From Elusimicrobia bacterium CG1_02_56_21 (GTDB lineage Bacteria; Elusimicrobiota; Elusimicrobia; Elusimicrobiales; UBA9959), in NCBI GenBank assembly GCA_001871115.1, contig MNUR01000046.1, positions 13,299 to 77,298 on the forward strand: a DNA stretch of 64,000 bases, given 5' to 3'. Shown piece by piece: positions 1 through 64,000 of the stretch. Positions within the stretch are counted from its first letter, which is position 1; every line of letters starts with the position of its first letter. The notes below the pieces were generated by a model. The model was not told where the DNA came from and searched no databases. It saw only the letters and a program-made list of their open reading frames with translations. The translations under genes were made by a program, and so were the position numbers.

Positions 1-141
1 ATGCAGCGAGGGATAAAGGCTGTAACTGGCCGCGATGCGGACAGTGTGGGCTATTTTAGTAGTGGGGAACAGGAGGAGGATGACCGACAGTACGGCAAAA
101 AACAATATAGCGTAATTAGCTGCGTCCTTTTCTCTGCTCAT
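1..141 (-). CDS. mreC: Rod shape-determining protein MreC, N-terminal 47 codons (gene runs off the window)
   Basis: ATG at 139-141 preceded by an AGGAGG-like SD. Translation MSREKDAANYAILFFAVLSVILLLFPTTK... gives a short tail plus a TM helix. It lies 52 nt downstream of mreB on the same strand. Confidence 0.45.
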   Translation of the reverse strand, partial: MSREKDAANYAILFFAVLSVILLLFPTTKIAHTVRIAASYSLYPSLH

Positions 142-192
142 CGCGGGTCACCCTGAGGCCCCTCCTGGAATACCGGCCCCCCTGGCGGGGGG

Positions 193-1236
193 TCAACTGC
201 GGTAGGAATTCAGGAATTCGGGGCGCTGGATTTTATCCAGCTCTTCAAGATACTTACCGCAACCCAAGGCGACACAGCTTAAAGGATCGGCAGCCCTGTG
301 GACGGGCAGTTCTGTTTCCTGCCGGATAAGCTCCGGGAAGCCGCGCAAAAGCGACCCCCCCCCTGCCAAGACCATCCCCCGGTCCACCAGGTCCGAGGAT
401 AGTTCGGGCGGAGTAGCCTCCAGCACCTGCTTTATAACGTCCACTATCAGCTGTACAGGCTCCATCAGGGCCTGCCTTATCTCTTCAGAAGTAACAAGAA
501 TTGTCTTGGGCAGCCCCTTGGCCTGGTCCCTGCCCTTAACTTCTATGGTCTTTTCTTCTTTTAAAGGGAAAACCGATCCGATCTGTATCTTTACCTCTTC
601 TGCGGTAGTTTCGCCTATGACTAAATTGTGCTTGCGCCGGAAGTACTGCACTATGCAGTCGTCCATCTCGTCGCCGGCCACGTCGAGTGACTTCGCCACC
701 ACCATCCCGCCCAGTGAAATCACGGCCACCTCCGTGGTTCCGCCGCCTATGTCGCAGATCATGCTGGCATGCGGCTCCGAAACCGGAAGGTCCGAACCGA
801 TGGCGGCCGCCATCGGCTCCTCTATCAGCTGCACCTCGCGGGCTCCGGCCTGTTCGGCTGATTCCTGCACGGCGCGCTTTTCGACTTCAGTTATGCCTGA
901 CGGGATGCCTATTACTATTCTGGGGTGCAGCAGGCTGCGCCTGTTGTGCACCTTGCGGATAAAATACTTTATAAGTTCCTGGGTAAGTTCAAAATCGGCG
1001 ATAACGCCGTTCCTTAAAGGGCGGACGGCTACTATATTCGACGGCGTGCGGCCCAGCATCAGCTTGGCTTCAGCGCCGACCGCCAGGACTTTCCGCCTGT
1101 TCCTGTCTATTGCCACAACGGAAGGCTCCCGCAGCACGATCCCCTTGCCTTTAACGTAGACAAGGGTATTCGCGGTGCCGAGATCTATGCCTATGTCGTT
1201 GGAGAACAGGCTGAAAAAGTAGTCGAACATTCCCAT
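193..1236 (-). CDS. mreB: Rod shape-determining actin-like protein MreB
   Basis: 347 aa. '[21 protein letters not shown]' phosphate-1 motif and '[19 protein letters not shown]' are typical of MreB. Confidence 0.95.
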
Positions 1237-1245
1237 TTATTTTTA

Positions 1246-1587
1246 TTAAACAAGCTTCACCAGCGCGGCTTCGGCGGCGTCGCCGCGGCGGGCTGCCAGC
1301 TTAAGTATGCGGGTAAAGCCTCCGGGCCGCTCTTTATAGCGCGGCGCGAGCACATCGAACACCTTGTGGTATACTGCCTTGTCTTTAATGACGCGGCGCA
1401 CTTCCACGTAGCGGCTGTTCTTGGCATCGGCTATCACGCGTTCCACCACGCGGCGGAGTTCTTTAGCCTTCGGAAGGGTGGTCTGAACCTTCTCGTGCAG
1501 CAGCAGGCTAGTAGCCATGTTGGAGAACATCGCCCGCCGGTGAGATCCGGTCTTAGAAAGTTTTCTGGCGCCCAGGTTGTTTATCAT
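1246..1587 (-). CDS. rplQ: 50S ribosomal protein L17 (bL17)
   Basis: 113 aa, directly after rpoA. 'GSHRRAMFSNMATSLLLHEKVQTT' is the bL17 signature. Confidence 0.95.
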   Translation of the reverse strand: MINNLGARKLSKTGSHRRAMFSNMATSLLLHEKVQTTLPKAKELRRVVERVIADAKNSRYVEVRRVIKDKAVYHKVFDVLAPRYKERPGGFTRILKLAARRGDAAEAALVKLV

Positions 1588-1608
1588 AAGGGTTCCTTAA
1601 ACGTAGAT

Positions 1609-2583
1609 TTAGTCTATCTTCATTCCGAGATCAAGGCCCATTTCCTGCAGCTTTTCCTTGATTTCATCGAGGGACTTCTGTCCGAAATTCTTCACAGCCA
1701 GCAGGTCGTCCTCGGACTTGCGGACCAGCTCGCCGATTGTGCGGATACCGGCCACCTTCAGGCAGTTGGACGCGCGGGAGGACAGTTCTATCATTTCAAC
1801 GCCCTGGTCCAGTTTGCCCGAGAGCTCGCCGCCGGCTTCCTTCTTGGACTCCTCGGCAAGCGCGGGTTCCTTCGCCGACTCTTCGGCCGGGAGGAACGGC
1901 ATAATGGAGCACCGGAGCAGCGCCGCGGTGTTGCTTACGGCGTCGGACGGGGTTACTGTCCCGTCGGTCCAGACCTCGAGCACGAGTTTGTCGTAGTCGG
2001 TGCGCTGGCCCACGCGGGCGTTCTCAACCGTGTAATGCACTTTCTGAATAGGGGAGAAAATAGCGTCCATCGGAATGAACTCCATCGGGAGGTTCATAAG
2101 GGAGCGGATCTCGTCGGAAGTCCGGTAGCCGGAACCGCGGGCGATCTCGAGTTCGGCTTCGAACTCGGCGCCGGATTCCACGTGGGCTATGACGAGGTCC
2201 TTGTTGATGACCTCGACGTTGGAGTTCTCGCGTATATCGGAAGCTTTCACTTCCTTCTTTCCCTTAACGGAGATGAGCACCGTCTCGGGCCCGTCGCCTT
2301 TAAGGCGCACGCGCAGCCGTTTAAGGTTGAGCACGATATTAACGACGTCTTCCTGCACGCCGTTAACGGCGGCATATTCGTGCCTGGCGCCCTTGATGCG
2401 CACGGCCACCACAGCCGCGCCCTCGAGGCTGGAGAGAAGTATGCGCCGCAGAGAATTACCGATGGTGTGGCCGTAACCCTTTTCATAGGGCTCGGCGGTG
2501 AACTTCGCGTAATTCTCGGTCTTTGACTTATCCTCGACGCTGAGAGCCTCGGGGATAATGAGTTGTTTTGAGAAAGTGGACAT
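1609..2583 (-). CDS. rpoA: DNA-directed RNA polymerase subunit alpha
   Basis: 324 aa. 'EPYEKGYGHTIGNSLRRILLSS' marks the N-terminal domain, and a C-terminal alpha-CTD is present ('ELSSRASNCLK'). Confidence 0.97.
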   Translation of the reverse strand: MSTFSKQLIIPEALSVEDKSKTENYAKFTAEPYEKGYGHTIGNSLRRILLSSLEGAAVVAVRIKGARHEYAAVNGVQEDVVNIVLNLKRLRVRLKGDGPETVLISVKGKKEVKASDIRENSNVEVINKDLVIAHVESGAEFEAELEIARGSGYRTSDEIRSLMNLPMEFIPMDAIFSPIQKVHYTVENARVGQRTDYDKLVLEVWTDGTVTPSDAVSNTAALLRCSIMPFLPAEESAKEPALAEESKKEAGGELSGKLDQGVEMIELSSRASNCLKVAGIRTIGELVRKSEDDLLAVKNFGQKSLDEIKEKLQEMGLDLGMKID

Positions 2584-2599
2584 TAGTTAAGAACCTCGC

Positions 2600-3238
2600 T
2601 TACTTGGAATAGTATTCAACAATGAGCTGCTCGTCCACGGAGATGCTTGACTCCGCGCGGTCAGGCCAGCGAACGAGCTTGCCTTTCTTGGAACCCGCGT
2701 CCCACGACAGGAAGCTGGGGCGCTGCGTAGTTTTTTCTGCATGCTCCAGACCCTGCTTTACAAGCAATGTCTCCGCTGTTTTTGTGTCGATAGTCACTTC
2801 GTCGCCCGGCTTGAGCATGGCGGAAGCAATATCCAGACAGCGGCCGTTAACCTTTATGTGGCCGTGGTTGACAAGCTGGCGGGCCGCTTTGAGCGACACC
2901 GCGAAACCCAGACGGCGCACTACGTTGTCGAGCCGCACCTCGAGGAAACGAAGCAGGGCCGCTCCGGTCTGCCCCTTCTGCTTGGAGGCCTTGGTGAAAA
3001 AACGCTTGAACTGGGTCTCGGTCACCTGGGCGGAAAGGCGGGCTATCTGCTTCTCGCGCAGATGTTTGCCGTAATCGGACATCTTGTTCGGCCGCTTTCC
3101 GGCAGAGAAACGCTTGTCTTTTTCGGCTTTCTGAGCGCGGTCCACAAGGCAGTTCGTATGGCACTTAGTGCCTTTGAGGAACATCTTCTGGCTCACTTTT
3201 ACGCATTTTTTGCAGCTGGGTCCGGTATATCTCGACAT
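2600..3238 (-). CDS. rpsD: 30S ribosomal protein S4 (uS4)
   Basis: 212 aa. 'MSRYTGPSCKKC' start and S4 domain 'RLDNVVRRLGFA'. Confidence 0.95.
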   Translation of the reverse strand: MSRYTGPSCKKCVKVSQKMFLKGTKCHTNCLVDRAQKAEKDKRFSAGKRPNKMSDYGKHLREKQIARLSAQVTETQFKRFFTKASKQKGQTGAALLRFLEVRLDNVVRRLGFAVSLKAARQLVNHGHIKVNGRCLDIASAMLKPGDEVTIDTKTAETLLVKQGLEHAEKTTQRPSFLSWDAGSKKGKLVRWPDRAESSISVDEQLIVEYYSK

Positions 3239-3360
3239 TAAAAGTCTCCTTGTTATTTCAGAGGATTGGAAGGCCGGAGGATTAGGGGATTAGCAATAAG
3301 GAATTCTTTAATTCCTTCGCCGTCCAGTCTTCCGGTCTCCTGTCCCTCTAGTCCTCTAAG

Positions 3361-3786
3361 TTATACTCTGCGCGCCTTGGGCGGCCTGCAGCCGTTGTGC
3401 GGGATGGGGGTGATGTCCTTAATGGATACCACATGTATCCCGCTCTGGGCCACCGCGCGGATGGCGGTCTCGCGGCCCGGCCCGGGGCCGTTCACAAAAA
3501 CCATGGCCTGTCTCACGCCGTAATCCCCGGCCTTGGCCGCAGCTTTGGCCGCGGTGATCTGCGCCGCGAAAGGAGTGCCTTTCTTGGTCCCGCGGAAACC
3601 GTTGCCGCCCGAAGTGGCCCAGGAAATAACGCCGCCCTTCTCGTCGGTAAAGGTCACCATTGTGTTATTGAATGAGCAGTTAATATATACGCGGGCGAAC
3701 GCCACCGTGCGGTAGCGGCGCCTGGCCTGCACTTTCTGCTCGGGCTTCTTTGCCCCATTCTGCTGTTTTTTAGTTTCGTCTGCCAT
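3361..3786 (-). CDS. rpsK: 30S ribosomal protein S11 (uS11)
   Basis: 141 aa. '[12 protein letters not shown]' and C-terminal '[16 protein letters not shown]'. Confidence 0.95.
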
Positions 3787-3861
3787 TAAATCATCCTCCG
3801 TGTTTTTTCCCTCCGTCTTGCGAAGGGACTGACCGCCTGGTACTGCCGGCTGCCGCCCTGG

Positions 3862-4248
3862 TTAGGCCTTCACAGCCTTGCCGCCTGCTCCGACTGTTCT
3901 TCTTCTGCCGCGGCGGGTACGCGCGTTAGTGCGCGTGCGCTGGCCGCGAGTGGGCAGGTTTCTGCGGTGTCTGTAGCCGCGGTAGCTGTTTATTTCCACA
4001 TAGCGCTTGAGGTTGGCGGTAATTTCCCTGCGGAGTTCGCCCTCAACCATGAACTCTTTTGAAATAAAAGTGTTGAGCAGACCAACCTGGTCCTCGGTCA
4101 TATCTTTTACCCTGAGGTCAGGGTCGATCTGATTTTTAAGGCCCTCAAGTATTTTCTTTGCCATCGGGCGTCCTATCCCGAAAACATAAGAAAGGGCTAT
4201 GCTGATTTTTTTGTCTCTGGGTAAATCTATGCCTGCTATGCGTGCCAT
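3862..4248 (-). CDS. rpsM: 30S ribosomal protein S13 (uS13)
   Basis: 128 aa. '[14 protein letters not shown]' N-terminus. Confidence 0.95.
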
Positions 4249-4339
4249 ACTTTCTCCTATTTAGCTGCTTTAATCGGAAATTAGTAAAAGGTAATTTCCG
4301 GCATCCGGAGCTTCCGTTTACCGGAAACCTTTTACTGTT

Positions 4340-4453
4340 TTAACCCTGGCGCTGCTTGTGACGGGGGTCGGTGCAGATTACGCGCACCACGCCCTTGCGC
4401 TTTACAACCATGCATTTTACACAAATTTTCTTAACACTCGCTCTTACTTTCAT
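4340..4453 (-). CDS. rpmJ: 50S ribosomal protein L36 (bL36)
   Basis: Below the ORF-track size cutoff. My translation is [37 protein letters not shown] (37 aa, zinc-ribbon type). It occupies the canonical slot between infA and rpsM. Confidence 0.9.
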
Positions 4454-4484
4454 TAGAAGTACCTCTTGACCGGCGGAGGCCGGA

Positions 4485-4706
4485 TTATTTTTCCCTGTAA
4501 ACTATACGGCCCTTGCTTAAATCGTAGGGCGAAAGCTCCATTTTCACTTTATCCCCGGGCAGGATCTTTATGTGATGTATCCGCATCTTGCCGGAAATAA
4601 TCCCGAGTATTGTCTTGCCGGGTGCTATCTCAACTTTAAAAGTAGCGTTAGGGAGGGACTCTTTTACAATACCCTCAATCTCTATTTTTTCACTGTTTTC
4701 TGACAT
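4485..4706 (-). CDS. infA: Translation initiation factor IF-1
   Basis: 73 aa. S1-like OB fold '[16 protein letters not shown]...[16 protein letters not shown]'. Confidence 0.95.
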
Positions 4707-4740
4707 ATTTATATATTATACAAAATATCGGCCTCATCCG

Positions 4741-5493
4741 TTACCCGTGAGCGCTTAGAATGTCGCAGCCTTCGTCGGTCACCGCCACAGTATGCTCGTA
4801 GTGGGCCGCCAGGCTTCCGTCCGCTGAAACCGCCGTCCAGCCGTCGTTCTTAACTATCACCTCGGCGTTTCCGAGACAGAGCATAGGCTCTATAGCCAGC
4901 GTCATGCCTGTCTTGAGAACCGGCCCGGAACCGGCCTTGCCGAAATTCGGGATCGAAGGTTCCTCATGAAGGTGCCTGCCGATACCGTGGCCGGTAAACT
5001 CCTTTACCACGGACATCCCGTTCTGCAGCGCGTATTTTTCTACGGCGTGAGAAACATCGCCAAGCCGCGCACCTGCCTTTACTTTAGAGAGCGCCATTTC
5101 CAGCGACTTGCTGGTCACATCCATCAGCCGCCTCGCCGCGCCGGAAATCCGCCCGGCCGCTACGGTAACCGCGGCGTCGCCGAAAAAGCCTTCGCGGACC
5201 GCGCCCATATCCAGACTGACTATGTCGCCGTCCTGTATCACCCTTTTAGGGCTCGGTATACCGTGAACGATCTCGTCGTTTATTGAAACGCAGAGCGTGG
5301 CGGGGTAACCGCGGTAGCCGAGAAAAGCGGGAACTGCCCCGAGTTCTCTTACCCGCTGCTCGGCAAAGCTATCGAGTTCAGCCGTTGAAACTCCGGGCTT
5401 CACCCGGGGCTTAAGCTCCAGCAGAACCTGCGCCACAACCCTTGAGGCTTTGCGCATGCTTTCTATTTCAAGCGAAGATTTTATCTCTATCAC
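4741..5493 (-). CDS. map: Methionine aminopeptidase, type I
   Basis: 250 aa. Shows 'DGDIVSLDMGA', 'FTGHGIG' and 'EHTVAVT' metal-ligand contexts. Confidence 0.93.
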   Translation of the reverse strand: MIEIKSSLEIESMRKASRVVAQVLLELKPRVKPGVSTAELDSFAEQRVRELGAVPAFLGYRGYPATLCVSINDEIVHGIPSPKRVIQDGDIVSLDMGAVREGFFGDAAVTVAAGRISGAARRLMDVTSKSLEMALSKVKAGARLGDVSHAVEKYALQNGMSVVKEFTGHGIGRHLHEEPSIPNFGKAGSGPVLKTGMTLAIEPMLCLGNAEVIVKNDGWTAVSADGSLAAHYEHTVAVTDEGCDILSAHG

Positions 5494-6134
5494 GGCTTAT
5501 TGTTTAAAAGAGCGGCTATTTTCTCCGCAACCTCTTCAGGAGGAGGCCCGCCGTCTGCCTCGTAAAAGTTTCCGTTGGCCCGGTAATAAGCCAGCAGGGG
5601 CTCCGTCTGGAACTTGTAAACCTGTATCCGCTTGGCTATAACCTCAGGCTTGTCATCCCCGCGTATCATCAGCGTCTTACCGCAAGCGTCGCAAATATTT
5701 TCTTTGGCTGGCGGACTGGAGAAAGTGCTGTATATCCTGCCGCAACCGGTACAGTTGCGCCGCGTGCTCAGGCGCTTTATAACTTCCTCTTCCTTAACAT
5801 TTATAAGGATCACGGCGTCTATAGTCTGTCCGCGGCCGGAAAACCAGCTGTCCAGGCCTTCCGCCTGCTCTACCGTCCGCGGAAATCCGTCAAAAAGAAG
5901 GCCTCTCGTTTCAGTGCTCAGGCGCTCTTTAACAAGCGCTAGGACCAGTTTATCCGGCACCAGGCGCCCCGTAGAGATATAGCCGTCCGCCTCCAGCCCC
6001 AGCGGGCTTTTTTTGGCTATTTCGGCGCGCAAAATATCACCGGTTGAAACATGGAACATGTCCAGTTTCCTGGAAAGAACTTTAGCCTGTGTTCCCTTCC
6101 CGGAACCAGGGTACCCCAAGATAATGATATTCAT
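5490..6134 (-). CDS. adk: Adenylate kinase (zinc-lid type)
   Basis: 214 aa. P-loop 'GYPGSGKGTQ' and Cys4 lid 'CTGCGRIY...CDACG'. Confidence 0.95.
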   Translation of the reverse strand: MNIIILGYPGSGKGTQAKVLSRKLDMFHVSTGDILRAEIAKKSPLGLEADGYISTGRLVPDKLVLALVKERLSTETRGLLFDGFPRTVEQAEGLDSWFSGRGQTIDAVILINVKEEEVIKRLSTRRNCTGCGRIYSTFSSPPAKENICDACGKTLMIRGDDKPEVIAKRIQVYKFQTEPLLAYYRANGNFYEADGGPPPEEVAEKIAALLNNKP

Positions 6135-6198
6135 GGTCTTTCAGTTGAGCGCTAACTACCGGTTCGTTCACTGAATAAGCCGATCCCGCACCGCCGGA

Positions 6199-7530
6199 TC
6201 AGCTTCCTACGTTAAACCAGCGGCCTTTTATTTTGGAATTCTTGTTGAACCCCTCATAATTCCGCATCACAAGATGGGCCTCTGTCTGCGCTATAGTGTC
6301 CAGTGCTACGCCGACGACTATCAGCAGCGAGGTTCCGCCGAAATAGAAAGGCACGTTGAACTTGGCCCGAAGATAATCGGGAAGCACCGCGATCAGGGAG
6401 ACGAACAGGGCGCCGCCCAGGGTTATACGGTTCATTACCCACTCTATGTGCGTAGCGGTCGGCTCTCCCGGACGTATGCCGGGAATGAAACCGCCCCACT
6501 TTTTCATATTGTCAGCAAGGTCCTTCGGGTTTATGCTGACGGAGTTGTAGAAGTAGCAGAAGAAGATAATGAGGGCCACATAGAACAACTGGTAAATAAC
6601 GCTTGAGTGGCTCATCAGGGACATCAGCTTCTGCGCCCAGGGCGCGTTAGGGTTGAAAGATCCTATGGTATAAGGGACGCTGAGCAGCGAGACCGCGAAG
6701 ATTACAGCGATAACGCCGGACTGGTCCACTTTAAGGGGCAGGAAGGTGGAAGCGCCGCCGTACATCTTGCGGCCCACCATGCGCTGCGCGTACTGCACCG
6801 GGATCTTCCGCTGGGCAGTCTCAACCCAGATGACGAAGCCGGTAATACTTACCACCGCGGCAAGTATAAGTATTGCGGAGATAATGCTTATTTCGTCTAT
6901 CTGGACGAGCTGCATCATGTTCATTACCGCCGAGGGCAGACCCACGACGATACCCGCGAAAATGATAAGCGAGATGCCGTTGCCTATGCCGCGCTCCGTT
7001 ATCTGCTCGCCCAGCCACATCACGAAGATGGTTCCGGTGACCAGGGTAAGCACGGTCACGAAATAAAACATGAAGTTCGGGTTGCTGACAATCTGGGGGC
7101 CATTGCCGCCAGCGCCCATCTTGGTCATCGCTATGGTGAGGCCCAGGGACTGGAAAGCCGCCAGGAAAAGCGTGAACCACCGGGTAAACTGCACTATCTT
7201 CTTGCGGCCGCTTTCGCCTTCTTTCTGGAGACGGTCAAGCATCGGGAAGATATGCGCGCCCTGCACCAGGCTCATGATGATGGAGGCGTTGATGTAAGGC
7301 ATCACGCCCATCGAGAAGATAGAAAACCTGCTCAGCGCGCCGCCTGAAAAGATATCCAGGAAGCCGAGCAGCGAGCCCTTCTGTGATTCGAAGATGGCCT
7401 GGAGCGCCGCAGTGTTGATCCCGGGTATCGGGATGGAGGCGCCCAGCCGATAAACAGCCAGCGCCCCGAGAACGAAGAATATCCGTTTCTTAAGATCCTC
7501 TATCTTAAAAATGTCGGCTATTTGTTGCAT
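6199..7530 (-). CDS. secY: Preprotein translocase subunit SecY
   Basis: 443 aa, polytopic. 'MGVMPYINASIIMSL' signature, in the canonical position after rplO. Confidence 0.96.
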   Translation of the reverse strand: MQQIADIFKIEDLKKRIFFVLGALAVYRLGASIPIPGINTAALQAIFESQKGSLLGFLDIFSGGALSRFSIFSMGVMPYINASIIMSLVQGAHIFPMLDRLQKEGESGRKKIVQFTRWFTLFLAAFQSLGLTIAMTKMGAGGNGPQIVSNPNFMFYFVTVLTLVTGTIFVMWLGEQITERGIGNGISLIIFAGIVVGLPSAVMNMMQLVQIDEISIISAILILAAVVSITGFVIWVETAQRKIPVQYAQRMVGRKMYGGASTFLPLKVDQSGVIAVIFAVSLLSVPYTIGSFNPNAPWAQKLMSLMSHSSVIYQLFYVALIIFFCYFYNSVSINPKDLADNMKKWGGFIPGIRPGEPTATHIEWVMNRITLGGALFVSLIAVLPDYLRAKFNVPFYFGGTSLLIVVGVALDTIAQTEAHLVMRNYEGFNKNSKIKGRWFNVGS

Positions 7531-8054
7531 TATTTCTTATCCGATTTCGTTTTCTTTTTAGCGGCGTGCTGGGCGTCAACTACAGCCTGCCTGGCCGCCT
7601 TTGCGCCTACCAGCAGGGTAATCTTCCCGCCGGCCTTGGTTATCTTTTCAGCCGCGCCTTTGGAAAAAGAATGGGCGGTTACATTGAGCGCCTTAGTAAC
7701 TTCGCCGTTGCCAAGGACCTTTACAAGCGCGTCGTGCTTGATCAGCCTGCGCTTAAGCATGTCGGCCGGAGTGACCGAGGCGCCCGCGGCGAAATTCTTT
7801 TCGAGCGAGGAAAGGTTCACCCACTCGTACACCTGGCGGAACTGGGCGTTGCTGAAACCGCTCTTGGGGATGCGGCGGAGCAGCGGTGTCTGGCCGCCTT
7901 CGAAACCGTTGGGCTTGGTGCCGCCGGAAGTGGAGCCCTGCCCCTTCTGTCCTCGGGTAGAGGTCTGTCCGTGGCCCGAGCCCGGCCCGGTGCCAAGACG
8001 TTTGCGCTTGTGTACTGAGCCCGGCTTAGCCTTGAGATTGTGCAGTCCTACCAT
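7530..8054 (-). CDS. rplO: 50S ribosomal protein L15 (uL15)
   Basis: 174 aa. Gly/Lys-rich N-terminus 'GSGHGQTSTRGQKGQG'. Sits between rpsE and secY. Confidence 0.93.
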   Translation of the reverse strand: MVGLHNLKAKPGSVHKRKRLGTGPGSGHGQTSTRGQKGQGSTSGGTKPNGFEGGQTPLLRRIPKSGFSNAQFRQVYEWVNLSSLEKNFAAGASVTPADMLKRRLIKHDALVKVLGNGEVTKALNVTAHSFSKGAAEKITKAGGKITLLVGAKAARQAVVDAQHAAKKKTKSDKK

Positions 8055-8101
8055 AGTTTTTCTCCTGTGTATCCTAGAATCGTTATTTGCGGCCCTGGTG
8101 C

Positions 8102-8656
8102 TTATTCTTTGCCCCGGAGCTTCATTACTTCTTCTTTGCTCTTGAGGCGCTTGAGCGCGTCAACGGTAGCATAGACCGTATTGAAAGCGTTGCGGGAGCC
8201 GAGGTTCTTGGTAAGAACGTTCCTGACGCCGGCAGCTTCAAGCACGGCGCGTATGCCGCCTCCGGCTATAAGACCGGTTCCGCCCACGGCGGGCTTCATC
8301 CAGACCTTGCCTGCGCCGAACCTGCCTTCGATTTCATGCGGGATGGTGAATGAGACCAGGGGAAACTGGAACATTTCCTTGCGGGCTCCGGCGGTACCTT
8401 TCAGTATGGCGCCCTGAACCTCGTTTGACTTGCCGAGGCCGACCCCTACTTTGCCGTTGCTGTCTCCGACAACCACGAGGGCGTTGAAGGAAAAGCGCTT
8501 GCCGCCCTTCACAACCTTGGTGACGCGGTTTATAACCACGGTGACTACTTTTTCCTCTACCGCGTTGGTGAGGTCGAGTTCCATGGCTTCGCCGGGGGTC
8601 TTGCCCTGGGCGTTAAGTTCTTTGCTGGTCTTAAGTTGTTTCTGGTTTCTGAGCAT
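8102..8656 (-). CDS. rpsE: 30S ribosomal protein S5 (uS5)
   Basis: 184 aa. '[18 protein letters not shown]'. Confidence 0.95.
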
Positions 8657-8670
8657 TTTTAACTTCTCCC

Positions 8671-9033
8671 TTAGAATTTCAATCCGGCTTCGCGCGCTGC
8701 GTCCGCCAGGGCCTTAATGCGGCCGTGATAAATACTGCCGCCGCGATCAAAACAGACTTCGGTTACGCCTTTGGCAATGGCGCGCTTGGCCAGAAGAGCC
8801 CCCACCCCTTTGGCGGTGTCTATGCTCTTACCGGACTTGAACTTGCCTTTAAGTTCCTTCTCCAGGCTGGAGGCGGCCACGAGCGTCACGGCCTTCTTGT
8901 CGTCGACGACCTGGGCATATATATATTTAGTGCCCCGGTACACGCTCAGTCTGGGCCTGTTAATACCGTTGCTAAACAGGTTGTTCCTTGAGCGGATTTT
9001 GCGGAATTCATAGCGTTCTTGTTTGCTTATCAT
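8671..9033 (-). CDS. rplR: 50S ribosomal protein L18 (uL18)
   Basis: 120 aa. '[18 protein letters not shown]'. Confidence 0.95.
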
Positions 9034-9075
9034 AATCGTTCCTGCCTTTTGCTGAAGTGTGCTTAGTACCCCGGG

Positions 9076-9642
9076 TTATTTCTTGGCCGCGCCTGCGCTC
9101 GCGCCTGCCGCTGTCTTGCCGGCCTTGCGGATGATGTGCTCGCCCTGGTACTTGATGCCGGTTCCTTTATAGGGTTCCGGGGGTTTAATGCGCTTGATCT
9201 GGGCCGCAAGGTTGCCTACGGCTTCCCTGTCTATGCCCTTTATAGTAAGGATGACCTGCTTGGGATCAAAAGACATCTTGATGCCCTGCGGGATGTCCAG
9301 TATCACGGGATGCGAGAAGCCCAGCTGCATAGTGATGCGGTTGCCTTCCACGGCGCCCTTAAAACCGACGCCGGCGATCTCGAGTACTTTTTCAAATTCT
9401 TTGCTGACCCCGCAGACTATGTTATTGACGCGGGCCCTGGCGGTGCCGAAGAGCGCGGCCTTGCCTTCCGCGCCCGGGGCTATGCTGATATTGATATTGG
9501 CGTCCTTGACCTCTGCATTGATGCCGTCGGGCAGGGAATAAGCCATCTTTCCAAGCGGCCCCTCTACGAGGACCTTCCTGTTTTCCACTCTCGCTTTAAC
9601 CTTTTCGGGAAGCGCTACCGGTCTTTTTCCAATTCTGCTCAT
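9076..9642 (-). CDS. rplF: 50S ribosomal protein L6 (uL6)
   Basis: 188 aa. 'MSRIGKRPVALPEKVK'. Confidence 0.95.
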   Translation of the reverse strand: MSRIGKRPVALPEKVKARVENRKVLVEGPLGKMAYSLPDGINAEVKDANINISIAPGAEGKAALFGTARARVNNIVCGVSKEFEKVLEIAGVGFKGAVEGNRITMQLGFSHPVILDIPQGIKMSFDPKQVILTIKGIDREAVGNLAAQIKRIKPPEPYKGTGIKYQGEHIIRKAGKTAAGASAGAAKK

Positions 9643-9694
9643 AGTGTTTACCTCTTTCTTAAATCAGTCCGTGATTCTCGATTTTCGATTCTTC

Positions 9695-10102
9695 TTACCA
9701 CACCTGGCAGAGAACTTCGCCGCCGAGTTTCTGCTTCTTGGCTTCCGCGTCCGTAAGCAGGCCCTTGGAAGTTGAAACTATGGTCACGCCGAAAGCGGCG
9801 CGCACATGGGGCATTTCATTATGGGCCCGGTAAATGCGCAGGCCGGGCTTGGAGACGCGGCGGATGCCGTTTATGACGGGCTGTTTATCGATAGTGTACT
9901 TCAGCGTGATGCGTATCACGCCGCGCCTGTCGATGGTCTTGTCCAGCTTGGGGTCAAGAACCTTGAAATTGGAGACAAAGCCCTCTTCTTTAAGGACTTT
10001 TACAAGCCCTGCCTTGATGCCAGAGAAGGGAACGTCCACTCGCTCTTTCTTCTTAACCGTGGCGTTCTTTATTGAACACAGCATATTTGCTATAGGATCC
10101 AT
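9695..10102 (-). CDS. rpsH: 30S ribosomal protein S8 (uS8)
   Basis: 135 aa. 'DPIANMLCSIKNA'. Confidence 0.95.
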   Translation of the reverse strand: MDPIANMLCSIKNATVKKKERVDVPFSGIKAGLVKVLKEEGFVSNFKVLDPKLDKTIDRRGVIRITLKYTIDKQPVINGIRRVSKPGLRIYRAHNEMPHVRAAFGVTIVSTSKGLLTDAEAKKQKLGGEVLCQVW

Positions 10103-10191
10103 TTTTTCACCTCGTAATCTGAAAACTCTTAATATAAGCCCAGGGTCTCAGCCCGTTTCCGCGGCCGACATCCGGTGACTTTTAAATTCTT

Positions 10192-10377
10192 TTACCAGCT
10201 CGACTTTCTGAGGCCGGGTATCAGGCCATCGTGCGCCATCTTCCTCAGGCAGATCCTGCAGAGACCGAAGTCCCGGTAGTAACCGCGCGGCCTGCCGCAG
10301 ATCTGGCAGCGGTTGCGGAAGCGCGTAGAGAACTTCTGGGGTTTGCGCATCTTCGCCATCCAAGCATATGTAGCCAT
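10192..10377 (-). CDS. rpsN: 30S ribosomal protein S14, short zinc-binding (type Z) form
   Basis: 61 aa. '[22 protein letters not shown]' (CxxC...CxxC). Confidence 0.93.
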
Positions 10378-10499
10378 TTCTTTCTTTCTCCTGTTATTAA
10401 TCTGTAACTATGCTGTATTGACACTGTCTTGTGTCGCTACGCTCCGCCCCTGCTATTAACCTAAAACCGCCGGCTGCAACTCTTCTACGCCGGGGCGTC

Positions 10500-11195
10500 T
10501 TAGAGTTTGGGGTTTGCTTTCTTCTCTTCCGGTTTCTTAAAAGGCATGCCCATATATTCAAGCAGGGCCTTACCCTTTTTATTGTCGCCGGCGGTGGTGA
10601 CGAAAGTTATATTCATGCCGCGCGGTTTAGGGGACTTTTCCATATCCACTTCGGGGAAAATATGGTGCTCTTTCAGACCGATGTTAAGGTTGCCCCTGCC
10701 GTCAAAGAACCTGGGGTCAACGCCCTGGAAGTCGCGTATACGCGGCACCGACAGGGAAACAAAGCGGTCAAAGAACTCGTACATCCGCGTCCCGCGCAGC
10801 GTCACGCGCACCGCTATGGGCATCCCCTCGCGAAGTTTGAAGTTAGAGATGGATTTTTTAGCGCGGCGCACCTGGGGGGCCTGACCGGAGATCAATGTCA
10901 GGTCTTCCCTGGCCAGGTCCAGCGCCTGTATGTTTTCCTTGGCCTCGCTGACGCCTATGTTGATGACGATCTTCGTCATCCTGGGCGCGGCCATCGGGGA
11001 AGTAAGCTCGAAGTCTTTCATGAGGGCCGGGCGTACAGTCTTAAGGTACAGGTCGTTCATGCGGACTTTATAGCCTTTAGGGAGAGGAGACACGGGCCCT
11101 TTAGGAGCCTCGGTCATGCGAACCTTCTGGTTCTTCTCCTGCTTCCGGGTCTTATGCTGCTCTTTTGAATTTGCTTTGGGAGTTTCCTTCGCCAT
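10500..11195 (-). CDS. rplE: 50S ribosomal protein L5 (uL5) with Lys-rich N- and C-terminal extensions
   Basis: 231 aa. Core 'PRMTKIVINIGVSEA'. The long start has a good SD (AAAGAGGT) 13 nt after the rplX stop. Shorter internal starts are not excluded. Confidence 0.88.
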   Translation of the reverse strand: MAKETPKANSKEQHKTRKQEKNQKVRMTEAPKGPVSPLPKGYKVRMNDLYLKTVRPALMKDFELTSPMAAPRMTKIVINIGVSEAKENIQALDLAREDLTLISGQAPQVRRAKKSISNFKLREGMPIAVRVTLRGTRMYEFFDRFVSLSVPRIRDFQGVDPRFFDGRGNLNIGLKEHHIFPEVDMEKSPKPRGMNITFVTTAGDNKKGKALLEYMGMPFKKPEEKKANPKL

Positions 11196-11208
11196 TTAAA
11201 TTACCTCT

Positions 11209-11517
11209 TTAGATTATCGCTTCGCCGCATTTCTTGCAGGCGCGCAGTTTCTCTCCGCCCTGTATGGAAATTTTCACGCGGGCCGGCTTGTCGCACTTGG
11301 GGCAGACCAGCTGCACGTTTGAGATGCTCATGGCCGCTTCCACCTTGTGGATGCCGCCCGGCTTTTCTTTGGTGGTCTTTTTGTGCTTTGAGACGATGTT
11401 TATCCCGGTCACAACCACCTTTCCCACGCTGGCCTGGACTTCGCGCACTTCGCCTTTCTTGCCTTTGTCCTTGCCGGCTATAACTATTACCGTATCTTTT
11501 TTCTTAAGTTTAAGCAT
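11209..11517 (-). CDS. rplX: 50S ribosomal protein L24 (uL24), with C-terminal CxxC...CxxC
   Basis: Start moved to ATG 11517 (MLKLKKKDTVIVIAGKDKGKKG, a KOW motif; SD AAGGTGGA). The ORF-track start at 11556 looks like an over-extension. Confidence 0.9.
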   Translation of the reverse strand: MLKLKKKDTVIVIAGKDKGKKGEVREVQASVGKVVVTGINIVSKHKKTTKEKPGGIHKVEAAMSISNVQLVCPKCDKPARVKISIQGGEKLRACKKCGEAII

Positions 11518-11576
11518 ATTTTCCACCTTATTAGGCCTATGGCCATGTCGTATCAAGCGCTATGCGCTTGAGACGG

Positions 11577-11945
11577 CTAAATTACTTCCGGGGCGAGCGA
11601 AACTATTTTAAGGTAGTTTCTGCCGCGCAGCTCTCTGGCTACCGGTCCGAAGACGCGGGTGCCTTTGGGGTCGCCGTTCTCGTCTATCAGACAAACAGCG
11701 TTATCGTCAAACCGTATGTAGGAACCGTCGGCGCGGCGGACTTCCTTCCTGACGCGGACTACTACCGCTTTCACAACTTCGCCTTTTTTAACCGCCGTAT
11801 GAGGAGTGGCATCCTTAACCGAGCAGACTACAGTGTCGCCCAGGTAGGCGTAGCGGCGGTAACTGCCGCCCATGACGTGAAAGCACATAAGTTTGCGGGC
11901 GCCGGAATTGTCGGCCACATTAAGAATCGTTCTCAGCTGTATCAT
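11577..11945 (-). CDS. rplN: 50S ribosomal protein L14 (uL14)
   Basis: 122 aa. '[18 protein letters not shown]'. Confidence 0.96.
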
Positions 11946-12013
11946 TATCTTTCTCCGTGTCTAGACTGTATCCGAGCCGCGACCGCGCTATGCGCGGGAC
12001 GGCCGGGTGGGAA

Positions 12014-12286
12014 CTATTTAGCCGCTTTCTCTACTATGCGGCTGATCCTCCAGCGCTTGAGCGCCGAGAGAGGGCGGGTGTTGACTATCTCAACGAGATC
12101 GCCGCTCTTTGATTCGTTAGCCTCGTCATGCGCGTAAAATCTGCGGTGGCGGCGCATGGTCTTGTTGTAGAAGGCGTGCTTGATGACATGGTCAACGCTG
12201 ACAACGCGGGTCTTTTCCATCTTATCGGACACGACCAGTCCGCGTAAAACTTTCCTGTTGGCTCTGGTTTCTGTTTTTTCGTTCAT
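12014..12286 (-). CDS. rpsQ: 30S ribosomal protein S17 (uS17)
   Basis: 90 aa. 'LRGLVVSDKMEKTRVV'. Confidence 0.93.
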   Translation of the reverse strand: MNEKTETRANRKVLRGLVVSDKMEKTRVVSVDHVIKHAFYNKTMRRHRRFYAHDEANESKSGDLVEIVNTRPLSALKRWRISRIVEKAAK

Positions 12287-12513
12287 TTTTTAACCTCTGC
12301 GGCGGTCTTCGTCTTCGCGAGCTCGCGCTGCTTGAGCCAGGTGTTTATCATGGCTATTTTGCGGCGGGCGGTGCGGAGTACCAGCGGGTTCTCAATAGGC
12401 GCGGTAGTGCGCTTGAATTTAAGCTGGAAAATCTGCTTCTTGAGATCGGCGGCCTGCGCCATCATTTCGGCGTCGCCCATGTTCTTCAAGGTTTCCTTGT
12501 CTTTTCTTTTCAT
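12283..12513 (-). CDS. rpmC: 50S ribosomal protein L29 (uL29)
   Basis: 76 aa. Sits between rplP and rpsQ, with a 4-nt overlap with rpsQ. Confidence 0.88.
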   Translation of the reverse strand: MKRKDKETLKNMGDAEMMAQAADLKKQIFQLKFKRTTAPIENPLVLRTARRKIAMINTWLKQRELAKTKTAAEVKK

Positions 12514-12526
12514 ATTGCTGCTCCTT

Positions 12527-12943
12527 CTAAATCTCGTCGCGGCTGATAAACTGGGTCTTTACCGGCAGTTTGTGCCCTGCGCGGGTAAAGGCTTCTTTGG
12601 CGGTCGCAAGGTCAAGACCTTCGACTTCAAAAAGGATCCTGCCCGGCCTGACCACGGCTACCCAATATTCCGGCGCGCCCTTACCCTTACCCATGCGGGT
12701 TTCAGCAGGGTGCTTGGTGATGGCTTTATCCGGGAATATCCTTATCCAGATCTTGCCTTTCTTGCGAAGGTAGCGCACGATGCATACGCGGCAGGCCTCT
12801 ATCTGGCGCGCCGTTATCCAGCGCGGCTCAAGGGTCTTCAGGCCGTATTCACCGAAAGCGAGCGTGAAGCCGCTCTTCGCCATGCCCTTAATACGCTGGG
12901 CTGTATGCGTTTTGCGGTGTTTTACTCTCTTAGGCATTAACAT
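12527..12943 (-). CDS. rplP: 50S ribosomal protein L16 (uL16)
   Basis: 138 aa. '[11 protein letters not shown]'. Confidence 0.95.
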
Positions 12944-12967
12944 AGTTCTTGCTCCTTAAAAAAACTC

Positions 12968-13708
12968 TTAAGCGCCGGGGTTTGCGTCCCTGCGGGCCTG
13001 CGCCGACTCGTCCATGACCGGGATTTCGGTAGGGTTCTCGGCTTCCATCTTAATGAGCTGCTCGCGCAGTTCGCGGGGGGTCTTCGCAAAGAACAGTTTC
13101 TTGAAGATCCAGACCTTGATGCCGATCTTGCCCATGCTGGTATTGGCTTCGGTCAGGCCGTAATCGATATCGGCTGAGATGGTCTGCAGCGGCACGCGGC
13201 CTTTGCGGAACCACTCGCGGCGGGCGATCTCGGCGCCGCCGAGGCGGCCTGAAGCCATAACCTTTATACCAAGCGCCCCGGAGCCCATCGTGCGCTCCAT
13301 CGCGCGCTTTATGGCGCGCTTGAAGGAGATGCGCTTTTCGAGCTGCTGCGCCACCGACTGGCCGACCAGGCGGGGGTCAAGCTCGGGGACCTTTATCTCC
13401 GAGACATTGAGGTAAACTTTGCGGCGGGTGAGGCGCTCTATATCTTTCTTAAGATTCTCTATGTCGGCGCCCTTGCGGCCTATAACCACTCCCGGACGGG
13501 CGGTGTGTATAGTAACCTTCAGGTAGGCGCCGGCGCGTTCGATGTCCACCCAGCTGACGGAGGCCATAGCGAACCTTTCGGTTACCATAAGCCTTATTTC
13601 GAAATCTTCACGGATCAGTTCCGGCATCTTCTTGGGAGAGAACCAGCGGGACTGCCAGTCCTGGATGTAGCCGAGCCTTAAGCCCCTGGGATGTATTTTT
13701 TGACCCAT
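12968..13708 (-). CDS. rpsC: 30S ribosomal protein S3 (uS3)
   Basis: Start moved to ATG 13708 ([13 protein letters not shown]), 1 nt after the rplV stop. KH domain present. Confidence 0.94.
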
Positions 13709-13709
13709 A

Positions 13710-14066
13710 TTATTTCTGCTCCTTCGTATCAGAAACCACAACGTTTATGTGGCACATTTTGCGTTTAAACGGCATCGCGCGGCCCTGGGGGCCGGGCTGC
13801 ACACGCTTAAGCATCTTCATCGGGCCCTGGTCGGAACTCGCGGACTTCACCCAGATCGCTTTAAGATCGAGCTTGCGGCCGAGTTTCACGGACAGGTTGG
13901 CGCCGGCTGACCGGATAGCCTTGTCCACTATATCGGTAGCGATCCTGGGAAGGCTTTCCAGTATATAGTGGGCCTCATAAAGGGATTTGCCCCTTACCGC
14001 GTCTAGCAGCTGGGCAACCTTGCGGCGGCCGAAGCGCTGGTACCTGAGATGACATTTAGCTTCCAT
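13710..14066 (-). CDS. rplV: 50S ribosomal protein L22 (uL22)
   Basis: 118 aa. '[16 protein letters not shown]'. Sits between rpsS and rpsC. Confidence 0.93.
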
Positions 14067-14137
14067 AAATTTCTCCGTTCCGTTTTATCTGTGGGGAGCC
14101 GCGGTTTCTTTATAAGGAACCGGGCTCCGGATTGCTA

Positions 14138-14425
14138 TTAGGTAAGCGCTGTCGCTTCCTTGGTATGGGAAGAGCCGTGGCCCTTGAACAGCCTGGGGAA
14201 AGAGAACTCGCCCAGCTTATGTCCTACCATGCGCTCGGTCACATAAACAGGCAGGAACTTGCGGCCGTTATGAACCATAAGCGTCTGCCCTACGAATTCA
14301 GGGGTGATGGTGCAGGCGCGGGCCCAGGTCTTGATCTGGCGCTTGTCGCCGGACTGCACGGCGGCCTGTACCTTGGCCAGAAGTTTCTGGTCTACAAAAG
14401 GGCCTTTTTTAGAAGATCTGCTCAT
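14138..14425 (-). CDS. rpsS: 30S ribosomal protein S19 (uS19)
   Basis: 95 aa. '[12 protein letters not shown]'. Confidence 0.95.
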
Positions 14426-14437
14426 TATATTCCTCCG

Positions 14438-15277
14438 TTAAGCGTTCTTAGCCTTGCGCCTGTCAGCAACTATCATCCAGCCCCATATTTTTGATTTGGT
14501 CCTGGTCTTGAAGCCCTTGGAGGGCTGGTTCCACGGCGAGCGGGGCACATTATTACCCTTGGAACGGCCGCGGCCACCGCCGAGCGGATGGTCGCAGGCG
14601 TTCATAGCTCCGCCGCGCACGGTGGGCTTTACGCCGATATGGCGCCGGCGCCCGGCCTTGCCGAGGCTGATCGTGTTGTGCTCTATGTTTCCTACCTGGC
14701 CGATAGTGGCGAGACAGGCCTTGAGCACTTTGCGGATTTCGCCGGAGGGCATCTTAACAAGGGCGTAATCGCCCTCTTTGGCCATAAGCTGCGCCTGGGT
14801 TCCGGCGGCGCGTACGAACTGCGCGCCTTTACCCGGGAGCATCTCGATGGCGTGTATAAAGGTACCGTCGGGGATATTGGTCATCGGGAGAGCGTTGCCG
14901 AGGCGGATTTCAGCCTTGGGACCGCTCATCACGGAGGCGCCTACCGCCAGCCCGAGAGGGGCCGGAATGTAACGCTTGTCGCCGTCCGCGTAAAACAGCA
15001 GGGCTATACGGGCGTTCCTGTTAGGATCGTATTCGATAGCCGCTACGCGGGCGGGAACTCCGTACTTCTCGCGTTTGAAATCCATGTCGCGGTAACGCCG
15101 GCGATGTCCGCCGCCGTGGTGCCGGACCATGATCATGCCGGTGTTATTGCGGCCGCCGTGCTTGCGAAGGCCCTTTACCAGCTTTTTTTCGGGCTCGGTT
15201 TTGGTGATCTCCGAGAAGTCGGCTATCTGGAGGGTGCGCCTCGAGGGGGTGTATGGTCTGTATGATTTAATTGGCAT
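14438..15277 (-). CDS. rplB: 50S ribosomal protein L2 (uL2)
   Basis: 279 aa. '[14 protein letters not shown]' and 'GGGRGRSKG'. Confidence 0.96.
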
Positions 15278-15296
15278 ATCTTTCCTATTTTCCGCC

Positions 15297-15587
15297 TTAT
15301 TTCGGCAGATCGGTCATATCAATTTTCTGCCCGGCTTTAACGGTCACTATCGCTTTTTTCCAGTCCGGGCGGTAACCTTCGTAGCGGCCCACTTTGTGCA
15401 GTTTGCCGGGGAAGTTAGCGGTGCGGACCGCGGTGACCTTAACCTTGAAAAGGGTCTCTATGGCCTTCTTGATCTCACTCTTGTTAGACTTGGAATTGAC
15501 CTTGAAGGTATAGCGGTTCTGAGTATCTTTAATGGTCATACTCTTTTCGCTGAGTATAGGGGAAACGAGAACTTCTGTATAGTTCAT
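15297..15587 (-). CDS. rplW: 50S ribosomal protein L23 (uL23)
   Basis: 96 aa. Sits between rplD and rplB. '[10 protein letters not shown]'. Confidence 0.9.
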
Positions 15588-16210
15588 TTTACCTCCTTGA
15601 TATTGTCGGTGAGGACTTTGAGGCCGGCGGTGGTGAAAACAAGCCTTTCGTTGCGCATAGCTTCGTAGGCGTTAAGATTGCTGGCGAGACACCAGCCGAA
15701 TTCGGCTCTGTTCCTGGCCGCTATCCTGAAATTGCTGTCCATCTTGTCCGTCACAAAAAGCACGCTCTTCGCGTTAAGGCCTTTGTTCAGGGCGTTCAGG
15801 GAGCTGGTCTTGGGAGCCTCGAGAGCGAGGTTCTCCATCACCAGCACGGCGCCGTCGGCTGCACGGGCTGAGAGGGCTTCTATCAGGGCCTGGCGCAGTT
15901 TCTGTATGGGCAGGTACTGGCGGAAAGAACGGGGCTTGGGCCCGAACACCACGCCGCCTTTGCGCCATATAGGAGAGCGGTTTGAACCCACGCGGGCGCG
16001 GCCGGTACCCTTCTGTTTCCACGGCTTTTTGCCGCCGCCGGAAACTTCTGCGCGGGTCTTGGTGGAAGCGGTTCCGCGGTGCTTGTTAGCCAGATAATGC
16101 TTCATTACTTCATGTATGAAGTAGGGATCGGGCTTAACAGAGAAAATAACTTCAGGCAGTTCGAATTTGCCGATTTCCTTGCCTTTGAGGTCTAAAAGTT
16201 TTGTTTCCAT
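15584..16210 (-). CDS. rplD: 50S ribosomal protein L4 (uL4)
   Basis: 208 aa. 'GGGKKPWKQKGTGRAR'. Confidence 0.95.
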   Translation of the reverse strand: METKLLDLKGKEIGKFELPEVIFSVKPDPYFIHEVMKHYLANKHRGTASTKTRAEVSGGGKKPWKQKGTGRARVGSNRSPIWRKGGVVFGPKPRSFRQYLPIQKLRQALIEALSARAADGAVLVMENLALEAPKTSSLNALNKGLNAKSVLFVTDKMDSNFRIAARNRAEFGWCLASNLNAYEAMRNERLVFTTAGLKVLTDNIKEVK

Positions 16211-16235
16211 ATTTTTTCCTTGCGAGGGCCTCCCT

Positions 16236-17021
16236 TTACTTCTTGGCTCCCGGCTTCTTTGCCGCGCCTTTTATGGCGTCTTTCTTGGACTTGGCCTTAA
16301 GGTTCACCGCGGCCGCCACCGAGACTTTCTTGTTGGTGAGGGTGATGTAAACCATGCTGCCGGTTGCGCCGGGAATACCGCTGTTCACGAGTATCATATT
16401 CTCTTCGGGGATGATCTTCACTATTTTCACTTTCTGCACGGAAACCGTATCAACGCCCATGTGTCCGGCCATGCGCTGCCCGGGGAGCACGCGCCCGAGC
16501 GAGCGGCGGGAACCCAGAGAACCGGGCGCCCTTTCCCTGTCGGAGGCGCCGTGCGAAGCGCCGCCGCCTGCGAAGCCGTGGCGCTTCATGCCGCCGGCAA
16601 AACCTTTACCCTTGCTGACGGCCTGGACGTCCACATATTCGCCCTCGGCAAAGCGCTCGATGCTGGCGGTCTGGCCGGGGGCGGCTCCCGCCAGGTCTGA
16701 CACGCGGAATTCTTTAAGGTGCTTAATAGGTTTCAGATTAAGCTTTTTGGCAAGGCCCATTTCGGCTTTGTTGGCGCGGTGCTCAACCTTGTGTCCCAGC
16801 CCAAGGCAGACGGCCTGGTAGCCGTCTTTTTCAATGGTGCGGGTATAAACCACGCGGCACGGTCCGGTTTTCACGACCGTTACGGCGTGAAGGGAACCTG
16901 CGGCGTCGAAGACCTGGGTCATGCCCAGTTTCTGGCCGATGAGAAATTTATGGGACACGGGCAGAACCTGTACTTCGGGTTTTGCCTCAGGCGCCGTCTT
17001 TTCTTTATTTTCTTCTGTCAT
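16236..17021 (-). CDS. rplC: 50S ribosomal protein L3 (uL3) with terminal extensions
   Basis: 261 aa. Core 'LIGQKLGMTQVFD' and 'FAGGMKRHGFAGG'. It has a ~25-aa N-terminal tail and a Lys/Ala-rich C-terminal tail. Confidence 0.93.
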   Translation of the reverse strand: MTEENKEKTAPEAKPEVQVLPVSHKFLIGQKLGMTQVFDAAGSLHAVTVVKTGPCRVVYTRTIEKDGYQAVCLGLGHKVEHRANKAEMGLAKKLNLKPIKHLKEFRVSDLAGAAPGQTASIERFAEGEYVDVQAVSKGKGFAGGMKRHGFAGGGASHGASDRERAPGSLGSRRSLGRVLPGQRMAGHMGVDTVSVQKVKIVKIIPEENMILVNSGIPGATGSMVYITLTNKKVSVAAAVNLKAKSKKDAIKGAAKKPGAKK

Positions 17022-17392
17022 GTCAGTCCGCTCCTTGGCTGTCGCTTGATCGCTTGGTCGTTTCAGCGGATACTCCGCTGCCGCGCTCCGTTTTGCTCCG
17101 CTCGACGAGAAACGCCCGGTTTTAATACCGGGTCCCCGCGGTCGCGAAATAAAACGAACAAACCGCGCCGGAACATTACAGCTTCCGGTTTTTTTAAAAA
17201 CAATATTTTAAGTTTCTATGATTAAGCCCGCAGGTGGAGGGAATCAAGGCCGCTCCATCTATAGGGCCGCTGCCCGTATTCCGTAGAACGCGACAGCGTG
17301 ATAAAAACTGCTTTTTCAAAGAAACCGCGGCGTTGCCGCAGTTAACATCAAAATTATTATAACAAAAGAGCCCGGGCATGTAAAGCGGTATT

Positions 17393-17770
17393 TTAAACCG
17401 GTCTCGCGAAGGCCGGCACATGGCCATCCGGGTCCAGGCTGTAAGCCGCTCTGTCCCCCCAGCCCCTTGTCTCCAGGGGACTGAGTTCCCTGGCGCCTGC
17501 GGCCAGGGCCCGGGCATGATACAGCGCCGGGTCGGGCACGGTCAGATAAAGCTCCGCCCTGGGGATGCCGCCGCCTTTTTCCGGATCGGGCAGGTCCGGA
17601 AGAAGTCTTTTAATACCTTTCTCCGGCATAAGCCCGAGCGCGCAGCCGGAAGAAAGAGGGAACCGGGTCATACCCGGAACGTCCAACTCCGGCGCTATCC
17701 CGAGGGTTATAGCGTAAAATTCCCTGCTTTTTGACTGGTCCTTCACATACAGGATGAGATTAGTATTCAT
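17393..17770 (-). CDS. VOC (glyoxalase/bleomycin-resistance) family protein
   Basis: 125 aa. 'ILYVKDQSKSREFYAITLG' is a typical VOC beta-alpha-beta start. Confidence 0.6.
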   Translation of the reverse strand: MNTNLILYVKDQSKSREFYAITLGIAPELDVPGMTRFPLSSGCALGLMPEKGIKRLLPDLPDPEKGGGIPRAELYLTVPDPALYHARALAAGARELSPLETRGWGDRAAYSLDPDGHVPAFARPV

Positions 17771-17860
17771 ATAGCTGACTATATGTATTATACAAATCAG
17801 AAACTTCTCCGCATAGAAATAAAAACTGCCGGGCGGTTCTCAGGCGGGCCGGCTTAGCCA

Positions 17861-18024
17861 GGAGCCTGTCCGACATAGGCAATTTCGCCTGCAATTGCGC
17901 TTTTGTCCTGCGCCTTCGCACCGCTCAACTCACAATTTCCGTCGAGGGTGCTCGTCTCGCGGCGCTTCAGCTCGGCTCCAAAACAGACAATTTCTTCATG
18001 AAAGCCTTATGCCGGACAGGCTCC
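17861..18024 (+). mobile_element. MITE-like element, copy 1 (~164 bp, ~20-bp terminal inverted repeats)
   Basis: Left end is GGAGCCTGTCCGACATAGGC and right end is GCCTTATGCCGGACAGGCTCC, which are reverse complements. Full-length homologs lie at 23481-23645 and, inverted, at 57511-57674. Confidence 0.85.
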
Positions 18025-19358
18025 TAGAGTTTTATCCGCAGCCCGTCCCAGGCCGCAAAACATTCCGTTTTTACCCCATCCCGCACAAGCAGCTCCCGGC
18101 AGTATTTAATATTGGCGTCCATCATATCGTCAGTATGGCTCGGATCGTGGTGGAAGATAGCCATGCGCGATACCCCGGAGGCTCCCGCGAACTTCACGGC
18201 ATCGTCGTAGGTCCCATGCCCCCACCCTTTCCGGGAGGCATATTCCTGCTCGGTATACTGGGCCTCCATGATCAGGAGGTCGCTGCCCCTGGCGAAATTT
18301 ACTATCGCGGCGTCCTGGCGGCGAGCCATTTCGCTGTCTCCGCCCAATTTGGCGAAACCTTCATGGTCGCTTATATAAGTTATTACCTTTCCCTGGGCCT
18401 CTACCCGGAAGCCTATGCAGACCCCCGGATGATTCAGGTGCTGAAAGCTTACCTTTGCCGCTCCTATATCCACCGGCCCCTCCAGTTCGACGAAGCTCAG
18501 CTTGCTGGCCAGGTTGGAGAGCGGCACGGGGAAATAATCCAGAGCCATAGAATCGCTGAAGATCCGGTGCAGGCTGCTGCGGGCCCCGCGCACGCTGTAA
18601 ACGGTAAAAGTGTTCCGCGGATTATACAGCGGGGTAAAGAAAGGGAACCCCTGTATATGGTCCCAGTGGGTGTGCCCTACAAAAATATGGCCCGCTATTG
18701 GACGGCCCGGAAACTCGGCAGCGAGCTCCACCCCGAGCTCGCGCAGGCCCGTGCCGCAGTCTATAATAACAGGGATATCCCCGATACGTATCTCGGTACA
18801 GAGCGTGTTCCCGCCGTATCTAACGTTTTTAAGTCCGCCTGTGGGACAGGAACCGCGCGTGCCCCAGAAACGCACGGAGACAGGCAGCGGGACTTCAGAT
18901 TTAACAGGCGAAGGAAGAGAAGAGGACCGGTTGGTAACCGGGGGGCCTTCCGGAGCAGGGGGCGGCTGCGGCCCGGCTGCGGGCGCGGAGGATAAAATTT
19001 TCCTGACCTTGTCCTGTATTTCCCCTATGGAGAAGGGCTTTACTATATACTCGTCCGCTCCGGCGGCAATGGCCTGGGCCTTGTCGGCGGCATAAGGCTT
19101 TGAAGACGCCACTATGATCTTAACGCCGCTCAGCCCTTCGGGGCTCCTGAGGAGCCTGCACAGTTCATAACCGTGCATGCGCGGCATCATCAGGTCAGTG
19201 ATCACCAGGTCAGGACGCCAGTCCTGGGCTTTTTCCCACCCGTCCTGCCCGTCGCAGGCCTGCATCATTTCATACTCTTCGGAAAGCACGTCTACGGCAA
19301 GGTCCCGTATCACTTCGTCGTCGTCCACCACAAGGATACGCTTCTTAATTTCGGCCAT
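18024..19358 (-). CDS. Response-regulator receiver domain fused to an MBL-fold metallo-hydrolase
   Basis: 444 aa. N-terminal REC ('ILVVDDDEVIRD...DLVITDLMMPRMHG...KP'), a Pro-rich linker, then an MBL motif 'HTHWDHIQG'. Confidence 0.85.
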   Translation of the reverse strand: MAEIKKRILVVDDDEVIRDLAVDVLSEEYEMMQACDGQDGWEKAQDWRPDLVITDLMMPRMHGYELCRLLRSPEGLSGVKIIVASSKPYAADKAQAIAAGADEYIVKPFSIGEIQDKVRKILSSAPAAGPQPPPAPEGPPVTNRSSSLPSPVKSEVPLPVSVRFWGTRGSCPTGGLKNVRYGGNTLCTEIRIGDIPVIIDCGTGLRELGVELAAEFPGRPIAGHIFVGHTHWDHIQGFPFFTPLYNPRNTFTVYSVRGARSSLHRIFSDSMALDYFPVPLSNLASKLSFVELEGPVDIGAAKVSFQHLNHPGVCIGFRVEAQGKVITYISDHEGFAKLGGDSEMARRQDAAIVNFARGSDLLIMEAQYTEQEYASRKGWGHGTYDDAVKFAGASGVSRMAIFHHDPSHTDDMMDANIKYCRELLVRDGVKTECFAAWDGLRIKL

Positions 19359-19364
19359 CTTTGA

Positions 19365-19372
19365 ATTTTACA
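19365..19372 (-). promoter_or_regulatory. -10 element TG-TAAAAT, 6 nt upstream of ATG 19358
   Basis: Minus-sense TTTCTGTAAAATTCAAAGATG. This would make the REC-MBL mRNA leaderless. Confidence 0.4.
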
Positions 19373-19419
19373 GAAATCCCCGCGCTCCCACAAGTATTAA
19401 TTCCTGCGCGGGAAACTGA

Positions 19420-19457
19420 TAAAAGACCGGGCCCCTCTCGGGACCCGGTCTTTTATT
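19420..19457 (-). terminator. Intrinsic terminator (bidirectional-looking)
   Basis: AGACCGGG...CCCGGTCT stem (19424-19451) flanked by an A-run and a T-run. It lies 22 nt after the stop of the 19479..20291 gene. Confidence 0.7.
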
Positions 19458-19478
19458 TAAACTGCGGTAACTACAGTA

Positions 19479-20291
19479 TCAGCGGCACTGGCCCTGGTAC
19501 GTGTAAATCCTTTCAGTGCTGGAAGCGCGGCCCTTGTAGTTGGCAAGGCTTTTCTCGCCCTGTACGAAGCCGGCATTGATATCCCTGAAAGTAGTCTCGT
19601 TGTAGTAGCGGACATACATATTACCGGGGCGGTCCTGCCAGACCGTATAGCAATTAGGAGTGTAACCGGGGTTATTGAACTGCCCAGGATACTGGCCGGG
19701 GTACTGGTAGAACTGGGGATTGGGGACATTAGGAATCTGTCCGGGGAAACCGCCATTCTGTCCGAATTTGGCGAGATCAGCTTCCACGGGCTTAAGCGCG
19801 AGGGCTGTTTCCGCGTCCTTAACAGAGGAGCGGCAGACGGTCTGGGGATACTGGTAAGTGCAGTATTCGTTCCCGCTCTGTTCTGGGGACCTTTCCACCG
19901 TGGTAACCAGGGTGCCGGTGAGGTCGAAGTTCTGCCCGAGCTGGGCCGCGGTGAGAGTGAAGTTCTCGGGGATATCTATGTTCTTGTCGAACTTCAGATT
20001 GATGACCGTAGCGGGGTTGGCATTGGCCACTTCCAGCTTCAGGGTCTTATTACTGCCTGACTTTCCCATAATGATCTTGGTAGGGAACTGGCCCGGGTTC
20101 AGAACTACGTCTCCGGACGCCTTGTTGAATTCCCACTCAACTACCTGGCCGCTGCCGGGGAGGCTCTTTACCTGGGAGAAAGAGATGACCTCATTTACTC
20201 CAAGCGAACCGTTGAATTTTATTTCGTCGCAACCGGCGAGGAAGGCCATCATCGCGGCGATTCCTAAACCTGCGAATATTCTTTGTTTCAT
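19479..20291 (-). CDS. Lipoprotein, function unknown
   Basis: 270 aa. Signal peptide with lipobox 'FLAGC'. Confidence 0.6.
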   Translation of the reverse strand: MKQRIFAGLGIAAMMAFLAGCDEIKFNGSLGVNEVISFSQVKSLPGSGQVVEWEFNKASGDVVLNPGQFPTKIIMGKSGSNKTLKLEVANANPATVINLKFDKNIDIPENFTLTAAQLGQNFDLTGTLVTTVERSPEQSGNEYCTYQYPQTVCRSSVKDAETALALKPVEADLAKFGQNGGFPGQIPNVPNPQFYQYPGQYPGQFNNPGYTPNCYTVWQDRPGNMYVRYYNETTFRDINAGFVQGEKSLANYKGRASSTERIYTYQGQCR

Positions 20292-20353
20292 TTTAATCTC
20301 CTAAGTCTGAACTTGATTGTCGCAAAACTATCGTTGTCCTGTCTGAACATAGT

Positions 20354-20379
20354 AAACAAAAAAACCGCGCGGCCGCGGT
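20354..20379 (-). terminator. Intrinsic terminator after lysC
   Basis: ACCGCGCGGCCGCGGT hairpin followed, in minus sense, by TTTTTTTGTTT. Confidence 0.65.
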
Positions 20380-20448
20380 AGAGGCTTAGGACCTAAATTT
20401 AATTAGGACTTTAGTCCTATGACAACCATCAATGGACAATGGCCCTGT

Positions 20449-21759
20449 TTAAAATAATCCCTTATTAAGGGCTATCAGGGCTTCCTTCTTCCTTTCCGCA
20501 TCCACCAGCACGGATACGTTATTCTCACTGCCGCCGTAGGAGATCATCCTGATAGGGATATTCCTCAGGGCTTCGAAGATCTTCAGGGCATAGCCTTCTT
20601 TTTCCGCGGTCAGGCTTCCGACCACGCAGACGATGCTGAGCCCCGCGTCCACCTCCACGGCACAGAACTCTTTGAGCTCGGAGACAATAGCGTCAAGGCT
20701 TCCGGTATTGTCTATGGTCAGGGAAACCGCGACCTCAGAGGTGGTGATCATGTCGATAGGGGTTTTATAACGCTCGAAGATCTCAAAGACCGCGCGCAGA
20801 AAACCGTAGGCGAGCAGCATGCGGCCGGATTTTATTTTTATCGCGGTGATCCCGTCTTTTGCGGCCACGGCCTTAATGCTGTCGCCGGTGGACTTTTCCG
20901 TGATAAGAGTACCTTTGGCCGAAGGCTGCATAGTGTTAAGGAGCCTCACGGGGATATTCCTCATCTGCGCCGGGAGGATGCAGGTGGGGTGCAGTATTTT
21001 TGCGCCGAAATACGCGAGCTCGGCCGCTTCGTCAAAAGACAGCTCCGCTATGGGCAGGGTTTTTTCCACTACCCGGGGGTCGTTATTGTGCATGCCGTCT
21101 ATGTCTGTCCAGATCTGTATCTCTTCCGCGGAGATGGCGGCGCCGAGGATAGTGGCGGAATAATCGCTTCCCCCGCGCTTTAAATTGTCTATTTCACCGG
21201 CCGCGTTGCGGCAGATATAGCCCTGCGTGATAAACAAGGTCTTGCCCGGCCGCTTTGCCAGCTCCGCGGCGGCATGCGCCCCGATATACTCCATGTCAGG
21301 CTCTTCTTTACTGTCGGTCCGCATGAAATTCAGGGCCGGGAGCAGCGCGGAATCTATATTTTTTTCTTCAAGGCAAAAATAGAACAAGGCGGTTGAAAGC
21401 AGTTCGCCCTGGGCGAGAACTACGCGCTCTTCTTTTGCGGTAAAGGCGCCCGCGGCCAGGGAGCGCAGGAGTTTAAAATGGGTCAGGATAAGTTCCCGCG
21501 CTTTGTTCCGGGCGTTTTCAGTGCCGTACAATCCCGCTGCAACTTCCCTGTACTTCTCTTCCAGCGTGGAGATCAGCAGTTCCGCTTTTTCTTTTTGACC
21601 GGCGTGCAAAGCGTCCGATATCTCCACCAGCGCGTTGGTGGTCCCGCTCATGGCGGACAGCACCACTATCTTCGGCGCGCCGTCATTTATCAGCCCCGCC
21701 AGGGCGTGCATTCTTTCCGCGGAACCTACGGATGTGCCGCCGAATTTTAGAACTTTCAT
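20449..21759 (-). CDS. lysC: Aspartate kinase
   Basis: 436 aa. 'MKVLKFGGTSVGSAERM' start and C-terminal ACT repeats. Confidence 0.93.
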   Translation of the reverse strand: MKVLKFGGTSVGSAERMHALAGLINDGAPKIVVLSAMSGTTNALVEISDALHAGQKEKAELLISTLEEKYREVAAGLYGTENARNKARELILTHFKLLRSLAAGAFTAKEERVVLAQGELLSTALFYFCLEEKNIDSALLPALNFMRTDSKEEPDMEYIGAHAAAELAKRPGKTLFITQGYICRNAAGEIDNLKRGGSDYSATILGAAISAEEIQIWTDIDGMHNNDPRVVEKTLPIAELSFDEAAELAYFGAKILHPTCILPAQMRNIPVRLLNTMQPSAKGTLITEKSTGDSIKAVAAKDGITAIKIKSGRMLLAYGFLRAVFEIFERYKTPIDMITTSEVAVSLTIDNTGSLDAIVSELKEFCAVEVDAGLSIVCVVGSLTAEKEGYALKIFEALRNIPIRMISYGGSENNVSVLVDAERKKEALIALNKGLF

Positions 21760-21788
21760 GTAAAAATATTGCTCCCCGGGGCCCGCCC

Positions 21789-23417
21789 TCAGGCTTCGGT
21801 CGGGGCAGGGTCTTCCAGAACCACCCTGGCGCTCTCGAACACTACGGTTAAAGCCAGGACCAGGAGGACTCCCCCTATAAGCGTCATCAGGTTAAAACCC
21901 GCATGGGAAAGCATGCTCACCAGCGCCCATATCGTCATAGCGCTCATAAAGACGGCCGGGACCATTATCAGTTTCAGGGCCTTCACCCGCATTTTTTTAG
22001 CCCAGATATAGATTATAACCAGCACAAGCGCGGCAAGCAGCTGGTTAGTGACCCCGAAAAGCGGCCAGATGAATTTCCAGCAGGGGATCACGGCTCCGGA
22101 CGGCCCCGTTATCCTTATATTAAGAAGCGCCACCGGCAGGGCCAGGGAAGCGCCCGTTGAAACGAACCTGCCCCAGAGGGAATTGCCCATCCCTGTCATT
22201 TCCTGAAATATATAGCGGGCGATGCGGGTGGCGGAGTCCAGCGTAGTGAGCATGAAAGCCGAGATGACCAGCAGGCCGAAAATGCGCCCCACGTCCGGCG
22301 AGATCCCTATCAGCGCCGAGAAGCGCCCCAGGCCGGCCGCGTAGATCTGCGCCGGGGCGGCCCCCGCCAGCGCGTCGCCCGGCGCCAGCATCATTATAGT
22401 GCCCAGGGCTATCATCGCTACCACGGCTTCAAGGACCATCCCCCCGAAGCCGATAAACTTCGCGTCACGGGCGCTCGCCAATTGTTTCGAAGTCGTCCCG
22501 GAAGACACCAGGGCGTGGAAGCCGGAAACCGCGCCGCAGGCCACCGTTATGAAAAGGAAAGGGAACATCCCGCCGATTACCGGGTCGGAGTACGCTTTGA
22601 AAGCCGGGTAGGTTACCGAGTGGCCGCCCAGCAAAATTCCGGCCAGCCCGATAGCCAGGGAAACATAAAGCAAATAGCTCGACAGGTAATCGCGCGGCTG
22701 GAGCAGGATCCAGACCGGCAGGATAGAAGCGGCGAAACAATAAGCCAGCAGCGCCGCGATCCATACGCCCTTACCCGCCCAGAGGAAAGGGAAATTAAAG
22801 CTGAGGTACATTGCCCCGCCCAGAGCGAGCAGGGCCGTCAGGGTGGAAACCTTGAGGCCGAATTTAAACTTATAAAGCCCCAGGCCAAAAACCACCGAAA
22901 CCAGTATATAGGCCAGGCTGGTCTGGGCCACCGCCGCTTCCTTGACAAAAGTATCCGCCGTTATATCGGCGAAAACAGCCACCACGTACATCAGGGTAAG
23001 CCAGGTAAAGACCAGAAATAATTTATAGGTGCGCTTATTTATGTACTTATGCGCAATTTCGGATATGGACCGGCCCTGGTGCCGTATAGAGATTATCAGG
23101 CCGGAGTAATCATGAAGTGCGCCGATAAAGACCGTTCCTATTACGACCCAGATTACAGCCGGCAGCCAGCCGAAAGCGGCGGCCGCTATAAGCGGACCTA
23201 CTATAGGCCCGGCGCCGGCGATAGAGGAGAAATGATGGCCGAGCAGAACATATTTATTGCTGGGAACATAGTCCACCCCGTCAGCCATTGTAGCCGAAGG
23301 AACGGGCTCGTCCGGGGAAACGTCGTAAAGCTTTTCAAGGAAATCCCCGTAAAAGCGGTAGCCTGCCCAGAGAAGAACCAGCACAATAACAGCGTATAGA
23401 GCCATATGAAAGAACAT
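21789..23417 (-). CDS. cstA: Carbon starvation protein CstA (peptide/pyruvate transporter family)
   Basis: Polytopic. 'LLGHHFSSIAGAGPIVGP' is the CstA signature. Start set to ATG 23417 because the track start is a TTG extension. Confidence 0.9.
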   Translation of the reverse strand: MFFHMALYAVIVLVLLWAGYRFYGDFLEKLYDVSPDEPVPSATMADGVDYVPSNKYVLLGHHFSSIAGAGPIVGPLIAAAAFGWLPAVIWVVIGTVFIGALHDYSGLIISIRHQGRSISEIAHKYINKRTYKLFLVFTWLTLMYVVAVFADITADTFVKEAAVAQTSLAYILVSVVFGLGLYKFKFGLKVSTLTALLALGGAMYLSFNFPFLWAGKGVWIAALLAYCFAASILPVWILLQPRDYLSSYLLYVSLAIGLAGILLGGHSVTYPAFKAYSDPVIGGMFPFLFITVACGAVSGFHALVSSGTTSKQLASARDAKFIGFGGMVLEAVVAMIALGTIMMLAPGDALAGAAPAQIYAAGLGRFSALIGISPDVGRIFGLLVISAFMLTTLDSATRIARYIFQEMTGMGNSLWGRFVSTGASLALPVALLNIRITGPSGAVIPCWKFIWPLFGVTNQLLAALVLVIIYIWAKKMRVKALKLIMVPAVFMSAMTIWALVSMLSHAGFNLMTLIGGVLLVLALTVVFESARVVLEDPAPTEA

Positions 23418-23480
23418 TTTACTTCTTTTGACTCGGGGCTGCAATAAACAAAACCCGCGGAAAGCGGGGAGCCCGCCCTA

Positions 23481-23645
23481 AGAGCCTGTCCGACATAGGC
23501 AATTTCACCTGCAGTTGCCGCTTTTGTCCTGCGCCTTCGCGCCGCTCAACTCACAATTTCCGTCGAGGGTGCTCGTCTCGCAGCGCTTCGGCCCGGCTCC
23601 AAAACAGACATTTTCTTCATGAAAACCTTATGCCGGACAGGCTCC
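23481..23645 (+). mobile_element. MITE-like element, copy 2
   Basis: Same orientation as copy 1. My manual alignment over ~165 bp shows about ten mismatches or indels. Flanked by TA on both sides. Confidence 0.85.
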
Positions 23646-24328
23646 TAAAGCCCGGCCTCCAGGGAATCTTTCATACGGATGAGAAGCCTGACTGTTTTCT
23701 CAAGCAGCGGCCGGGGCAGGGCCGCCTTCCCGGCGGTTTTCACCCCATGGGCGGGCGCAGCGCCCGCCAGAAGTTTAGAAGCCGGAAACTCGGCGGCTAC
23801 TCTTTCGGTATTGAAACCGGCGTCTATATAGTCCGCTCCCAGGGATAAAAGCTCGGCCGCTATGCGCCCAGGCTCTCCTTTGGGCATTTCGGTAACGGCC
23901 CCTTTACGGGCGTTCAGTTCAAAAGAACCTTCCGGCTCCTCTTCCAGCTCTATCTCCACCGTAACCGTATCGTCCGAATACATATCGGCGGTGAATTCCA
24001 CCCCGTCTACCGTGTTTATTCCCGGCTGCTCAAGAAAATAATTAAAACCGTCCTTGTTTTCAGCGCCGGGTCCCCGGGCTCCCTGCGGCCGTGAAGGCGA
24101 CGCAGGGCCGAAATCCCGGGGCATCCCTATCACCGGCTCGCTGGCCCGCCTTAAAAAAAGAATTATCACTATGGCCGCCGCCAGGGCTCCCAGCCAGAGT
24201 TTCAGCTCCTCCTTGCTCTCCCGAGGGGTTTTGGTGCTGTCCCCTGCAGCCTGTATAACCTGCCCCGCTGCGCAGACAGGCAAAGAATTTGCTGCTAAAA
24301 AGAAAGCCAGAAATGCGGCTTTGAACAT
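23645..24328 (-). CDS. Secreted hypothetical protein
   Basis: 227 aa. N-terminal signal peptide 'MFKAAFLAFFLAANSLPVCAAG'. No recognisable domain. Confidence 0.5.
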   Translation of the reverse strand: MFKAAFLAFFLAANSLPVCAAGQVIQAAGDSTKTPRESKEELKLWLGALAAAIVIILFLRRASEPVIGMPRDFGPASPSRPQGARGPGAENKDGFNYFLEQPGINTVDGVEFTADMYSDDTVTVEIELEEEPEGSFELNARKGAVTEMPKGEPGRIAAELLSLGADYIDAGFNTERVAAEFPASKLLAGAAPAHGVKTAGKAALPRPLLEKTVRLLIRMKDSLEAGL

Positions 24329-24390
24329 AGTTCGCTCCTGCCGGTCAGGCTGCCCGGAATACCGCCGGAAATACTTATGAGTATCCGGTT

Positions 24391-24399
24391 ATTCCACCA
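24391..24399 (-). promoter_or_regulatory. -10 element TGGTGGAAT after a T-tract
   Basis: Minus-sense GTTTTTGTTTTGGTGGAAT, about 60 nt upstream of ATG 24328. Confidence 0.4.
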
Positions 24400-24469
24400 A
24401 AACAAAAACGGCCGGTTCGCTCCGGAGGTTCCTGTATGTTTTAACCACCGGCCAGCGTCTAAACTTCTG

Positions 24470-24508
24470 AGCCGGACATAAAATCGGCCGCTGTCTTTAT
24501 GTCCGGCT
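24470..24508. repeat. Perfect 13-bp-stem hairpin abutting the scramblase stop codon
   Basis: AGCCGGACATAAA, a 13-nt loop, then TTTATGTCCGGCT. The arm resembles the MITE terminal repeats with 4-5 nt deleted. Confidence 0.7.
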
Positions 24509-25098
24509 TATTTCTCGAAATATACCATGTCTATAAGGAACAGGGCCCCGAGCAGCGCGGCCTTGTGTTCAGTATCAGCGCCCTGCGGAAAATTAGCGCT
24601 GAAATTATCCGAGTCGGTAAAAGCTTCCTTCCCCAGGCCGCTCCAGTTTTTGACTATTTCCCCCGACTCCCTGCCGTCTTTAGAGATCCTGAAGGTCCAG
24701 GGATGGAGCACGGGCGCGCAGATGCTGTACAGCGCGGCGCCCCGCGAATCGGTAACCGAGAATTTTTTGGTCAGTATTGAGAACTCCCGCTTGACCTGCC
24801 CCAGCAGTTTGCCGTCGGAATTATAAACTTCGATCTCATGGAAGTAAAACCGGAAGGGCTTAACGCACTTCATCACCGGCCGGCCGTCCGTGGACAGGAT
24901 GTGCATGCTGAAAGGCCTCATCGCCTTAAGCAGCATCCTGAGCAGGACCGGGCTTTCCTCAGCCGCCCAATAGAGCTGCTGGCCGGAAGCGTCAAGGACG
25001 GCGTACCTGTTCTTTGTCTCAAAACCTGTTAAGATCTCCCCCCATTCCTTCTTCTGTTTAACAACCAGCGATTCCGCGGCTTTTAATTTTTCCATCAT
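24508..25098 (-). CDS. Phospholipid scramblase family protein (PF03803-like)
   Basis: 196 aa. 'LVVKQKKEWGEILTGFETKNRYAV' and C-terminal 'NWSGLGKEAFTDSDNFSANFP...ALLGALFLIDMVYFE' closely parallel human PLSCR1 '[24 protein letters not shown]...GACFLIDFMFFE'. Confidence 0.85.
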   Translation of the reverse strand: MMEKLKAAESLVVKQKKEWGEILTGFETKNRYAVLDASGQQLYWAAEESPVLLRMLLKAMRPFSMHILSTDGRPVMKCVKPFRFYFHEIEVYNSDGKLLGQVKREFSILTKKFSVTDSRGAALYSICAPVLHPWTFRISKDGRESGEIVKNWSGLGKEAFTDSDNFSANFPQGADTEHKAALLGALFLIDMVYFEK

Positions 25099-25172
25099 TC
25101 TTCCTTCAGCCCGGTTTCCAGGTTAACCGGCCTAATACGCTCCATAGCTTTGTTCTGGCAGTGCCTAACGCT

Positions 25173-25181
25173 ATAATAACA
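25173..25181 (-). promoter_or_regulatory. Extended -10 TGTTATTAT
   Basis: Minus-sense TTCTTTTTGTTATTATAGC, about 75 nt upstream of the scramblase ATG. Confidence 0.4.
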
Positions 25182-25398
25182 AAAAGAACCCTGCTTTTAT
25201 AGGCCCATTAAGTCCCGGACGGTCCCCGGAGCACAAAGGCGGAACTCCCCGCCAGGGCAAAAAGCCGGCAAAGATACAGGGGGGACAGGCTTATTTCCGG
25301 GCACGAAACAAAACAGTAACAAGGCGGGGGTATAATACAGTAACAGGTGTCCTGAGTCCTGCGGCTTTCACGCTAAACCCGACAAAACAGGAGGTTAT

Positions 25399-25869
25399 AT
25401 GAATATTAAAATTTTTATACTCGCGTTCATGCTGCCAATGCAGGCCTTTGCCGCGGAGGACATGCTGAGTGTCGCCGCGCAGCGGGCTAATGTGCGCAGC
25501 GGCCCGGGCACGGATTTTGACATTTTATGGGAGGCATCCAAGCTCTACCCCCTGGAAGTTGTGGAAAGAAAAGGGAACTGGGTAATGGTGAGCGATTACG
25601 AAAGAGACGAAGGCTGGATCTACAAAACCCTGCTTTCGAATACCCCCACAATAGTAGTTGTAACTCAAAAAGCCAATATCAGGCAGGGCCCGGGCACAGA
25701 ATACGAATCCGCCTGGGTGGTAGACAAAGAGTATTCCCTTAAAGTGCTGGACACCAGCGGTGACTGGCTGAAGATTACCGACGAGGACGGCCTCTCGGGG
25801 TGGATACACAAAAGCGTTACCTGGGGCTTCACCGACCAGCCCTTGGTTGAAAAGGACGAGGCCTACTGA
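25399..25869 (+). CDS. Secreted protein with two bacterial SH3 (SH3b) domains
   Basis: 156 aa. Signal peptide, then two copies of 'ANVRSGPGT...W' / 'ANIRQGPGT...W'. Confidence 0.8.
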   Translation: MNIKIFILAFMLPMQAFAAEDMLSVAAQRANVRSGPGTDFDILWEASKLYPLEVVERKGNWVMVSDYERDEGWIYKTLLSNTPTIVVVTQKANIRQGPGTEYESAWVVDKEYSLKVLDTSGDWLKITDEDGLSGWIHKSVTWGFTDQPLVEKDEAY

Positions 25870-25886
25870 CCGGGCCTGCGGCCCCC

Positions 25887-26082
25887 TTATAAAGAGCAGT
25901 TCACGCAAAGCGGGGCTTCCGGCATGGCTTTCAGCCGGGCTTCGCCTACAGGCTTGCCGCAGGAGCGGCATGTGCCGTAGGTTCTGTCTTTTACCGCTTC
26001 AAGCGCGCCGCGTATTCTCAAGCTTAACCTTTACATCAGCCTCCAGGGCGCTTTTAAAGTATTCAAGTTTTTCTTTTTCCAT
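25887..26082 (-). pseudogene. DksA/TraR-family C4 zinc-finger gene with an apparent 1-nt frameshift
   Basis: Frame 1 from ATG 26082 gives MEKEKLEYFKSALEADVKVKLENTRRA then a stop at 25999-26001. The adjacent frame continues ALEAVKDRTYGTCRSCGKPVGEARLKAMPEAPLCVNCSL* (CxxC-N17-CxxC). The total of 196 nt is not a multiple of 3. Confidence 0.55.
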
Positions 26083-26133
26083 ATATCCCCCGCAACCGAA
26101 AATTTTCCCTTCCCCCGGACCCGCTGTTCCGTC

Positions 26134-26823
26134 TCAGGAAAGCGAGAAGTCCGCCGCCGCTTTACAATGTATAGCCGTAGTATCAAAAACCGGGAGCCGG
26201 CAATCGGCCCCGCTTATCAGCCGGGAAATTTCAGTGCAGCCGAATATTACCCCCTCGGCCCCTTCATTACCCAGCGCTTCGATTATTGCCTGATACTTGG
26301 CCCTGGTCTCGGCCCTGAAGACGCCCTTTGTCAATTCTTTGAAAATAGAAGAATTAATTGACTCCCTGTCGGCGGCGCAGGGGATCACGGGCTGAATGCC
26401 GTATTTCAAAAGACTCTCTTTGAAAAAGGGCTGCTCCATTGTAAACTTTGTCCCGAGCAGGGCGACCCGGCCGAGTCTCCGGCCTGCGATTTCCCTGGCC
26501 GTTTCTTCCGCTATGTTCAGCAGGGGGATGCCGATCTTTGCCTTAACCAGCTCCGCCACCACGTGGGGAGTGTTAGAGCACATCATCAGGCAGTCGGCCC
26601 CCGCTTTTTCAAGCCGGCCGGCGATGCCGGACAGGAGCAGCTCTATCTGCCCCCAGTTTCCCGCGTCGAGCAGCGCCTTGAACTCCTTAAAGTCCACCGA
26701 ATAAAGAATAAGCTTTGCGGAACTGCCGCCTCCCAGCTTTTCGCCTACTATCCGGTTAATAGTCTCATAATAAACAGCGGTAGAGAACCAGCTCAACCCG
26801 CCTATCAGGCCCAGTGTTTTCAT
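26134..26823 (-). CDS. Aspartate/glutamate racemase family protein
   Basis: 229 aa. 'MKTLGLIGGLSWFSTAVYYETIN' and a second catalytic-Cys context 'VIFGCTEIS'. Confidence 0.88.
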   Translation of the reverse strand: MKTLGLIGGLSWFSTAVYYETINRIVGEKLGGGSSAKLILYSVDFKEFKALLDAGNWGQIELLLSGIAGRLEKAGADCLMMCSNTPHVVAELVKAKIGIPLLNIAEETAREIAGRRLGRVALLGTKFTMEQPFFKESLLKYGIQPVIPCAADRESINSSIFKELTKGVFRAETRAKYQAIIEALGNEGAEGVIFGCTEISRLISGADCRLPVFDTTAIHCKAAADFSLS

Positions 26824-26839
26824 CTTTATCCTCTCTCCT

Positions 26840-27208
26840 TTATTTCTCCATCAAAAGCCCGCCGAAAGCCGCGCGCCCGGCTGCGGGCGGCTCGTAAAAG
26901 ATATGCACATTATCCGCAGAACGGCCGCAGGCCTTTGCTATGGCTTTAGCCATGGCCGCAGCTTCTTTTTTTATGGTTTTTTGCGGGGTCAGGCGGGCCT
27001 TAAGCAGGTTTACAAAAACGGGCCGCACCTCCCTTGGGAGATTCCCGCCGCATTCGGCGTATTTACTCCGGGGCAAAAAGCGCAGCCGGACCCAGACCCT
27101 TCCCGGAGGCGAGCCAAGAACCTTTGCCGCCGCATCCGCTATCCGCCTTGCCAGGCTCCCTGAGGTTCCCGAAGGCCTTCCTACCAGCTCCACGTTTAAA
27201 ATAGGCAT
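26840..27208 (-). CDS. Tautomerase (4-OT-like) superfamily protein, tandem-domain size
   Basis: Start set at 'MPILNVELVG' (Pro-1 after Met). 122 aa. Confidence 0.45.
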   Translation of the reverse strand: MPILNVELVGRPSGTSGSLARRIADAAAKVLGSPPGRVWVRLRFLPRSKYAECGGNLPREVRPVFVNLLKARLTPQKTIKKEAAAMAKAIAKACGRSADNVHIFYEPPAAGRAAFGGLLMEK

Positions 27209-27274
27209 AATTACGGGCCAAAGCCCTCTCCTACATCTATTATCCTGAAAAAACCTCACCTTTTTAACTGCCGC

Positions 27275-28189
27275 CTAACCGTGAAAAAAGGCGTAGACGA
27301 CAGACAAAGCAAAGCCCAGCATGATTATCAGCAGGACTATTTCCGCTGTTTTCTGCCCGGGAGCTAGCATTGCCTCCGCGCCCGCGCGCGAATAAACCGG
27401 GCCGGAGGCGGCTTCGGCCAGGTCCGGGGAGTTGCCGGGCCCGGCAGCCGCGCCGGCGGCTTTGTTGCGGGGGTCGTCAAGGAAAGCGCGGAAAATTATC
27501 CTGGCCTCCTCTATAAAAGCCGGGTAATCCCCCGCGGAAACATATCCTTTTCTGAAAGCTATGACGCAATTGCCGGAGGCCTGTACGCTCCAGTCGGCCT
27601 TTAACCGTTCAAACACACCCGTAAGAGCCGGGGAGAAAAGAGAAATCACTCGCTCGCGGTCCGGACCGGTAAGCGCATAACGGCGCGAGAATGCCGGGTA
27701 CCCGGGCAGGTCTATATCCCGCTTTACGATCAGGTCCCCGGCCCTGCCGAGCATGGTTTCGGGCGACAGTTCGAAACCGGGCAGGGATAATCCGGAACTC
27801 CTGAACATAGCCAGCCCGAAATTGCTATAGGTGCTGCCCCCGCGCGACCCGCGGCTGCGCACGGCATACTGGTAGTCCAGGTACCAGGCACCGGGCAGGA
27901 CTGAAATATCCTTAAGCCCGTTGTACTTGGAGGAAAAATCCCCGGACTTGAATAAACCGGGACCCAGGCCCCGTAAATCCAGGCCTGACAGCGGGTATTT
28001 CTCGTACAGAAGCCCAAAGCGCTCTCCCATGGCCTTTAGCTTCTTTATCCTTAGCCGTTCGAGCAGTATATGCGCCAGGCCTATAACGAGGGCCGCGGCC
28101 ATGACAGCGAATATGGCCTGGTATTCCCAGCTCCCTTTTACATACGCAACTACGTCCCTGAGAGAGTCCGCTGAAATTTCGCTCCGCAT
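27275..28189 (-). CDS. Membrane protein, function unknown
   Basis: 304 aa with N-terminal and C-terminal TM helices. SD AGGAAGGA before the ATG. Confidence 0.5.
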   Translation of the reverse strand: MRSEISADSLRDVVAYVKGSWEYQAIFAVMAAALVIGLAHILLERLRIKKLKAMGERFGLLYEKYPLSGLDLRGLGPGLFKSGDFSSKYNGLKDISVLPGAWYLDYQYAVRSRGSRGGSTYSNFGLAMFRSSGLSLPGFELSPETMLGRAGDLIVKRDIDLPGYPAFSRRYALTGPDRERVISLFSPALTGVFERLKADWSVQASGNCVIAFRKGYVSAGDYPAFIEEARIIFRAFLDDPRNKAAGAAAGPGNSPDLAEAASGPVYSRAGAEAMLAPGQKTAEIVLLIIMLGFALSVVYAFFHG

Positions 28190-28231
28190 TAATATCCTTC
28201 CTGTTTTTACGTCTACCCCTCTGCTAACATT

Positions 28232-28240
28232 ATTCTACTA
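28232..28240 (-). promoter_or_regulatory. -10 TAGAAT after a T-tract
   Basis: Minus-sense GGTTTTTGTTTAGTAGAAT, about 42 nt upstream of ATG 28189. Confidence 0.4.
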
Positions 28241-28403
28241 AACAAAAACCCGGGCAGCCCGCTGTCTTTTTCTCGTCGGCCGGGCCGCTGGCGCAAGCTT
28301 CCTGCTCGCTTTTCACGTAGGCCCTATGGCCTATCCGGCGCCGGGCCCAATTCCTCTTTTTAAGCCGGGCTGATACTACTAGACTATAGTTAAGGTAATC
28401 ATT

Positions 28404-29336
28404 ATGAAAAATATTATCATCCTCGCCGTCTCCGTCATCATCTCTTCCGCCCCGCTCATGGCCCAGAACCTGGAAAGCCTGCGCAAATCCTCGGAGAATA
28501 TGGACATTCAGACCGGGACCCTTAAAAAACAGTCGGCTACAAAGCAGTACGAAATCAGCCCCACCCCGGTTTTCGCCCGGCTTATAATTAATTTCTTCAA
28601 ACTGCTGTTCAGCCCCAACGGAGATATTGAGATAGAAAATCCTTCCACTGAAGTTCCGCAGGTAGACGGAGTCCTGGAAGACGACATAAGGGAAGAGACA
28701 TACTCCGAAACCGCCACTTATGCCCCCATAGACCCCGCCGACCTTGAAGAAGAGCCGGCCTCCCTGCTGATCCGGCAGCCCCAGCAGCCCATGAGACAGA
28801 AAACTTCTTTCAACGGCGGAGACAGCGGCCTCCCGCAGGACCTCAAACAGAAAGCCCTGAACTATTTTAACGCCAACCAGGATAAAATAAAGAACAAGAA
28901 GTACATAGGCATAGTGGATTTCTCCGCCCATTCCAGCAAGCAGAGATTCTTCATCCTGGACATGGAAAGCGGCGCGGTACACGCGATACATGTAGCCCAC
29001 GGCACGGGTTCCGACCCGGACGGGGACGGTTTTGCCACAAAATTCAGCAATGTCCCGAACTCAAGGGCTTCATCCCTGGGCTTCTACGTGACAGGCGCCC
29101 TGTATACCGGCAGCCACGGCAGGTCCATGCGCCTGCACGGACTTTCCTCCACCAATTCCAACGCTCTCTCCAGGGCCGTTGTCCTTCACGAGGCCGTTTA
29201 TGTCAGGGAAGCCAATATGCGCCAGGGCCGCTCCTGGGGCTGCCTGGCGGTGTCTGCCACCGAGATCCGCAAAACGCTCAACTCGCTTAAGGGCGGCGCG
29301 CTGATCTACGCGGGACTCAGAGATAGCGATTTCTAA
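28404..29336 (+). CDS. Murein L,D-transpeptidase catalytic-domain family protein (YkuD_2-like)
   Basis: 310 aa with a signal peptide. 'FSNVPNSRASSLGFYVTG...HGLSSTNSNALSRAVVLHEAVYV...GRSWGCLAV'. Confidence 0.8.
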   Translation: MKNIIILAVSVIISSAPLMAQNLESLRKSSENMDIQTGTLKKQSATKQYEISPTPVFARLIINFFKLLFSPNGDIEIENPSTEVPQVDGVLEDDIREETYSETATYAPIDPADLEEEPASLLIRQPQQPMRQKTSFNGGDSGLPQDLKQKALNYFNANQDKIKNKKYIGIVDFSAHSSKQRFFILDMESGAVHAIHVAHGTGSDPDGDGFATKFSNVPNSRASSLGFYVTGALYTGSHGRSMRLHGLSSTNSNALSRAVVLHEAVYVREANMRQGRSWGCLAVSATEIRKTLNSLKGGALIYAGLRDSDF

Positions 29337-29443
29337 AGCCCCGGCAAAAGACCCCGGCTGATTTTCCCCCTGCAGGTTCCCTTGATATCAGGGCTCGTTT
29401 TGCTATACTTTATTGTAAATACTGCTTATAAAAAGGTTCCTTT

Positions 29444-30376
29444 ATGCTGATTAAACCGGCTTTTAAATTCGCGGCTTTATTAAGCCCTTTGCTCCTGCTT
29501 CCTGCCATAAGCGCCTCTGGCGCTTCTTCCGCTCCCGGCCCGGCCGCAGACCGGCTGTTGCAAGCCGCCGAGAGCGCTCCGGCAAGCGCCCCCAAGCCGG
29601 GGGCTCCGCAGGCCGCAGCCGCAGAGTTCAGCGGCACCGCAGACATAGCGGACCGGTGCTTTCCTCCGGCCGCCGCAGAAGAAATAATTTATCAGTCAGA
29701 TTTCCACTGGAACTATTCCGCGCAGGAAATGACGGCGCGTTTCAAAGAAATGTACTCCTCCCCCAAAAGGCTGGACAAGCGCGCCTACTGGGACAAAGCT
29801 GCAGACAGCCTTGTCCTGCCCCCCGGGTACAGCGGTCCCCCGGTAAAAATAAGCCTGCCCTTTGTACAGGCCGTGAGCAGGCACATAGAACGCGCGCTGG
29901 AGCTCGGTTACGCCGAAACCGTATTTTTCCCCGACATGGGCCACTCCCACCTGCTCATCCCCTCCGCGCTTTGGGAAGCCAAATACGCTAATTACGAAGT
30001 CGGTGATTACTCGCGCATGTACGAAGACATGTTCGGCGACCCCGCTGTACACATCTTCTACCATACAGCCGAACAGTTGAAAACCCTGGAGAACAATCAG
30101 CCTATCGAAGAACCGCACCTTCTGTTCCGCAGGGCCAACCGCAATATAGCCGGCCCCACAAAGCCGGACGCTGAACTTACAGTCTATCAGAACCCGGAAA
30201 GCGCCGCGAACACAGTGGGAGATGTGCCCGGCTACAGGTGGTGGGGCGCCGGTTTTAATTTAAGCGCGCAGAAGGACGGCTGCTTTCCCTACCAGTATAA
30301 GGGCGAGACCTTTTACTTCGACATAAGCCTGCATGACCTGCCGATGAAGCCCGGTGATGGCGGAGGCTGGGATTAA
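29444..30376 (+). CDS. Secreted hypothetical protein
   Basis: 310 aa. Signal peptide plus an Ala/Pro-rich linker. No domain recognised. Confidence 0.5.
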   Translation: MLIKPAFKFAALLSPLLLLPAISASGASSAPGPAADRLLQAAESAPASAPKPGAPQAAAAEFSGTADIADRCFPPAAAEEIIYQSDFHWNYSAQEMTARFKEMYSSPKRLDKRAYWDKAADSLVLPPGYSGPPVKISLPFVQAVSRHIERALELGYAETVFFPDMGHSHLLIPSALWEAKYANYEVGDYSRMYEDMFGDPAVHIFYHTAEQLKTLENNQPIEEPHLLFRRANRNIAGPTKPDAELTVYQNPESAANTVGDVPGYRWWGAGFNLSAQKDGCFPYQYKGETFYFDISLHDLPMKPGDGGGWD

Positions 30377-30412
30377 AGTTTTGCCTGCCCCCCGGAAGAG
30401 CCCCTTATAACT

Positions 30413-31291
30413 ATGGTTTTCGAACCACTTCCTCCCGCACCCCGGGAAACGATTAAACTTACACCTACCCGCGCCATGAACAGATCCGGCTCCGGCCCGG
30501 ACCCTAAACTCGCGTGCGCCTGGCCGCGCACCGTAGCCGTTCCGCGGGTGCGCATGATAACTCCGGGCGAGTTCGACGGCTGGATAATCCATGAGGACGA
30601 GCGGGTAATAGTCATCAATAAACCCGCCGACGTAGTCTGTCATCCTTCTAAGGCGGGCCCCTGGTCCAGCCTTGTAGGCGCGGTGCGTGAATATACGGGC
30701 ATCCCGGTCTCGCATCTGGTTTTCCGCCTGGACCGGGAGACCAGCGGCGTGGTAGTCTTCGCTAAAACCCCCCATACGGCCGGCCGCCTTCAGACGGCTA
30801 TGGGTGCGCGCAAAGTAGGCAAGACCTACCTGGCGGTTATGACGGGCGAGCTGCTTGAACCGATAACTGTAAACCAGCCGCTCGGTAATGACGAGGCCAG
30901 CCCGGTCTTCGCTAAATCGACAGTACGCGCTGACGGGCAGAACTCCGTCACTCACTTTACGCCCCTGGCCCGGAACGGCGGCTTTACCCTGGCGCGCGTA
31001 GTAACGGAGACCGGCCGCAAACACCAGATACGGGCGCACGCCCAATGGCTGGGGAACTCCCTGGTAGGGGACAAGATCTACGGCCCCGACGACAGATTTT
31101 TTCTGGATTTTATAGACGGCGGGTGGACGCCGGCCCTTGAGGGCAAACTGCTTCTTTCACGTCAGGCTCTGCACTGCGCAGCTATAGACATGAGCGGGGC
31201 CGGGATCGCCCGGCTGTTCACTGCCCCGATGCCGGCGGATATGAGGGCTTTCTGCGAGTCGCGCGGGATAGCGGTCCCGGACGGGCTTTAA
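30413..31291 (+). CDS. RluA-family pseudouridine synthase
   Basis: 'VIVINKPADVVCHP', 'FRLDRETSGVVVFAK' and 'HQIRAHAQWLGNSLVGDKIYG'. The exact start is uncertain. Confidence 0.88.
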   Translation: MVFEPLPPAPRETIKLTPTRAMNRSGSGPDPKLACAWPRTVAVPRVRMITPGEFDGWIIHEDERVIVINKPADVVCHPSKAGPWSSLVGAVREYTGIPVSHLVFRLDRETSGVVVFAKTPHTAGRLQTAMGARKVGKTYLAVMTGELLEPITVNQPLGNDEASPVFAKSTVRADGQNSVTHFTPLARNGGFTLARVVTETGRKHQIRAHAQWLGNSLVGDKIYGPDDRFFLDFIDGGWTPALEGKLLLSRQALHCAAIDMSGAGIARLFTAPMPADMRAFCESRGIAVPDGL

Positions 31292-31375
31292 GCGCGGCTG
31301 TTTAATTTATAACGGGGATTTTCCGGGCATGCGGGGCCTGCCCGCCTGAAAAAAATCATTTTTCCCGCTTGTCGC

Positions 31376-31981
31376 TTAAAGCTCCGGAGGCGGCCCCCCG
31401 CCCTTCCCGGAAGGTTTACGGGCGCGCATCTCAAAATTTTCTTCCGGCTTTTTATCTTTCACCGCGCTTTTTCCCGGATACCTGGCCGTCAGGTCTTCTA
31501 CCCGCCACTGGTTGTTTATCGTAGAGTCCAGCCTTACCGCCCCGCGCGCCGCTTCCAGCGCTTTGTCTATCCTTCCCATCTTCTCATAGATCTCGCTCAG
31601 CTTTTCAAAGCAGAAAGCGTTGAGCGGGTCCAGCTCAAGCATATGTTCCAGGGCAACGGACTCGGCGTACAGCGGGTGGCGTTTTTTAGCTTTAGTGCGG
31701 CGGCGCACTATTTTTTTCTTTAAAAAAGGAACGGCGATAACCGCGGACAGGAGCAGCAGGTTACAGACTGCTGTCGCTTTAGGCCTGGCCGGGAAAGCGA
31801 GTCTGTTTAAGATATACACGAAACTGAAAATAAATGAGCCGGCCAGGAAAGCGGCGGGAAAGGGCAGTGGCTCCCGGAGCAGGGGCCCGGACTTCTTCCC
31901 TAAAAGCCAGAGAACCCCTCCGGACAGCAAAAGGGAGGCCGTAAAACAGAATATCGTTATCCCGAACTGTATCTCAGGCAA
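31376..31981 (-). CDS. Membrane protein with a C-terminal TPR-like helix pair
   Basis: 201 aa with 3-4 TM helices. 'EKLSEIYEKMGRIDKALEAARGAV'. Confidence 0.45.
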   Translation of the reverse strand: MPEIQFGITIFCFTASLLLSGGVLWLLGKKSGPLLREPLPFPAAFLAGSFIFSFVYILNRLAFPARPKATAVCNLLLLSAVIAVPFLKKKIVRRRTKAKKRHPLYAESVALEHMLELDPLNAFCFEKLSEIYEKMGRIDKALEAARGAVRLDSTINNQWRVEDLTARYPGKSAVKDKKPEENFEMRARKPSGKGGGPPPEL

Positions 31982-32095
31982 AATCAGTCCTCCAGGCCAT
32001 AAAAAATTACGCGGCGCGCTTATCTCCGGGACCTGCGCCGCCGCTCTAAACCCTGAACGGCTCCGGGCGTTTTATCCCGTGCCCGGCCTGGCCTG

Positions 32096-32806
32096 CTAAG
32101 CCTTCGGGGGAAGCGGAAGGAGCAGCTCTTTAATTTCCCTGACCGAGCTCTCGAGAAGTTTCATCTTTTCAGCTGCGCGGGACTGTTCCTCCGCTAAAGA
32201 GGCCATCATCGCGCCTATCTGGTCTATCTTCAGGTTTAAATGCTGCAGCCGCAAATCCGGTTCGCCCTGGGGAGTCTTTACCGGGGCCGGGTTTATTTCG
32301 GCCGGGCTATGGGCCTTGGGCAGTTCCCGCGGCTTATCCGAAGCTGCGGGCTTGCCGTCTTTTACGGGGCCCGGTGGAACTGAGGCAAGCGGTTCTGCGG
32401 CAGGCTCCTTAACTTCAGGCCCTTCTATCAATGAACCCCTCATTGTCATCAGAAGGGGAGATGAGGCGGGGGTCCGGGGCTGCTCCGCCGCCGGTACGGG
32501 TTTGGCCGGCTCAGGCTGCCCCGCCGCCGGTTCATTTACCGCCGGCGCCTCTATCAATGAACCCCTCATGGTCATAAGCAGGGGCGAGTCAGCCGCCGGG
32601 CGCTGCGCCTTTGAAGCCTCCGGGGCGGGATTAAGAACCGCCAGAACTTCGGGATAGGAGGAGGCTTCTTTCCAATCGTTAGCCTGGCCGCCGGCCGGGG
32701 TGTCAGGGCAGAGAAGGGAGGAAGAATTAAAAGCGGGCAGTTCCGTCAATTTCTCGGTCTCAAAAGGGCCGCAGACTTTCTTATCTATGTACGCCCAATA
32801 TCGCAT
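32096..32806 (-). CDS. GYF_2-like domain protein with an internal ~42-aa repeat
   Basis: 236 aa. N-terminus 'MRYWAYIDKKVCGPFETEKL'. Repeats 'SPLLMTMRGSLIEAPAVNEPAAGQPEP' and 'SPLLMTMRGSLIEGPEVKEPAAEP'. Confidence 0.45.
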   Translation of the reverse strand: MRYWAYIDKKVCGPFETEKLTELPAFNSSSLLCPDTPAGGQANDWKEASSYPEVLAVLNPAPEASKAQRPAADSPLLMTMRGSLIEAPAVNEPAAGQPEPAKPVPAAEQPRTPASSPLLMTMRGSLIEGPEVKEPAAEPLASVPPGPVKDGKPAASDKPRELPKAHSPAEINPAPVKTPQGEPDLRLQHLNLKIDQIGAMMASLAEEQSRAAEKMKLLESSVREIKELLLPLPPKA

Positions 32807-32843
32807 AAAGCCTCCTGCTGTATATCCCTGAAGTTTAAAATAA

Positions 32844-32852
32844 ATAATATCA
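32844..32852 (-). promoter_or_regulatory. Extended -10 TGATATTAT
   Basis: Minus-sense TAATTTTGATATTAT, about 38 nt upstream of ATG 32806, which has an AGGAGG SD. Confidence 0.45.
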
Positions 32853-32894
32853 AAATTATCCGGGCACCCGGACCGGAAAATAAGCCGCGCTCTA

Positions 32895-32910
32895 CCGGAA
32901 TTAATTCCGG
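32895..32910. repeat. Perfect 16-bp palindrome CCGGAATTAATTCCGG
   Basis: Seen directly. It begins 4 nt after the stop of the 32914..33498 gene and has no T-run. Confidence 0.6.
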
Positions 32911-32913
32911 GAG

Positions 32914-33498
32914 TCAGCCGTGCAACTTTGAGAGAAGCCAGGCCATGTTCTCGCCGAGCACTTTCATCGTGCCCATTCCTTCCTGATCGGCCTCTACTTC
33001 GCCGATGCCCCGGCCCACGCCCATGTTCCAGTAGCTGGAACCAGGGATTATCATCTGGTTTATGGTGAAGAAGTGATTTATAGTATCAAAAGCGTGAATA
33101 GCCCCGCCGCGCCGGACCGCCACCACGGCGGCCCCCGCTTTGCGCTTATAAAGCCCTCCGTTAGCCATGCTGACATAGCCGGACCGGTCTATCAGCGCTT
33201 TGGTCTCGCTGCTCACGTCCGCGAAATAGGTAGGCGAACCGATAAGAATGCCGGCGGAAGCTTCCATCTTCTCTATGTATCCGTTCAGGCCGTCATCAGG
33301 CTGCACGCATTTTTTATCTTTATTCCTGGCACAGCCGTTGCAGGCCATACAGCCGCGCAGCGGCTTGCCGGCCAGCTGCACCAGTTCCGTTTCAAAACCC
33401 CGCGCCTTCAGTTCAGCCAGCGCCGTGTTCAGCAATATCGCTGTATTCCCGTCCCTGCGCGCGCTGCCGTTAAATGCGGTTATTTTAAGCATATTCAC
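32914..33498 (-). CDS. Flavodoxin-like NAD(P)H-dependent FMN reductase / iron-sulfur flavoprotein family
   Basis: 'LKITAFNGSARRDGNTAILL' and 'GSPTYFADVSSETKALIDR'. Confidence 0.8.
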   Translation of the reverse strand: MNMLKITAFNGSARRDGNTAILLNTALAELKARGFETELVQLAGKPLRGCMACNGCARNKDKKCVQPDDGLNGYIEKMEASAGILIGSPTYFADVSSETKALIDRSGYVSMANGGLYKRKAGAAVVAVRRGGAIHAFDTINHFFTINQMIIPGSSYWNMGVGRGIGEVEADQEGMGTMKVLGENMAWLLSKLHG

Positions 33499-33656
33499 TC
33501 CAGTATATTTTCTCCGCTGCGTTCTTGCCGTCAGCGGGGCTTACGTCCTATTTTCTCGTAATCGAAATCATAAATAGAAGACTCGTCCGGAGGCTCAATG
33601 CCTATCCCCGGGGCCCTCGCCTGAATCTCCGCGGATTTTTCCGTTCCGGCCCCTAT

Positions 33657-34337
33657 TTAATTATCCGCTTTTTTCTTCCCTGCCTCCTGAAGATATTCAG
33701 CTTCCGTTTGGGTTTCCGGACCGGGAGCTGCCCCCTCTTTACGGGCTAAAGGCAGCGAAAAAACCATACGCTTACGCGCTTTTTCCATATACTTCCGGAT
33801 ACGGGCATTATGCGGAGGAATTTCAGGGGAGCGGCCTTTCAGGCGGTCCGCATAGGCCTTTATCTCTTTATAGGCCGCCTCAGCGGCTTTTTTAAAATCC
33901 TTATCCTCCGGATAAGCTTTGCAGGAGGAACTGAACTTTAAACAGAGGTCCCCGGTATTGCATCTCATGGTCAGGCGGATAAAGGTTTCGACCAGGAGAA
34001 TATCGGGATCAGGTTTCCCTCCGCTTTTCTGCTGCTCTGCCAGTCCCCGCAGAAGGTCTTTTAAAGACAATACCGAGGCCCGGGCCGCGGCAACGGCATT
34101 ATTAACGGCCGGCAGAATTACCTCCTTTACCGGCCTGGTTACGGCCTGGTCCAGGATCATTTCCGCCGCCTGCCTTTCTTTCTCCCGGTCAGTACCGGCC
34201 GCAACCGGCGCGCAGAATACCGCCGCGAAGAAGATTAAAGATATTATGTTGTTTCTCATCGCAATCCAATGCCCGGCTGCCGCTTGTGCGGGCCCCTGAA
34301 CCCGGCGGCCTTTTACCGGTGTTTCTCTTTGCTTCAT
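33657..34337 (-). CDS. Hypothetical protein (signal-anchor or secreted)
   Basis: 226 aa. ATGA overlap with the upstream gene. Hydrophobic segment 'IISLIFFAAVFCAPVAAG'. Confidence 0.45.
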   Translation of the reverse strand: MKQRETPVKGRRVQGPAQAAAGHWIAMRNNIISLIFFAAVFCAPVAAGTDREKERQAAEMILDQAVTRPVKEVILPAVNNAVAAARASVLSLKDLLRGLAEQQKSGGKPDPDILLVETFIRLTMRCNTGDLCLKFSSSCKAYPEDKDFKKAAEAAYKEIKAYADRLKGRSPEIPPHNARIRKYMEKARKRMVFSLPLARKEGAAPGPETQTEAEYLQEAGKKKADN

Positions 34338-34630
34338 TTACGGCACATACGGCAGGACCCGGAGTCGTAACTGACCCCGGATTTATCCGGCCCGAAACCT
34401 CTGCCGCAAGCCGGGCATCTCCAGGCAACCATATCAAAAAGGAGGAAAACCGCGAATAGCGGAACACTCCAGGTCTGCAGCGGGAAAGCAGCCGGGAAAT
34501 ACCCCAGGAGCAGGTGTCCGGGGACAAAGTGGAACAAAAGCAAAGAGGCCATTATGAAAAAACGAACCTTATGTATTTTCCACCGCCTGAAATAGCTTTC
34601 CAGGTATTCAGCTTTCGTAATGTCAGGCAT
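34334..34630 (-). CDS. Small membrane protein with a C-terminal zinc-ribbon
   Basis: 98 aa with two TM helices. 'CPACGRGF...CRMC'. Confidence 0.45.
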   Translation of the reverse strand: MPDITKAEYLESYFRRWKIHKVRFFIMASLLLFHFVPGHLLLGYFPAAFPLQTWSVPLFAVFLLFDMVAWRCPACGRGFGPDKSGVSYDSGSCRMCRK

Positions 34631-34672
34631 AGGTATTTCACACTCTCGAGACCCTTGTTTTTTCCCTGCTAT

Positions 34673-34681
34673 ATTCTACCA
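34673..34681 (-). promoter_or_regulatory. Extended -10 TGGTAGAAT
   Basis: Minus-sense GGGTTTTGGTAGAATATAG, about 43 nt upstream of ATG 34630. Confidence 0.45.
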
Positions 34682-34777
34682 AAACCCGGCAAAGCAGCCC
34701 CTCCGGCCCCTGAGGCCTGCTCCCGGGAGACGGCCGAATTCACCCCAAAAAGGCCCCAGGCCAATAATAACTCACTA

Positions 34778-34806
34778 TTGACGCTGAAATAATGTCATAC
34801 TATAAG
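34778..34806 (+). promoter_or_regulatory. Sigma-70-type promoter: TTGACG, 17-nt spacer, TATAAG
   Basis: -35 at 34778-34783 and -10 at 34801-34806. This implies a ~105-nt 5' UTR before the RRM gene. Confidence 0.5.
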
Positions 34807-34918
34807 GGTAGTAAACCAGAACTCAAGTTTTTGAAGCCTATTCTACCAAGCAACAATCGGAAAAGATAGAGCGATGAGAGTTGAGTCAGGTAATTAAAGT
34901 TGCCAGGAGAATAATACA

Positions 34919-35248
34919 ATGAGCAAGAGAATATATGTGGGCGGTCTGCCCTTTTCAACCACCGAAGCGGAAATGAACGCCCTGTTCACCACCTACGGTG
35001 CGGTTACCAGCGCAAAGCTGATCACGGACAGGGAGTCCGGCCAGTCCCGCGGCTTCGGCTTCGTAGAGATGGCCGATGACGCAGAAGCCGCGGCGGCCAT
35101 GGAAAAACTTAACGGCTCCGATTTCGGCGGCCGCAAGCTGACCATTAACGAAGCTCGCCCGATGGAAGCCCGCGGCGGCGGTGACCGCGGCGGACGCGGC
35201 GGCGACCGCGGCGGACGCGGCGGCGGCTACGGCAGCAATAAGTGGTAA
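34919..35248 (+). CDS. RRM-type RNA-binding protein with an RGG tail
   Basis: 109 aa. RNP-2 'IYVGGL', RNP-1 'RGFGFVEM' and C-terminal 'GGDRGGRGGDRGGRGGG'. Confidence 0.9.
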   Translation: MSKRIYVGGLPFSTTEAEMNALFTTYGAVTSAKLITDRESGQSRGFGFVEMADDAEAAAAMEKLNGSDFGGRKLTINEARPMEARGGGDRGGRGGDRGGRGGGYGSNKW

Positions 35249-35272
35249 CTAAAACCCTTTAACGGTTTTAAA

Positions 35273-35305
35273 CCGCCGCCCCGAAAAGGGCGGCGGTTTT
35301 TATTT
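35273..35305 (+). terminator. Intrinsic terminator
   Basis: CCGCCGCCC-CGAAAA-GGGCGGCGG followed by TTTTTATTT. Confidence 0.8.
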
Positions 35306-35357
35306 GTGCCTGCAATGCCGCAACTCCGTACTTTGGAAGAAAGAGCCCATTGCCGCT

Positions 35358-35729
35358 TTACTTTTTGAGGATTACTTCCACTTTCATCTGCAGTTTGGAC
35401 AGCGTTACAGGCTTATTGATAAATTCCCGGAAATTTCTCTCCTGTGTAAAAATATCAATCATCCCCTGGTCGAAAAACTTGCCGCTCATCACTATGACCG
35501 GGATTTCGGAAGTTTCATCTCCGGCATGAAGTTCCCTTAAGACCTCTATCCCGTTCATGTCCGGCATCATAATGTCGAGAAAGATTATATCGGGCTTCAG
35601 GGCGGCGGCCTTGGCCAGGCCGTCCTTCCCGTTCTGCGCCAGCGCAACGGTATAACCCTGCCCGGCGAAATACGCGGACGCGAGGCCGCTGAAATCCGCG
35701 TCGTCGTCTATCATAAGGATACTCGGCAT
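35358..35729 (-). CDS. Single-domain response regulator (receiver only)
   Basis: Start at 'MPSILMIDDD' (SD GGAGGGAAG). 'DIIFLDIMMPDMNG' and '...NKP'. Paralog of 48083..48475. Confidence 0.85.
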   Translation of the reverse strand: MPSILMIDDDADFSGLASAYFAGQGYTVALAQNGKDGLAKAAALKPDIIFLDIMMPDMNGIEVLRELHAGDETSEIPVIVMSGKFFDQGMIDIFTQERNFREFINKPVTLSKLQMKVEVILKK

Positions 35730-35851
35730 TTTTCTTCCCTCCGAACCCCGCTGGATAAGCAATCACCCATGTTCCGTACCGGCAATTTTCCACACCGGTA
35801 CATATAACAATCTTACTTAACTTGGACTTTATAAAAAAGTCTCCGCGGCGC

Positions 35852-36241
35852 CTACCTGCAGCTGGTCTGAATATTCATAAAAGCGCCTTTATGACGGAAA
35901 GACAGATTATTAACCGGCTTTTTCTCTTTAATAGTGCTTCTGTCGGACTGGAAGAATATTTCTCCCAGAGACTGCTTATATTCACACGACAGCGCCGTTC
36001 CGCGCCGTAAACCAAAGAAGGATAAAGTACAGTCATAGTCGCCGCCGGGAAGCTTAAAGTTTTTTTTCTGAGCCCCTATTTCCCTGCTTTTGAGTGAAAA
36101 CTCATGAATTATCCTGCTGCTGGTCCCCTTCAGCACATCTTCAATAGTTACTTCACATTTAGCGGTTTTTGCCTTAAAAGCAAAAACAGTCCCCGTAAAG
36201 AATACGAGAACAAAACCGGAAAACCCGATTATTTTCCTCAT
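35852..36241 (-). CDS. Secreted hypothetical protein
   Basis: Start set at 'MRKIIGFSGFVLVFFTGTVFA' (signal peptide; SD GGGGGAGA). Confidence 0.45.
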   Translation of the reverse strand: MRKIIGFSGFVLVFFTGTVFAFKAKTAKCEVTIEDVLKGTSSRIIHEFSLKSREIGAQKKNFKLPGGDYDCTLSFFGLRRGTALSCEYKQSLGEIFFQSDRSTIKEKKPVNNLSFRHKGAFMNIQTSCR

Positions 36242-36320
36242 CTCCCCCCCTTTTACCGGTGGCATAGCACTTAGCCGCCGGCAACCCAGTTCCCCCCAAA
36301 AAGGCCGCTTCCGCCCGCTC

Positions 36321-36584
36321 TTAATTATCCACTGTAGAGATAGCTTCTATCCTGTTCCAGTCCACGAAAGCGTATCTGCCCTGGCCCCTGTTGATGACCA
36401 GGCATTCTTCAGTGTCGGTAACCGACTCGGCCCTGAGGGCCCCGGGCTGGGTAGCCGCCCTGATCACAACCACGAACTGCTTATCCCTGATAGAGTAGGT
36501 CGCCTCTCCGGGCCTGTCATCCTCTTTAGCCGGATTCAGGACGAAGCGCTTCTTGAATAAATTCTGCCACATTATCCTATCCAT
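36321..36584 (-). CDS. Small hypothetical protein
   Basis: 87 aa. SD AGGAGG upstream. No domain recognised. Confidence 0.4.
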   Translation of the reverse strand: MDRIMWQNLFKKRFVLNPAKEDDRPGEATYSIRDKQFVVVIRAATQPGALRAESVTDTEECLVINRGQGRYAFVDWNRIEAISTVDN

Positions 36585-36645
36585 ACTCTGCCTCCTGAAA
36601 ATAAAGATAAAACGGTCTCAAAACCCTCTCCAAAGCAGCCTTTTA

Positions 36646-36654
36646 AGTATAGCA
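36646..36654 (-). promoter_or_regulatory. Extended -10 TGCTATACT
   Basis: Minus-sense CGTCTGCTATACT, about 60 nt upstream of ATG 36584. The same CGTCTGCTA context recurs at 63887-63900. Confidence 0.4.
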
Positions 36655-36906
36655 GACGAGCCCGGTAATCGCCAGTTCGGGCTTCACCGGACAGCCTGCG
36701 CGGACATCGCCGCGATTGTATTTCCAATGCCGGACATGCAATGGTCCCTGATCCGCCAAGGGCCGGTTTTGTTTGATTTTCTATAATGGTTCCCCCGGAA
36801 CAGATATACGGCTATTCTACTCTTTTTTTAAGCCTCTCCCGGCCTGAAAACCACAGCCGTTTGTCTTTCCGCCCAGGCCCGGTAAATTTTATAAAACCCG
36901 GCTTGC

Positions 36907-37443
36907 CTAGTTGATATCATGGAACGCCTTGGGATATTCAATTTCGCCGCTGACATCTTTCAAAGCGTTCCGGGCCAGTTCCAGCACCATGAAGACCTCC
37001 TCAGGGGCTTCGAACGGAAGTTTAAGGCCTTTTCCCCCGGCTGCGACAAAACCGAAGCGCGGGTAATATTCAGGGTGTCCTACCACCACCACTATTTTAT
37101 GCCCTGATTTAACGGACTCTTCCAATCCCTTTTTTACGAGCGCCGTCCCTATCCCCCGGTTCTGCAATTCAGGCAGCACCGACATCGGCGCCAGCGCCAG
37201 GGCCGGAACGGCGGTTTGCGGACTCTTGATCCTGACCGGCGTAAAAAGGATATGCCCGACCACCACCCCGTCCTTTACCGCCACCATAGAAAGGGCAGGG
37301 ATAAAACAGGAGGATTCGCGCACAGCGTCTATCAGCTTGGACTCGTTCTTTCCTTTAAAAGCTTTTTTATTCAATTTGCGGATAGCGTCAAAGTCGCTTT
37401 TTAGCTCGGCGCGAATGATGACTGCGGATGATGAATTTTTCAT
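36907..37443 (-). CDS. GNAT family N-acetyltransferase
   Basis: 178 aa. 'LPELQNRGIGTALV' acetyl-CoA motif A and 'YYPRFGF'. Confidence 0.88.
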   Translation of the reverse strand: MKNSSSAVIIRAELKSDFDAIRKLNKKAFKGKNESKLIDAVRESSCFIPALSMVAVKDGVVVGHILFTPVRIKSPQTAVPALALAPMSVLPELQNRGIGTALVKKGLEESVKSGHKIVVVVGHPEYYPRFGFVAAGGKGLKLPFEAPEEVFMVLELARNALKDVSGEIEYPKAFHDIN

Positions 37444-37474
37444 TCCAGAAGTTCCTTTAAATTAACGCTAAAAT

Positions 37475-37942
37475 TTACGGCAGCGCGCTTTCCTGCGCCG
37501 GGGGGCAGGGCTGCTGCTCTTTCGGCGAGAGTTGTTCCCGCTCTGCCAGCAGCCCCTTCAGCAGTTCTACGGCCCGCGGGGCGTCGGTGACGTTAAGCAG
37601 CAGGTGGCCTATGGAACCGGTATAGGTAGTTCCGTATATAGTGGTAATCGAGATCCCGTTGTCTCCCAGCAGGGTAGACAGCTTCAGCAGCATACCCGGC
37701 TGGTCCTTCAGCTCCAGCAGGATCACCTGGGTTTCTATGGTGGTGAACCCGTCCCTGGTCAGGATCTGGCTGATACTGGTATCAGTGTCCACGGTTATGC
37801 GCACAATGCCCGAGTCCTCGCGCATTTCGGAAGCGATACCTATGATATTTACTTTCTCCCGGAAGAAACGCTCCAGGAAGGCGCTCATTGCGCCCGGGGC
37901 TTTAGGAAGGAAAACGCTGTATTGTTTGACCAGCTTGACCAT
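37475..37942 (-). CDS. ACT-domain protein
   Basis: Start at 'MVKLVKQYSVFL'. Two ACT-like repeats, including 'ILLELKDQPGMLLKLSTLLGDNGISI'. Confidence 0.5.
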   Translation of the reverse strand: MVKLVKQYSVFLPKAPGAMSAFLERFFREKVNIIGIASEMREDSGIVRITVDTDTSISQILTRDGFTTIETQVILLELKDQPGMLLKLSTLLGDNGISITTIYGTTYTGSIGHLLLNVTDAPRAVELLKGLLAEREQLSPKEQQPCPPAQESALP

Positions 37943-38000
37943 AAAATCTCCGTAGTTCCGGATGCTCACTCCGGGTTAGATATCGGCTCTGCTTCCATCT

Positions 38001-38008
38001 ATTCTACA
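38001..38008 (-). promoter_or_regulatory. -10 TG-TAGAAT after a T-tract
   Basis: Minus-sense GCTTGTTTTGTAGAATAG, about 58 nt upstream of ATG 37942. Confidence 0.4.
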
Positions 38009-38432
38009 AAACAAGCTGCCGTTATACTCCGGATTATAAACGAGAGGTTCAGCTGTTTTCTCAGCCGGGGCAAATCCTGCGTGAGATAACAGCACTCCTA
38101 TCCCGCGCCTTCCAGTCCCGCGGCCAGCGCCTCCGGCAGGATACCCAGAACCCCTGCCCTGGCGGAGCGTCCGTCCCCGCATTGCAAGCGAGGCTGAAAT
38201 TATAGTCAGGTCAAGTTTCGGGTCCAGGCGGGAACCCAGCCCGGCCGCTACGGCGCCCGGGCCTCCTTTCGAGTTTCCGGGTCTTATTGCCTAAGGTAAA
38301 ATGTTACCCGTTTGATCCTCGAGATCCCAAAAGGTCTTGCGCTTTGAGCGATCTGCCGGACCTTCCCGGAGGGAAGCCACCGCCCTTTTCATATTATTAT
38401 TCCTGCAGGTCTCCTGAGCTTAAGCAAGATGA

Positions 38433-38441
38433 ATTATAACA
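38433..38441 (-). promoter_or_regulatory. Consensus extended -10 TGTTATAAT
   Basis: Minus-sense CAATTGTTATAATTC. About 40 nt downstream is a 33-codon ORF (38291-38392, MKRAVASLREGPADRSKRKTFWDLEDQTGNILP). Confidence 0.4.
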
Positions 38442-38657
38442 ATTGCCCGCTACCGGATATTAACCTGGCGGGAAATAAGAAGGCCGGGAATAAACCCGGC
38501 TTTACAGCGGCCCCGGCAGTTTAACTGCGTGGCCTTCTCTGGAACCGTTTACATTTATCTGCGGTGCCGGTCCTCGCTTACTCGAGCTGAACTCCAGCTG
38601 TATCTTGCGTTAGGAAAGATTCCGAACCTTTACCCGGATAATCAGACAGTTCCTTTA

Positions 38658-38942
38658 CTATCCCCCGAAATTACCGAATCTTTGCCTGGCGACTTCTTTT
38701 ACAATGCGGGCTATATCCGGATTGCGCTCCAGCAGCAGGGTAAAATCGGCCTTGTCCAGCATAAAACACTGCGTCCGGTCCATGCAGACTATAGCGGCCG
38801 CCCGCGGCTGCTTGAGTATCAAGGCGAGCTCGCCGAAAAAATCTCCCGGGCCCATACTATTCAGAACTTTACTGCTGAAGACCCCCGGAACTTGCGCGCG
38901 CCCCTTGGAAGAAAAACACGGCCTGTTTGCCAGGCGGCTCAC
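38658..38942 (-). pseudogene. C-terminal part of a cyclic-nucleotide-binding (CAP_ED) domain, N-terminally truncated
   Basis: 'GPGDFFGELALILKQPRAAAIVCMDRTQCFMLDKADFTLLLERNP' forms the phosphate-binding cassette and hinge. Roughly 35 aa of the beta-roll are missing. The GTG start overlaps the gpx stop. Confidence 0.5.
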
Positions 38943-39577
38943 TTGATCGCGGATTCAGAGGGCGGCTGAGACAGCGCTTTTTCTATATCGGCAACCAGCT
39001 CCTCCGGCTTTATCTCCGGGGCGTAGCGGTTTATAACCCTGCCTGTCCTGCCCACAAGGAACTTGGTGAAGTTCCATTTTATAGCTTCGCTGCCGAGCAA
39101 GCCTGGAGCTTTTTCCTTGAGGTGTTTATACAGGGGGTCCGCGCCGGCGCCGTTAACCTCCAGCTTTCCCATAACCGGGAACGAGGCCCCGTAAGTCAGT
39201 TTGCAAAAATGCTGTATCTCTTCATTGGTTCCCGGCTCCTGCCCGCCGAACTGGTTGCAGGGGAAACCCAGGACCACAAGCCCCTTGGCTTCATACTTCT
39301 TATACAGCGCCTCCAGCCCTTCATACTGCGGCGTAAAACCGCACTTGCTTGCCACGTTGACGATAAGGACTACCTTGCCCTTAAGCCGGGTCAGGGGATA
39401 ATCCTTCCCCGGCGAGTCCTTTACGTTAAAATCATAAATAGTCTTTTCCATTGCCTCCCTTTTTACCGCCTTTGTTTTACTTCCCGCCTCTCCCCCGCCG
39501 CGGCCGCCCGGAGCGGAAAAACCTGCGGCATTGAAAGCTGTCAGCAGAACTGCGCACAATATAAACCGCTTCATCAT
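38939..39577 (-). CDS. gpx: Glutathione peroxidase (Cys-type), with signal peptide
   Basis: 'VVLIVNVASKCGFTPQY', 'LGFPCNQFGGQEPG' and 'IKWNFTKFLV'. Confidence 0.92.
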   Translation of the reverse strand: MMKRFILCAVLLTAFNAAGFSAPGGRGGGEAGSKTKAVKREAMEKTIYDFNVKDSPGKDYPLTRLKGKVVLIVNVASKCGFTPQYEGLEALYKKYEAKGLVVLGFPCNQFGGQEPGTNEEIQHFCKLTYGASFPVMGKLEVNGAGADPLYKHLKEKAPGLLGSEAIKWNFTKFLVGRTGRVINRYAPEIKPEELVADIEKALSQPPSESAIK

Positions 39578-39619
39578 CTCCCCCTCACAGGGTTGCCTGC
39601 CGTCTTTTCCCTGCTCTCT

Positions 39620-40210
39620 CTAATCCTTCCTGTCCAGTTTCTTTATCAATTCGGACATCCTCAGGTCAGTTTCGTCCGGAGGAGGAGTAGCGGGCCCTGT
39701 AGGTTCAGGCGCGCCTATCCGTATCCTTTCCAGCGTGGGAGAGAACCAGCCCGTTATATAGCGCATACTGACCGTTACCCGGGAACCGGGGTAACCGAGA
39801 TAAAGACTGGTGACGATACTGTCCCCGGAGAAGGTAGCCGAGGCCTGGCCCCTGCAGGACTGCAGCGGGCCCTGGTCCGAAGGCAGTTCGGAAAAAAGCT
39901 GCGAGCGGGGAATTTTTACAAAAGGCTCCCCGCCTTTACCCGCAAGCCAGGTTATAGTGTCGGCAAAGCGGAATTCCCGGGCATCCGTCTTGCGGGCTAT
40001 GGGGGCCGACGCCGCGTCATAATCGCCCCTGAGCAGGCTGGAGCAGATCTCCTCCCGGCGCAGTGATTTGCCGGAAGCCCCGCCGAAGCTCAGCTGGAGA
40101 CCCTGGTAAAGCGGGGAGAACATATCGGAGATTACATACAAGAAGAACAGCAGCATTAAGCCGGCGCCGAAATAGCCCGGAACTTTCAGCGGAGAAGTTG
40201 GTTTTGGCAT
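39620..40210 (-). CDS. Membrane-anchored hypothetical protein
   Basis: 196 aa with an N-terminal TM helix. No domain recognised. Confidence 0.45.
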   Translation of the reverse strand: MPKPTSPLKVPGYFGAGLMLLFFLYVISDMFSPLYQGLQLSFGGASGKSLRREEICSSLLRGDYDAASAPIARKTDAREFRFADTITWLAGKGGEPFVKIPRSQLFSELPSDQGPLQSCRGQASATFSGDSIVTSLYLGYPGSRVTVSMRYITGWFSPTLERIRIGAPEPTGPATPPPDETDLRMSELIKKLDRKD

Positions 40211-40275
40211 ATACGCTTCCGTCTCCGGATTCTCACGGCAAAGCCCGCGGTTTCTGGTTAGAGACGGCTTTACTT

Positions 40276-40974
40276 TTATTTATTGCGGCTGAAGAATATC
40301 CTGTAGGGTTTAAGCCCCAGTTTAGTACAGAGCTTCTGCTCCTCTGCGCAGAAATCATGGGTATACCAGCCCAGGGTCTCTTTAACGTTCTCCCGGATCC
40401 ACTTAGATACCCTGAACAGAGCGTCGTTAAACTCGGCGGTAGGCAGTTTCTTGTCTATCCACTCCCATGTTACAACGCTGACCGGCTTGCCGTCCGGCCG
40501 AACGCTGTCCATCAGGGACACTATCCCCACATTACGGCCTTTCTTGAAGAGCAGAGCGCTTTTCACCATCTCCATAGACGAAATATACCGCTTGGTTTCT
40601 TTATTAAAATCCGGGCCGAGCAGCCTGGCATTGGGCTTAATATAATGTTCGGAGATGGACTTGCGGCTCAGATCTTTCGCTTCTTTCAGGTTCTTGGGCG
40701 CGCGCAGCTCTATCGGGGAATTCTTCAGCCCTTTGCCCAGCTGCTTTAAGGCCTGCCGCTTCCCGCCGAAGATGTACCTGACCGAATACTTCTTTGAAAT
40801 TTTATGCTTCAGGCTGCCGGCCGGCAGCGCTAAAGGTTTAAAGTCCAGGAAGAGGTAAGGCACCGAAAAAGGCCAAAGCAGCGATTCGATCAATTTTTCA
40901 GAAACCTGTGAATAGTCCTTTACCTGGTAAAGAAAAGACGCCTCATCCCCGCCGATAAGCTTAATGTTTTTCAT
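40276..40974 (-). CDS. Member 1 of a ~230-aa paralog family (possible GNAT-like C-terminal half)
   Basis: 232 aa. It shares 'ALLFKKGRNVGIVSL...VVTWEW...LGLKPYRIFFSR' with the ORFs at 58556, 59987 and 60766. Confidence 0.6.
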   Translation of the reverse strand: MKNIKLIGGDEASFLYQVKDYSQVSEKLIESLLWPFSVPYLFLDFKPLALPAGSLKHKISKKYSVRYIFGGKRQALKQLGKGLKNSPIELRAPKNLKEAKDLSRKSISEHYIKPNARLLGPDFNKETKRYISSMEMVKSALLFKKGRNVGIVSLMDSVRPDGKPVSVVTWEWIDKKLPTAEFNDALFRVSKWIRENVKETLGWYTHDFCAEEQKLCTKLGLKPYRIFFSRNK

Positions 40975-41046
40975 TGAATCCCCTCGTGAAATTGAACGGT
41001 AAAATTACCCCGCTCCAATATCCTGACCGCCTCCCCGCCATTCCCC

Positions 41047-41054
41047 ATTCTACA
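41047..41054 (-). promoter_or_regulatory. -10 TG-TAGAAT after a T-tract
   Basis: Minus-sense GGTTTGTTTTGTAGAATGG, about 73 nt upstream of ATG 40974. Confidence 0.4.
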
Positions 41055-41183
41055 AAACAAACCCGCCGGACTTCACCTGCGGTTTGGTAGGCCGGAAGTA
41101 ATGACCGGCTTTCTGCCCGGCCAAAACGCGCGCCGGCCCGCAGGGCGAACCCTGCAGGCCGGAACCGGTTTCTGGAGCAGAAC

Positions 41184-41825
41184 TTAAAGCGCGTTGAGAA
41201 ACTGGCAGGTGGGGCGGAACCCCATAGCCGCTATATCGGGGGCCGGGTTGATGCAGGAGAGCTGGTTGCGCTCGGTCCCGCCGTCCCCATCCGGGCGCTC
41301 CAGTTCAAGCGCCTTGGACCTTATACCTTCATCATTTATCTCTTTGACCTTGAGGGCGTCGTAAAGCGCCAGGGAGAATGCGCGGTTATCGCCCGATCCA
41401 TACGACTCCATGCCCATAAACTTCCAGCCGCCCGCCGGCTTTATAACGCAGGAATAACGGGCCTTGCGCGGCTCGCTAGGCAGGTGCACATCCGTGGAAA
41501 AACTCTTATAGCAGACCAGCCCCTCCCCGACCTTATATACGTAGCTCTGGCCGCCGGCCATCACCACCAGCTCCGGGGTTACCTTCAGGGAATTAACAAG
41601 AAGTTCGGCAAAAGGCGGACTTTTAAAATCAACAGCGCCGGTAATCGGACTGGCGGCTTTCATCGCCTTCCCGGCCAGGGAAAGATCCGCAGGCCCGGGA
41701 ACCTCGAGCCGCGCTTCCTGCGCCAGCCTGGTCACGTCTTTCGCGCTTACCTCTTCAAGCTCTACCGCTCCGGAAAAGCCTGAGCTTACCGCAATAGCTA
41801 TCGCCGCGATTAAAATTCTCTTCAT
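41184..41825 (-). CDS. Secreted hypothetical protein
   Basis: 213 aa. Signal peptide 'MKRILIAAIAIAVSSGFSGA'. SD GGAGGGGG. Confidence 0.5.
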   Translation of the reverse strand: MKRILIAAIAIAVSSGFSGAVELEEVSAKDVTRLAQEARLEVPGPADLSLAGKAMKAASPITGAVDFKSPPFAELLVNSLKVTPELVVMAGGQSYVYKVGEGLVCYKSFSTDVHLPSEPRKARYSCVIKPAGGWKFMGMESYGSGDNRAFSLALYDALKVKEINDEGIRSKALELERPDGDGGTERNQLSCINPAPDIAAMGFRPTCQFLNAL

Positions 41826-41856
41826 TATATATCCCCCTCCGCAGTCTGTATATTGC

Positions 41857-42365
41857 TTAATGATATCCTTTGCAGGTCTTCATATACACATTCTCTGAAA
41901 TATCGCGGATCCTAAACAGAGGCAAAAGACCCACGAAGCTGATGTTTTTGTGCCCACGCGGAGGCGGGTCTTTCGGGATCTTGACAAGCCTGCTGCGGCC
42001 TGCTCTGTAGTAAGCATAAAGCCGGTTATCGCCGGGTCCCCCCGCCTTTTTCTGTCTGCCGCAGGAATATCCGCGGTAAATCACCCGCCTGCCGTTGTTT
42101 GATCTACACCAAAAGATGGGGCGTGTTCCTGAAATTCTTACAAGCACCCCCGGCCCGGCATGCCCGGCCTGGCGGGAGTTCGGAAGGGTTTTATTCAGTC
42201 GTCGGCCGGGGCGGGTTCTATTGCGTATCAGGCCGGCGAATTTAGGGATGGCGCCGCGGCCAGTATGCCGATACTAGCGACTACTATCATCAGCTTTATC
42301 AGGGTAAAACCCTCCGGCGGAGCGCCCCACCCGGGGACGAAACAGAAATATCGGTTGTTACTCAT
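41857..42365 (-). pseudogene. Type IV pilin-like (prepilin N-terminal methylation domain) gene with an apparent 1-nt frameshift
   Basis: From ATG 42365: MSNNRYFCFVPGWGAPPEGFTLIKLMIVVASIGILAAA, then the frame is lost near 42248-42262. The adjacent frame continues AIPKFAGLIRN... into ORF 41857..42147. The 509-nt length is not a multiple of 3. Confidence 0.55.
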
Positions 42366-42420
42366 AGTAAAGCCCATGACACGCCAAACAGGACAAATAA
42401 CCGGCAAACCCGGGAAACAA

Positions 42421-42448
42421 AAGAAAAACCGCCGGGCTTGGCCGGCGG
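42421..42448 (-). terminator. GC-hairpin family copy H1 plus T-tract
   Basis: CCGCCGG-GCTTGG-CCGGCGG followed, in minus sense, by TTTTTCTTTTG. Lies after the 42481 gene. Confidence 0.65.
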
Positions 42449-42480
42449 TCTCAATGAGATGTCAATAACAAATCATTTAG

Positions 42481-43080
42481 TTACCAGCCTTTTCCCTTTC
42501 CCCAGTTAAGCGCTAAAATTCCGCCGGAAAAAAGCAGCACGCTGGTTATGGCCAGGGCCGCGGACGGCGTATGCGAGACCGAAGCCGCCGGACTGAAATA
42601 AAGGTACATTTCAAAACTAACTCCGATAAGGCCCAGGATAGCGGCTGCTCCCGCGACACACTTTACAACTACGGCTTTAAAATCCCAGGGCTGCGGCATG
42701 ACCGCGGACGGGGCCGGCCGGGCCACCTTCACTTCAGAGCAGCCGCCGGTAATGCCCAGCAGTTTCTTTACCAGACCCAGTTCATTCGAATCCAGCCAGA
42801 CCCCTCCGCAGGACTGGCATTTATCCACCACTAAAAGCGGGTTTACCAGGCCGCCGCGCGACATCTTGTTTTTGCAGAGCGGGCAAACCTGGCCCCCGGG
42901 CTTGGGATTAATTAAATTAAAGTCAGTAGAGGCAAGGTCCCCGGATTGTTTTAGCAGGGCTTCAAGTTCGCCATTGTCGAACATTATTCCCGAACAGCCA
43001 GGGCAGACGTCGAGCGGGATATTTCCCAGCGCAGGGGTCTCAACCAGCGACTCGGAAGGACATTTTGGACAATTGATCAT
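42481..43080 (-). CDS. Membrane protein with two TFIIB-type zinc-ribbon (zf-TFIIB, PF13453-like) domains
   Basis: Start at 'MINCPKC' (SD GGAG). 'CPGCSGIMFDNGELEALL' and 'CQSCGGVWLDSNELGLV'. Two C-terminal TM helices. Confidence 0.65.
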   Translation of the reverse strand: MINCPKCPSESLVETPALGNIPLDVCPGCSGIMFDNGELEALLKQSGDLASTDFNLINPKPGGQVCPLCKNKMSRGGLVNPLLVVDKCQSCGGVWLDSNELGLVKKLLGITGGCSEVKVARPAPSAVMPQPWDFKAVVVKCVAGAAAILGLIGVSFEMYLYFSPAASVSHTPSAALAITSVLLFSGGILALNWGKGKGW

Positions 43081-43430
43081 ATAGTTAGCTCCAAGCTCAG
43101 CTGAAAAGTTCACATGCGGCCGCAAATCCCATCGCTTTATATTTTACTTTAAACAATGCGCCGTATTCAGCAGTTTAGAATAAAAATCCGGGCTTTTTAA
43201 TAGTCCCCGCGCATATTCCGCATTTCCAGCCATCCGGTTTTAAAGATTTGCTCCGGCGAAACTTTAATCCCGTATCTACTTGCTGCCAAAACTGACTATT
43301 CATTTATCCGGGCGGGACTTTGTACCCCTAAGCTAAGAGACTTTCTGTCCTATCGAAGGTGACAACAACAATCCTGGAATACTTATAGTCTTAACCGGAC
43401 ATCTGGAGGATCAAAGAGAAAGACTGCCCC

Positions 43431-43853
43431 TCATTTAGAGATCAATTCCTGGTAGGCCCGCTGTATTTCTTTAAACTTCATGTTCGCCAAATCCCTGAAC
43501 TCATCGCCTAAATGACTGACTTTGTCGGGATGGTATTTTTTGGCCAGTTCGCGGTAAGCGTGCTTTATCTCTTCGTCCGTAGCGCCCCTGGCTAAACCCA
43601 GGATCTCGTAAGGATCCTTCAGCCGGGACCCTGCGGGGTTTTCCCGCGGCGCCTCATCCCGCTCTTTCCCGCCCCTGCCGGCGGCCCCGCGGCGCGCCTC
43701 CGGCATTACCGGCCGGTAGATGTAATACCAGTACAGGGCGCCTATAACAAGGATATCGTCAATAAACCCCAGCGGCCCGAAGATCCTTTCCGGAACCAGG
43801 TCCATAGGGCTCAGCGCATAAAGTATGGAAAGTATATAGAACCACTGTTTCAT
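43431..43853 (-). CDS. Membrane J-domain protein (YkvA/DUF1232-like N-terminus plus DnaJ J-domain)
   Basis: 140 aa. '[32 protein letters not shown]'. Confidence 0.8.
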
Positions 43854-43897
43854 ATATCCTGCTCCTGCGGAGCGGGGGCCGCGACTACGGGGCGGCC

Positions 43898-44611
43898 CTA
43901 TTTCTTTTTCGGTTTAGGAACTTCGCAGATATACCAGTTTTCAAGCTTCTCGCGGGCCCAGGGGTTCTTCCGGAGAAAAACCAGGCTGGAATTGATGCTG
44001 GGATCGTACCGGAAACAGCGTATAGGGATGCGGTTCCACAGCCCTTCCCAGCCGTGCAGTTCTAGCATATAGGTGAGGACGGTCTCCAGGGTAAGGCCGT
44101 GCAGAGGGTCGCGGGATTTTTTAACGGGGACGGGCTTGGCGGCGGACTCGGCTATCGCCGCGGCGTAAGCGTTGCCGGAGCAGCAGCTGCCCATAGGGTT
44201 TTTCTCCTCGCAGCGGCATTTCGGAACCGCGCCGGTGATCTCTTTGACTATCACGGACCAGCGGGTAGCCCCGGTCTTATTGACGGCCGCGACTACCTGG
44301 GCTTTGGTGACTCCCGAGCAGTAGCAGGCGTACACTGGCTGGGCCCCGGTCTTGTAATAAACAGGAACAATAACATCCTCCTGTTTAAACACTCCGCCTT
44401 TAGGGTGATAATAAACCGCGGCGCAGGCGGGATCTGTGCAGATCAGGTACCTGTCCCTGGGTGCGGCCAGGCCGGGTTTAAGCAGTTTGCGCACTGTCTT
44501 CCCGTACACTATCTCCCCGGCCTTACCGCAAAGAGGACAGTCAATGCTGTCGCCCCCCGGATTGGGCTTATTGCAGCAGGAATCCCCGCAGCCTTCTGTT
44601 TGTTTATTCAT
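43898..44611 (-). CDS. Cys-rich metal-binding N-terminal domain fused to a VF530/DUF2132 domain
   Basis: 237 aa. C-terminal '[57 protein letters not shown]' is DUF2132-like. The N-terminus has many CxxC pairs. Confidence 0.6.
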
Positions 44612-44664
44612 ATCTCAATCCGTTGCCGCTAAGTCCGCACCTCCGCAGACCCGGCCTCTGGAAT

Positions 44665-44673
44665 ATTCTAGCA
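44665..44673 (-). promoter_or_regulatory. Extended -10 TGCTAGAAT
   Basis: Minus-sense GCGTTTTGCTAGAATATT, about 54 nt upstream of ATG 44611. Confidence 0.45.
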
Positions 44674-44731
44674 AAACGCCCCGGCGCATTTTCCCTGCTG
44701 CCCCCTTATGCTGTTTTGCTAAACTTTTAAT

Positions 44732-45433
44732 ATGGAAGAAAAACCGGCACAGCCGCGTTTCAAAGGCGATTTTGTACTGCGCAACGGGGAATGGGTGACC
44801 CTGAGGTCGCTGTTAGCGACGCTCACTCCCGAAGAATTCTCCGGGCTGGCGCTGGCGCGCTCTATGGATTTCTTTGAGACCACGCACGCTTTCTGCGGCC
44901 GCTGCGGAACGCCTATGGAGCCTGCGCCCGACCCCGTAGCCCCGCATGCCAGGCGGTGTTTAAAGCCCGGCTGCGAGGGCAATACCCGTTTTTCCTACCC
45001 GGCTTTCTCCGTGGCCATACTTGCCGCCGTTACCCGCCGCGGCGGCGAAGAGCTGCTGCTTGCGCATAACACCGCCTGGCCGGCCCCGCGGATGAGCCTG
45101 GTGGCCGGGTTCCTGCACCCGGGCGAATCGCTTGAAGACTGTGTCAGGCGGGAAGTACTGGAGGAAACCGGCCTGCGCGTCTCGCTGCCCTCTTTCAGCG
45201 GCAGCCAGGCCTGGCCTTTCCCCTGCTCCCTCATGACGGGCTTCACTGCCGAATGGGAAGCCGGCGGGATCCGGACCGACGGCGCTGAAATAGACCGCGC
45301 TGAGTGGATAACGAGGGAAAAGTTTATGGAAGCCCGGGAGCGGACCGCTTCCCCAGGATCCGGGCTGCAGATCCCCCCAAAAGGCAGCCTTTCCCGCCGG
45401 CTGATGGATGATTGGGCCGGCAGGGGAAAATAA
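44732..45433 (+). CDS. nudC: NADH pyrophosphatase (NudC-type Nudix hydrolase with zinc ribbon)
   Basis: 'FCGRCGTPM', Nudix box 'GFLHPGESLEDCVRREVLEETGL' and NudC signature 'SQAWPFPCS'. Confidence 0.85.
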   Translation: MEEKPAQPRFKGDFVLRNGEWVTLRSLLATLTPEEFSGLALARSMDFFETTHAFCGRCGTPMEPAPDPVAPHARRCLKPGCEGNTRFSYPAFSVAILAAVTRRGGEELLLAHNTAWPAPRMSLVAGFLHPGESLEDCVRREVLEETGLRVSLPSFSGSQAWPFPCSLMTGFTAEWEAGGIRTDGAEIDRAEWITREKFMEARERTASPGSGLQIPPKGSLSRRLMDDWAGRGK

Positions 45434-45495
45434 ACACCCGCCGGGCACAGCAGCGTCCGGGGACATGCAGCGGCTTTCTGCTTTTACGGATATCC

Positions 45496-45501
45496 TATAA
45501 T
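45496..45501 (+). promoter_or_regulatory. Consensus -10 TATAAT, 6 nt before ATG 45508
   Basis: GGATATCCTATAATCTGTACATG. Confidence 0.35.
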
Positions 45502-45507
45502 CTGTAC

Positions 45508-45609
45508 ATGCCCCCACGACACGGAATGAAATTGCGCGGCTTGCCGCTGATTTTGGTTTTAACGCTTACCCTGGCGACCTTCGCGCTGATCAGCCTGGCA
45601 AACTTATAA
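45508..45609 (+). CDS. Candidate small hydrophobic peptide (33 aa), possibly leaderless
   Basis: MPPRHGMKLRGLPLILVLTLTLATFALISLANL: a basic N-terminus plus one TM helix. Confidence 0.3.
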   Translation: MPPRHGMKLRGLPLILVLTLTLATFALISLANL

Positions 45610-45678
45610 ACCGCAGGGCACTCCGGGAAGCGCGGGCCGGATGAAACTCTTTTCCTCGATAAAGACTGTGATCCTTTA

Positions 45679-45706
45679 TAAAAAAAACCGCCGGGCTATC
45701 CGGCGG
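45679..45706 (-). terminator. GC-hairpin family copy H2 plus T-tract
   Basis: CCGCCGG-GCTAT-CCGGCGG followed, in minus sense, by TTTTTTTTAT. Lies after the DTW gene. Confidence 0.75.
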
Positions 45707-45750
45707 CCTATAGTGAATTGTCAACAACCAGAAATTGGTAAAGATTACGC

Positions 45751-46455
45751 CTAAGCGTTTAAGTCCCCCGGAACCTTTTTCGGCTTTTTATACTGCCTGC
45801 CCCTGTCTTTTCCCATCTGATAATTTAGCTGGGTATCAACCAGCTTTTTAAAAATAACCATGAGGATCTCATTTGCGGCATTAAGTTTTTCATAGCCGGC
45901 TTCCTGGGCCTCTTCGCATAAATAGTAGAGGGCCTCTATGGTGGAAACACAATGCTCCCGGGGCTGTTTCTTAATAGCGAAACCGGACATATAACTGCGG
46001 GAAAAAGAGAGCCTGGGGAGGGCGCGGATATTCCGGCTTTTATTCAGCAGGCTCTTGGCGCAGGCCCAGGTCCCGTCTATAACGAAGATCAGAAGAGTTT
46101 TCCCCTCCGCGGGGAGAGCGTTCCCCAGCGTCTTGAAATTCACGGCTTTAGGGCCCGGATACAGAACAAAAGGACTATAGCTTGGGTCCTGGAGCAGGGA
46201 ATTAACGCGTTCATTTTGCGTAAATTCCGTCCCTATCAGAAGTTCGGCGTTCTTTAAGCATAATTTCGCCAGCCGCGCGGTCCCGGTTCTTTGTTTGCGG
46301 GCTTCCTTGGTATGCATAAGTATCACAAAGCGCATTTTTGTAAAGAAGGGTTTTACGCTGCCGCATAAACAGTTCTTTTTCGCCCTGTAGCAGGCATAGC
46401 ACTCCTCGCGGTTGTTTTTTTTGGCATCTATTGGAAAATTATTTTTTTTAGCCAT
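45751..46455 (-). CDS. DTW-domain tRNA-uridine aminocarboxypropyltransferase
   Basis: 234 aa. 'CYACYRAKKNCLC' and 'VIDGTWACAK'. Confidence 0.82.
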   Translation of the reverse strand: MAKKNNFPIDAKKNNREECYACYRAKKNCLCGSVKPFFTKMRFVILMHTKEARKQRTGTARLAKLCLKNAELLIGTEFTQNERVNSLLQDPSYSPFVLYPGPKAVNFKTLGNALPAEGKTLLIFVIDGTWACAKSLLNKSRNIRALPRLSFSRSYMSGFAIKKQPREHCVSTIEALYYLCEEAQEAGYEKLNAANEILMVIFKKLVDTQLNYQMGKDRGRQYKKPKKVPGDLNA

Positions 46456-46503
46456 ATAACTTTAACCGGGTGACCTGCCGGATTATCGCAGCCTGCTGAA
46501 AAT

Positions 46504-46512
46504 ATTCTAGCA
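46504..46512 (-). promoter_or_regulatory. Extended -10 TGCTAGAAT
   Basis: Minus-sense CCCATTTGCTAGAATATT, about 49 nt upstream of ATG 46455. Confidence 0.45.
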
Positions 46513-46606
46513 AATGGGAAATAACCCTTCTTCTGCCCGTAGAAGCGGCCCGGGAAAGGCGCCTCCCGCTTTTTGAACCCGGGCTTATTAAGGTAAACTT
46601 GTATAT

Positions 46607-47983
46607 ATGAAAACGCGCTGGTTCAGCCATCCGCTTGACCGGGAGATATACCGGATAGCCGTGCCGGCCTTCCTGGGCTTCCTGGGCTTCATCCTTTTTG
46701 ACGCTATAAACATCTTCTGGGTGGGCAGGATGGGAACATCCGCAATAGCCGGCGTGGCCTCGGCAGCTTTCCTGACCTGGGCGGTAATAGCGGCGATGAA
46801 TTCCACCGCCGCGGGCGCAAACAGCCTTATCGCCCAATTCTTCGGCGCCGGCAGGACCGAAGAGGCGAGGCAGACGGCTGTGGAGGCGGTCTGGCTCAGC
46901 CTGGGCGTCTGCGTGCTGCTCATGGCGCTGCTGCTTCCCAGCATCGGAACTATCTTCCGCCTGATGGGGCTGCAGCCCGAGACCGCGGCCTATGCCCGGC
47001 AGTACCTCACTGTTTACGCCTGCGCCCTCCCGCTTTATTATCTCTGCAACCTGGCAGGCAGCATCTTTAACGCCTACGGTGACACCCGTACCAACGTGCT
47101 TATAATGTCCTCGTCGGTGGCCGTCAACATCCTGCTGGACCCGGTACTGATACTGGGCTGGCTCACAGCCAGGCCTTTCGGCGTGCCGGGCGCGGCTATC
47201 GCCTCGGCCATAGCTATTACCTGCGCGCTGACGCTCCAGATAATCTTTCTGCGCAGGCGCGGCTATTTGCCGCCGCTGGGGGAGCTGCTCCGCGTCCCCG
47301 CTTTCACCCGCGCAAGGCGTATACTTGAGATAGGCGTTCCCACCGCTTCAGTGAACATAGTCTGGTCCCTGGTCTATCCGGCCCTTACCGCCATCATCAC
47401 GCGTTTCGGGGAGGCGCCGCTGGCCGGCTTAAGCGTCTGTTTCCGCTGCGAGGGCATTCCCTATTTCCTGAGCATAGGGTTCTCCACCGCCATGGCTACA
47501 TTAGTAGGCCAGGCCTACGGCCGGGGAAATAGGAAGCGCGTGAAACAGCTGGTCGCGCGCGGCCGCTTTCTAATCTCCGCGCTGCTGGTTCCGGTAGCGC
47601 TGGCTTTCGTCTTCATCCCCGAACTGCTGGTCCGGCCGCTCACTTCCGACCCCGAGGTAATAGCCAATGCCGCCCGCTACCTGCGCACGGTAGGCTATTT
47701 CGAAATTTTCCTCGGCTGGGAACTGCTCTTCGAAGGCGTGTTCACAGGCCTGGGGCATACCCGCGACTATATGCTCATCTCCGTCCCGCTGACAGTGGCT
47801 CGCTGGCCTGCGGCCTGGCTGCTGGCTATAACCCTGGGGTACGGAACCCCGGGGATATGGTGGGCGATAAGCCTGTCCACCCTCATCAAAGGTATTTGGT
47901 CATCCTGGCTCTTCCATAGGGGGGTCAGCACCTCCCGCCTGTTCGCGGCCCAAGCCTCGCCCGGGCTGGCCCTGCAGCAATAA
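46607..47983 (+). CDS. MATE family efflux transporter
   Basis: 458 aa with 12 TM helices. 'REIYRIAVPAFLGFLGFILFDAINIFWVGRMG'. Confidence 0.88.
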   Translation: MKTRWFSHPLDREIYRIAVPAFLGFLGFILFDAINIFWVGRMGTSAIAGVASAAFLTWAVIAAMNSTAAGANSLIAQFFGAGRTEEARQTAVEAVWLSLGVCVLLMALLLPSIGTIFRLMGLQPETAAYARQYLTVYACALPLYYLCNLAGSIFNAYGDTRTNVLIMSSSVAVNILLDPVLILGWLTARPFGVPGAAIASAIAITCALTLQIIFLRRRGYLPPLGELLRVPAFTRARRILEIGVPTASVNIVWSLVYPALTAIITRFGEAPLAGLSVCFRCEGIPYFLSIGFSTAMATLVGQAYGRGNRKRVKQLVARGRFLISALLVPVALAFVFIPELLVRPLTSDPEVIANAARYLRTVGYFEIFLGWELLFEGVFTGLGHTRDYMLISVPLTVARWPAAWLLAITLGYGTPGIWWAISLSTLIKGIWSSWLFHRGVSTSRLFAAQASPGLALQQ

Positions 47984-48000
47984 GCCGCCCCTTTTGATTC

Positions 48001-48029
48001 CAAAAAATAACCGCCGGGGTTCCCGGCGG
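48001..48029 (-). terminator. GC-hairpin family copy H3 (between convergent genes)
   Basis: CCGCCGGGG-TT-CCCGGCGG, with TTATTTTTTGG in minus sense and TTTCGCGTT in plus sense. Confidence 0.65.
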
Positions 48030-48082
48030 TTTCGCGTTAAGGGCCAGGACCGAAGTCCTGCCCCCTTTGCTCAAATACTGAT

Positions 48083-48475
48083 TTATTTCACTGGTGGTTT
48101 TGGCCGGTTTTCCAGCGCAGCCTGTATTTTCTCGTTGAGCTCGGCGAGAGAAAGGGTTTTATCCAGGAATTCGCGGCAGTTGGACTCCTGTTTGAACAGG
48201 TCTCCCATTTTAGTGTCGAAAGAGGAACCGGTAATAATGAAGACCGGGATATTCCTGGTCTCTTCCTCTGCACGCAGCTCTTTCAGAGCCTCGAAGCCCC
48301 CCATATCCGGCATCATAACATCCATCAGTATCAGGTCCGGTTTCGCTTCAAAGGCTTTTTTAACTCCCTCACGGCCATTGTCGGCGTTAAGGACTTTATA
48401 TCCCATCATCAGCAAATAGTCAAAGACCACGCCCTTGAAATCCGCGCTGTCGTCGATCACCAGAATTACAGCCAT
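48083..48475 (-). CDS. Single-domain response regulator (receiver only)
   Basis: 130 aa. 'VILVIDDSADF' and 'DLILMDVMMPDMGG'. The C-terminus 'FKQESNCREFLDKTLSLAEL' parallels 35358..35729. Confidence 0.85.
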   Translation of the reverse strand: MAVILVIDDSADFKGVVFDYLLMMGYKVLNADNGREGVKKAFEAKPDLILMDVMMPDMGGFEALKELRAEEETRNIPVFIITGSSFDTKMGDLFKQESNCREFLDKTLSLAELNEKIQAALENRPKPPVK

Positions 48476-48545
48476 AATTTTCTCTCCTGTCCCGGCTTCG
48501 GAAAAGCGACGGGCAAATACAAATACGCCCGCAACCCGCTACTTT

Positions 48546-48554
48546 ATTCTAGCA
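48546..48554 (-). promoter_or_regulatory. Extended -10 TGCTAGAAT
   Basis: Minus-sense GTTCTTTTGCTAGAATAAAG, about 70 nt upstream of ATG 48475. Confidence 0.45.
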
Positions 48555-48588
48555 AAAGAACTATTGAGCAGACCGCCCGGTTCCCCCA

Positions 48589-48614
48589 AAGCAAAACCGC
48601 CGGATCTCCCGGCG
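48589..48614 (-). terminator. GC-hairpin family copy H4
   Basis: CCGCCGG-ATCTC-CCGGCGG followed, in minus sense, by TTTTGCTTTGGGGG. Confidence 0.6.
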
Positions 48615-48709
48615 GCTTCGGAATACGGCCGCCGCCTTTGCCTGAACTTTCATCTATATTTGCCGGCATCCCGATCATGTTTATATCCGGAAGCCCCTGC
48701 CTGTTTACT

Positions 48710-49167
48710 TTACAGCCCCCGGCCGTCAGCAGCGGCTTCCTCTATCAAGTCCGCCCTTAATCTGAGCGGGTCGGGGCCGTAATCGATAAGCCCGATATCC
48801 CAAAGTTCAAAGTCATAATATTCATCGGGCGTCAGCATCCGCAGTTTAAACACGATCTGGCTGCCGCTGGTAGTGCTCCATCTCTCGGACACATTCTCTA
48901 ATATGAACCGGCTGCCAGCAGGCAGCAGCACAGGCGTTTTACCTTCCTCATAAGGGCAGGGATCCCGGCAAGCGAGTGAGCGTTCCCCTCCCCTGGCACC
49001 GAGAGGCTTATTTCCCTGAAGCCCTGTGTATTCACCCTGAGCGCGGTCTTTGTAGAGCAGACTTTCCCTATGATGCCGGCATAATCCGGCGTTTTAGCCG
49101 GGTCCTCGCTGCAGCCGGACAGCGTAACACCGGGCAGCACAGCCGCTAATACAGATTTTAATCCCAT
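48710..49167 (-). pseudogene. Lipoprotein gene split over two overlapping frames (possible frameshift)
   Basis: ORF 48898..49167 begins MGLKSVLAAVLPGVTLSGC (lipobox). ORF 48710..48931 is in the adjacent frame, which stays open back to about 49095. No SD or start suits the second ORF. Confidence 0.4.
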
Positions 49168-49173
49168 ATTTTT

Positions 49174-49181
49174 ATTCTACA
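49174..49181 (-). promoter_or_regulatory. -10 TG-TAGAAT, 6 nt upstream of ATG 49167
   Basis: Minus-sense GGTTTTGTTTTGTAGAATAAAAATATG. Confidence 0.45.
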
Positions 49182-49209
49182 AAACAAAACCGCCGGGCTG
49201 CCCCGGCGG
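49181..49209 (-). terminator. GC-hairpin family copy H5
   Basis: CCGCCGGG-CTGC-CCCGGCGG plus TTTTGTTTTG in minus sense, 25 nt after the OPT stop. Confidence 0.75.
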
Positions 49210-49233
49210 TTTTAAGTGTCGTGTCCCCAGTGA

Positions 49234-51111
49234 TCAATTAAAGAACTGCATCAGCACCGCCAGCGCGGGGAGCAGGATAGAACCCACCATCGCCTCTCCG
49301 GCCACCAGGCCCGAAGCCAGGGGCGTAGCGTAAAGGTCGAAAGAGTTCCCTTCGCCCGGCGCGAACCTGTGCCAGACGGCAGAGACCACGCTGCCGATGG
49401 CGATGCCGATATTCAGGGAGGCGGGCAGGATCAGCGCGAAACCCAGCGCAGCGGGGATAGGCACCATCCAGAAGCGGCTTGTTTCGTGGCCCTCCTCGCT
49501 GGTTTTCTTGAAAGCGAGCAGCAGCTCGAAGAAAACTCCTATGAAGATAGCGATGATAGACGCCTGCAGCGCGCCGTGCGGCAGGTACGACAGGCCTTTC
49601 TCCATCACTATAGCGAGCGTAGCGATCTTGAGTCCCGTCGGGGCGGCAAGCTGGCCCGGCTCCAGGCCTATGCCGTAGGTCCGCTCCAGCATATTGAACA
49701 TGAACGGCGTCAGGATAGCGCCTATCGGTATCACTATCATCTGGGCCAATATCAGGGTCTTGAACCTGCCGCCCAGGCGCTGGGCCACCCAGAACGAGGG
49801 CACCACGTTCTCCGAGGTGGCCTGCGGGTTGGCGCTGATATAGGCGGCGGTCAGGTTGGACCTGATATGGGCGGGCCAGATCAGCCCGAACAGGAACTGC
49901 GTGGCGTTGGCCATGAGAGATACCGGGCCGGAGCCGGTGATCCCCAGAACCCGGAGGCCGGCGAAGATCAGTATAGGCTGGATGGCTATCGCCAGCGCCA
50001 CCTGCTGCCAGGGCATGGCGAACCAGGTGCTGGTCATCCAGACCAGGAGTATCACGCTGACGGCAATGCCCGTTATGGTCCACCAGAGCGGGATAGTCTC
50101 GTCGGCCAGGGACTTCAGCGAATGCTTCTCGAACTTGACCTTGTCCTTATGCAGGAAATGGAGAACTATCGGGATGATCACACTGGTCAGCGCGGCCGCT
50201 ATCATCATGGCCGTAGCCGGCCACATCATCCACTGCACCACGTACTTGAAGTGGGAAGAAGCGCCGGCGAACTCCGCGGCCTTGCCGCAGGTAGTATTCA
50301 GGAAATCCATCGCGGCCGCCTTCTGCGTTCCGTCCAGGCCGCCCACGGAGTTAAGGGTGTTCAGGCAGTTGCCGAAGTGCTCCTGGGTCACGCCGGAAAG
50401 GGCGGAGAACTTAGCCACCGTTTCGCCGAAGGAGCTGACCAGCCAGGTTCCAAGCAGGCCTGAAAGCCCCACTGAGAGCGGGACCAGCATCCCGATGCCG
50501 AAAGCCGCGAACTCCGCCCCGATAGAAATATTCAGGGCCGCATTACCGACGACAGATGGAATGACTCCGAGACTGTCCCGCAGAAAAGTCAGGAAGCCGG
50601 CCACTCCCGTGCTGAGCATAAGCACGTCGCGCCGCCTCTTGGTGACGACCGTCGCTTTAGGGTCGGTCAGCGTCTGGGCCACGGCCAGCGTGGCTTTGCT
50701 GGTGGGCCAGGGAAGAGAACGGTCCTTCAGAATGGAACTTCTGGGCAGGATACCCATGAAGATACCGAGGTTGGCCGAGACGAGCAGCCAGAGGAACATC
50801 TGCCAGGTAGACAGGTTGAAACCGATATTGCGCCCGAAGACGTTCTGGATATAGAAGAAGGCCGCGAGTATCACCACCATGAATGCGATGCTGGACACCA
50901 GGCCTATCATGGCCTGGATGATATTGAGCTCTATGGCCAGCTCCTGGCCCTTCATCCGCTTGCCCAGCACATAGGCCGCCAGGAACATGCCGCCCATGGT
51001 CAAGTCCACGCTCTGCCCCAGCTTCAGCGTCACATACGGCGTAGCGGCCGCGGCCACCGCGCACAATAAACCACCAAGCAGCAAAAGTCTCCAGTTCAGT
51101 TCCTTCATCAT
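49234..51111 (-). CDS. OPT family oligopeptide transporter
   Basis: Start set at 'MMKELNWRLLLLGG' (SD AAGGAGA). Polytopic. 'LPWPTSKATLAVAQTL' is OPT-like. Confidence 0.85.
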   Translation of the reverse strand: MMKELNWRLLLLGGLLCAVAAAATPYVTLKLGQSVDLTMGGMFLAAYVLGKRMKGQELAIELNIIQAMIGLVSSIAFMVVILAAFFYIQNVFGRNIGFNLSTWQMFLWLLVSANLGIFMGILPRSSILKDRSLPWPTSKATLAVAQTLTDPKATVVTKRRRDVLMLSTGVAGFLTFLRDSLGVIPSVVGNAALNISIGAEFAAFGIGMLVPLSVGLSGLLGTWLVSSFGETVAKFSALSGVTQEHFGNCLNTLNSVGGLDGTQKAAAMDFLNTTCGKAAEFAGASSHFKYVVQWMMWPATAMMIAAALTSVIIPIVLHFLHKDKVKFEKHSLKSLADETIPLWWTITGIAVSVILLVWMTSTWFAMPWQQVALAIAIQPILIFAGLRVLGITGSGPVSLMANATQFLFGLIWPAHIRSNLTAAYISANPQATSENVVPSFWVAQRLGGRFKTLILAQMIVIPIGAILTPFMFNMLERTYGIGLEPGQLAAPTGLKIATLAIVMEKGLSYLPHGALQASIIAIFIGVFFELLLAFKKTSEEGHETSRFWMVPIPAALGFALILPASLNIGIAIGSVVSAVWHRFAPGEGNSFDLYATPLASGLVAGEAMVGSILLPALAVLMQFFN

Positions 51112-51231
51112 GTCTCCTTCCGGCCTTTTAGCCGGAGTTATCCGAATTGTAAGAGTATTATCCCGGCGTCGCGTTCTTAAAAAAAGTCTTTCCGCCGTTC
51201 TTAGCATTAATCATACAAAAGAGGCCCGCCA

Positions 51232-51265
51232 CAAAACAAAACCGCCGGGCTGCCCCGGCGGTTTT
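51232..51265 (-). terminator. GC-hairpin family copy H6 (sequence identical to H5 over 35 nt)
   Basis: ACAAAACAAAACCGCCGGGCTGCCCCGGCGGTTTT, 22 nt after the stop of the 51287 gene. Confidence 0.75.
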
Positions 51266-51286
51266 GTACTAAATGCTGACGCTCCT

Positions 51287-53146
51287 CTACTGGAGGTTCA
51301 CGTGACTCTGGTTGATATAGCCCTCGCTCCAGTCCCCGCCGCTCATTGCGGACTTGCGGACCTTGAAATAACCGTTCTTCTCGCCTATTATCAGTACTTT
51401 CACACCGCGGTCCAGCTTGGTAATAGTGCTGGAGAAGATCCCGCTGGTGCCTTTCCTTACATGGGCGCCGTTACTTGACACGACCCCGACCTTATTGGGA
51501 TTCGTCCTGGAATACATCTGACGGGCATCTCCTACAAGCTTGCCCTTTTCTGAGAACGTCACATAAAGCGCGTCCGCGTCCGGGGCTACGACATCATAGA
51601 GCTTGCCGATATTAAGGTTCAGCACGGCGTTTGCCCTGCCTCCCACTCCGTCGGCACGCAGATCGGACACAAGGACTATCTCCCCGCGCTCGCTCTTGAC
51701 CACTATTGCGACGGTATCGGACGCCTGAAAACCGAAGTTCTTTACTTCGGCCCTCATCATGATATTTTCGCTGGCTTCGAACTGTCCGTTATTGTTCTCA
51801 TCGTAGAAAGTGACGCCTGCAACCTTCAGGACCGCGTTCTCCTGGTAGAACTTATCCGCGGCCGCAATACCGGACTGTTTACCGGCCTCGAAGGCGCCGG
51901 GATAGACCTGGGCCGTCATGTTCTGGTAGCCCTCGTTGTAGCCGCGTTTCGTCTGTTCGGCGCAACCGGCCGCAAAACCTTCATTCTGACCGGCGGCCCG
52001 ACCATTCCCCTGTCCCTGGGCTCTTTGATCGGCATATTCCCTGTTGCTGTATTCATTATAATACGCGCTGTAGGCCGAGTTATAGGCCGACGAATAAGCT
52101 TCCTGGTAGCCCTGCTCTTTTCCCTCGGCATAGCCGTTGCGGTAGCTGATAGCGTACTGCTCGTCGTATGCCCACCGGTACGCGGTATTGTATCTTTCAT
52201 TATAACCCTGCCGCTTGGCGTCATCATATGCCCGGCGGTAGCTATTGCGATAACCCTCTTTATAACCTTCGTCATAGGCGCGTTTTTCTTCCGGAGTCGC
52301 ATACCCGCCGCGGGCCATCTCTATAGGGAGATCCATACCGCGCGTAAGCAGACCGCTTTTCTCGAAGCCGGCCCTCCTGGCAGTGGATAAAGCGCTTTGG
52401 AGTTCGGCTTCGCGCTGACTGAAACCGGCCTGATAGCCGGCCTTTTGACCGTTCGCGGCCTCCGTGACCGACGCATCAGACTGCCCTTTCGCGTATCCTG
52501 AACTATAGGAAGCGGCATCCTGCAGCCCTAATTCTTTAGCCGAGGCAAAGGCAACATTGTAGCCGTCGGTGTATCCCGCGTCATAACAGCGGCGCTGGCC
52601 GGCCTGTGTACCGTTATTAATACCGGTGTTCTGGCCTTGGGTGCTTCCGTTCAGTATTCCAGCGGACTGATTAACACCCCAACCATCTCTTTTACCGGCA
52701 GCTCGGCCAGCTCGCTCACCTTCATTACTGCCGTTCCTGCGCCCGTCCCATTCTCCGGAATTGATACCATCCGAGTAGCCATTCCGCCTTCCTTCCCTGA
52801 CGCCTGCTTCGGAACCAGCCCTTATGCCGGCGTTACGAGCTTGAGTGGTATCTACAGGCTGAGGAGGCTGGGGAGGCTGGCTGCCGCCATTGTTGCCGGG
52901 CTGGCCGCCGTTATTGCCGCCGTGATTGTTGCCGGGCTGGCCGCCGCCGGGCTGCTGCCCATGCTGACCAGGCTGCCACCCTTGGGGCAGAGGTTTAGCT
53001 TGAAAATCCTTCCGCTCTAATCTGGTTTGCTCAATGGTTTCGCTAACATCCGACAGCTGCATAACCCCGTCGCTTGATGCGAATACCATGCCCGAAGCTA
53101 TCAAAAGAGAGGGAAACAACGTCGCCGCGCATAATGTTTTTTTCAT
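51287..53146 (-). CDS. Large secreted protein: low-complexity G/Q/N/P region, Tyr-periodic repeat region, C-terminal SH3b domain
   Basis: Start at 'MKKTLCAATLFPSLLIASGMVFA' (an alternative ATG is at 53152). 'AYDEGYKEGYRNSYRRAYDDAKRQGYNERYNTAYRWAYDEQYAISYRNGYAEG'. C-terminal 'GAHVRKGTSGIFSSTITKLDRGVKVLIIGEKNGYFKV'. Confidence 0.7.
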   Translation of the reverse strand: MKKTLCAATLFPSLLIASGMVFASSDGVMQLSDVSETIEQTRLERKDFQAKPLPQGWQPGQHGQQPGGGQPGNNHGGNNGGQPGNNGGSQPPQPPQPVDTTQARNAGIRAGSEAGVREGRRNGYSDGINSGEWDGRRNGSNEGERAGRAAGKRDGWGVNQSAGILNGSTQGQNTGINNGTQAGQRRCYDAGYTDGYNVAFASAKELGLQDAASYSSGYAKGQSDASVTEAANGQKAGYQAGFSQREAELQSALSTARRAGFEKSGLLTRGMDLPIEMARGGYATPEEKRAYDEGYKEGYRNSYRRAYDDAKRQGYNERYNTAYRWAYDEQYAISYRNGYAEGKEQGYQEAYSSAYNSAYSAYYNEYSNREYADQRAQGQGNGRAAGQNEGFAAGCAEQTKRGYNEGYQNMTAQVYPGAFEAGKQSGIAAADKFYQENAVLKVAGVTFYDENNNGQFEASENIMMRAEVKNFGFQASDTVAIVVKSERGEIVLVSDLRADGVGGRANAVLNLNIGKLYDVVAPDADALYVTFSEKGKLVGDARQMYSRTNPNKVGVVSSNGAHVRKGTSGIFSSTITKLDRGVKVLIIGEKNGYFKVRKSAMSGGDWSEGYINQSHVNLQ

Positions 53147-53290
53147 TAACATACCCCTGTGTCCCGGATTTCCGGAGAGTTGACTGGATAAGATATTGTA
53201 ACCTAAGCAGCCAGGTAGACATAGAGCAGAAGGGCCCAGTGCGCCGGAGAAAAACGGCGCCCGGGATATAGGCCCTTTGGCCCCACCCCC

Positions 53291-53320
53291 AAAAGCAAAA
53301 CCGCCGGAATTACCCGGCGG
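53291..53320 (-). terminator. GC-hairpin family copy H7
   Basis: CCGCCGG-AATTAC-CCGGCGG plus TTTTGCTTTTGGGGG in minus sense. Confidence 0.6.
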
Positions 53321-53413
53321 CTTAGCTCCTAAACGCCAAATCTCGAAACCTGCCCCTTTTCCCCGCGTATTCAACTGTATTCGCACCCAAAAAAACTCTC
53401 CCGGGACCCTTTC

Positions 53414-54034
53414 CTATTTTATCTTTCTGAATAATGTGTAAATATAAGGTCTCGGGTCGCCATTGGGATTTATAAACGTGTAGTCAAAATGCGAAATAAG
53501 TTCGAATGACGGTCCAAGTTTTTTGGACAGCTCCGCCACTGAATACCTGTGCAGGGGCAGCCCGGCGCATTTAGACGCGCCTGTCTTAGAGAATTCCAAG
53601 AATATCGCATAGCCACACGGCTTAAGGAAAGACCTTACATTTCTGAAATATCCGTTAATAGCGTCTTTATCGCGCAAAAAATGCAGGACTGCCCTGTCGA
53701 TCCAGATGTCCGCCTTGGGCAGAGTGCGCGGCAGCGGCCGGGAGATGTCCCGGCAAAGAAAGTCTATTTTTCCTTTTTTATCGTTAACCCTCTTTTTCAC
53801 GCGGCTTAAAGCCTCGGCGCTGATGTCGTTTACAGTTATTTCTGCGCATTTGAGGAGCAGTTCCTCTATCAGTACCGAGGTTCCTGCCCCGGGAATGAAC
53901 ACCCTGGCTTTCTTCAGCCCCGGGACCAGCTTCAACAATTTAAGCGTTTGAGAAGCGTTCTTTTCATACCAACCCAGATCCTGGTCTTCCGTTCCGGAAA
54001 ATATGGCATCCCAATGCTTGCAATTAGTTTTCAT
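53414..54034 (-). CDS. Class I SAM-dependent methyltransferase
   Basis: Start at ATG 54034 (SD AAGGA). Motif I 'VFIPGAGTSVLIEELL' and post-I 'VNDIS'. Confidence 0.7.
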   Translation of the reverse strand: MKTNCKHWDAIFSGTEDQDLGWYEKNASQTLKLLKLVPGLKKARVFIPGAGTSVLIEELLLKCAEITVNDISAEALSRVKKRVNDKKGKIDFLCRDISRPLPRTLPKADIWIDRAVLHFLRDKDAINGYFRNVRSFLKPCGYAIFLEFSKTGASKCAGLPLHRYSVAELSKKLGPSFELISHFDYTFINPNGDPRPYIYTLFRKIK

Positions 54035-54226
54035 GATTTTATCCTTAAACCGCAAAAAGTTCCGCCCTTTAACCCCGGCGGCTTCGCTTCCAAGCGCTAA
54101 TTCTCAGGACCCGCCCCTTCTCCCTTTCCCTTCCCCGTGAGAAAACCGGAAGCAAAAGGGGAAGGACAGTAAGCTTATAGCGGCCACCGCCGCCCATTTT
54201 TGGGCAAGAAGGCGCATTATTCCCAA

Positions 54227-54706
54227 CTACTCGCGAAAAACCGCCACGGCGCCGTAACCGCGGGCGCCCGGCGGGGGAAGAGGGGCAGCAGATTTTCTTC
54301 GCGCCGGGCTACGTTCCGCATAGATGTCGCAGGCGGAAATTATATAGACTGGCCGCAGAAAAAGCATAATGACGCCGACCAAAACCACCAGTTGAACTCC
54401 GGCCCAGAAATAGAATTTAAAGATACTGCGCTCTACGGGCGCCTTGAAGTCAACAAGGTCCGGGAAATAAACGAAAAACAATATCGTGCCGATATAGATA
54501 GCGATGCCTGTTATCCAGCACAAGCAGAAATAGCCCCTGCGCAGTATAGCCACAGCGGCGAACTTTTTGCGCACCAGGTCCACCGAACGCTTGCCCGCCC
54601 AGCGCCAGACCTTCTCGGGGATCCGGCCCAGCATCTGCACCCACAGGTTATAGCCGGCGGCTATGCAGGCCGCTGCAGCAGGGTGAAAGTAATTATTTCT
54701 TTTCAA
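54227..54706 (-). CDS. Membrane protein, function unknown (start uncertain)
   Basis: 159 aa from a TTG start, with 3 TM helices. It overlaps a 52-codon upstream ORF in another frame. Confidence 0.4.
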   Translation of the reverse strand: MKRNNYFHPAAAACIAAGYNLWVQMLGRIPEKVWRWAGKRSVDLVRKKFAAVAILRRGYFCLCWITGIAIYIGTILFFVYFPDLVDFKAPVERSIFKFYFWAGVQLVVLVGVIMLFLRPVYIISACDIYAERSPARRKSAAPLPPPGARGYGAVAVFRE

Positions 54707-55017
54707 GGAAGAATAATTTCAGGCTAAACCTGGTCCGCTTCCAGAAACCGGATAGCCCGGTACCCGGGGATGGGCGCAAACCGGAGGCCTCCGTCAGGAC
54801 CAAAACCTCGTTATTTACCGCCTTCATTTCGCTGAGATAGTTATTTCCCATGGGACTCCGGAATCAATATTAAATAATATATTCCCACGAAAATGCGATA
54901 GCCCCCTACTAAAGGCGGTATCACTCTGGCTCCGCCCTGACATTAAGCTGGAACGGCCGGGAGCGGAAGGCACACCATAAACCACAAGAGACACCCGCTG
55001 CCTTTACCTCTCTGATT

Positions 55018-55045
55018 AAACAAAACCGCCGTGCCTCCCCGGCGG
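55018..55045 (-). terminator. GC-hairpin family copy H8
   Basis: CCGCCG-TGCCTCCC-CGGCGG plus TTTTGTTTAATC in minus sense, 35 nt after the REC gene stop. Confidence 0.65.
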
Positions 55046-55079
55046 TTCATGACAAGCGCGGCAATTTCCAAATTAACGG

Positions 55080-55481
55080 TCAATGTGCCTCGTGCTTATG
55101 GGTCTTTTCCCCTTTAGCGGGCAGCGCGTGATGGATAGCCTTGAGCACTTCTTTTGTAGAAAGGACTTTTGACAGCGTTCCCCGGCAATTGGGAAGCTTG
55201 GAGAAACCCCGCACCAGCATTGGGTCGGCGCCTATGGCGGACAGCACTATAAACGGTATCCTGGAGGTTTTATGCATATTCTTTATGGCAACGGCCACGT
55301 CGTGCCCGGTCATGTCCCCTAGATTATAATCCAGAAGCACGAGGTCGGCCAGATAAGACAAAGCTATCCTAACCCCCGCCGCCCCGCTACCGGCAATTTG
55401 CGTCTTATACCCCGCGGTCTTAAGGCAATCCTCAAGCATGCAGGAAAGTTCTATATTATCTTCAACAATAAGTATTTTCAT
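55080..55481 (-). CDS. Single-domain response regulator (receiver only)
   Basis: Start at 'MKILIVEDNIEL'. 'DLVLLDYNLGDMTG'. Confidence 0.8.
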   Translation of the reverse strand: MKILIVEDNIELSCMLEDCLKTAGYKTQIAGSGAAGVRIALSYLADLVLLDYNLGDMTGHDVAVAIKNMHKTSRIPFIVLSAIGADPMLVRGFSKLPNCRGTLSKVLSTKEVLKAIHHALPAKGEKTHKHEAH

Positions 55482-55530
55482 ACAGTTTCGCCTTAAACGC
55501 AGCAACAGAAATCTGAATCGAATACCGTAT

Positions 55531-55546
55531 TAAGTATTGTGTCACC
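55531..55546 (-). repeat. 16-nt junction motif, copy A (minus-sense GGTGACACAATACTTA)
   Basis: Abuts the stop codon of the truncated scramblase fragment. Other copies are at 60742-60757 and 63759-63774. Confidence 0.7.
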
Positions 55547-55726
55547 TTATTTACCCTTGAGGAACAAGCGCGCCAGGGTGGAGCCTTCTTCGGCGGCCCA
55601 GTACAGCTGCCGCTCCGAGGTATCCAGTACCGCATATTTGTTCTTCGTTTCGAAGCCGGTCAGGATCTCCCCCCATTCCTTCTTCTGCCGCACTATAACC
55701 GCTTCCGCCGTTTTCAGTTTTTCCAT
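55547..55726 (-). pseudogene. N-terminal fragment (59 aa) of a second scramblase-family gene
   Basis: My translation is MEKLKTAEAVIVRQKKEWGEILTGFETKNKYAVLDTSERQLYWAAEEGSTLARLFLKGK*. It aligns colinearly with residues 2-58 of 24508..25098 and then stops. Confidence 0.75.
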
Positions 55727-55855
55727 ATTTTATCCGACCCGGTGGATACAGGTGACGCTGCTTACCATCTTCCTATCTTGAGAACAGTACTGAATGAAGT
55801 GATACTTAGGAAGTCAGGAAACAGCGTCCCCCATGTCTCCCTTCTAACTGTCTCC

Positions 55856-56140
55856 CTATTTGTGGGATACGGAAGAAGTATGCGCGCGGCGCAGAAGCAC
55901 TTCATTAATGAACGTCTGGTAGCCGATACCGCGATGTTTGGCCTGTGCATGCGCCCATGCCAACGCTACGGGATGGATACGGATATGAACATCCCGGTAT
56001 TTAGCGGCGCCTTTTGGCGGGCGGCCCCTGGCGGGGCGTTTCACATGCAGGGTCCTCTCGATAGCTTTTTTAAAAGCCAGCGTTTCCTGCGGCGTGACCC
56101 GGCGCGCTTTTGAGAAATAAAATTCCTTTACTTTCTTCAT
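55856..56140 (-). CDS. brnA: BrnA-type antitoxin (RHH/CopG-like C-terminus)
   Basis: 94 aa. 'VHIRIHPVALAWAHAQAKHRGIGYQTFINEVLL' matches the BrnA pattern. Lies downstream of brnT. Confidence 0.7.
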   Translation of the reverse strand: MKKVKEFYFSKARRVTPQETLAFKKAIERTLHVKRPARGRPPKGAAKYRDVHIRIHPVALAWAHAQAKHRGIGYQTFINEVLLRRAHTSSVSHK

Positions 56141-56420
56141 ACTTCTTCCTTTCGCGACGATTCGCGCGCCGCGCGCTGACGATCCTTATATTTCCCTTCG
56201 GCGGACGTATCGTAAACACAATGACCACAACTCTTTCCCCAGAGTCACCGATCAGCCATTGCCTGTGCTCTGCAGCGGAATGCCTCTCATCGTCCATTAT
56301 CAAAGCGTAAGGGTCGTCAAAAGCAAATACCGCCATTTCGAAACTGATACCGTGCTTAAGGGGGTTTCGTTCCGCTTTTTCGTCATCCCATTCGAACTTC
56401 GTATTTATAGTGTACACCAC
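56070..56420 (-). CDS. brnT: BrnT-type toxin (DUF497 ribonuclease)
   Basis: 116 aa (GTG start). 'FEWDDEKAERNPLKHGISFEMAVFAFDDP...IRIVSARRANRRERKKYEE'. Confidence 0.8.
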   Translation of the reverse strand: MVYTINTKFEWDDEKAERNPLKHGISFEMAVFAFDDPYALIMDDERHSAAEHRQWLIGDSGERVVVIVFTIRPPKGNIRIVSARRANRRERKKYEESKGILFLKSAPGHAAGNAGF

Positions 56421-56472
56421 AAATCAGGCATAGTCAAGGCCGCCTTTAACCCCCCTATTTTCCCCCAAAGAA

Positions 56473-56498
56473 GGTCAAAAGCAAAGACCTGCCCCCCC
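56473..56498. repeat. 24-nt motif GGTCAAAAGCAAAGACCTGCCCCC, copy a
   Basis: Inverted-repeat core AGGTC-N9-GACCT followed by a C-run. Lies about 55 nt upstream of brnT. Confidence 0.7.
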
Positions 56499-56504
56499 TC
56501 CTTC

Positions 56505-56789
56505 CTACTTCTTTTCCCCTATAGGGAGATTAAATGCTTCCGATAATAGACGTTTCCCTACAGCTGGCCGGCGAGGTTTCCATAGCTTATGGTCAACCTC
56601 TCTCTTAGTGTGGTATAAGTGATGATTGCCCGTCAATATCATCAAGCTCCGGAGTTGTTTTAATGGAGCTTCGCCATGCTGCTCTTTTATCTCTTCCAGA
56701 GTGTTATCGGCAGTTACCGGCCATTGACGCCCGAGATATTGTCCCTTGAACATGGCTATCAGTGCGTCATACACTTCATCATCACTCAT
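56505..56789 (-). CDS. Small hypothetical protein
   Basis: Start at 'MSDDEVYDALIAMFKG' (SD GGTGGAG). The track's longer start reads through repeat copy b. Confidence 0.45.
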   Translation of the reverse strand: MSDDEVYDALIAMFKGQYLGRQWPVTADNTLEEIKEQHGEAPLKQLRSLMILTGNHHLYHTKREVDHKLWKPRRPAVGKRLLSEAFNLPIGEKK

Positions 56790-56824
56790 ACAAAATCCAC
56801 TCCACCTTTTCCTCGGACTTGATA

Positions 56825-56848
56825 GGTCAAAAGTAAAGACCTGCCCCC
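56825..56848. repeat. 24-nt motif GGTCAAAAGTAAAGACCTGCCCCC, copy b
   Basis: About 36 nt upstream of ATG 56789 and just downstream of the GNAT gene stop (56861). Confidence 0.7.
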
Positions 56849-56860
56849 ATCCCCGCCGCA

Positions 56861-57487
56861 CTATCCCCTAGGCGCTCTTTCATCCAGGTGGGACGCCTCA
56901 CCGAACATTTTATAGAACGCTTCTCGCCTGTCCCTCGGCAGTATCTTTATTAGTTTCACAAGTGCTCCCCAGTTTTCGGTCATCTCGAAACCGGAGATAT
57001 CAAAACCTTGTTTGAGTTTAAGTATTAGGATTCTTCGGTTCGTTGGCTTATGATGACTTGAGATACGCTCATACCCAAGCTCTCTCAAATAGCGCATGAA
57101 AGTTTCAGAGAATGCAGTGAACAGCCCCCGATTCTGGTATTCCGGGAGGATTCCGCTATTCCACATATAAAATGTCTGATGATCTTCCGCTTCGCCCATA
57201 TGCCAGCCAATAGGTTGCCCTTTCGGATTTAAAAACAAAAACCACTCATGATGAATAACCGAGTAGAGTTTTCGCAGCGGCGCCATCTGCTGCCGGCGCT
57301 CTGGGGAAACCCTGAAACATAAGCAGTCATCCCCGGGCGGGAAGACTTTATTGTACGCCTTGCCGAGAAAGTCATAAACCTCTTTCGCGTCAGAAGGCCT
57401 TATGCAAAACCCCTCTTTTGTCTTCAAAGGAAAATATTTAGTCCTGATCCCGCTAATATTTAGTTTCTTGGCAATTGTTTTGTTCAT
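56861..57487 (-). CDS. GNAT-like N-acetyltransferase
   Basis: Start at 'MNKTIAKKLN' (SD GGAGA). 'PEYQNRGLFTAFSETFMRYLRELGYERI'. The track's longer start runs into the MITE. Confidence 0.6.
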   Translation of the reverse strand: MNKTIAKKLNISGIRTKYFPLKTKEGFCIRPSDAKEVYDFLGKAYNKVFPPGDDCLCFRVSPERRQQMAPLRKLYSVIHHEWFLFLNPKGQPIGWHMGEAEDHQTFYMWNSGILPEYQNRGLFTAFSETFMRYLRELGYERISSHHKPTNRRILILKLKQGFDISGFEMTENWGALVKLIKILPRDRREAFYKMFGEASHLDERAPRG

Positions 57488-57510
57488 AATTCTCCATTTA
57501 CTAATCCCTA

Positions 57511-57674
57511 GGAGCCTGTCCGACATAAGGCTTTCATGGCGAAATTGACGATTTAAAGCCGAGCCGAAGCGCCGCGAAACGAGCACCCTCGACGGAGGTT
57601 GTAAGTTGAGCGGCGCAAAGGCGCAGGCAAAAAGCGGCAATTGCAGACGAAATTGCTTATGTCGGACAGGCTCC
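57511..57674 (-). mobile_element. MITE-like element, copy 3 (inverted relative to copies 1 and 2, more diverged)
   Basis: GGAGCCTGTCCGACATAAGG...CTTATGTCGGACAGGCTCC. The internal sequence aligns to the reverse complement of copy 1. Confidence 0.85.
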
Positions 57675-57753
57675 AAGCATACGGGGTATCGGGAGTAGCC
57701 CGACTTATCGAGTTATCATACAGCGTCCTCTATCCCTCCTGGCACCCTTTTCC

Positions 57754-58506
57754 CTATTCCTCTACAACTACGATATTCCACATCCCAGGATTAGGGTTCT
57801 TAATAAGAACCGCGCTTTGTCCGCGCCAGAGAATTGTGGATTTTATATTTGCCAGCTTCTTGAAGCGCTCAAGGCTTTTACATTTAATTACTACAGCGGC
57901 GACCTTGGTTGACCGGCCTGATTCTATGAAGAGCCGTATCCCTCCTAAACTAACGTCTTTCCCATTAAGACTCTTGCCAAAGACTTTTTCAAGTTTCGGC
58001 CCGTCAGAACCTCTCACGATAAGCTCTAAACCGGCGATAGTATGCGCCGTGTTCGGGTGAGGCGGAGGCGTCACGCGTTTTTTCGTGGGATGGGGCTCGT
58101 ATTCGGTGAACCACAGGTAGATGTTCTTAAATTTGGGGCTTAAAAATGTCAGAAAGTTCCAGCCGGGAAGAGCGCTTTTGCTGTCTTTCTTCCAGGCGTA
58201 GTTCTTATGGATGTACTTGGCCTTTATGTCCTTCCGGGCTTTGAGGGCCCCGAAGTACCGCTTAAGCGGCCCTGTGTACCGCAGTGAAACGCCGGGCTTA
58301 TCGATGGGTTCCCCGCCCTTTCCTACCCGGACAAATTCCAGGTAAACGCGCCCGGAACCGTGCTTGAACATTATGAAGCGGCAGAATTGCTTTCCCGGAT
58401 GCTCGACCTCGTTTTCTGACAAAACGAAACCGGATTTCCCCAGGGCCTTGAAAAACCCGTGCCCGGCATCTTCCGTATAGCTATGATCGAAGTTTATGGA
58501 TTTCAT
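57754..58506 (-). CDS. Glyoxalase-like-domain (VOC superfamily) protein
   Basis: 250 aa. 'INFDHSYTEDAGHGFFKALGKSGF...VYLEFVRV' and 'HPNTAHTIAGLELIV' resemble the PF13468-type layout. Confidence 0.45.
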   Translation of the reverse strand: MKSINFDHSYTEDAGHGFFKALGKSGFVLSENEVEHPGKQFCRFIMFKHGSGRVYLEFVRVGKGGEPIDKPGVSLRYTGPLKRYFGALKARKDIKAKYIHKNYAWKKDSKSALPGWNFLTFLSPKFKNIYLWFTEYEPHPTKKRVTPPPHPNTAHTIAGLELIVRGSDGPKLEKVFGKSLNGKDVSLGGIRLFIESGRSTKVAAVVIKCKSLERFKKLANIKSTILWRGQSAVLIKNPNPGMWNIVVVEE

Positions 58507-58555
58507 AATTTCAGTTCGTATAAAGACGCCCTGCGGCCTTTTCCACTGCGGCCAT

Positions 58556-59242
58556 TCAGGCCATTCTGGCTACAGTAACGTACTTCGGGGTAAAACCGCG
58601 CGCACGGGCGAGTTTCTGATTGGCCGGCATGAAGGACCTGGTCTTGAATTCTACCGGCAGCCTCGATTTTTTCCACAGGCCCCAGAAGTGCTCGCTCTCT
58701 GCCACGATTTCGCTTTTAGATAAGTCCGGGGCGGCCCAACCCCACAATATCCAGTCGCAGTTCTCGCCAAGATAGTTCTTGCGCTTTACTATAGCTGAAA
58801 GGGTAACAGGCTTCCCGTCCTTGAAAAGGGACGCATGCCTGGCTTTTTTCATAAGCCCGACCGCGATGCGGAGCTCTTTTTTGAACGCAGGCCCGAGCTT
58901 CTTATACTTCTTTACGATCTCATTGGAACCTTTAAAGAAAAGTTTCAGCATTTTAACCTGCGGCAGACTGCCGGGGGCCAAGGTTTCCGGCAGCGCCACT
59001 TTCTTAACCTTTATCTGCGATGGCTTAGCGGAATAGATAATCGCCACATTATGTTTTGGCTGCAGTGATTTGCTCACATGCCACTCGTTCTTTATCGGCT
59101 CGTCGAATGTAAAGACCGCGTGGCTAGCCCCGGCAGGCCAATCCTTGTGCATACGGCTGAGTACCTTATTGTCCAGGTCTTTGAAATTTTTAAGCTTGTA
59201 CTGCTCGAAAGTCCCTATCCGCTTCAGTTTTGTTGGTTCCAT
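58556..59242 (-). CDS. Member 2 of the ~230-aa paralog family
   Basis: 228 aa. 'ASLFKDGKPVTLSAIV...WILWGW...LSKSEIV...NQKLARARGFTPKYVTVARM'. Confidence 0.6.
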   Translation of the reverse strand: MEPTKLKRIGTFEQYKLKNFKDLDNKVLSRMHKDWPAGASHAVFTFDEPIKNEWHVSKSLQPKHNVAIIYSAKPSQIKVKKVALPETLAPGSLPQVKMLKLFFKGSNEIVKKYKKLGPAFKKELRIAVGLMKKARHASLFKDGKPVTLSAIVKRKNYLGENCDWILWGWAAPDLSKSEIVAESEHFWGLWKKSRLPVEFKTRSFMPANQKLARARGFTPKYVTVARMA

Positions 59243-59275
59243 TTATACGCCCCCTATGATGACCAATATATTCAT

Positions 59276-59284
59276 ATAGTAGCA
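59276..59284 (-). promoter_or_regulatory. Extended -10 TGCTACTAT
   Basis: Minus-sense GGTTTTGTTTGCTACTATATG, about 34 nt upstream of ATG 59242. Confidence 0.4.
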
Positions 59285-59310
59285 AACAAAACCGCCGGGC
59301 TTCCCCGGCC
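59284..59310 (-). terminator. GC-hairpin family copy H9
   Basis: CCGCCGGG-CTTC-CCCGGCC plus TTTTGTTTG in minus sense. Confidence 0.65.
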
Positions 59311-59355
59311 GTCTCAAATGACCTATAAATAATTACAATTTAGTATTCAACGTCC

Positions 59356-59922
59356 CTATCTCCCTGCTTTCTCTGGCTCCATCCAGTTAACCGTGCGGTA
59401 ACCGGATATATCCAGTTCGCCTTTTAGCAGCACATGGGGGGCAAAACCCCATATCAAGGGAATTGTCTTATCGGCGAAACATTCTCTATAGTAGGCCAGG
59501 TTGCGTTCCGGCATGCCTGACAGTTCTAGCACACGTTCTTCCCTGACAGGTTCAAAATCCGACTCCGGAAAAATACGGGAGCTCCGGTTTTTACGAGTAT
59601 TTTTATAAATAATAGACGGGAACGCAAGAACATCCGCGACAGGCACCTCGAACCACTCGCGCGAGTACTTGTGATGTTCAAAGCCGATAGCTGAAAGCGT
59701 TTCGCAGATCAAAAAAGGATGCATCAAGGAAAAATGGATCACATCGTTCCATAAAGCGTTCAGTATAGGGACCTTCGCATCCAACAACCATTCCCGGCCC
59801 TCATATTTCTTGACAGCCCCTGCATAGACCTCTGGGAGCCGCCCCCTAAGCGTATTAAGCGGATAAAGCCTGTCCCCGGCAAAATCAGGCCTTTTAGCGT
59901 GATAAACATATGTCTTCGGCAT
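59356..59922 (-). CDS. Conserved-looking hypothetical protein (188 aa)
   Basis: 'YHAKRPDFAGDRLYPLNTLRGRLPEVYAGAVKKYEGREWLL...PILNALWNDVIHFSLMHP'. I cannot name a family. Confidence 0.5.
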   Translation of the reverse strand: MPKTYVYHAKRPDFAGDRLYPLNTLRGRLPEVYAGAVKKYEGREWLLDAKVPILNALWNDVIHFSLMHPFLICETLSAIGFEHHKYSREWFEVPVADVLAFPSIIYKNTRKNRSSRIFPESDFEPVREERVLELSGMPERNLAYYRECFADKTIPLIWGFAPHVLLKGELDISGYRTVNWMEPEKAGR

Positions 59923-59929
59923 CCCCCTT

Positions 59930-59938
59930 ATTCTACCA
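59930..59938 (-). promoter_or_regulatory. Extended -10 TGGTAGAAT, 7 nt upstream of ATG 59922
   Basis: Minus-sense GGTTTTGTTTTGGTAGAATAAGGGGGATG. Confidence 0.45.
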
Positions 59939-59966
59939 AAACAAAACCGGCGGGATTCCCCGGCGG
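59938..59966 (-). terminator. GC-hairpin family copy H10
   Basis: CCGGCGGG-ATTC-CCCGGCGG plus TTTTGTTTTGG in minus sense, 21 nt after the 59987 gene stop. Confidence 0.7.
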
Positions 59967-59986
59967 CTCGGCTCTGTTCTGGGAAG

Positions 59987-60694
59987 TTACGCGCCTATCC
60001 GTTCAAACAGCACCCGGTCAGTCTGGAAATCCATATCAGCAAAGAACCGGTGGTAGGCGTCCATCTTGGCTGAGTTGAACAGGGCCACCCGGTGCTTGCC
60101 TGAATTTTTCAGCCATACAGCTTCCTGATATTTGATGCTCCGCCGTTCTGCCGGTGTAAGCCCTTCAAGCTTGGGATGCCAAGACATGTAATTGTCCGTA
60201 AAGCCGTACATGTTCTTCCGCGTGAAATATGCACCATGCGTAAGGAACTTGCCTTTTTTGAAAAAGAGCAGCGCTTTTGCCTTTGGCAGGAACTTCTTCA
60301 CGTAAGGCTCAAGGTCATGCCTTGCGCTGTAACCGGCTTTTTTGCCTTCCTGTTTTATAAGTTTCCTATGTTCCAGGCGGGTATAGCGGACAAGCTCGGC
60401 CAGGTTTTTAGGCAGGCGAGAGGTGATGCCTGCCGCCGCCGGTTCAGGCGGAAGTTTCACCCCGGACTCCGGTGAAAAGCAGTAGAACATCTGATGGTAT
60501 TTAGGGGACACCTTGAAGCGCAGCGGCTTCAGGGACTTCAGCGGAACCTGTTTAAAAATAAACCCGCAGTAAGGCTTATCTTCCGGCAGGTCCAATGAGT
60601 CCAGAAGCGTCTGGTCTATAGCAGAACGGTCCCCGACCTTGTAGGTATTCCCCCTCGGATCTTTCCTGTAAAGACTAATTTTTATTTTTCCCAT
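59987..60694 (-). CDS. Member 3 of the ~230-aa paralog family
   Basis: 235 aa. 'RLPKNLAELVRYTRLEHRKLIKQEGKKAG...ALLFFKKGKFLTHGAYF...LTPAERRS...YHRFFADMDFQTDRVLFERI'. Confidence 0.6.
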   Translation of the reverse strand: MGKIKISLYRKDPRGNTYKVGDRSAIDQTLLDSLDLPEDKPYCGFIFKQVPLKSLKPLRFKVSPKYHQMFYCFSPESGVKLPPEPAAAGITSRLPKNLAELVRYTRLEHRKLIKQEGKKAGYSARHDLEPYVKKFLPKAKALLFFKKGKFLTHGAYFTRKNMYGFTDNYMSWHPKLEGLTPAERRSIKYQEAVWLKNSGKHRVALFNSAKMDAYHRFFADMDFQTDRVLFERIGA

Positions 60695-60741
60695 ATCCTC
60701 ATTCTCCTAAATAACCCGGAACTCCCGGCCAGCGCCGCAAT

Positions 60742-60757
60742 TAAGTATTGTGTCCCC
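60742..60757 (-). repeat. 16-nt junction motif, copy B (minus-sense GGGGACACAATACTTA)
   Basis: Lies 8 nt after the stop of 60766..61452 and about 48 nt before ATG 60694. Confidence 0.65.
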
Positions 60758-60765
60758 GGATCCCT

Positions 60766-61452
60766 TCACATGCGCACTATGCGGATACGGTCAACTTTGA
60801 AGCCGAGGCCCGCAAAGAACCTGACCGACGCCTTATCGAAATGATCCAGGCCCACTACCAGCCGGCCCTTGGAGGCCGAGTTCATCCAGGAAGAAGCCTG
60901 ATGCCAAACGCTGCGCACTTCAGCGGGGGAAAGACGCACGAAAGGACAATGCCAGGCGACGACATCGACCACCTCGCCTTTCTCCTTGTACTTAAACAAT
61001 GAATAGAGCGCAACCGGCTTGCCCTTCTTGAACATTATCAGGGACCTTGTCTTTGGCAGGTACTTCGTTTCATATTTCTTTGCTTCGGTCAGGAAGAAGC
61101 CTCCCGCTTTAGCACCCCACTCCTTCAGGTAAGCCCGGTGCGCCAGCCGGTTAACCCGCTTTAATTCCGCGAAATTCCTGGGCGGGCGGGACTCTATCCC
61201 CGCGGCGGGAGCCGCTTTGCCGGAGTACCCGAGTTTTTTCCCGGTAGCGCTGGCGCCCAGGCGCAGCAGGCAGCCGGCAGGTATCTTTGCCGGGGGAAAC
61301 TTGGCGAGCTTCAGCGTCTTCTTGAACTCAAAGCGGACGCTGGGCACCTCCTCCGACCAGCCATAGGCCGTCAGTAAAGCCTTATCTATGACCCGTGGAA
61401 CCGCTATCTTATGTATCTTCCCCATATTCTTAAACGCGCTGGTTTTTTTCAT
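60766..61452 (-). CDS. Member 4 of the ~230-aa paralog family
   Basis: 228 aa. 'RPPRNFAELKRVNRLAHRAYLKEWGAKAG...SLIMFKKGKPVALYSLF...LSPAEVRS...VRFFAGLGFKVDRIRIVRM'. Confidence 0.6.
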   Translation of the reverse strand: MKKTSAFKNMGKIHKIAVPRVIDKALLTAYGWSEEVPSVRFEFKKTLKLAKFPPAKIPAGCLLRLGASATGKKLGYSGKAAPAAGIESRPPRNFAELKRVNRLAHRAYLKEWGAKAGGFFLTEAKKYETKYLPKTRSLIMFKKGKPVALYSLFKYKEKGEVVDVVAWHCPFVRLSPAEVRSVWHQASSWMNSASKGRLVVGLDHFDKASVRFFAGLGFKVDRIRIVRM

Positions 61453-61480
61453 ACTGTTCCCCTTAAACTCGCCTTCTGCT

Positions 61481-62320
61481 CTATTTAGCCGCCCAGCCCA
61501 GGCCGGCGGTTTTCAGCATGCGCAGTTGCTTCGGCGTATCCCGCAGCATCCTGCCGGCGCGGTAATGCAGACCGAATATGATCTGCGGCGCATTGAAATT
61601 GCCGCGGGCCTTTACATCCTTTAAACATCTCTCGGCAAAGCCAGCATTATGCGCCACCCTGCAGGAGTCGGCCAATATTTTAAGGTCTTTTGCTTTTATC
61701 TCCTCCGTAACGCCCTCATACCGCTTACGGAAAGCGGCCAGTAGTTCCTTGTCCGATGCGTCCCGGTAAACTTCGCTATGCGCCAGCAGGGCGGCCGGCA
61801 GCTTCTTGCGCCGGGGAGGCTTGATCTTGGGATAGCCGACGGCCAGAGAGACCGCCGGAACTACTCCTTTAGGGAGTCTGCACATGCGCCGTATTTGCGC
61901 CATGCTGTCGAAGACCGGTCCTATATAGACCGACCCCAGCCCAAGCGCGTCCGCCGCCACGCACATATTCTGCGCGCAGATAATGGTATCCTGAAAAGCT
62001 ATCCAGAAGGGCCGCAGGGACCGGTCGGCGGAATAAGGCGCGTTTTCCATGCGTGCCCACCGCTTATGCCGGTGCAGGTCAACGCAGAACACAAAATGCA
62101 GCGGGACTTTAGCCAAAAAAGGCTGCCAGCAGAACTTTGCCAGCTTCTTTATCGCAGCCGGCTTCTCTATCTTTATTATCGAATACGGCTGGAGGTTGCC
62201 GCCTGTAGGAGCATGGATCCCCGCCTCAACAAGTTGCGCTACCACAGCAGGCGGAACCTTTTTGTCTTTAAAAACCCTGCAACTGGCCCGGTCCGTCAAA
62301 AGCTTCAAAGTAGCGTTCAT
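61481..62320 (-). CDS. Nitroreductase family protein
   Basis: 279 aa. 'RASCRVFKDKKVPPAVVAQLVEAGIHAPTGGNLQPYSII'. Confidence 0.8.
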   Translation of the reverse strand: MNATLKLLTDRASCRVFKDKKVPPAVVAQLVEAGIHAPTGGNLQPYSIIKIEKPAAIKKLAKFCWQPFLAKVPLHFVFCVDLHRHKRWARMENAPYSADRSLRPFWIAFQDTIICAQNMCVAADALGLGSVYIGPVFDSMAQIRRMCRLPKGVVPAVSLAVGYPKIKPPRRKKLPAALLAHSEVYRDASDKELLAAFRKRYEGVTEEIKAKDLKILADSCRVAHNAGFAERCLKDVKARGNFNAPQIIFGLHYRAGRMLRDTPKQLRMLKTAGLGWAAK

Positions 62321-62344
62321 GCTTTCTCCCTTAATGCTCCCTCA

Positions 62345-62353
62345 ATTCTACCA
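62345..62353 (-). promoter_or_regulatory. Extended -10 TGGTAGAAT
   Basis: Minus-sense GGTTCTTTTTGGTAGAATTGAGGGAG, 25 nt upstream of ATG 62320 (SD AAGGGAGA). Confidence 0.45.
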
Positions 62354-62380
62354 AAAAGAACCGCCGGGCTTCCCCGGCGG
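62353..62380 (-). terminator. GC-hairpin family copy H11
   Basis: CCGCCGGG-CTTC-CCCGGCGG plus TTCTTTTTGG in minus sense. Confidence 0.65.
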
Positions 62381-62446
62381 TGTTAATGACCGTCAACAAT
62401 CAGTCATTTTGCGATCAGCTACCTATATCTCCTCGCATCTGCCCTC

Positions 62447-63091
62447 TTACCGCGCGGCACCGGAGGCTTCGGCCCAGATTCCCTGTATGCCTTCTGGGAA
62501 ATTGCGGCGCAATCCCTCCATCTCGCCCGGCGAGACATGGCAATCTAGGACCTTGATGATCCCCCGCGTGACGCGCATGGGCTCCATACCTTTAGGCAGC
62601 TCCACAGCCACCCGGTCGAGGAACTCTTCAAGAGTGTGCATTCTCTCCGGCTTGTTCTTCGGCGTCCAGCCCGAATAGTACATCCCCATCATCAGCACCG
62701 GCAGCTGCGCCGCGAACTCCGCCGCCTCGTTGACCGGCAGCCTGTCCCGCATCGCGTGCAGCACGGCCCTCATGGCCCTGTATGCGTCGTTGAGGTTATT
62801 AAGCTGCAGCTCCGTTTCAACGCCTTTAAGCCATTCCCTGGTCTTAGCCATGGCATGGTCGTACATATGGGCGTTCGAGGACTCTGTAATGGTGTTGGGC
62901 CACTCCCTCGTTATCCGCTCAGCCTCCTGCCAGTCACCCTGTGACGTACCCGGCTTGGCGCCCCTTTTCATATAAATATCCCGCGCTACCTGCCTGGTGG
63001 CCTCATCAAGGTCCCCGCTGCGCAGATAGTCTGCGTAAGCCTGCGTGTAACAATGCCTGGCCGTGGTACTTATCTTCATATTTTTATTCAT
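62447..63091 (-). CDS. DUF2934-like N-terminus plus DUF2267 domain protein
   Basis: Start at 'MNKNMKIS' (SD GGGGGG). 'RDIYMKRGAKPGTSQGDWQEAE' and 'LPVNEAAEFAAQLPVLMMGMYYSGWTPKNKPERMHTLEEFLDRVA'. Confidence 0.7.
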   Translation of the reverse strand: MNKNMKISTTARHCYTQAYADYLRSGDLDEATRQVARDIYMKRGAKPGTSQGDWQEAERITREWPNTITESSNAHMYDHAMAKTREWLKGVETELQLNNLNDAYRAMRAVLHAMRDRLPVNEAAEFAAQLPVLMMGMYYSGWTPKNKPERMHTLEEFLDRVAVELPKGMEPMRVTRGIIKVLDCHVSPGEMEGLRRNFPEGIQGIWAEASGAAR

Positions 63092-63187
63092 TTCCCCCCC
63101 TTTTTTAATACAGCGGGGCCCGCGCCTTAACAAAGCGGTTCCGCTGCCTAACTGCGTATCCGGAATATCGCCGCCACCCACACGGTC

Positions 63188-63195
63188 ATATTACA
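63188..63195 (-). promoter_or_regulatory. -10 TG-TAATAT after a T-tract
   Basis: Minus-sense AATTTTGTAATATGACC, about 97 nt upstream of ATG 63091. Confidence 0.4.
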
Positions 63196-63219
63196 AAATT
63201 ACCAGAAAAATGCAACAGG

Positions 63220-63243
63220 CAGAGACTTATCCAGAGACTTATC
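63220..63243. repeat. Perfect tandem duplication of a 12-mer (CAGAGACTTATC x2)
   Basis: Seen directly. It sits 27 nt upstream (minus sense) of the 63188-63193 -10 element. Confidence 0.85.
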
Positions 63244-63691
63244 AAACGCAAGATGAGCCTGAAATCCGGCTCCTGTTGCAAAACAGGGGTTTCCATCCAT
63301 ATTTTCTAACTATGACAGTAAATATGGACGATTCATTAGTAAGACAGTGGCGCAGTTGCGGAAGTTCCTGCGGGCGGACAAATACGCCTGGATAGAGATG
63401 ACCGTGCGCCGGTTCGATTACTTTTCGCTATATCCCCGGTGCGTAAATGCAGCATGCTGGCGACTGGTTTTTCAAGGCCGCAAATAAACAGACTGCTCCA
63501 GCAAAAACTGCTCAACGGCAAATTCCCATGGCCAGAAATTATTCCAATGTTCGCTCCAGAACACGAACCCCGGCTCCGCGCCGGCCATATCTCTGCAAAG
63601 TATCCTGCGGACAACCCGCGAACCGAGTTTAACCTCGAGCGCTTCTCCGGAAAGTTCGAATATAAAAGGGAATATGTTTCAGCCTCCAGAA

Positions 63692-63711
63692 CTGCCGGGC
63701 TTCCCCGGCGG
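63692..63711 (-). repeat. GC-hairpin family copy H12 (no T-tract)
   Basis: CTGCCGGG-CTTC-CCCGGCGG. The minus-sense downstream sequence GTTCTGGAGG lacks a U-run. Confidence 0.5.
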
Positions 63712-63758
63712 CTCCGCTTCCCGCTAAATCACAAGACCTGACCATCTCCCCGAGCAGA

Positions 63759-63774
63759 TAAGTTATGTGTCACC
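63759..63774 (-). repeat. 16-nt junction motif, copy C (minus-sense GGTGACACATAACTTA)
   Basis: Abuts the stop codon of the truncated ORF6N fragment. Confidence 0.65.
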
Positions 63775-63855
63775 TTAACCCCCGAACATAACCCTGTGGC
63801 CACGTATAAGAAATATCTTCTTTTCGATCATCTCTAGTGAAATCAGGTCCTTCAT
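63775..63855 (-). pseudogene. 26-aa N-terminal remnant of an ORF6N/KilA-N-type DNA-binding (antirepressor-like) gene
   Basis: SD GGGGGAGA then ATG. MKDLISLEMIEKKIFLIRGHRVMFGG*. 'IExKIxLIRGxxVM' is the characteristic ORF6N start, and the domain is cut off after it. Confidence 0.5.
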
Positions 63856-63886
63856 ATCTCCCCCTTTGGCTCGTTCACCTGCATAT

Positions 63887-63895
63887 ATCCTAGCA
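63887..63895 (-). promoter_or_regulatory. Extended -10 TGCTAGGAT
   Basis: Minus-sense CGTCTGCTAGGATATATG, about 32 nt upstream of ATG 63855. Confidence 0.35.
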
Positions 63896-63971
63896 GACGA
63901 ACCCGAGAAGGGATTGTCGGGCAAAAAACGCTAAAAAGTACTGGGATGGCGAGCGGGGTGTGGGGCGTAAA

Positions 63972-63996
63972 GGTCAACAGTAAAGACCTGACCCCC
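63972..63996. repeat. 24-nt motif GGTCAACAGTAAAGACCTGACCCCC, copy c
   Basis: Third copy of the AGGTC-N9-GACCT plus C-run motif, at the window edge. Confidence 0.65.
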
Positions 63997-64000
63997 ATAA

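Follow-up and report, generated by a model that had tools for sequence, protein, structure and literature searches.

The 64-kb stretch of DNA considered here (the window) is chromosomal, with a G+C content of 54.7% and genes that include those for ribosomal proteins, aspartokinase and CstA. Within it lie three copies of a repeat of about 164 bp with matching inverted ends. What kind of element is this, what moved it and why do its copies adjoin the ends of genes? We consider it very probable that the repeats are a non-coding MITE family of groundwater Elusimicrobia, with the same termini as an element of the IS1182 family, here termed IS-A, and inserted at CTAG.

Copy 1 (17861..18024, plus strand, 164 bp) sets the standard orientation, with the AAGCAAT-type end at the left. 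Copy 2 (23481..23645, plus strand, 165 bp) is oriented in the same way and copy 3 (57511..57674, minus strand, 164 bp) is inverted. A previous interpretation made from the letters alone (the sequence-only reading) had placed three full-length homologues of about 164 bp at these positions, and all three are present there. The copies share a mean column identity of 92% over their full length when aligned with MAFFT. In pairwise BLASTN comparisons over about 166 nt, copies 1 and 2 are 94.6% identical, copies 1 and 3 88.1% and copies 2 and 3 86.1%. About nine differences separate copies 1 and 2, where some ten had been counted, and copy 3 is the more diverged, as had been supposed.

Inverted repeats of the form GGAGCCTGTCCGRCATAAG (5' to 3') are present at all six termini of the three copies. 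In copy 1 the left terminal inverted repeat is GGAGCCTGTCCGACATAGGC (17861..17880, plus strand) and the right is GGAGCCTGTCCGGCATAAGG when read on the minus strand (18005..18024). The sequence-only reading had described repeats of about 20 bp; the repeats are indeed found at the six termini, but the length common to the MITE copies is about 19-24 nt and the first base of copy 2 is A, not G. With no more than one mismatch the terminal motif GGAGCCTGTCCGRCATA occurs at six sites in the window, which are exactly the six MITE termini. A seventh match, at 62737, carries three mismatches and is isolated. These seven matches compare with a mean of 0.30 in shuffled sequences, and none of 100 shuffles reached seven. 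An nhmmer profile built from copies 1-3 detected no fourth copy in the window.

The absence of coding capacity that had been ascribed to the repeats is borne out. No Pfam-bearing ORF is found in the copies of 164-165 bp, and the one stop-free reading frame that runs through the MITE is inherited among the copies and is no evidence of coding. An in-frame coding insert resembling the Rickettsia palindromic elements was considered and rejected: the element together with its duplication measures 167 bp, which is not a multiple of 3, and the copies are intergenic or end ORFs via TAG or TAA, which speaks against a translated insert of that type.

The flanks identify the target. The great majority of copies conform to the pattern cTA-GGAGCC...GGCTCC-TAg, in which the hyphens mark the element boundaries. 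We found at least 93 elements with paired termini; in the 91 for which both flanks fall within the locus these are TA/TA in 58 and CTAG/CTAG in 44, counts that are biased because the metagenome pattern required TA on one side, and the genome scan, which was free of this restriction, shows the same picture. The informative exceptions are a TG/TG pair (L061) and a CA/CA pair (L091). Since the two members of each pair match, the flanking dinucleotide results from a true duplication of the target and does not belong to the element. Of the three window copies, copy 2 alone is flanked by a perfect pair, TA/TA, or CTAA/CTAA in a 4-bp reading. Copy 1 is flanked by CA, a decayed TA, on the left (17859..17860) and by TA on the right (18025..18026), and copy 3 by TA and AA (CTA- and -AAG).

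At a CTAG target, duplications of 2 bp (TA) and of 4 bp (CTAG) give identical sequences. At least 11 termini have outer flank bases other than C or G, and three deviate at the inner bases, a difference that favours a 2-bp duplication of TA within a preferred C-TA-G context. Possibly the duplication is instead the 4-bp CTAG, to which the CTAA/CTAA flanks of copy 2 point, as does ISPse1 of Paracoccus, an IS1182-family element of 1653 bp with a 4-bp direct repeat (PMC3281130). ISPse1 is similar in length to IS-A, of about 1.65 kb, and has a transposase of the same family. Palindromic targets are reported for some IS1182 members (PMC5678879); our literature searches returned no direct statement on the IS1182 target.

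CTAG is scarce in this DNA. The 64-kb window contains 24 occurrences, about ten times fewer than the 244 that base composition predicts, and a Markov model predicts 86. Among the 37 distinct copies that are full-length and have adequate flanks, 17 abut or supply the stop of an ORF of at least 80 codons, either with a terminus at the TAG of the ORF or with a TAA inside the repeat (GGA GCC TGT CCG ACA TAA). At L071, two convergent neighbouring genes stop at the two flanking TAGs. A C-TAG stop is a harmless site because insertion regenerates the stop, and the simplest reading of the siting at gene ends is target preference combined with purifying selection. Each element end also recreates CTAG, which leads to the abutting and nested elements observed at L056, L167 and L229. 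The CTAG at 36907 of the window, where a GNAT gene (36907..37443, minus strand) has its stop codon, looks like an unoccupied target of the kind that the MITE uses.

All three copies in the window occupy gaps between tandem minus-strand genes, as the sequence-only reading had it, and the beginning of copies 1 and 2 coincides exactly with the TAG stop of the minus-strand gene upstream. For copy 1 this gene encodes a response regulator with a metallo-beta-lactamase fold (18024..19358, minus strand), and its stop codon (18024-18026) is made up of the last base of the copy, C, and the flanking TA. For copy 2 it is a gene for a product of 227 aa (23645..24328, minus strand), whose TAG (23645..23647) overlaps the last base of the copy. 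Directly after copy 2 in the direction of transcription there is a terminator-like GC hairpin with a T-run (23454..23468, minus strand; identified by consensus scan only), which places the copy between stop codon and hairpin. This site was the sole yield of promoter and terminator scans.

Copy 3 lies 80 bp downstream of the gene at 57754..58506, and 23 bp separate it from the ATG (57487) of the next gene downstream, which encodes a GNAT acetyltransferase. In public gene calls the latter begins at an ATG within the terminal repeat of copy 3 (57487-57526, minus strand), giving a product of 221 aa. The ATG at 57487 has GGAG five bases upstream and gives a product of 208 aa, and judged from these signals it is more likely to be the true start than the ATG in copy 3.

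A separate observation concerns a 12-mer, TATTCTAGCAAA, which occurs exactly at 44664-44675, 46503-46514 and 48545-48556 in the window and with one or two mismatches at 12 more sites, for example 24390-24401, 34672-34683 and 59929-59940. The looser pattern TATTCTA[CG][CA]AAA is found 15 times against 4.6 expected, and 14 of these 15 are plus-strand sites. Read as TTTG[GC]TAGAATA, the reverse complement, the pattern resembles an extended -10 promoter, and the sites at 44664, 46503 and 24390 are placed 50-70 bp upstream of minus-strand gene starts. The 12-mer is probably a promoter consensus of the window organism.

What, then, moved the repeats? The statement that no transposase is present in the window holds for the family of the partner: tblastn with the partner transposase found no homologue there. 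A longer element with the same terminal repeats and a transposase had been predicted, and such an element, the 1.66-kb IS-A, has been found. At L147 (717-2385), L175 (426-2085) and L189 (93-1755) the same termini stand 1660-1669 bp apart with CTAG flanks, and each element carries an ORF of 455-469 aa; L261 holds a further 1.66-kb element that agrees in termini and flanks. In L189 the transposase is encoded at 237-1607. With the NCBIfam model NF033551 (IS1182 family transposase), for which the cut-off is 270, the ORF reaches 379-384 bits, and in Pfam it matches DUF772, DDE_Tnp_1 and DDE_Tnp_1_6. Partial copies or remnants of IS-A are present at L195, L162, L238, L097, L124 and L144. A scan of viral contigs gave three matches, of which L124 alone is a short IS-A remnant. 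On that contig (IMG/VR contig IMGVR_UViG_3300021476_000025, to which L144 also belongs) a truncated IS-A at 12797-13074 consists of a terminus and the last 34 or so codons of the transposase.

No IS-A was seen in the genome of the window itself; the copies found come from the same metagenome series and from related MAGs. The sample series of L147 and L189 (Ga0066637, Ga0100379-87) also hold the window's own proteins, and the Elusimicrobiota MAG GCA_037137395.1 contains a complete 1659-bp element with ends GGAGCCCGTCCGGCATAAG and CTAG flanks. A search for homologues of IS-A returned thousands of relatives, mostly on contigs of 1.6-2 kb, as is to be expected for collapsed multicopy elements.

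The closest annotated relatives of IS-A, at about 50% amino-acid identity, are labelled 'IS1182 family transposase' and reside on plasmids of Bradyrhizobium and Alicyclobacillus (pBsp2S1a of Bradyrhizobium sp. 2S1 and pDSM3922.1 of Alicyclobacillus acidoterrestris). The ends of these plasmid elements are CTAG-GAGCTTGTCTGG and CTAG-GAGCGTGTCCGAG, so that termini and CTAG flanks are as in the MITE. Because such distant annotated members have CTAG-GAGCnTGTC ends, the terminus and the CTAG target are properties of the IS1182 clade to which IS-A belongs. The annotated elements are autonomous, whereas the window has the 164-bp derivative only. Beyond about 24 nt, no alignment of the MITE interior with the subterminal sequence of IS-A exceeds those of shuffled sequences (z no higher than 2.3). 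Derivation of the MITE from IS-A by simple internal deletion is thereby ruled out, and, the interiors being unrelated, the link between the two rests on the termini and the target.

On contig L167 shared TA dinucleotides physically link the right end of IS-A, a MITE and a further element of IS1182 type (IS-B). The IS-B transposase is 35-38% identical to that of IS-A, and the ends of IS-B on this contig are GGAGCCTGAGCAATTAG. In both of its occurrences (L229 107-1876 and L167 38-1808) IS-B has ends GGAGCCTGAGCAATTAGTCGG, and the MITE has only the first 8-9 nt of these in common. The insertion point of IS-B is precisely the TA that lies between abutting elements, from which it follows that element ends regenerate the CTAG target.

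If the repeats are mobile, sites without them should be found, and the sequence-only reading had called for a comparison of related loci. Orthologues of the response-regulator gene at the copy 1 locus have 72-77% protein identity and preserve the synteny (response regulator, glyoxalase, ribosomal protein L3). The spacer between the response-regulator and glyoxalase genes is 253 bp in the window, with the MITE, as against 97 bp in L262 and 24 bp in L268, and nhmmer found no match to the MITE in either of these loci. The orthologous site of copy 1 is thus empty in two relatives, which stand at 72-77% protein identity and have diverged spacers. In L262 the response-regulator gene ends ...CTC-TAG, with CTAG exactly where the window has CTAG-GAGCC, and this stop codon would be the expected unoccupied target. 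In the same locus (L262 3806-3835) the stop-codon CTAG is followed by GAGCAGCC, matching the first bases of the MITE terminus CTAGGAGC, which may be chance or an old excision footprint. The converse case is provided by L067, where a MITE lies beside an 80%-identical gene and the window has none at that place.

Among the 20-odd contigs of the window's population there is no base-exact filled and empty pair within one species. Exact-protein look-ups of the neighbouring genes showed copies 1-3 to be present in every population contig that spans the site, and an all-against-all search of the fetched loci for empty alleles gave one spurious match, due to another repeat. Copy 1 is identical in four other assemblies of the population; window proteins have exact matches in an Elusimicrobia MAG population of the Crystal Geyser/Rifle type (PJA12001.1; Elusimicrobia bacterium CG1_02_56_21; assemblies GCA_002322375.1 and GCA_002793335.1). 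The copies are fixed in the sampled population, and with 86-95% identity and decayed flanks they look old.

The family extends well beyond the window. In a scan of one genome per species, made with a terminus pattern that had no TA requirement, termini paired about 147 bp apart were found in at least 10 species of Elusimicrobia/Elusimicrobiales MAGs. One MAG, JBAYJD01, has at least 13 MITE loci, and many copies are located at contig ends. A metagenome scan added at least 119 further loci, with at least 117 nhmmer profile matches, and many of the contigs are from groundwater. Copies 92-97% identical to those of the window occur at loci with no similarity to its flanks. Outside Elusimicrobia, the matches listed are mostly single 16-mers, apart from some elements with paired termini; taxon labels are those given by the depositors of the MAGs. 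Solo termini at L018, L019, L052, L060, L085, L097, L106 and L113 have no transposase adjoining them, only housekeeping or toxin-antitoxin genes, and that of L097 is a truncated IS-A end.

Size variants of 55-333 bp retain both termini (55-62, 82, 102, 129, 180-195, 211-267 and 290-333 bp) and have arisen by internal deletion, for example between CAATTTCG repeats in L073, or by insertion. Apparent half copies at L059, L071 and L064 were considered as long elements and this was rejected; L059 and L071 are 82-bp variants. These two (L059 2745-2826 and L071 2067-2148) come from different species and extend from a normal left end as far as the apical internal CAGGCTCC, with TAG directly after it. 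It seems that this internal 8-nt copy of the terminus is used as an alternative right end. Longer variants carry recurrent extra modules (L004 485-751, L158, L200, L174 and L218; L127 1613-1792, L183 and L206; L165, L193 and L061). The modules, such as GGGACCCCTTCCGGGG...GGTTTCCCCTA or GACCGCAGGCGTTTTCC...CTTATCCGTGACC, occupy fixed internal positions, sometimes in both arms, and may be smaller mobile or hairpin modules nested within the MITE.

Elements with the same termini are also seen under other taxon labels. A 183-bp MITE family from Nitrospirota/Nitrospira MAGs and metagenomes has the same 16-nt termini and an unrelated interior (L028 4502-4684, L075 5006-5188, L112 1311-1491 and L103 6530-6660; also L132, L182, L204, L213, L220 and L235). 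A Polaribacter MAG contains a 257-bp element with these termini (L100 6081-6337), and a 226-bp element with them is present at L129, L154 and L171. Provided that the MAG bins are clean, MITEs that differ between phyla have been seeded by the same IS1182-type ends.

Every copy is a long imperfect palindrome; copy 3, for example, aligns with its own reverse complement over 172 nt at 67% identity. The predicted fold of copy 1 has an energy of -65.8 kcal/mol on the plus strand (z of -4.4 against shuffles) and of -82.3 kcal/mol on the minus strand (z of -6.1). In a consensus fold of 48 distinct copies there are 43 pairs, with 97.3% of the cells paired. Double changes occur in 15 of the 43 pairs, against 5.5 ± 1.4 in shuffles and at most six in slid controls, and with the terminal repeats left out in nine of 23 pairs, against 3.7 ± 1.0. 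Variants of the apical stem include ACCTC/GAGGT, GGCTC/GAGCC, GGTTC/GAGCC and GTCTC/GAGAA. The events are few and common to subfamilies, and kinship of the sequences inflates the shuffle tests. For this reason we regard the compensatory changes as suggestive of selection on the hairpin, not as proof of it, and a role for the hairpin at the RNA or the DNA level as a minority possibility.

These folds raise the question of whether the repeats are a structured RNA selected by the host, a 3'-UTR stem-loop that stabilizes or terminates transcripts, in which the transposon features would be historical and which would persist since the hairpin is useful. REP, ERIC and Correia elements have been proposed to persist in this way. 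The fold of either strand is far more stable than those of shuffles, the excess of double changes survives exclusion of the terminal repeats, and copies 1 and 2 start at a stop codon; copy 2, which precedes a terminator-like hairpin, would lie in a 3' UTR. The distribution of the copies argues the other way. They occur in both orientations, and copy 3 is upstream of a gene; insertion sites are non-orthologous between species. The sequence-only reading had named a structured RNA at orthologous positions in distant relatives as the finding that would count against it, and none emerged: Rfam gave no match at the gathering score in the whole window, and the copy 1 spacer lacks the element in two relatives. 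Covariation of the terminal helix is expected, given that a single transposase has to accommodate both ends. A MITE that is palindromic can keep its symmetry in the absence of an RNA function, and the double changes are the few, subfamily-shared events discussed above. We therefore judge a host-selected RNA to be improbable. The MITE interpretation of the sequence-only reading, by comparison, has stood up on every point on which it could be tested.

Granted a MITE, its mover might be a transposase of the IS630/Tc1-mariner type, with the IS1182 ends a coincidence or a secondary capture. Elements of that group classically insert at CTAG and duplicate TA. The TA duplication in a CTAG context is what such a transposase predicts, and the greater variability of the outer C and G noted above agrees with it. 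Among the roughly 240 loci listed, however, there is no IS630-type element with the MITE termini, whereas every long element with MITE ends encodes an IS1182-family transposase and distant annotated IS1182 elements share the CTAG-GAGCnTGTC ends; the chance that an IS630-type transposase is responsible appears very slight. A palindrome of the REP/BIME type, spread by a Y1 (RAYT) transposase, by recombination or by replication slippage in place of a DDE transposase, would agree with the family only in general terms, as a palindromic repeat situated between genes and at their ends. A length of 164 bp, terminal inverted repeats of 19-24 bp and a specific duplicated target are unlike REP units of about 35 bp, no RAYT gene turned up, there is a DDE element that matches, and the size variants are internal deletions and insertions that keep both termini. 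This origin is effectively refuted.

The mechanism that we propose for the IS1182-type MITE is as follows. The IS-A transposase, made elsewhere in the genome, would bind the MITE ends and move the element in trans, and the MITE would integrate into the palindromic CTAG with duplication of TA. CTAG is very rare in the genome and selection would remove insertions inside genes; as a consequence, surviving copies would gather where a gene ends in C-TAG. There the duplication would regenerate the stop codon, and the TAA inside the repeat would serve as a stop in a second frame. An element end with its TA recreates CTAG, allowing new elements to insert beside old ones. We can also envisage a further step, in which the MITE was co-opted in Elusimicrobia as a modular 3'-UTR stem-loop acting on transcript stability or termination, C-TAG stops were 'safe havens' in a CTAG-depleted genome and the same termini seeded unrelated MITEs in Nitrospirota and possibly Bacteroidota, but we hold this extension to be doubtful.

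The family has counterparts elsewhere. The Correia (NEMIS) elements of Neisseria and the ERIC/IRU elements of enterobacteria are palindromic, MITE-like sequences of 100-160 bp with TA flanks, which adjoin genes and form co-transcribed hairpins. As in the Elusimicrobia MITE, internal insertions or deletions produce size variants, and stop codons are provided by some of the copies. We know of no autonomous partner firmly established for Correia or ERIC. They have no sequence relationship to the Elusimicrobia MITE and their hosts belong to another phylum, and for the latter a partner has been found. Stowaway-like MITEs of the IS630/Tc1-mariner type share the TA duplication and the CTAG preference, but the partner here is of the IS1182 family instead. 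The nearest parallel in that family is formed by the ISMac2-related MITEs of Methanosarcina acetivorans, which are 160 and 169 bp long with inverted repeats of 25-26 bp and, for one of them, a 4-bp direct repeat (PMC3852290). Like the window family, these are of 160-169 bp, non-coding and multicopy with an IS1182-family partner. They differ in their archaeal host and unrelated sequence; the Elusimicrobia MITE is linked to its partner by termini and CTAG only, and the covarying hairpin that spans the whole element is a feature of the Elusimicrobia family. A literature search for an earlier description of Elusimicrobia MITEs returned nothing relevant, and although MITEs are a known kind of element it appears that none had been described for Elusimicrobia.

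No general concept is changed by this family, which is an ordinary but well-resolved mobile element. Beyond the sequence-only reading, the analysis adds the IS1182 family of the partner, the targeting of CTAG and stop codons and the conserved hairpin of the whole element. There is a practical side, in that the family breaks MAG assemblies, with many contigs ending inside a MITE, and misleads gene callers; knowledge of the MITE aids annotation. It also illustrates cleanly that an IS1182 clade can have a defined palindrome, CTAG, as its target. The family could be used as a population marker in groundwater Elusimicrobia. It shows, too, how the combination of a scarce target with stop codons that form part of the element ends restricts the surviving insertions to the ends of genes.

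Follow-up and report, generated by a model that had tools for sequence, protein, structure and literature searches.

A hypervariable cassette array with shared junction repeats probably separates rpsJ from rplC in one groundwater Elusimicrobia clade

The far end of the DNA analyzed here (64,000 nt, referred to as the window) carries a run of minus-strand genes from about 53.4 kb onward, which raises the question of what kind of region this is and how its gene content is exchanged. A preliminary description had proposed an accessory island with no integrase or attachment tRNA visible in the window, and the lack of synteny with relatives and the composition reported below support that view. Our analysis goes further, in that 53.4-64 kb is probably the rpsJ-proximal end of a hypervariable cassette array that, in one groundwater Elusimicrobia clade, occupies the space from rpsJ to rplC.

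Looking beyond 64 kb, as had been advised, revealed rpsJ rather than an integrase, placing the island next to rpsJ inside a split S10 operon. The rpsJ stop codon lies at window-equivalent position 64068, 68 nt past the window end, in the order rpoC-rpsL-rpsG-fusA-tuf-rpsJ on the same strand, and the upper border of the island is the rpsJ terminator, just beyond 64,000. The usually contiguous rpsJ-rplC junction is interrupted here by about 47 kb of assorted genes, most of them pointing the same way, and independent overlapping contigs cover this interval. In 75 of 80 genomes, five distant Elusimicrobia included, rplC comes next after rpsJ, at a distance of no more than about 600 nt (median 15 nt). 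In close relatives (L3 78-88% identical) rplC is not next to rpsJ, and it is absent downstream of rpsJ in every array examined, at lengths up to 13.5 kb. The split is common to the close-relative clade and is not found in distant Elusimicrobia. The lower border first proposed, 53,387, does not bound the repeat-bearing array, which reaches down to about 41 kb:

16236-17021: rplC, after which the rest of the operon comes
41047-51261, minus strand: repeat-bearing continuation of the array, with hairpins and T-run/TAGAAT sites
51242-51261, 49190-49209, 42429-42448 and 41063-41082, minus strand: hairpins of the continuation
49174-49184, 48546-48557, 44665-44676 and 41047-41057, minus strand: T-run plus TAGAAT sites of the continuation

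Between 53.4 and 64 kb, all ORFs backed by Pfam, homology or fold evidence lie on the minus strand, as originally described; two small plus-strand ORFs in one public annotation overlap minus-strand ORFs and are ambiguous. Domain and fold matches likewise bear out the flexible-genome content seen earlier (methyltransferase, receiver, BrnT/BrnA, GNAT, VOC-like protein and nitroreductase). To judge by domain names, the enzyme set could conceivably be a collection for detoxification, as was suggested earlier. From the rpsJ side, the genes and remnants are:

63775-63855, minus strand: ORF6N gene remnant (26 codons), ended by a type-3 box
63092-63679: no gene with support (the ORFs of both strands lack homologs in Pfam, NCBIfam and the arrays); probably the remains of decayed cassettes
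62447-63091, minus strand: DUF2934/DUF2267 protein gene (domain match)
61481-62320, minus strand: nitroreductase-family gene (domain match)
60766-61452, minus strand: p228b, GNAT-fold paralog (predicted) of an Elusimicrobia-restricted family
59987-60694, minus strand: p235, second paralog
59356-59922, minus strand: o188 cassette, with junctions on both flanks
58556-59242, minus strand: p228a, third paralog
57754-58506, minus strand: two-domain VOC-fold protein (predicted model)
57508-57677, no strand assigned: MITE with 22-nt terminal inverted repeats, three copies in the window
56861-57486, minus strand: GNAT acetyltransferase (domain match)
56505-56789, minus strand: 94-aa ORF
55856-56420, minus strand: BrnT toxin (56070-56420) and BrnA-like antitoxin (55856-56140)
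55547-55726, minus strand: N-terminal scramblase remnant of 59 aa (profile positions 16-71 of 221)
55080-55481, minus strand: stand-alone receiver domain
54227-54706, minus strand: hydrophobic 159-aa ORF, an uncertain call (another annotation uses the opposite strand)
53414-54055, minus strand: SAM-dependent methyltransferase

The gene at 57754-58506 has no Pfam match, its two-domain VOC fold being that of a model with pLDDT 95.5, and the BrnA-like protein scores below the Pfam cut-off. The three-member paralog family of the preliminary description is real, with mutual identities of 22-36% and a predicted GNAT fold. Its reading of the genes as unidirectional single-gene modules is mostly right, but p228b and p235 recur side by side in L146, where junction repeats are absent, so that this pair looks like a conserved block rather than two loose cassettes. 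Both truncated genes were confirmed: the scramblase remnant shows 73% nucleotide identity to a full-length copy at 24508-25098, and the ORF6N remnant matches, at 85% identity, the N-terminus of an intact ORF6N gene located first behind rpsJ in L113. Both remnants terminate at junction boxes. The MITE was also verified, with further copies at 17861-18029 and 23482-23650 (86-94% identical), and an IS30-like insertion at 57453/57454, within the GNAT gene, is carried by a subpopulation.

The island is lower in GC than the rest of the window (0.515 versus 0.553 in 1-kb windows, Mann-Whitney p=8e-4), a modest but significant deviation, and GC3 is 0.59 in island genes, 0.64 in other genes and 0.685 in ribosomal genes. 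The 57-61 kb stretch had been judged AT-rich by eye; 57-58 kb is indeed the lowest-GC window (0.467), but 61-63 kb is typical (0.57), and the pattern is patchy. In agreement with the earlier account, no tRNA was found, nor was an integrase domain in any window ORF tested. It could be argued that there is no island, only an ordinary vertically inherited neighborhood or an assembly chimera, given that the GC shift amounts to just 4 points, that the island is fixed in its own population (at least eight assemblies at 99.8-100% identity) and that two public assemblies break at the MITE at 57508-57677. However, L095 and L096 run across this MITE, a 70.9-kb contig extends from 57.4 kb past rplC, and the genes at this position are not shared with relatives, which leaves this reading hardly conceivable.

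The variability behind rpsJ in relatives is extreme. Pairwise homology always stops at the end of the terminator, some 414 nt from the start of rpsJ, and 40 occurrences of the terminator are followed by 29 distinct sequences, with a single sample contributing at least 10 of these. Strains whose S10 proteins are 91-99% identical have wholly different genes downstream, and even L108 and L109, with identical S10 proteins, differ in their cassettes. In relatives, for which gene calls are crude, these sequences often open with defense genes, and their arrays encode OLD/Gabija-like ATPases, KAP, STAND, SIR2 and Fic; no recognizable defense genes are present among the window's own cassettes. In 14 related loci the rpsJ terminator is followed by an intact structured palindromic element of about 135 nt. 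The Fic gene of L108 has on its flanks a duplication of about 117 nt of the rpsJ 3' end, an insertion signature that was found only once. Such duplications are produced by conventional integrative elements, and a single prophage, ICE or island with its integrase outside the window would also be in keeping with the lower GC, the toxin-antitoxin pair and the gene remnants. This is nevertheless highly improbable, as the sequence past the window end is rpsJ and not an integrase, no phage or conjugation genes were seen among the island genes, viral contigs and plasmids gave no matches, and the content is a mosaic of cassettes that occur separately elsewhere.

What the arrays share is a junction element of about 90-100 nt, which accounts for both the hairpins and the two short repeat families (A and B) of the preliminary description, each far more frequent than chance (0 expected). 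It comprises a GGGGAC/GGGGTC box in three subtypes, a GC hairpin with a T-run and often a TAGAAT placed 6-10 nt ahead of the next start codon. The conserved core of about 35-40 nt forms a classic terminator hairpin in which changes are compensatory, and hairpin and T-run together look like an intrinsic terminator. We gathered 83 distinct copies, including 39 with a type-1 box, 13 with a type-2 box and 45 with TAGAAT. Junction copies and other non-coding features near rpsJ and in the island are:

63971-63995, minus strand: type-2 junction box (repeat A), GGGGTCAGGTCTTTACTGTTGACCT, the first array sequence past the T-tract of the rpsJ terminator (sequence repeat)
63948-63968, minus strand: remnant of the 3' arm of the 135-nt palindromic element (from comparison with related loci)
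63887-63921, minus strand: CCCGACA...TCGGG hairpin plus TAGGAT, promoter-like, recurring upstream of relatives' cassettes
63757-63774, minus strand: type-3 junction box (repeat B), GGTGACACATAACTTATC (sequence repeat)
63680-63752, minus strand: degenerate junction without T-run (type-2-like box 63733-63743, GC hairpin 63692-63711)
62338-62418, minus strand: junction with ATGAC...GTCAT box, hairpin 62361-62380, T-run and TAGAAT 62345-62350; 80% identical across 85 nt to an L105 junction
60704-60757, minus strand: weak junction (type-3 box 60741-60757, short hairpin 60716-60728, GGAGAAT)
59923-59986, minus strand: junction with hairpin 59947-59966, T-run and TAGAAT 59930-59935, ATG 7 nt on
59243-59355, minus strand: junction with type-1 box 59348-59357, hairpin 59292-59311 and T-run
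57678-57753, minus strand: type-1 box remnant (57721-57730), broken by the MITE
56824-56848, minus strand: type-2 box copy
56472-56496, minus strand: type-2 box copy upstream of brnT
55727-55855, minus strand: type-1 box 55822-55831 and inverted copy 55751-55760, forming a long imperfect palindrome
55529-55546, minus strand: type-3 box immediately 3' of the truncated scramblase
55014-55051, minus strand: GC hairpin and T-run 3' of the receiver gene
53289-53326, minus strand: GC hairpin and T-run 3' of the methyltransferase

The claim that most genes are separated by their own hairpin and -10 modules is overstated: between 53.4 and 64 kb the GC hairpin with T-run occurs in only about 6 of 15 junctions and TAGAAT in two, and a generic sigma-70 promoter scan was at chance level (8 found, 8.7 expected). 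Unidirectional single-gene modules, a toxin-antitoxin pair, GNAT and VOC content and intergenic repeats would all suit a classical integron or a CALIN (an attC cluster without integrase). This is even less probable than an integrative element: no complementary RYYYAAC...GTTRRRY pairs 50-157 nt apart are present in 41-64 kb, no integrase domain was found in the window ORFs tested, and the junctions are not attC-type long imperfect palindromes.

Cassettes common to several arrays occupy different positions, and identity between arrays begins or ends inside a junction in at least five independent comparisons. L121 and L122 share 1.2 kb at 97.6% with a breakpoint at a junction; further junction breakpoints are seen in L108/L121 and L109/L119, on replacement of the middle in L126/L133, and in L109/L116/L123/L124, which rejoin at 5.6-10.4 kb. 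L144 carries homologs of BrnT, ORF6N, p228b, o250, o188 and GNAT in another order, with 8 junctions, and o188 homologs lie in differing neighborhoods in L144 (62%) and L121 (53%). Homologous and site-specific recombination would both be expected to leave breakpoints inside repeats, so these do not discriminate between the two. A dedicated site-specific system, with junctions acting like attC, the site after the rpsJ terminator like attI and an enzyme encoded elsewhere, would fit the integron-like layout (an array pointing one way, with a single repeat to each cassette, some cassettes lacking ORFs and others being paralogs, and toxin-antitoxin genes among them), the onset of divergence at one fixed point and the Campbell-type duplication in L108. 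We consider it improbable, as neither the window nor about 180 kb of arrays showed a recombinase, the conserved core is that of a terminator, and no circular intermediates are known.

The junction repeats might also simply be selfish intergenic elements. In that case they would be autonomous REP/BIME- or MITE-like passengers in an ordinary transfer hotspot, with exchange through conserved flanks (rpsJ and distal genes). ORF-less tandems of alternating junction subtypes (e.g., L108 7650-8100) resemble BIME clusters, several box subtypes exist, the region also holds a MITE, an IS30-like element and another palindromic repeat, and core hotspots without mobile-element marks have precedent (PMC10250203). 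Against this stand the breakpoints inside junctions and the distribution of the repeats: 62 forward and 3 reverse copies in 162 kb of relatives' arrays, 10 forward and none reverse at 41-64 kb of the window, none at 1-41 kb, two in 1.2 Mb of other genomes, and near-absence from the other clade DNA sampled (about 85 kb). Such near-absence elsewhere and 95% single orientation would be unusual for dispersed selfish repeats, and we regard this explanation as possible though unlikely.

We therefore favor, as the probable explanation, a lineage-specific flexible island that is a hotspot of integron-like cassettes recombining at junction repeats. The cassettes would for the most part be single genes, joined by a small number of short blocks, all co-oriented with the str/S10 operons. 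As for the direction of array growth, new DNA would enter at the rpsJ terminator, and cassettes would be gained, lost and replaced by recombination within junction repeats, most likely through homology or break-repair exchange across the conserved core. Selfish nucleases or a site-specific enzyme may help; a cassette common to three arrays encodes a T5orf172/GIY-YIG nuclease-like protein, and no recombinase or other enzyme has been linked to the junction repeats. Recombination at junctions would account for the mosaic arrays, box-ended truncated genes, ORF-less junction tandems and patchy GC. Each junction may terminate transcription of the upstream cassette and start that of the next, which would insulate the modules from the strongly expressed ribosomal operon.

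A comparison with known systems shows both likenesses and disparities. The Vibrio cholerae superintegron, whose attC repeats are the VCRs, and other sedentary chromosomal integrons share with the rpsJ array long runs of chiefly single-gene cassettes in one direction, an array-specific repeat of about 100 nt after each cassette, ORF-less and paralogous cassettes, interspersed toxin-antitoxin pairs, content rich in GNAT, VOC and unknown proteins, and arrays that differ between close strains. Unlike the superintegron, the rpsJ array lacks IntI, attC cores and the attC-type long imperfect palindrome and is anchored at a ribosomal protein gene terminator, and its repeats resemble a terminator combined with a -10 box, so that its cassettes probably bear their own start signals. 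REP/BIME elements are short GC-rich palindromes at gene 3' ends that can serve as terminators and as hot spots for recombination, and they likewise form tandem mosaics of several subtypes. In contrast, the rpsJ-array copies are clustered in one region and one direction, their GTAG does not abut the palindrome but is placed 10 nt 3' of it, and no RAYT transposase gene was seen. SCCmec-type elements accrete in tandem at the rlmH 3' end, each insertion duplicating that end, and carry or depend on Ccr serine recombinases. The pile-up beside a conserved gene's 3' end and the L108 Fic insert are similar, but no Ccr recombinases were found at the rpsJ array and only one such duplication was seen.

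In Pseudomonas aeruginosa cDHS1 and cDHS2, a variable region lies between invariant core flanks, through which exchange has been proposed (PMC10250203). As in the rpsJ array, size and content vary greatly, no mobile element is obvious and defense genes are frequent (here, in relatives); unlike cDHS1/cDHS2, the rpsJ array has an internal junction-repeat family marking exchange points and sits inside the S10 operon, and the window's cassettes are not recognizable defense genes. Hypervariable region HVR2 of SAR11 holds about 50 genes between 23S and 5S rRNA (PMC3448164). Like the rpsJ array, HVR2 keeps its position across a clade, splits a universally conserved translation-apparatus operon (rRNA there, ribosomal protein here) and is enriched in paralogs, methyltransferases and hypothetical proteins. 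To our knowledge, cassette junction repeats have not been reported for it. Taken together, the rpsJ array resembles an integron yet is without its known machinery, and the context is narrower than an accessory island: a strain-variable cassette array behind rpsJ with a shared junction repeat.

The adjacency of rpsJ and rplC is normally among the most conserved in bacteria. An exact-protein look-up recovered assemblies of this population that were made independently from groundwater metagenomes, and one of their contigs runs beyond the window end into rpoC, rpsL, rpsG, fusA, tuf and rpsJ, all encoded on the minus strand like the island (53387-64000). The rpsJ stop codon lies 68 nt past base 64000 and is followed by the gene's own terminator hairpin; 'Elusimicrobia bacterium CG_4_10_14_0_2_um_filter_56_8' has the identical S10 protein. 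As rplC is located at 16236-17021, followed by the remaining S10/spc operon genes, rpsJ and rplC are separated by about 47 kb of assorted genes, most of them on the minus strand, and the island is flanked on both sides by core genes: rpsJ, and rplC with its conserved glyoxalase neighbor. Two assemblies end at the MITE described below. An assembly chimera at this element was rejected, as it is spanned by the MAG contig DCOM01000029.1 and another contig, and the contigs supporting the joins are 99.8-100% identical to the window. A further contig of 70.9 kb covers 57.4 kb through rplC and past it. The rpsJ-rplC interval is no assembly artefact.

In 75 of 80 genomes among the S10 matches listed, which serve as a cross-phylum control only, with close relatives not among them, rplC starts no more than ~600 nt from rpsJ (median 15 nt); these 75 include five distant Elusimicrobia with rplC close behind rpsJ. 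In relatives with L3 proteins 78-88% identical, the small glyoxalase gene found in the window also precedes rplC, and the genes further out vary; no rpsJ was found within 10 kb of rplC, and the relatives' arrays downstream of rpsJ do not reach rplC in the up to 13.5 kb seen. The split is thus old and extends over the whole clade. The small glyoxalase/VOC gene (window 17393-17770, also at relatives' loci L100, L102 and L104) is kept directly upstream of rplC across the clade while genes further upstream vary; it marks the interval's second edge, which is the more stable one. At five Burkholderiales loci (L026, L029, L030, L032 and L054; Variovorax, Massilia and Zemynaea), rplC is absent after the S10 match or 2.4-8 kb away, which may reflect separation of rpsJ and rplC in other lineages or extra S10 copies. 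Contig L125 (Ga0156396_1118) carries tuf-rpsJ without fusA, rpsG and rpsL ahead, and has either a different str operon context or a second tuf copy.

The preliminary description had proposed a flexible island, and comparison with relatives strongly bears this out. Their S10 proteins are 91-99% identical, yet the 10 kb behind rpsJ shares no genes with the window, nor do these regions share genes with one another; two relatives with identical S10 proteins have wholly different downstream content. In every pair, DNA homology covers the ~414 nt that follow the rpsJ start, stopping where the terminator T-tract ends. A metagenome scan with the rpsJ terminator produced 33 additional contigs, and 40 terminator occurrences resolved into 29 distinct sequences directly behind it (90% identity), at least 10 of them from one sample. 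The island itself is fixed in the window's own population, and relatives are visible over 2-13 kb only. Array ORFs are mostly co-directional with rpsJ (126 vs 35 opposite, by a crude gene caller). The first cassette is often defence-like, including OLD/Gabija-type ATPases, KAP NTPase, NACHT/STAND, DUF4062, Schlafen, SIR2, Fic and Panacea. Known defence genes are enriched in relatives' arrays; in the window only BrnT/BrnA and a generic methyltransferase match, and no recognisable defence genes were found among its own cassettes.

About half of the variants carry a GC-rich structured palindrome of ~135 nt directly behind the rpsJ terminator, with cassette divergence beginning immediately past its 3' arm. 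It has an outer stem of 17-20 bp and inner hairpins, shows compensatory changes in 17 of 33 pairs, and matches no Rfam family. The copy of L125, at another site, suggests that the palindrome is a dispersed repeat.

Copies of the ~135-nt palindrome.
L107 748-908: copy
L122 4125-4286: copy
L126 8485-8646: copy
11 other loci: copies
Window 63948-63968: remnant
L125 4756-4915: extra copy elsewhere

The cassettes of these arrays are separated by a repeat that we refer to as the junction. Its hairpin, CCGCCGGGGAAGCCCGGCGG, has 10 copies in the window (0.03 expected), always on the minus strand and always at 41-64 kb, and together with its flanks is found in many copies in relatives' arrays. Alignment of 83 distinct copies yielded a composite of ~90-100 nt.

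Parts of the junction, in order.
Box starting GGGGAC or GGGGTC
GCGRAG, then the hairpin
TTTTGTTTTG
GTAGAAT, often present
The next ATG, 6-10 nt after

Two short repeat families had been reported from the sequence; both are real and are subtypes of the box of this one element, "repeat A" (GGGGTCAGGTCTTTACTTTTGACC) being the type 2 box and "repeat B" (GGGGACACAATACTTAA) the type 3 box. The type 1 box (GGGGACGCTG...) is the commonest, with 39 copies; type 2 has 13. Compensatory changes occur in the hairpin, e.g., CTGCCGGG...CCCGGCAG. Counts of the junction are strongly oriented: of the copies in 162 kb of arrays, 62 are forward and 3 reverse, and those at 41-64 kb of the window are 10 forward and none reverse, with none at 1-41 kb. 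Elsewhere there are 3 in the 30 kb beside rplC in relatives, 0-3 in the clade's non-array DNA sampled (~85 kb) and 2 across 1.2 Mb from other genomes. The family is specific to the arrays sampled. Rfam searches of the window and four arrays gave no match at gathering score and chance-level matches only at relaxed thresholds, the hairpin and type-1 box had no match in viral contigs, and the element had none in plasmids.

The hairpin and -10 modules described between most genes are real, but the hairpin survives at only ~6 of 15 junctions and TAGAAT at only two within the island; junctions of the window are more decayed than those of relatives. The border placed at 53,387 does not hold, as the repeat-bearing array continues to ~41 kb. 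The protein encoded at 51287-53386 has a 61%-identical homolog in the relative L143, 4 kb from rpsJ, a position consistent with a variable segment in front of this gene that differs in length. Outside the island, two junction hairpins at 51231-51265 and 49179-49213, which follow the 51287-53386 gene and an OPT transporter gene, respectively, are perfectly identical over 35 nt, pointing to recent copying or gene conversion between them. A recurrent hairpin, (C)CGACA-N-TGTCGG followed by TAnnAT, is seen at window 63887-63921 and in L109, L121, L122, L126 and L144, often directly after the junction T-run and upstream of the cassette, and is possibly a promoter or operator. In the array L108, four junctions fall within 450 nt with no ORF between them. 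Tandems of 3-4 junctions of alternating subtypes, with no or tiny ORFs between (L108 7650-8100, L109 3480-4100), resemble ORF-less cassettes or BIME clusters.

Segments common to different arrays are found nearer to rpsJ in some and farther from it in others, with identity that starts or stops inside junctions; gene calls in the relatives are crude. A 1.2-kb unit that is 97.6% identical between L121 (at 5.4 kb) and L122 (at 2.3 kb) runs from a hairpin to ...GGTAGAAT and encodes a T5orf172/GIY-YIG nuclease-like protein, with a third copy in L119. A metallophosphatase cassette is shared by L108 (at 7.6 kb) and L121 (at 11.2 kb), and L109, L116, L123 and L124 have a common block from a junction onward at 7.4, 10.4, 5.6 and 7.1 kb, respectively. 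L126 and L133 have their first 237 nt in common, after which the middle is replaced and the two reconverge at a hairpin. L144 contains homologs (60-76% identical) of BrnT, ORF6N, p228b, o250, o188 and GNAT genes of the window in another order, with eight junctions. The o188 gene has junctions on both sides in the window, and its homolog in L121 also follows a junction. p228b and p235 are adjacent in L146, where no junction repeats occur, and not every island gene is a loose cassette. Together, these comparisons show a fixed hotspot behind the rpsJ terminator with exchange breakpoints inside the junction family.

The T5orf172/GIY-YIG gene, which also encodes a zinc finger (L121 5680-6582, L122, L119 3346-4245), is the clearest cassette shared between arrays. 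Its product is similar to free-standing homing endonucleases, and the cassette is a candidate local recombination driver. In L108, a 1.55-kb AT-rich Fic segment lies between ~117-nt duplicates of the rpsJ 3' end and terminator; among the border-repeat evidence, this duplication was seen only in L108. The second 117-nt copy (L108 2900-3200, with copies also in L114 and L115) is downstream of the Fic gene, and its allele is like that of other strains (L109, L119), which together with the duplication points to single-crossover insertion at the rpsJ 3' end.

Within the island, every ORF with domain, homology or fold support is on the minus strand, as had been claimed, and the same evidence upholds most of the gene content guessed from the sequence.

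Gene order of the island from 64 kb downwards, in the direction of transcription.
63775-63855, minus strand: ORF6N remnant, 26 codons
About 0.6 kb without a supported gene
Minus strand: DUF2934/DUF2267 gene
Minus strand: nitroreductase
60766-61452 and 59987-60694, minus strand: paralog pair p228b and p235
59356-59922, minus strand: o188, 188-aa gene with no assigned function
58556-59242, minus strand: p228a, third paralog
57754-58506, minus strand: o250, 250-aa gene
57508-57677: MITE
Minus strand: GNAT gene
Minus strand: 94-aa ORF
Minus strand: BrnT and BrnA
Minus strand: scramblase remnant, 59 aa
Minus strand: lone receiver domain
Minus strand: membrane ORF, doubtful
Minus strand: SAM-methyltransferase

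Plus-strand ORFs at 63063-63395 and 63439-63741 were dropped as genes for want of support. The adjacent BrnT and BrnA genes form a type II toxin-antitoxin pair (BrnT E=1e-24; BrnA E=3e-5, under Pfam's cut-off), and the BrnT pair was found again in L144. An NCBIfam search of the ORFs of no known function gave no match, and PDB sequence-profile searches with the o250 and p228 families returned nothing useful, so predicted folds were required instead. o250 (57754-58506) has no Pfam family; its model (pLDDT 95.5) shows paired beta-alpha-beta-beta-beta modules in a two-domain VOC fold and matches HPPD, catechol dioxygenase and glyoxalase at TM 0.54-0.64, making o250 a VOC superfamily member by predicted fold. 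The p228/p235 paralogs have 42 homologs in 5.8 billion proteins, all named ones from Elusimicrobia. The p228 model (pLDDT 86.5) matches VipF, MshD and other GNATs with Foldseek probability 1.0, yet TM is only 0.4-0.5 and the family has no sequence-level match to GNATs; the paralogs are assigned a GNAT fold from the model, and an acetyltransferase role is only predicted.

The scramblase fragment is 73% identical at the nucleotide level to a full-length gene at 24.5 kb and is an old, diverged copy. The ORF6N remnant shares 85% identity with the beginning of an intact ORF6N, which in one relative is the first gene behind rpsJ. Both remnants are terminated by a type-3 box. The MITE (57508-57677) is small and non-coding, with terminal inverted repeats and three copies in the window; the other two, at 17861-18029 and 23482-23650 in the rplC-proximal part of the interval, are copies of the 170-nt element in the opposite orientation. 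One same-population contig (L089, 1-125) opens with the C terminus of an IS30-like transposase, fused to the GNAT gene 33 nt past its ATG; this join, at window 57453/57454, is an insertion polymorphism inside the population.

A GC check had been suggested, and the island does differ, at 0.515 vs 0.553 elsewhere (p=8e-4), with GC3 of 0.59 vs 0.685 in ribosomal genes. GC is low at 56.5-58 kb and 59.4-59.9 kb, in and next to the stretch judged AT-rich by eye (57-61 kb), and typical at 61-63 kb. Compositional deviation from the core is modest and patchy.

The array resembles several known systems in part. A sedentary chromosomal integron is closest by architecture, and integrons and CALINs also present a one-directional cassette array that varies between strains. 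The preliminary description saw neither integrase nor attachment tRNA in the window: no scanned window ORF has an integrase domain, no tRNA was found, and beyond 64 kb rpsJ stands where intI or another integrase would be. A motif scan of the window and arrays, a crude test, found no tyrosine or serine recombinase, and a search of both strands at 41-64 kb for attC sites (complementary RYYYAAC/GTTRRRY cores closing a 50-150-nt imperfect palindrome) gave 0 candidates. The junctions differ in structure from attC and are not attC-like palindromes. An integron or CALIN was therefore rejected. A single prophage or ICE was rejected as well, because rpsJ occupies the integrase position and no phage or conjugation genes are present. 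Classical islands have an integrase and tRNA or direct-repeat borders, whereas this island has neither integrase nor tRNA. Conserved core flanks, content differing in close relatives and composition unlike the core are features shared with genomic hotspots, and the core defence hotspots of Pseudomonas aeruginosa (PMC10250203) are closest by genomic logic. The HVR2 region of SAR11, which interrupts the rRNA operon (PMC3448164), resembles this array in splitting a translation operon. Our literature search found nothing relevant on Elusimicrobia islands or integrons or on rpsJ hotspots, and no description of such arrays.

The arrays are most likely built by entry of DNA at the rpsJ end, with recombination at the conserved 35-40-nt junction core adding, removing and swapping cassettes, and truncated genes would be leftovers of imprecise events. 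From its predicted terminator and promoter, each junction would end transcription of the upstream cassette and start that of the next, giving near-leaderless messages, and co-orientation with the heavily transcribed ribosomal operons would avoid conflict. The parsimonious explanation is exchange by homology or break repair, which nuclease-like cassettes might stimulate. The junctions also resemble REP/BIME elements, short palindromes outside genes whose subtypes form tandem mosaics, and may simply be selfish. We consider it unlikely that they are the true recombination sites of an undescribed cassette-capture system without an integron integrase, anchored at the rpsJ terminator and inserting promoter-equipped single-gene cassettes, defence genes included, with its enzyme encoded elsewhere or on cassettes such as GIY-YIG/T5orf172. 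The insertion site of such a system would lie behind a locus that ranks among the cell's most conserved and most strongly expressed.

Accessory and defence genes commonly gather in hotspots between core genes, and to our knowledge how these are built is mostly not known. The hotspot behind rpsJ is unusually readable, with a fixed entry point at the rpsJ terminator, exchange points marked by repeats, and dozens of natural variants in single groundwater samples, so that the way such arrays are assembled can be tested directly, here in an uncultured phylum. The breaks in assemblies of these genomes at this point are explained by the rpsJ terminator and the junction repeat, which also provide sequence handles to harvest new cassettes from metagenomes. 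The arrays show that the rpsJ-rplC adjacency can be permanently broken and serve as a landing pad.

Follow-up and report, generated by a model that had tools for sequence, protein, structure and literature searches.

A 16-nt motif that recurs beside broken genes in a 64-kb stretch of the Elusimicrobia bacterium CG1_02_56_21 genome (the window, meaning the whole stretch of DNA that was analyzed) can be identified from sequence comparisons as the end, or one terminal inverted repeat (TIR) arm, of a mobile element of the TIRtron/TIRYT class, a known but barely studied kind of element. The window contains four orphan single arms with neither a partner arm nor a transposase, and two of them are joined at their outer edges to the 5' remnants of genes. 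It is very probable overall that the motif belongs to a 25-nt arm of the TIRtron/TIRYT family and that the two joints would have been produced by transposase-type breakage and rejoining at the outer edge of the arm. The first-pass annotation of this DNA had suggested the end of an inserted segment, or a site-specific recombination or cassette junction, and this reading is correct in kind but not in mechanism or generality. The end of a mobile element does stand at both break points, with the two genes joined exactly to its outer edge, and no inserted segment lies behind it.

The 16-mer GGKGACACAWWACTTA was found on the minus strand at all three previously reported sites, 55531-55546 (copy A), 60742-60757 (copy B) and 63759-63774 (copy C), and the same window scan with up to two mismatches allowed added a fourth minus-strand copy, D, with two mismatches at 49213-49228. 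These four occurrences compare with 0.05 expected, none of 100 shuffled sequences contained four, and a chance origin of the motif is excluded. A position-weight matrix derived from 232 arms of other genomes, among the matches listed, had A-D as its only hits in the window (scores in Table 1), whereas 20 shuffles peaked at 6.4 bits. All four copies are on the minus strand, which is the gene-sense strand, and the matrix scan of the window revealed no inverted partner arm for any of them. No Y1 transposase gene is present in the 64-kb window, and neither the window nor the few CG1_02_56_21 contigs examined yielded a TIRYT gene. The sequence is GGGGACAC in copies B and D and GGTGACAC in copies A and C, the latter two differing at position 3, where GGTG in place of GGGG departs from the GGGGWSAS signature; the GGTG variant also occurs in L119, L185 and L205.

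Table 1. Coordinates of the predicted TIR arms, of the adjoining genes and of the second repeat family in the window.
Feature	Position	Strand	Basis and remarks
Intact scramblase paralog, reference for the break point	24508..25098	-	Pfam positions 15-221 of 221, E 6.5e-49
Arm D	49210..49234	-	Degenerate orphan arm ATCACTGGGGACACGACACTTAAAA; 10.8 bits; not listed in the first-pass annotation
OPT transporter gene, intact, ends at arm D	49234..51207	-	Pfam
Response-regulator gene, 49 nt downstream of arm A	55080..55481	-	Pfam; ortholog comparison
Arm A	55528..55552	-	Orphan single TIR arm AAATAAGGTGACACAATACTTAATA; 32.8 bits; its TAA is the stop of the scramblase stump
Scramblase 5' stump, 59 aa	55547..55726	-	Pfam and paralog match; AUJ51_04850 in Elusimicrobia bacterium CG1_02_56_21 (exact protein)
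D5 arm	56472..56496	-	Repeat scan
D5 arm	56824..56848	-	Repeat scan
Arm B	60739..60763	-	Orphan single TIR arm GGATCCGGGGACACAATACTTAATT; 37.6 bits; starts 2 nt past the TGA of paralog 1
Paralog 1, intact 228-aa gene, ends at arm B	60766..61452	-	C-terminus matches homologs
Degenerate D5-like sequence GGTCAGGTCTTGTGATTTAGC	63723..63743	-	Starts 15 nt past the arm C 16-mer (12 nt past the 25-nt unit); decayed terminator next to it
Arm C	63756..63780	-	Degenerate orphan arm GGTTAAGGTGACACATAACTTATCT; 14.3 bits; its TAA is the stop of the ORF6N stump
ORF6N 5' stump, 26 aa	63775..63855	-	Native promoter region upstream; homologs in relatives
D5 arm GGGGTCAGGTCTTTACTGTTGACCT, single, just after the rpsJ terminator	63971..63995	-	Repeat scan

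Copies A and C are located directly behind the stop codons of a 59-aa Scramblase stump and a 26-aa ORF6N stump, in agreement with the earlier description of two recognizable domains cut short, and both stumps are true 5' remnants of genes. The 59-aa protein covers positions 16-71 of the 221 positions of the Pfam Scramblase family (E 1e-12) and is 74% identical to residues 2-58 of the intact 196-aa paralog encoded elsewhere in the window. At the DNA level, the stump aligns with this paralog at ~78% between the start codon and the sequence CTCAAGG, which stands 8 nt ahead of the motif, and diverges completely beyond it; a search for the remaining ~139 scramblase codons showed them to be absent from the window. 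The 26-aa ORF matches residues 3-25 of the full-length ORF6N proteins of relatives (E 4e-4) and has an upstream promoter region in common with their ORF6N genes; it is too short to obtain a Pfam score, and the 3' part of the gene was not found anywhere in the window. At both sites the homology to intact relatives stops no more than 1-2 nt from the arm's outer edge (position ~-8), which places the loss of homology near the motif, noted in the first pass, at the arm boundary itself. The in-frame stops of both stumps are supplied by the AATAA/TTAA of the arm. The 6-nt extension of the arm reads AAATAA in A and GGTTAA in C, and because AATTAA and AAATAA variants with such stops are known among the arms of other genomes, the stop codons of the two stumps belong to the arm.

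Junction A does not vary among the 10 contigs examined, which come from several groundwater samples; junction C is identical in both JGI contigs that contain it (L253 and L306). Since they are identical in all contigs examined, the two junctions are shared across samples and are not private to one assembly; no strain-level polymorphism in their presence was seen among these 10 and two contigs, respectively. In unrelated metagenomes there are scramblase N-terminal fragments, P0027 (L192) and P0030 (L190/L191), of 58-62 aa that are cut near the same residue. A shared hot spot for scramblase breakage was considered and dropped: the P0030 fragment has no arm behind it and is overlapped instead by a convergent GNAT gene, and the P0027 contig ends 1 nt past the stop codon.

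The other two copies are found behind intact genes. Copy B is located 8 nt past the stop of an intact 228-aa gene whose C-terminus matches its homologs, as initially noted, and copy D is located 5 nt past the stop of an intact OPT transporter gene, between this stop and an intrinsic terminator. In the relative L062, the equivalent spacer after the homolog of paralog 1 has no arm. A new gene unit was said to start 45-100 nt downstream of each of the three original copies; this applies to A, with 49 nt to the ATG of a response regulator, and to B, with 47 nt to paralog 2, but does not apply to C, where the next called gene is ~670 nt away. The only ORFs in this interval are two adjacent plus-strand ones at 63063-63395 (110 aa) and 63439-63741 (100 aa), both unmatched and uncalled, which point toward arm C, and a decayed terminator lies inside the second of them; this pair may be a disrupted gene.

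In the related contigs L205, L206 and L207, the orthologs of the response regulator downstream of arm A have a D5-like repeat (see below), a terminator and a TAGAAT box in front of them. The gene in the window lacks this module, and its upstream region consists of arm A and 49 unrelated bases, whereas the homologous module of the window stands 8 kb away, behind arm C. As the downstream response regulator has also lost its native upstream module, arm A has been the site of more than one rearrangement.

In other genomes, the repeat unit around the 16-mer is a 25-nt arm, of which the 16-mer forms the core, with the consensus AATT(C/A)N-GGGGACACAATACTTAATT. A scan with the pattern GGKGACACAATACTTAA in one genome per species returned at least 120 loci, a count that is uninformative by itself, as by our own arithmetic the whole collection should contain ~140 chance matches. 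Conservation extends beyond the search pattern, with AATT at positions -6 to -3 in 75-93% and TT at positions +17/+18 in 84-85% of 232 arms among the matches listed, and therefore the matches represent one family and did not arise by chance. The consensus of the same 232 listed arms is GGGGACAC. According to the record titles of the matches listed, the exact 17-mer is present in at least 14 phyla, including Pseudomonadota, Omnitrophota, Planctomycetota, Elusimicrobiota, Actinomycetota, Bacillota, Hydrogenedentota, Desulfobacterota, Spirochaetota, WOR-3 and others. A full-text search of the literature for the arm sequence retrieved no paper containing it.

The arms are arranged either in convergent pairs (119 of the 232 arms among the matches listed) or as single or other copies (113 of 232), and the 70 convergent pairs, with loops of 8-186 nt, compare with only 3 divergent ones in the same set. 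For example, the relatives L059 and L064 carry the motif as a perfect palindrome (e.g., ttccGGGGACACAATACTTAATTcccAATTAAGTATTGTGTCCCCggaa in L059), and a doublet of the GGTGAC variant is found in L205. In relatives, the doublets form hairpins of 20-23 bp (z = -13 and -7.6). The single arms of the window do not fold (z -1.1 to +1.1), the structure observed at D belongs to the adjacent terminator alone, and no sigma-70-like promoter match overlaps any of the window arms, which are probably inert scars. Tandem and nested groups of arms were found in L085, L086 and L168. At these loci (L085 ~2700-2950, L086 4170-4330 and L168 3940-4060), as well as in L089 and L137, partial arm units are repeated in tandem outside the left arm, e.g., seven copies of GATTCCGGGGACACC, and doublets are nested within doublets; these units look like the footprints of repeated insertion into or beside existing arms.

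Single arms of other genomes are mostly intergenic (83 of 93 among the matches listed), the remaining 10 being located inside ORFs of at least 90 aa, and 22 of the 83 intergenic ones lie no more than 40 nt behind a same-strand ORF of at least 90 aa. Many arms abut or overlap the natural stop codons of long, apparently complete ORFs. The first-pass annotation had considered that the motif might be found mostly away from gene truncations. This is largely the case outside the window: at the 120 loci listed for other genomes, the arm mostly forms a hairpin doublet, flanks a Y1 gene or stands a few bases behind an intact gene. Copies A and C are nonetheless located at gene stumps. Truncation is thus the exception among the arms, and B and D, directly behind intact genes, are of the ordinary type. 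The strand of single arms shows no significant bias relative to the GC skew (37 vs 29 among the matches listed, p = 0.39); therefore, a single-strand, replication-coupled mechanism receives no support. The GC skew has the same direction across the whole window. Likenesses to the promoters of SP6/K11 phage polymerases (GGTGACAC), to the -24/-12 spacing of sigma-54 promoters and to the XerC arm and spacer of dif sites were also considered and dropped, because a scan of viral contigs gave 56 single matches, one per contig, in a chance-like manner, the GC skew is uniform, and the motif is one arm of a palindrome.

Approximately 16 of the 120 loci listed contain a gene for a 220-236 aa protein adjoining the arm. 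In L152, L121, L169, L085 and L156, the arm is followed by 20-170 nt, the gene, 10-80 nt and an inverted arm, an arrangement that represents the full form of the element. The encoded proteins belong to the Pfam family Y1_Tnp (PF01797; IS200-like HUH) with E-values of 1e-12 to 1e-13, and their closest relative of solved structure is the E. coli TnpA_REP (4ER8). They score 63-66 bits against the NCBIfam model for the REP-associated tyrosine transposase (NF047646), the cutoff of which is 80, and have a C-terminal extension of ~80 aa without a Pfam HTH match at E<=1. Transposases beside identical arms are just 47-58% identical to each other. The related contig L205 also contains a Y1_Tnp gene, which is of another type. 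The mobility of full elements and doublets is evident from partial copies that are nested or in tandem. The name TIRtron has been given to RAYT-like genes enclosed by long terminal inverted repeats, and the name TIRYT to their enzymes; many TIRtron TIRs share the sequence GGGGWSAS, and the TIRs make up families whose copies are single, dimeric or grouped (Di Nocera et al. 2013, PMC3733652). Most TIRYTs fall into subclass 2.1 and have a C-terminal HTH extension (Quentin et al. 2018, PMC6006769). The enzyme to be sought for these arms is of the Y1/HUH tyrosine transposase type (TIRYT) and not a site-specific recombinase.

A second repeat family, D5, is present in the same region. The repeat GGGGKCAGGTCTTTRCTKTTGACC (GGGGTCAGGTCTTTAC...) has three minus-strand copies right behind gene ends and fits or nearly fits GGGGWSAS. 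A degenerate D5-like sequence follows arm C and is homologous to the module before the response regulator in L205 and L206. A metagenome scan for D5 returned 100 stretches, which contain many hairpin doublets. Among them, L225, L270 and L271 contain elements of 948-956 nt in which inverted D5 arms surround the gene for a 282-291 aa Y1_Tnp protein; the stop codon of this transposase lies inside the right arm, and the protein has a weak C-terminal match to HTH_3 (E 0.017). On these grounds D5 is the TIR of a second TIRtron family, and the region carries the scars of both families.

The gene setting of the arms is a split ribosomal cluster. The minus-strand genes rpoC-rpsL-rpsG-fusA-tuf-rpsJ end ~68 nt beyond the end of the window (rpsJ; L001 7909-8253), and the remainder of the cluster (rplC to rpsD) begins at 17021, so that the S10 ribosomal cluster is interrupted between rpsJ and rplC by ~47 kb (17021-64000) of mixed accessory and housekeeping-like genes. 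This stretch holds all four motif copies, and its genes are miscellaneous and mostly co-directional; they include aspartokinase, CstA, OPT, MATE, GNATs, BrnTA and response regulators. Three diverged paralogs of 228-235 aa with 25-33% identity (58556-59242, 59987-60694 and 60766-61452) have no Pfam match. We found 25 homologs of these proteins, all from metagenomes or MAGs, the sole one with a source name being from Elusimicrobiales, and in the relatives they are always located in different mosaic neighborhoods. Whole-window scans detected no Rfam families and no tRNAs.

Several other repeated modules were observed in the window. A stereotyped terminator family, CCGCCGGGGAAGCCCGGCGGTTTTGTTTTG, occupies 14 sites in the window (e.g., 49180-49209, 51232-51261, 59937-59966 and 62351-62380); these terminators often run straight into (G)TAGAAT, several copies stand behind arm-like or D5-like sequences, and the combination looks like a combined terminator/-10 box module. 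A MITE-like element of ~168 nt with 18-nt inverted ends GAGCCTGTCCGACATAAG is present in three copies (17862-18029, 23482-23650 and 57512-57677), the third of which falls within the 5' region of a GNAT gene as called by its longest ORF (56861-57676). Finally, a hairpin-plus-promoter module, CCCGACAGCCCCTTGTCGGGTTG...CTGCTATGCTAT, is found in the window at ~63865-63910, in L059 at 9290-9360 and 16810-16880, in L205 at ~255-300 and at the left ends of L270, L271 and L225. It precedes ORF6N genes, D5-family transposase genes and another Y1_Tnp gene, which suggests a promoter reused by the mobile genes of this lineage.

The origin of the stump-arm joints can be pictured as follows. Besides the full form with its transposase gene, arms also spread without the gene in a REP-like manner, as doublets with loops of 8-186 nt and as singles near stop codons. 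An arm would already have been present downstream of an intact scramblase or ORF6N gene, and a deletion of ~0.4-0.5 kb, from inside the gene to the exact outer edge of the arm, would have removed the 3' part, the joint being made by transposase-type cleavage and rejoining at this edge. HUH transposases cut and rejoin DNA at defined element edges, as established for IS608 and TnpA_REP, and because of this property the arm-anchored deletion is a plausible route; it would also be the simplest and most economical one. In the relative L059, an arm-like sequence with two mismatches lies 87 nt behind a full-length ORF6N gene, and the D5-like sequence CAGGTCTTT comes 15 nt further on; the order of the arm and then the D5-like sequence is the same after the ORF6N stump of the window. 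This comparison, the one basis of the deletion route, is a weak one, with two mismatches in the arm-like sequence and just an 8-mer in common with D5.

A possible but rather unlikely alternative is the insertion of a TIRtron or doublet into the intact genes, followed by later deletions that took away the inside of the element, its second arm and the distal part of the gene. The outer arm edge abuts the gene in both cases, as insertion predicts, and full elements and doublets of the family exist and are evidently mobile. However, this route takes two or more events at each site, and both times the end of the second deletion must coincide exactly with the inner edge of the arm; neither a partner arm nor a 3' gene part remains in the window, and elsewhere only 10 of the 93 single arms among the matches listed are found inside an ORF of at least 90 aa.

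Site-specific recombination or an integron-like cassette junction served by a dedicated recombinase, as suggested by the first-pass annotation, is very improbable. The setting does contain co-directional small accessory genes, toxin-antitoxin pairs and GNAT genes, and the homologs in relatives lie in quite different neighborhoods, in the manner of cassette arrays. However, attC-type sites of the form RYYYAAC...GTTRRRY are missing from positions 48800-64000 (0 matches vs a mean of 2.5 in shuffles), and none of the window ORFs scanned against Pfam showed a recombinase, integrase or transposase domain, which leaves the cognate recombinase expected in the first pass without a candidate there. In addition, most gene boundaries lack the motif, and elsewhere it forms inverted repeats around Y1 transposase genes. 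It is equally improbable that the arm is a host regulatory element, either a promoter or operator or a 3'-UTR/terminator RNA element, as might be proposed from the positions of A and B 47-49 nt upstream of start codons and of B, C and D 1-50 nt before terminator-like hairpins, given that this 25-mer is spread over at least 14 phyla, no sigma-70-like match covers the arms, the single arms are unfolded with the structure at D being that of the neighboring terminator, no Rfam family matches, and a promoter makes no sense at D, between a stop codon and a terminator.

With the arm assigned to the TIRtron/TIRYT class, the tempting interpretation of the motif as a new cassette or recombination site is replaced by a concrete and checkable identity. 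TIRtron/TIRYT elements have barely been studied in the literature, and the present analysis provides a 25-nt arm with sharp limits, together with full elements and their gene-to-arm distances, demonstrates a very wide phylogenetic spread and adds a second family, D5. To our knowledge, there is no biochemistry for any TIRYT, and the two natural stump-arm joints offer substrates for testing TIRYT binding and cutting sites. For annotation, two pseudogene stumps are explained and the arms can serve as markers of rearrangement. A bolder and doubtful reading, to which we give somewhat less weight than to the insertion route, would be that TIRYT arms are not merely selfish scars and act as live breakpoints for precise Y1-made deletions and fusions that reshape accessory arrays, including the variable 47-kb region between rpsJ and rplC with its arms of two TIRtron families, and that the arm is under pan-bacterial constraint. 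In this reading, the identity of the 17-mer across 14 or more phyla, beside transposases that are just 47-58% identical, would hint at a recognition code or a host function beyond transposition.

Among the known systems, integron attC arrays resemble the region in the co-directional small accessory genes that vary between relatives, whereas attC sites and IntI were not found in the region and the motif does not stand at every gene boundary. Bacterial MITEs are similar to the doublets, which consist of two TIRs around a short non-coding loop and would presumably move in trans via the transposase of the full element. Classical MITEs are derived from insertion sequences with DDE transposases and make target-site duplications; unlike them, the elements described here have no evident target-site duplication, and the window holds half-elements alone. 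The IS200/IS605 elements (IS608 and ISDra2) have the same Y1 HUH catalytic domain (PF01797), and the chemistry to be expected by analogy, strand cleavage and rejoining at fixed ends of the element with no duplication of the target, would be the same. Their ends are subterminal hairpins without TIRs, whereas here 25-nt inverted repeats are present and not hairpins alone; the TnpA of IS200/IS605 is much shorter, and the replication-related strand bias of these elements is not seen for the arms.

The REP/REPIN and RAYT system is closer, having a homologous transposase (E. coli TnpA_REP, 4ER8) and non-autonomous short repeats that are intergenic, mostly downstream of genes and present both as singlets and as hairpin doublets. 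However, the arm starts with AATTNNGGGG and has no GTAG or CGTC tag, the single arm is not itself a palindrome and does not fold, whereas a REP unit is an imperfect palindrome of 20-40 nt, and the arm-linked protein remains at 63-66 bits, below the equivalog cutoff of 80. REPs are also lineage-specific, whereas this arm is common to many phyla. Compared with the described TIRtrons/TIRYTs, the differences are that this particular arm was not found in the literature and is near-invariant in Elusimicrobiota and at least 13 other phyla, and that the window contains orphan single arms alone, two of them at exact gene-stump joints and with GGTG (A and C). The likenesses are that GGGGACAC fits GGGGWSAS near the outer end, that a Y1/HUH RAYT-like gene lies between inverted arms in L152, L121, L169, L085 and L156 (none being in the window), that the repeats occur as single, dimeric and grouped copies, and that the 3' arm can overlap the end of the gene, as seen in the D5 family.
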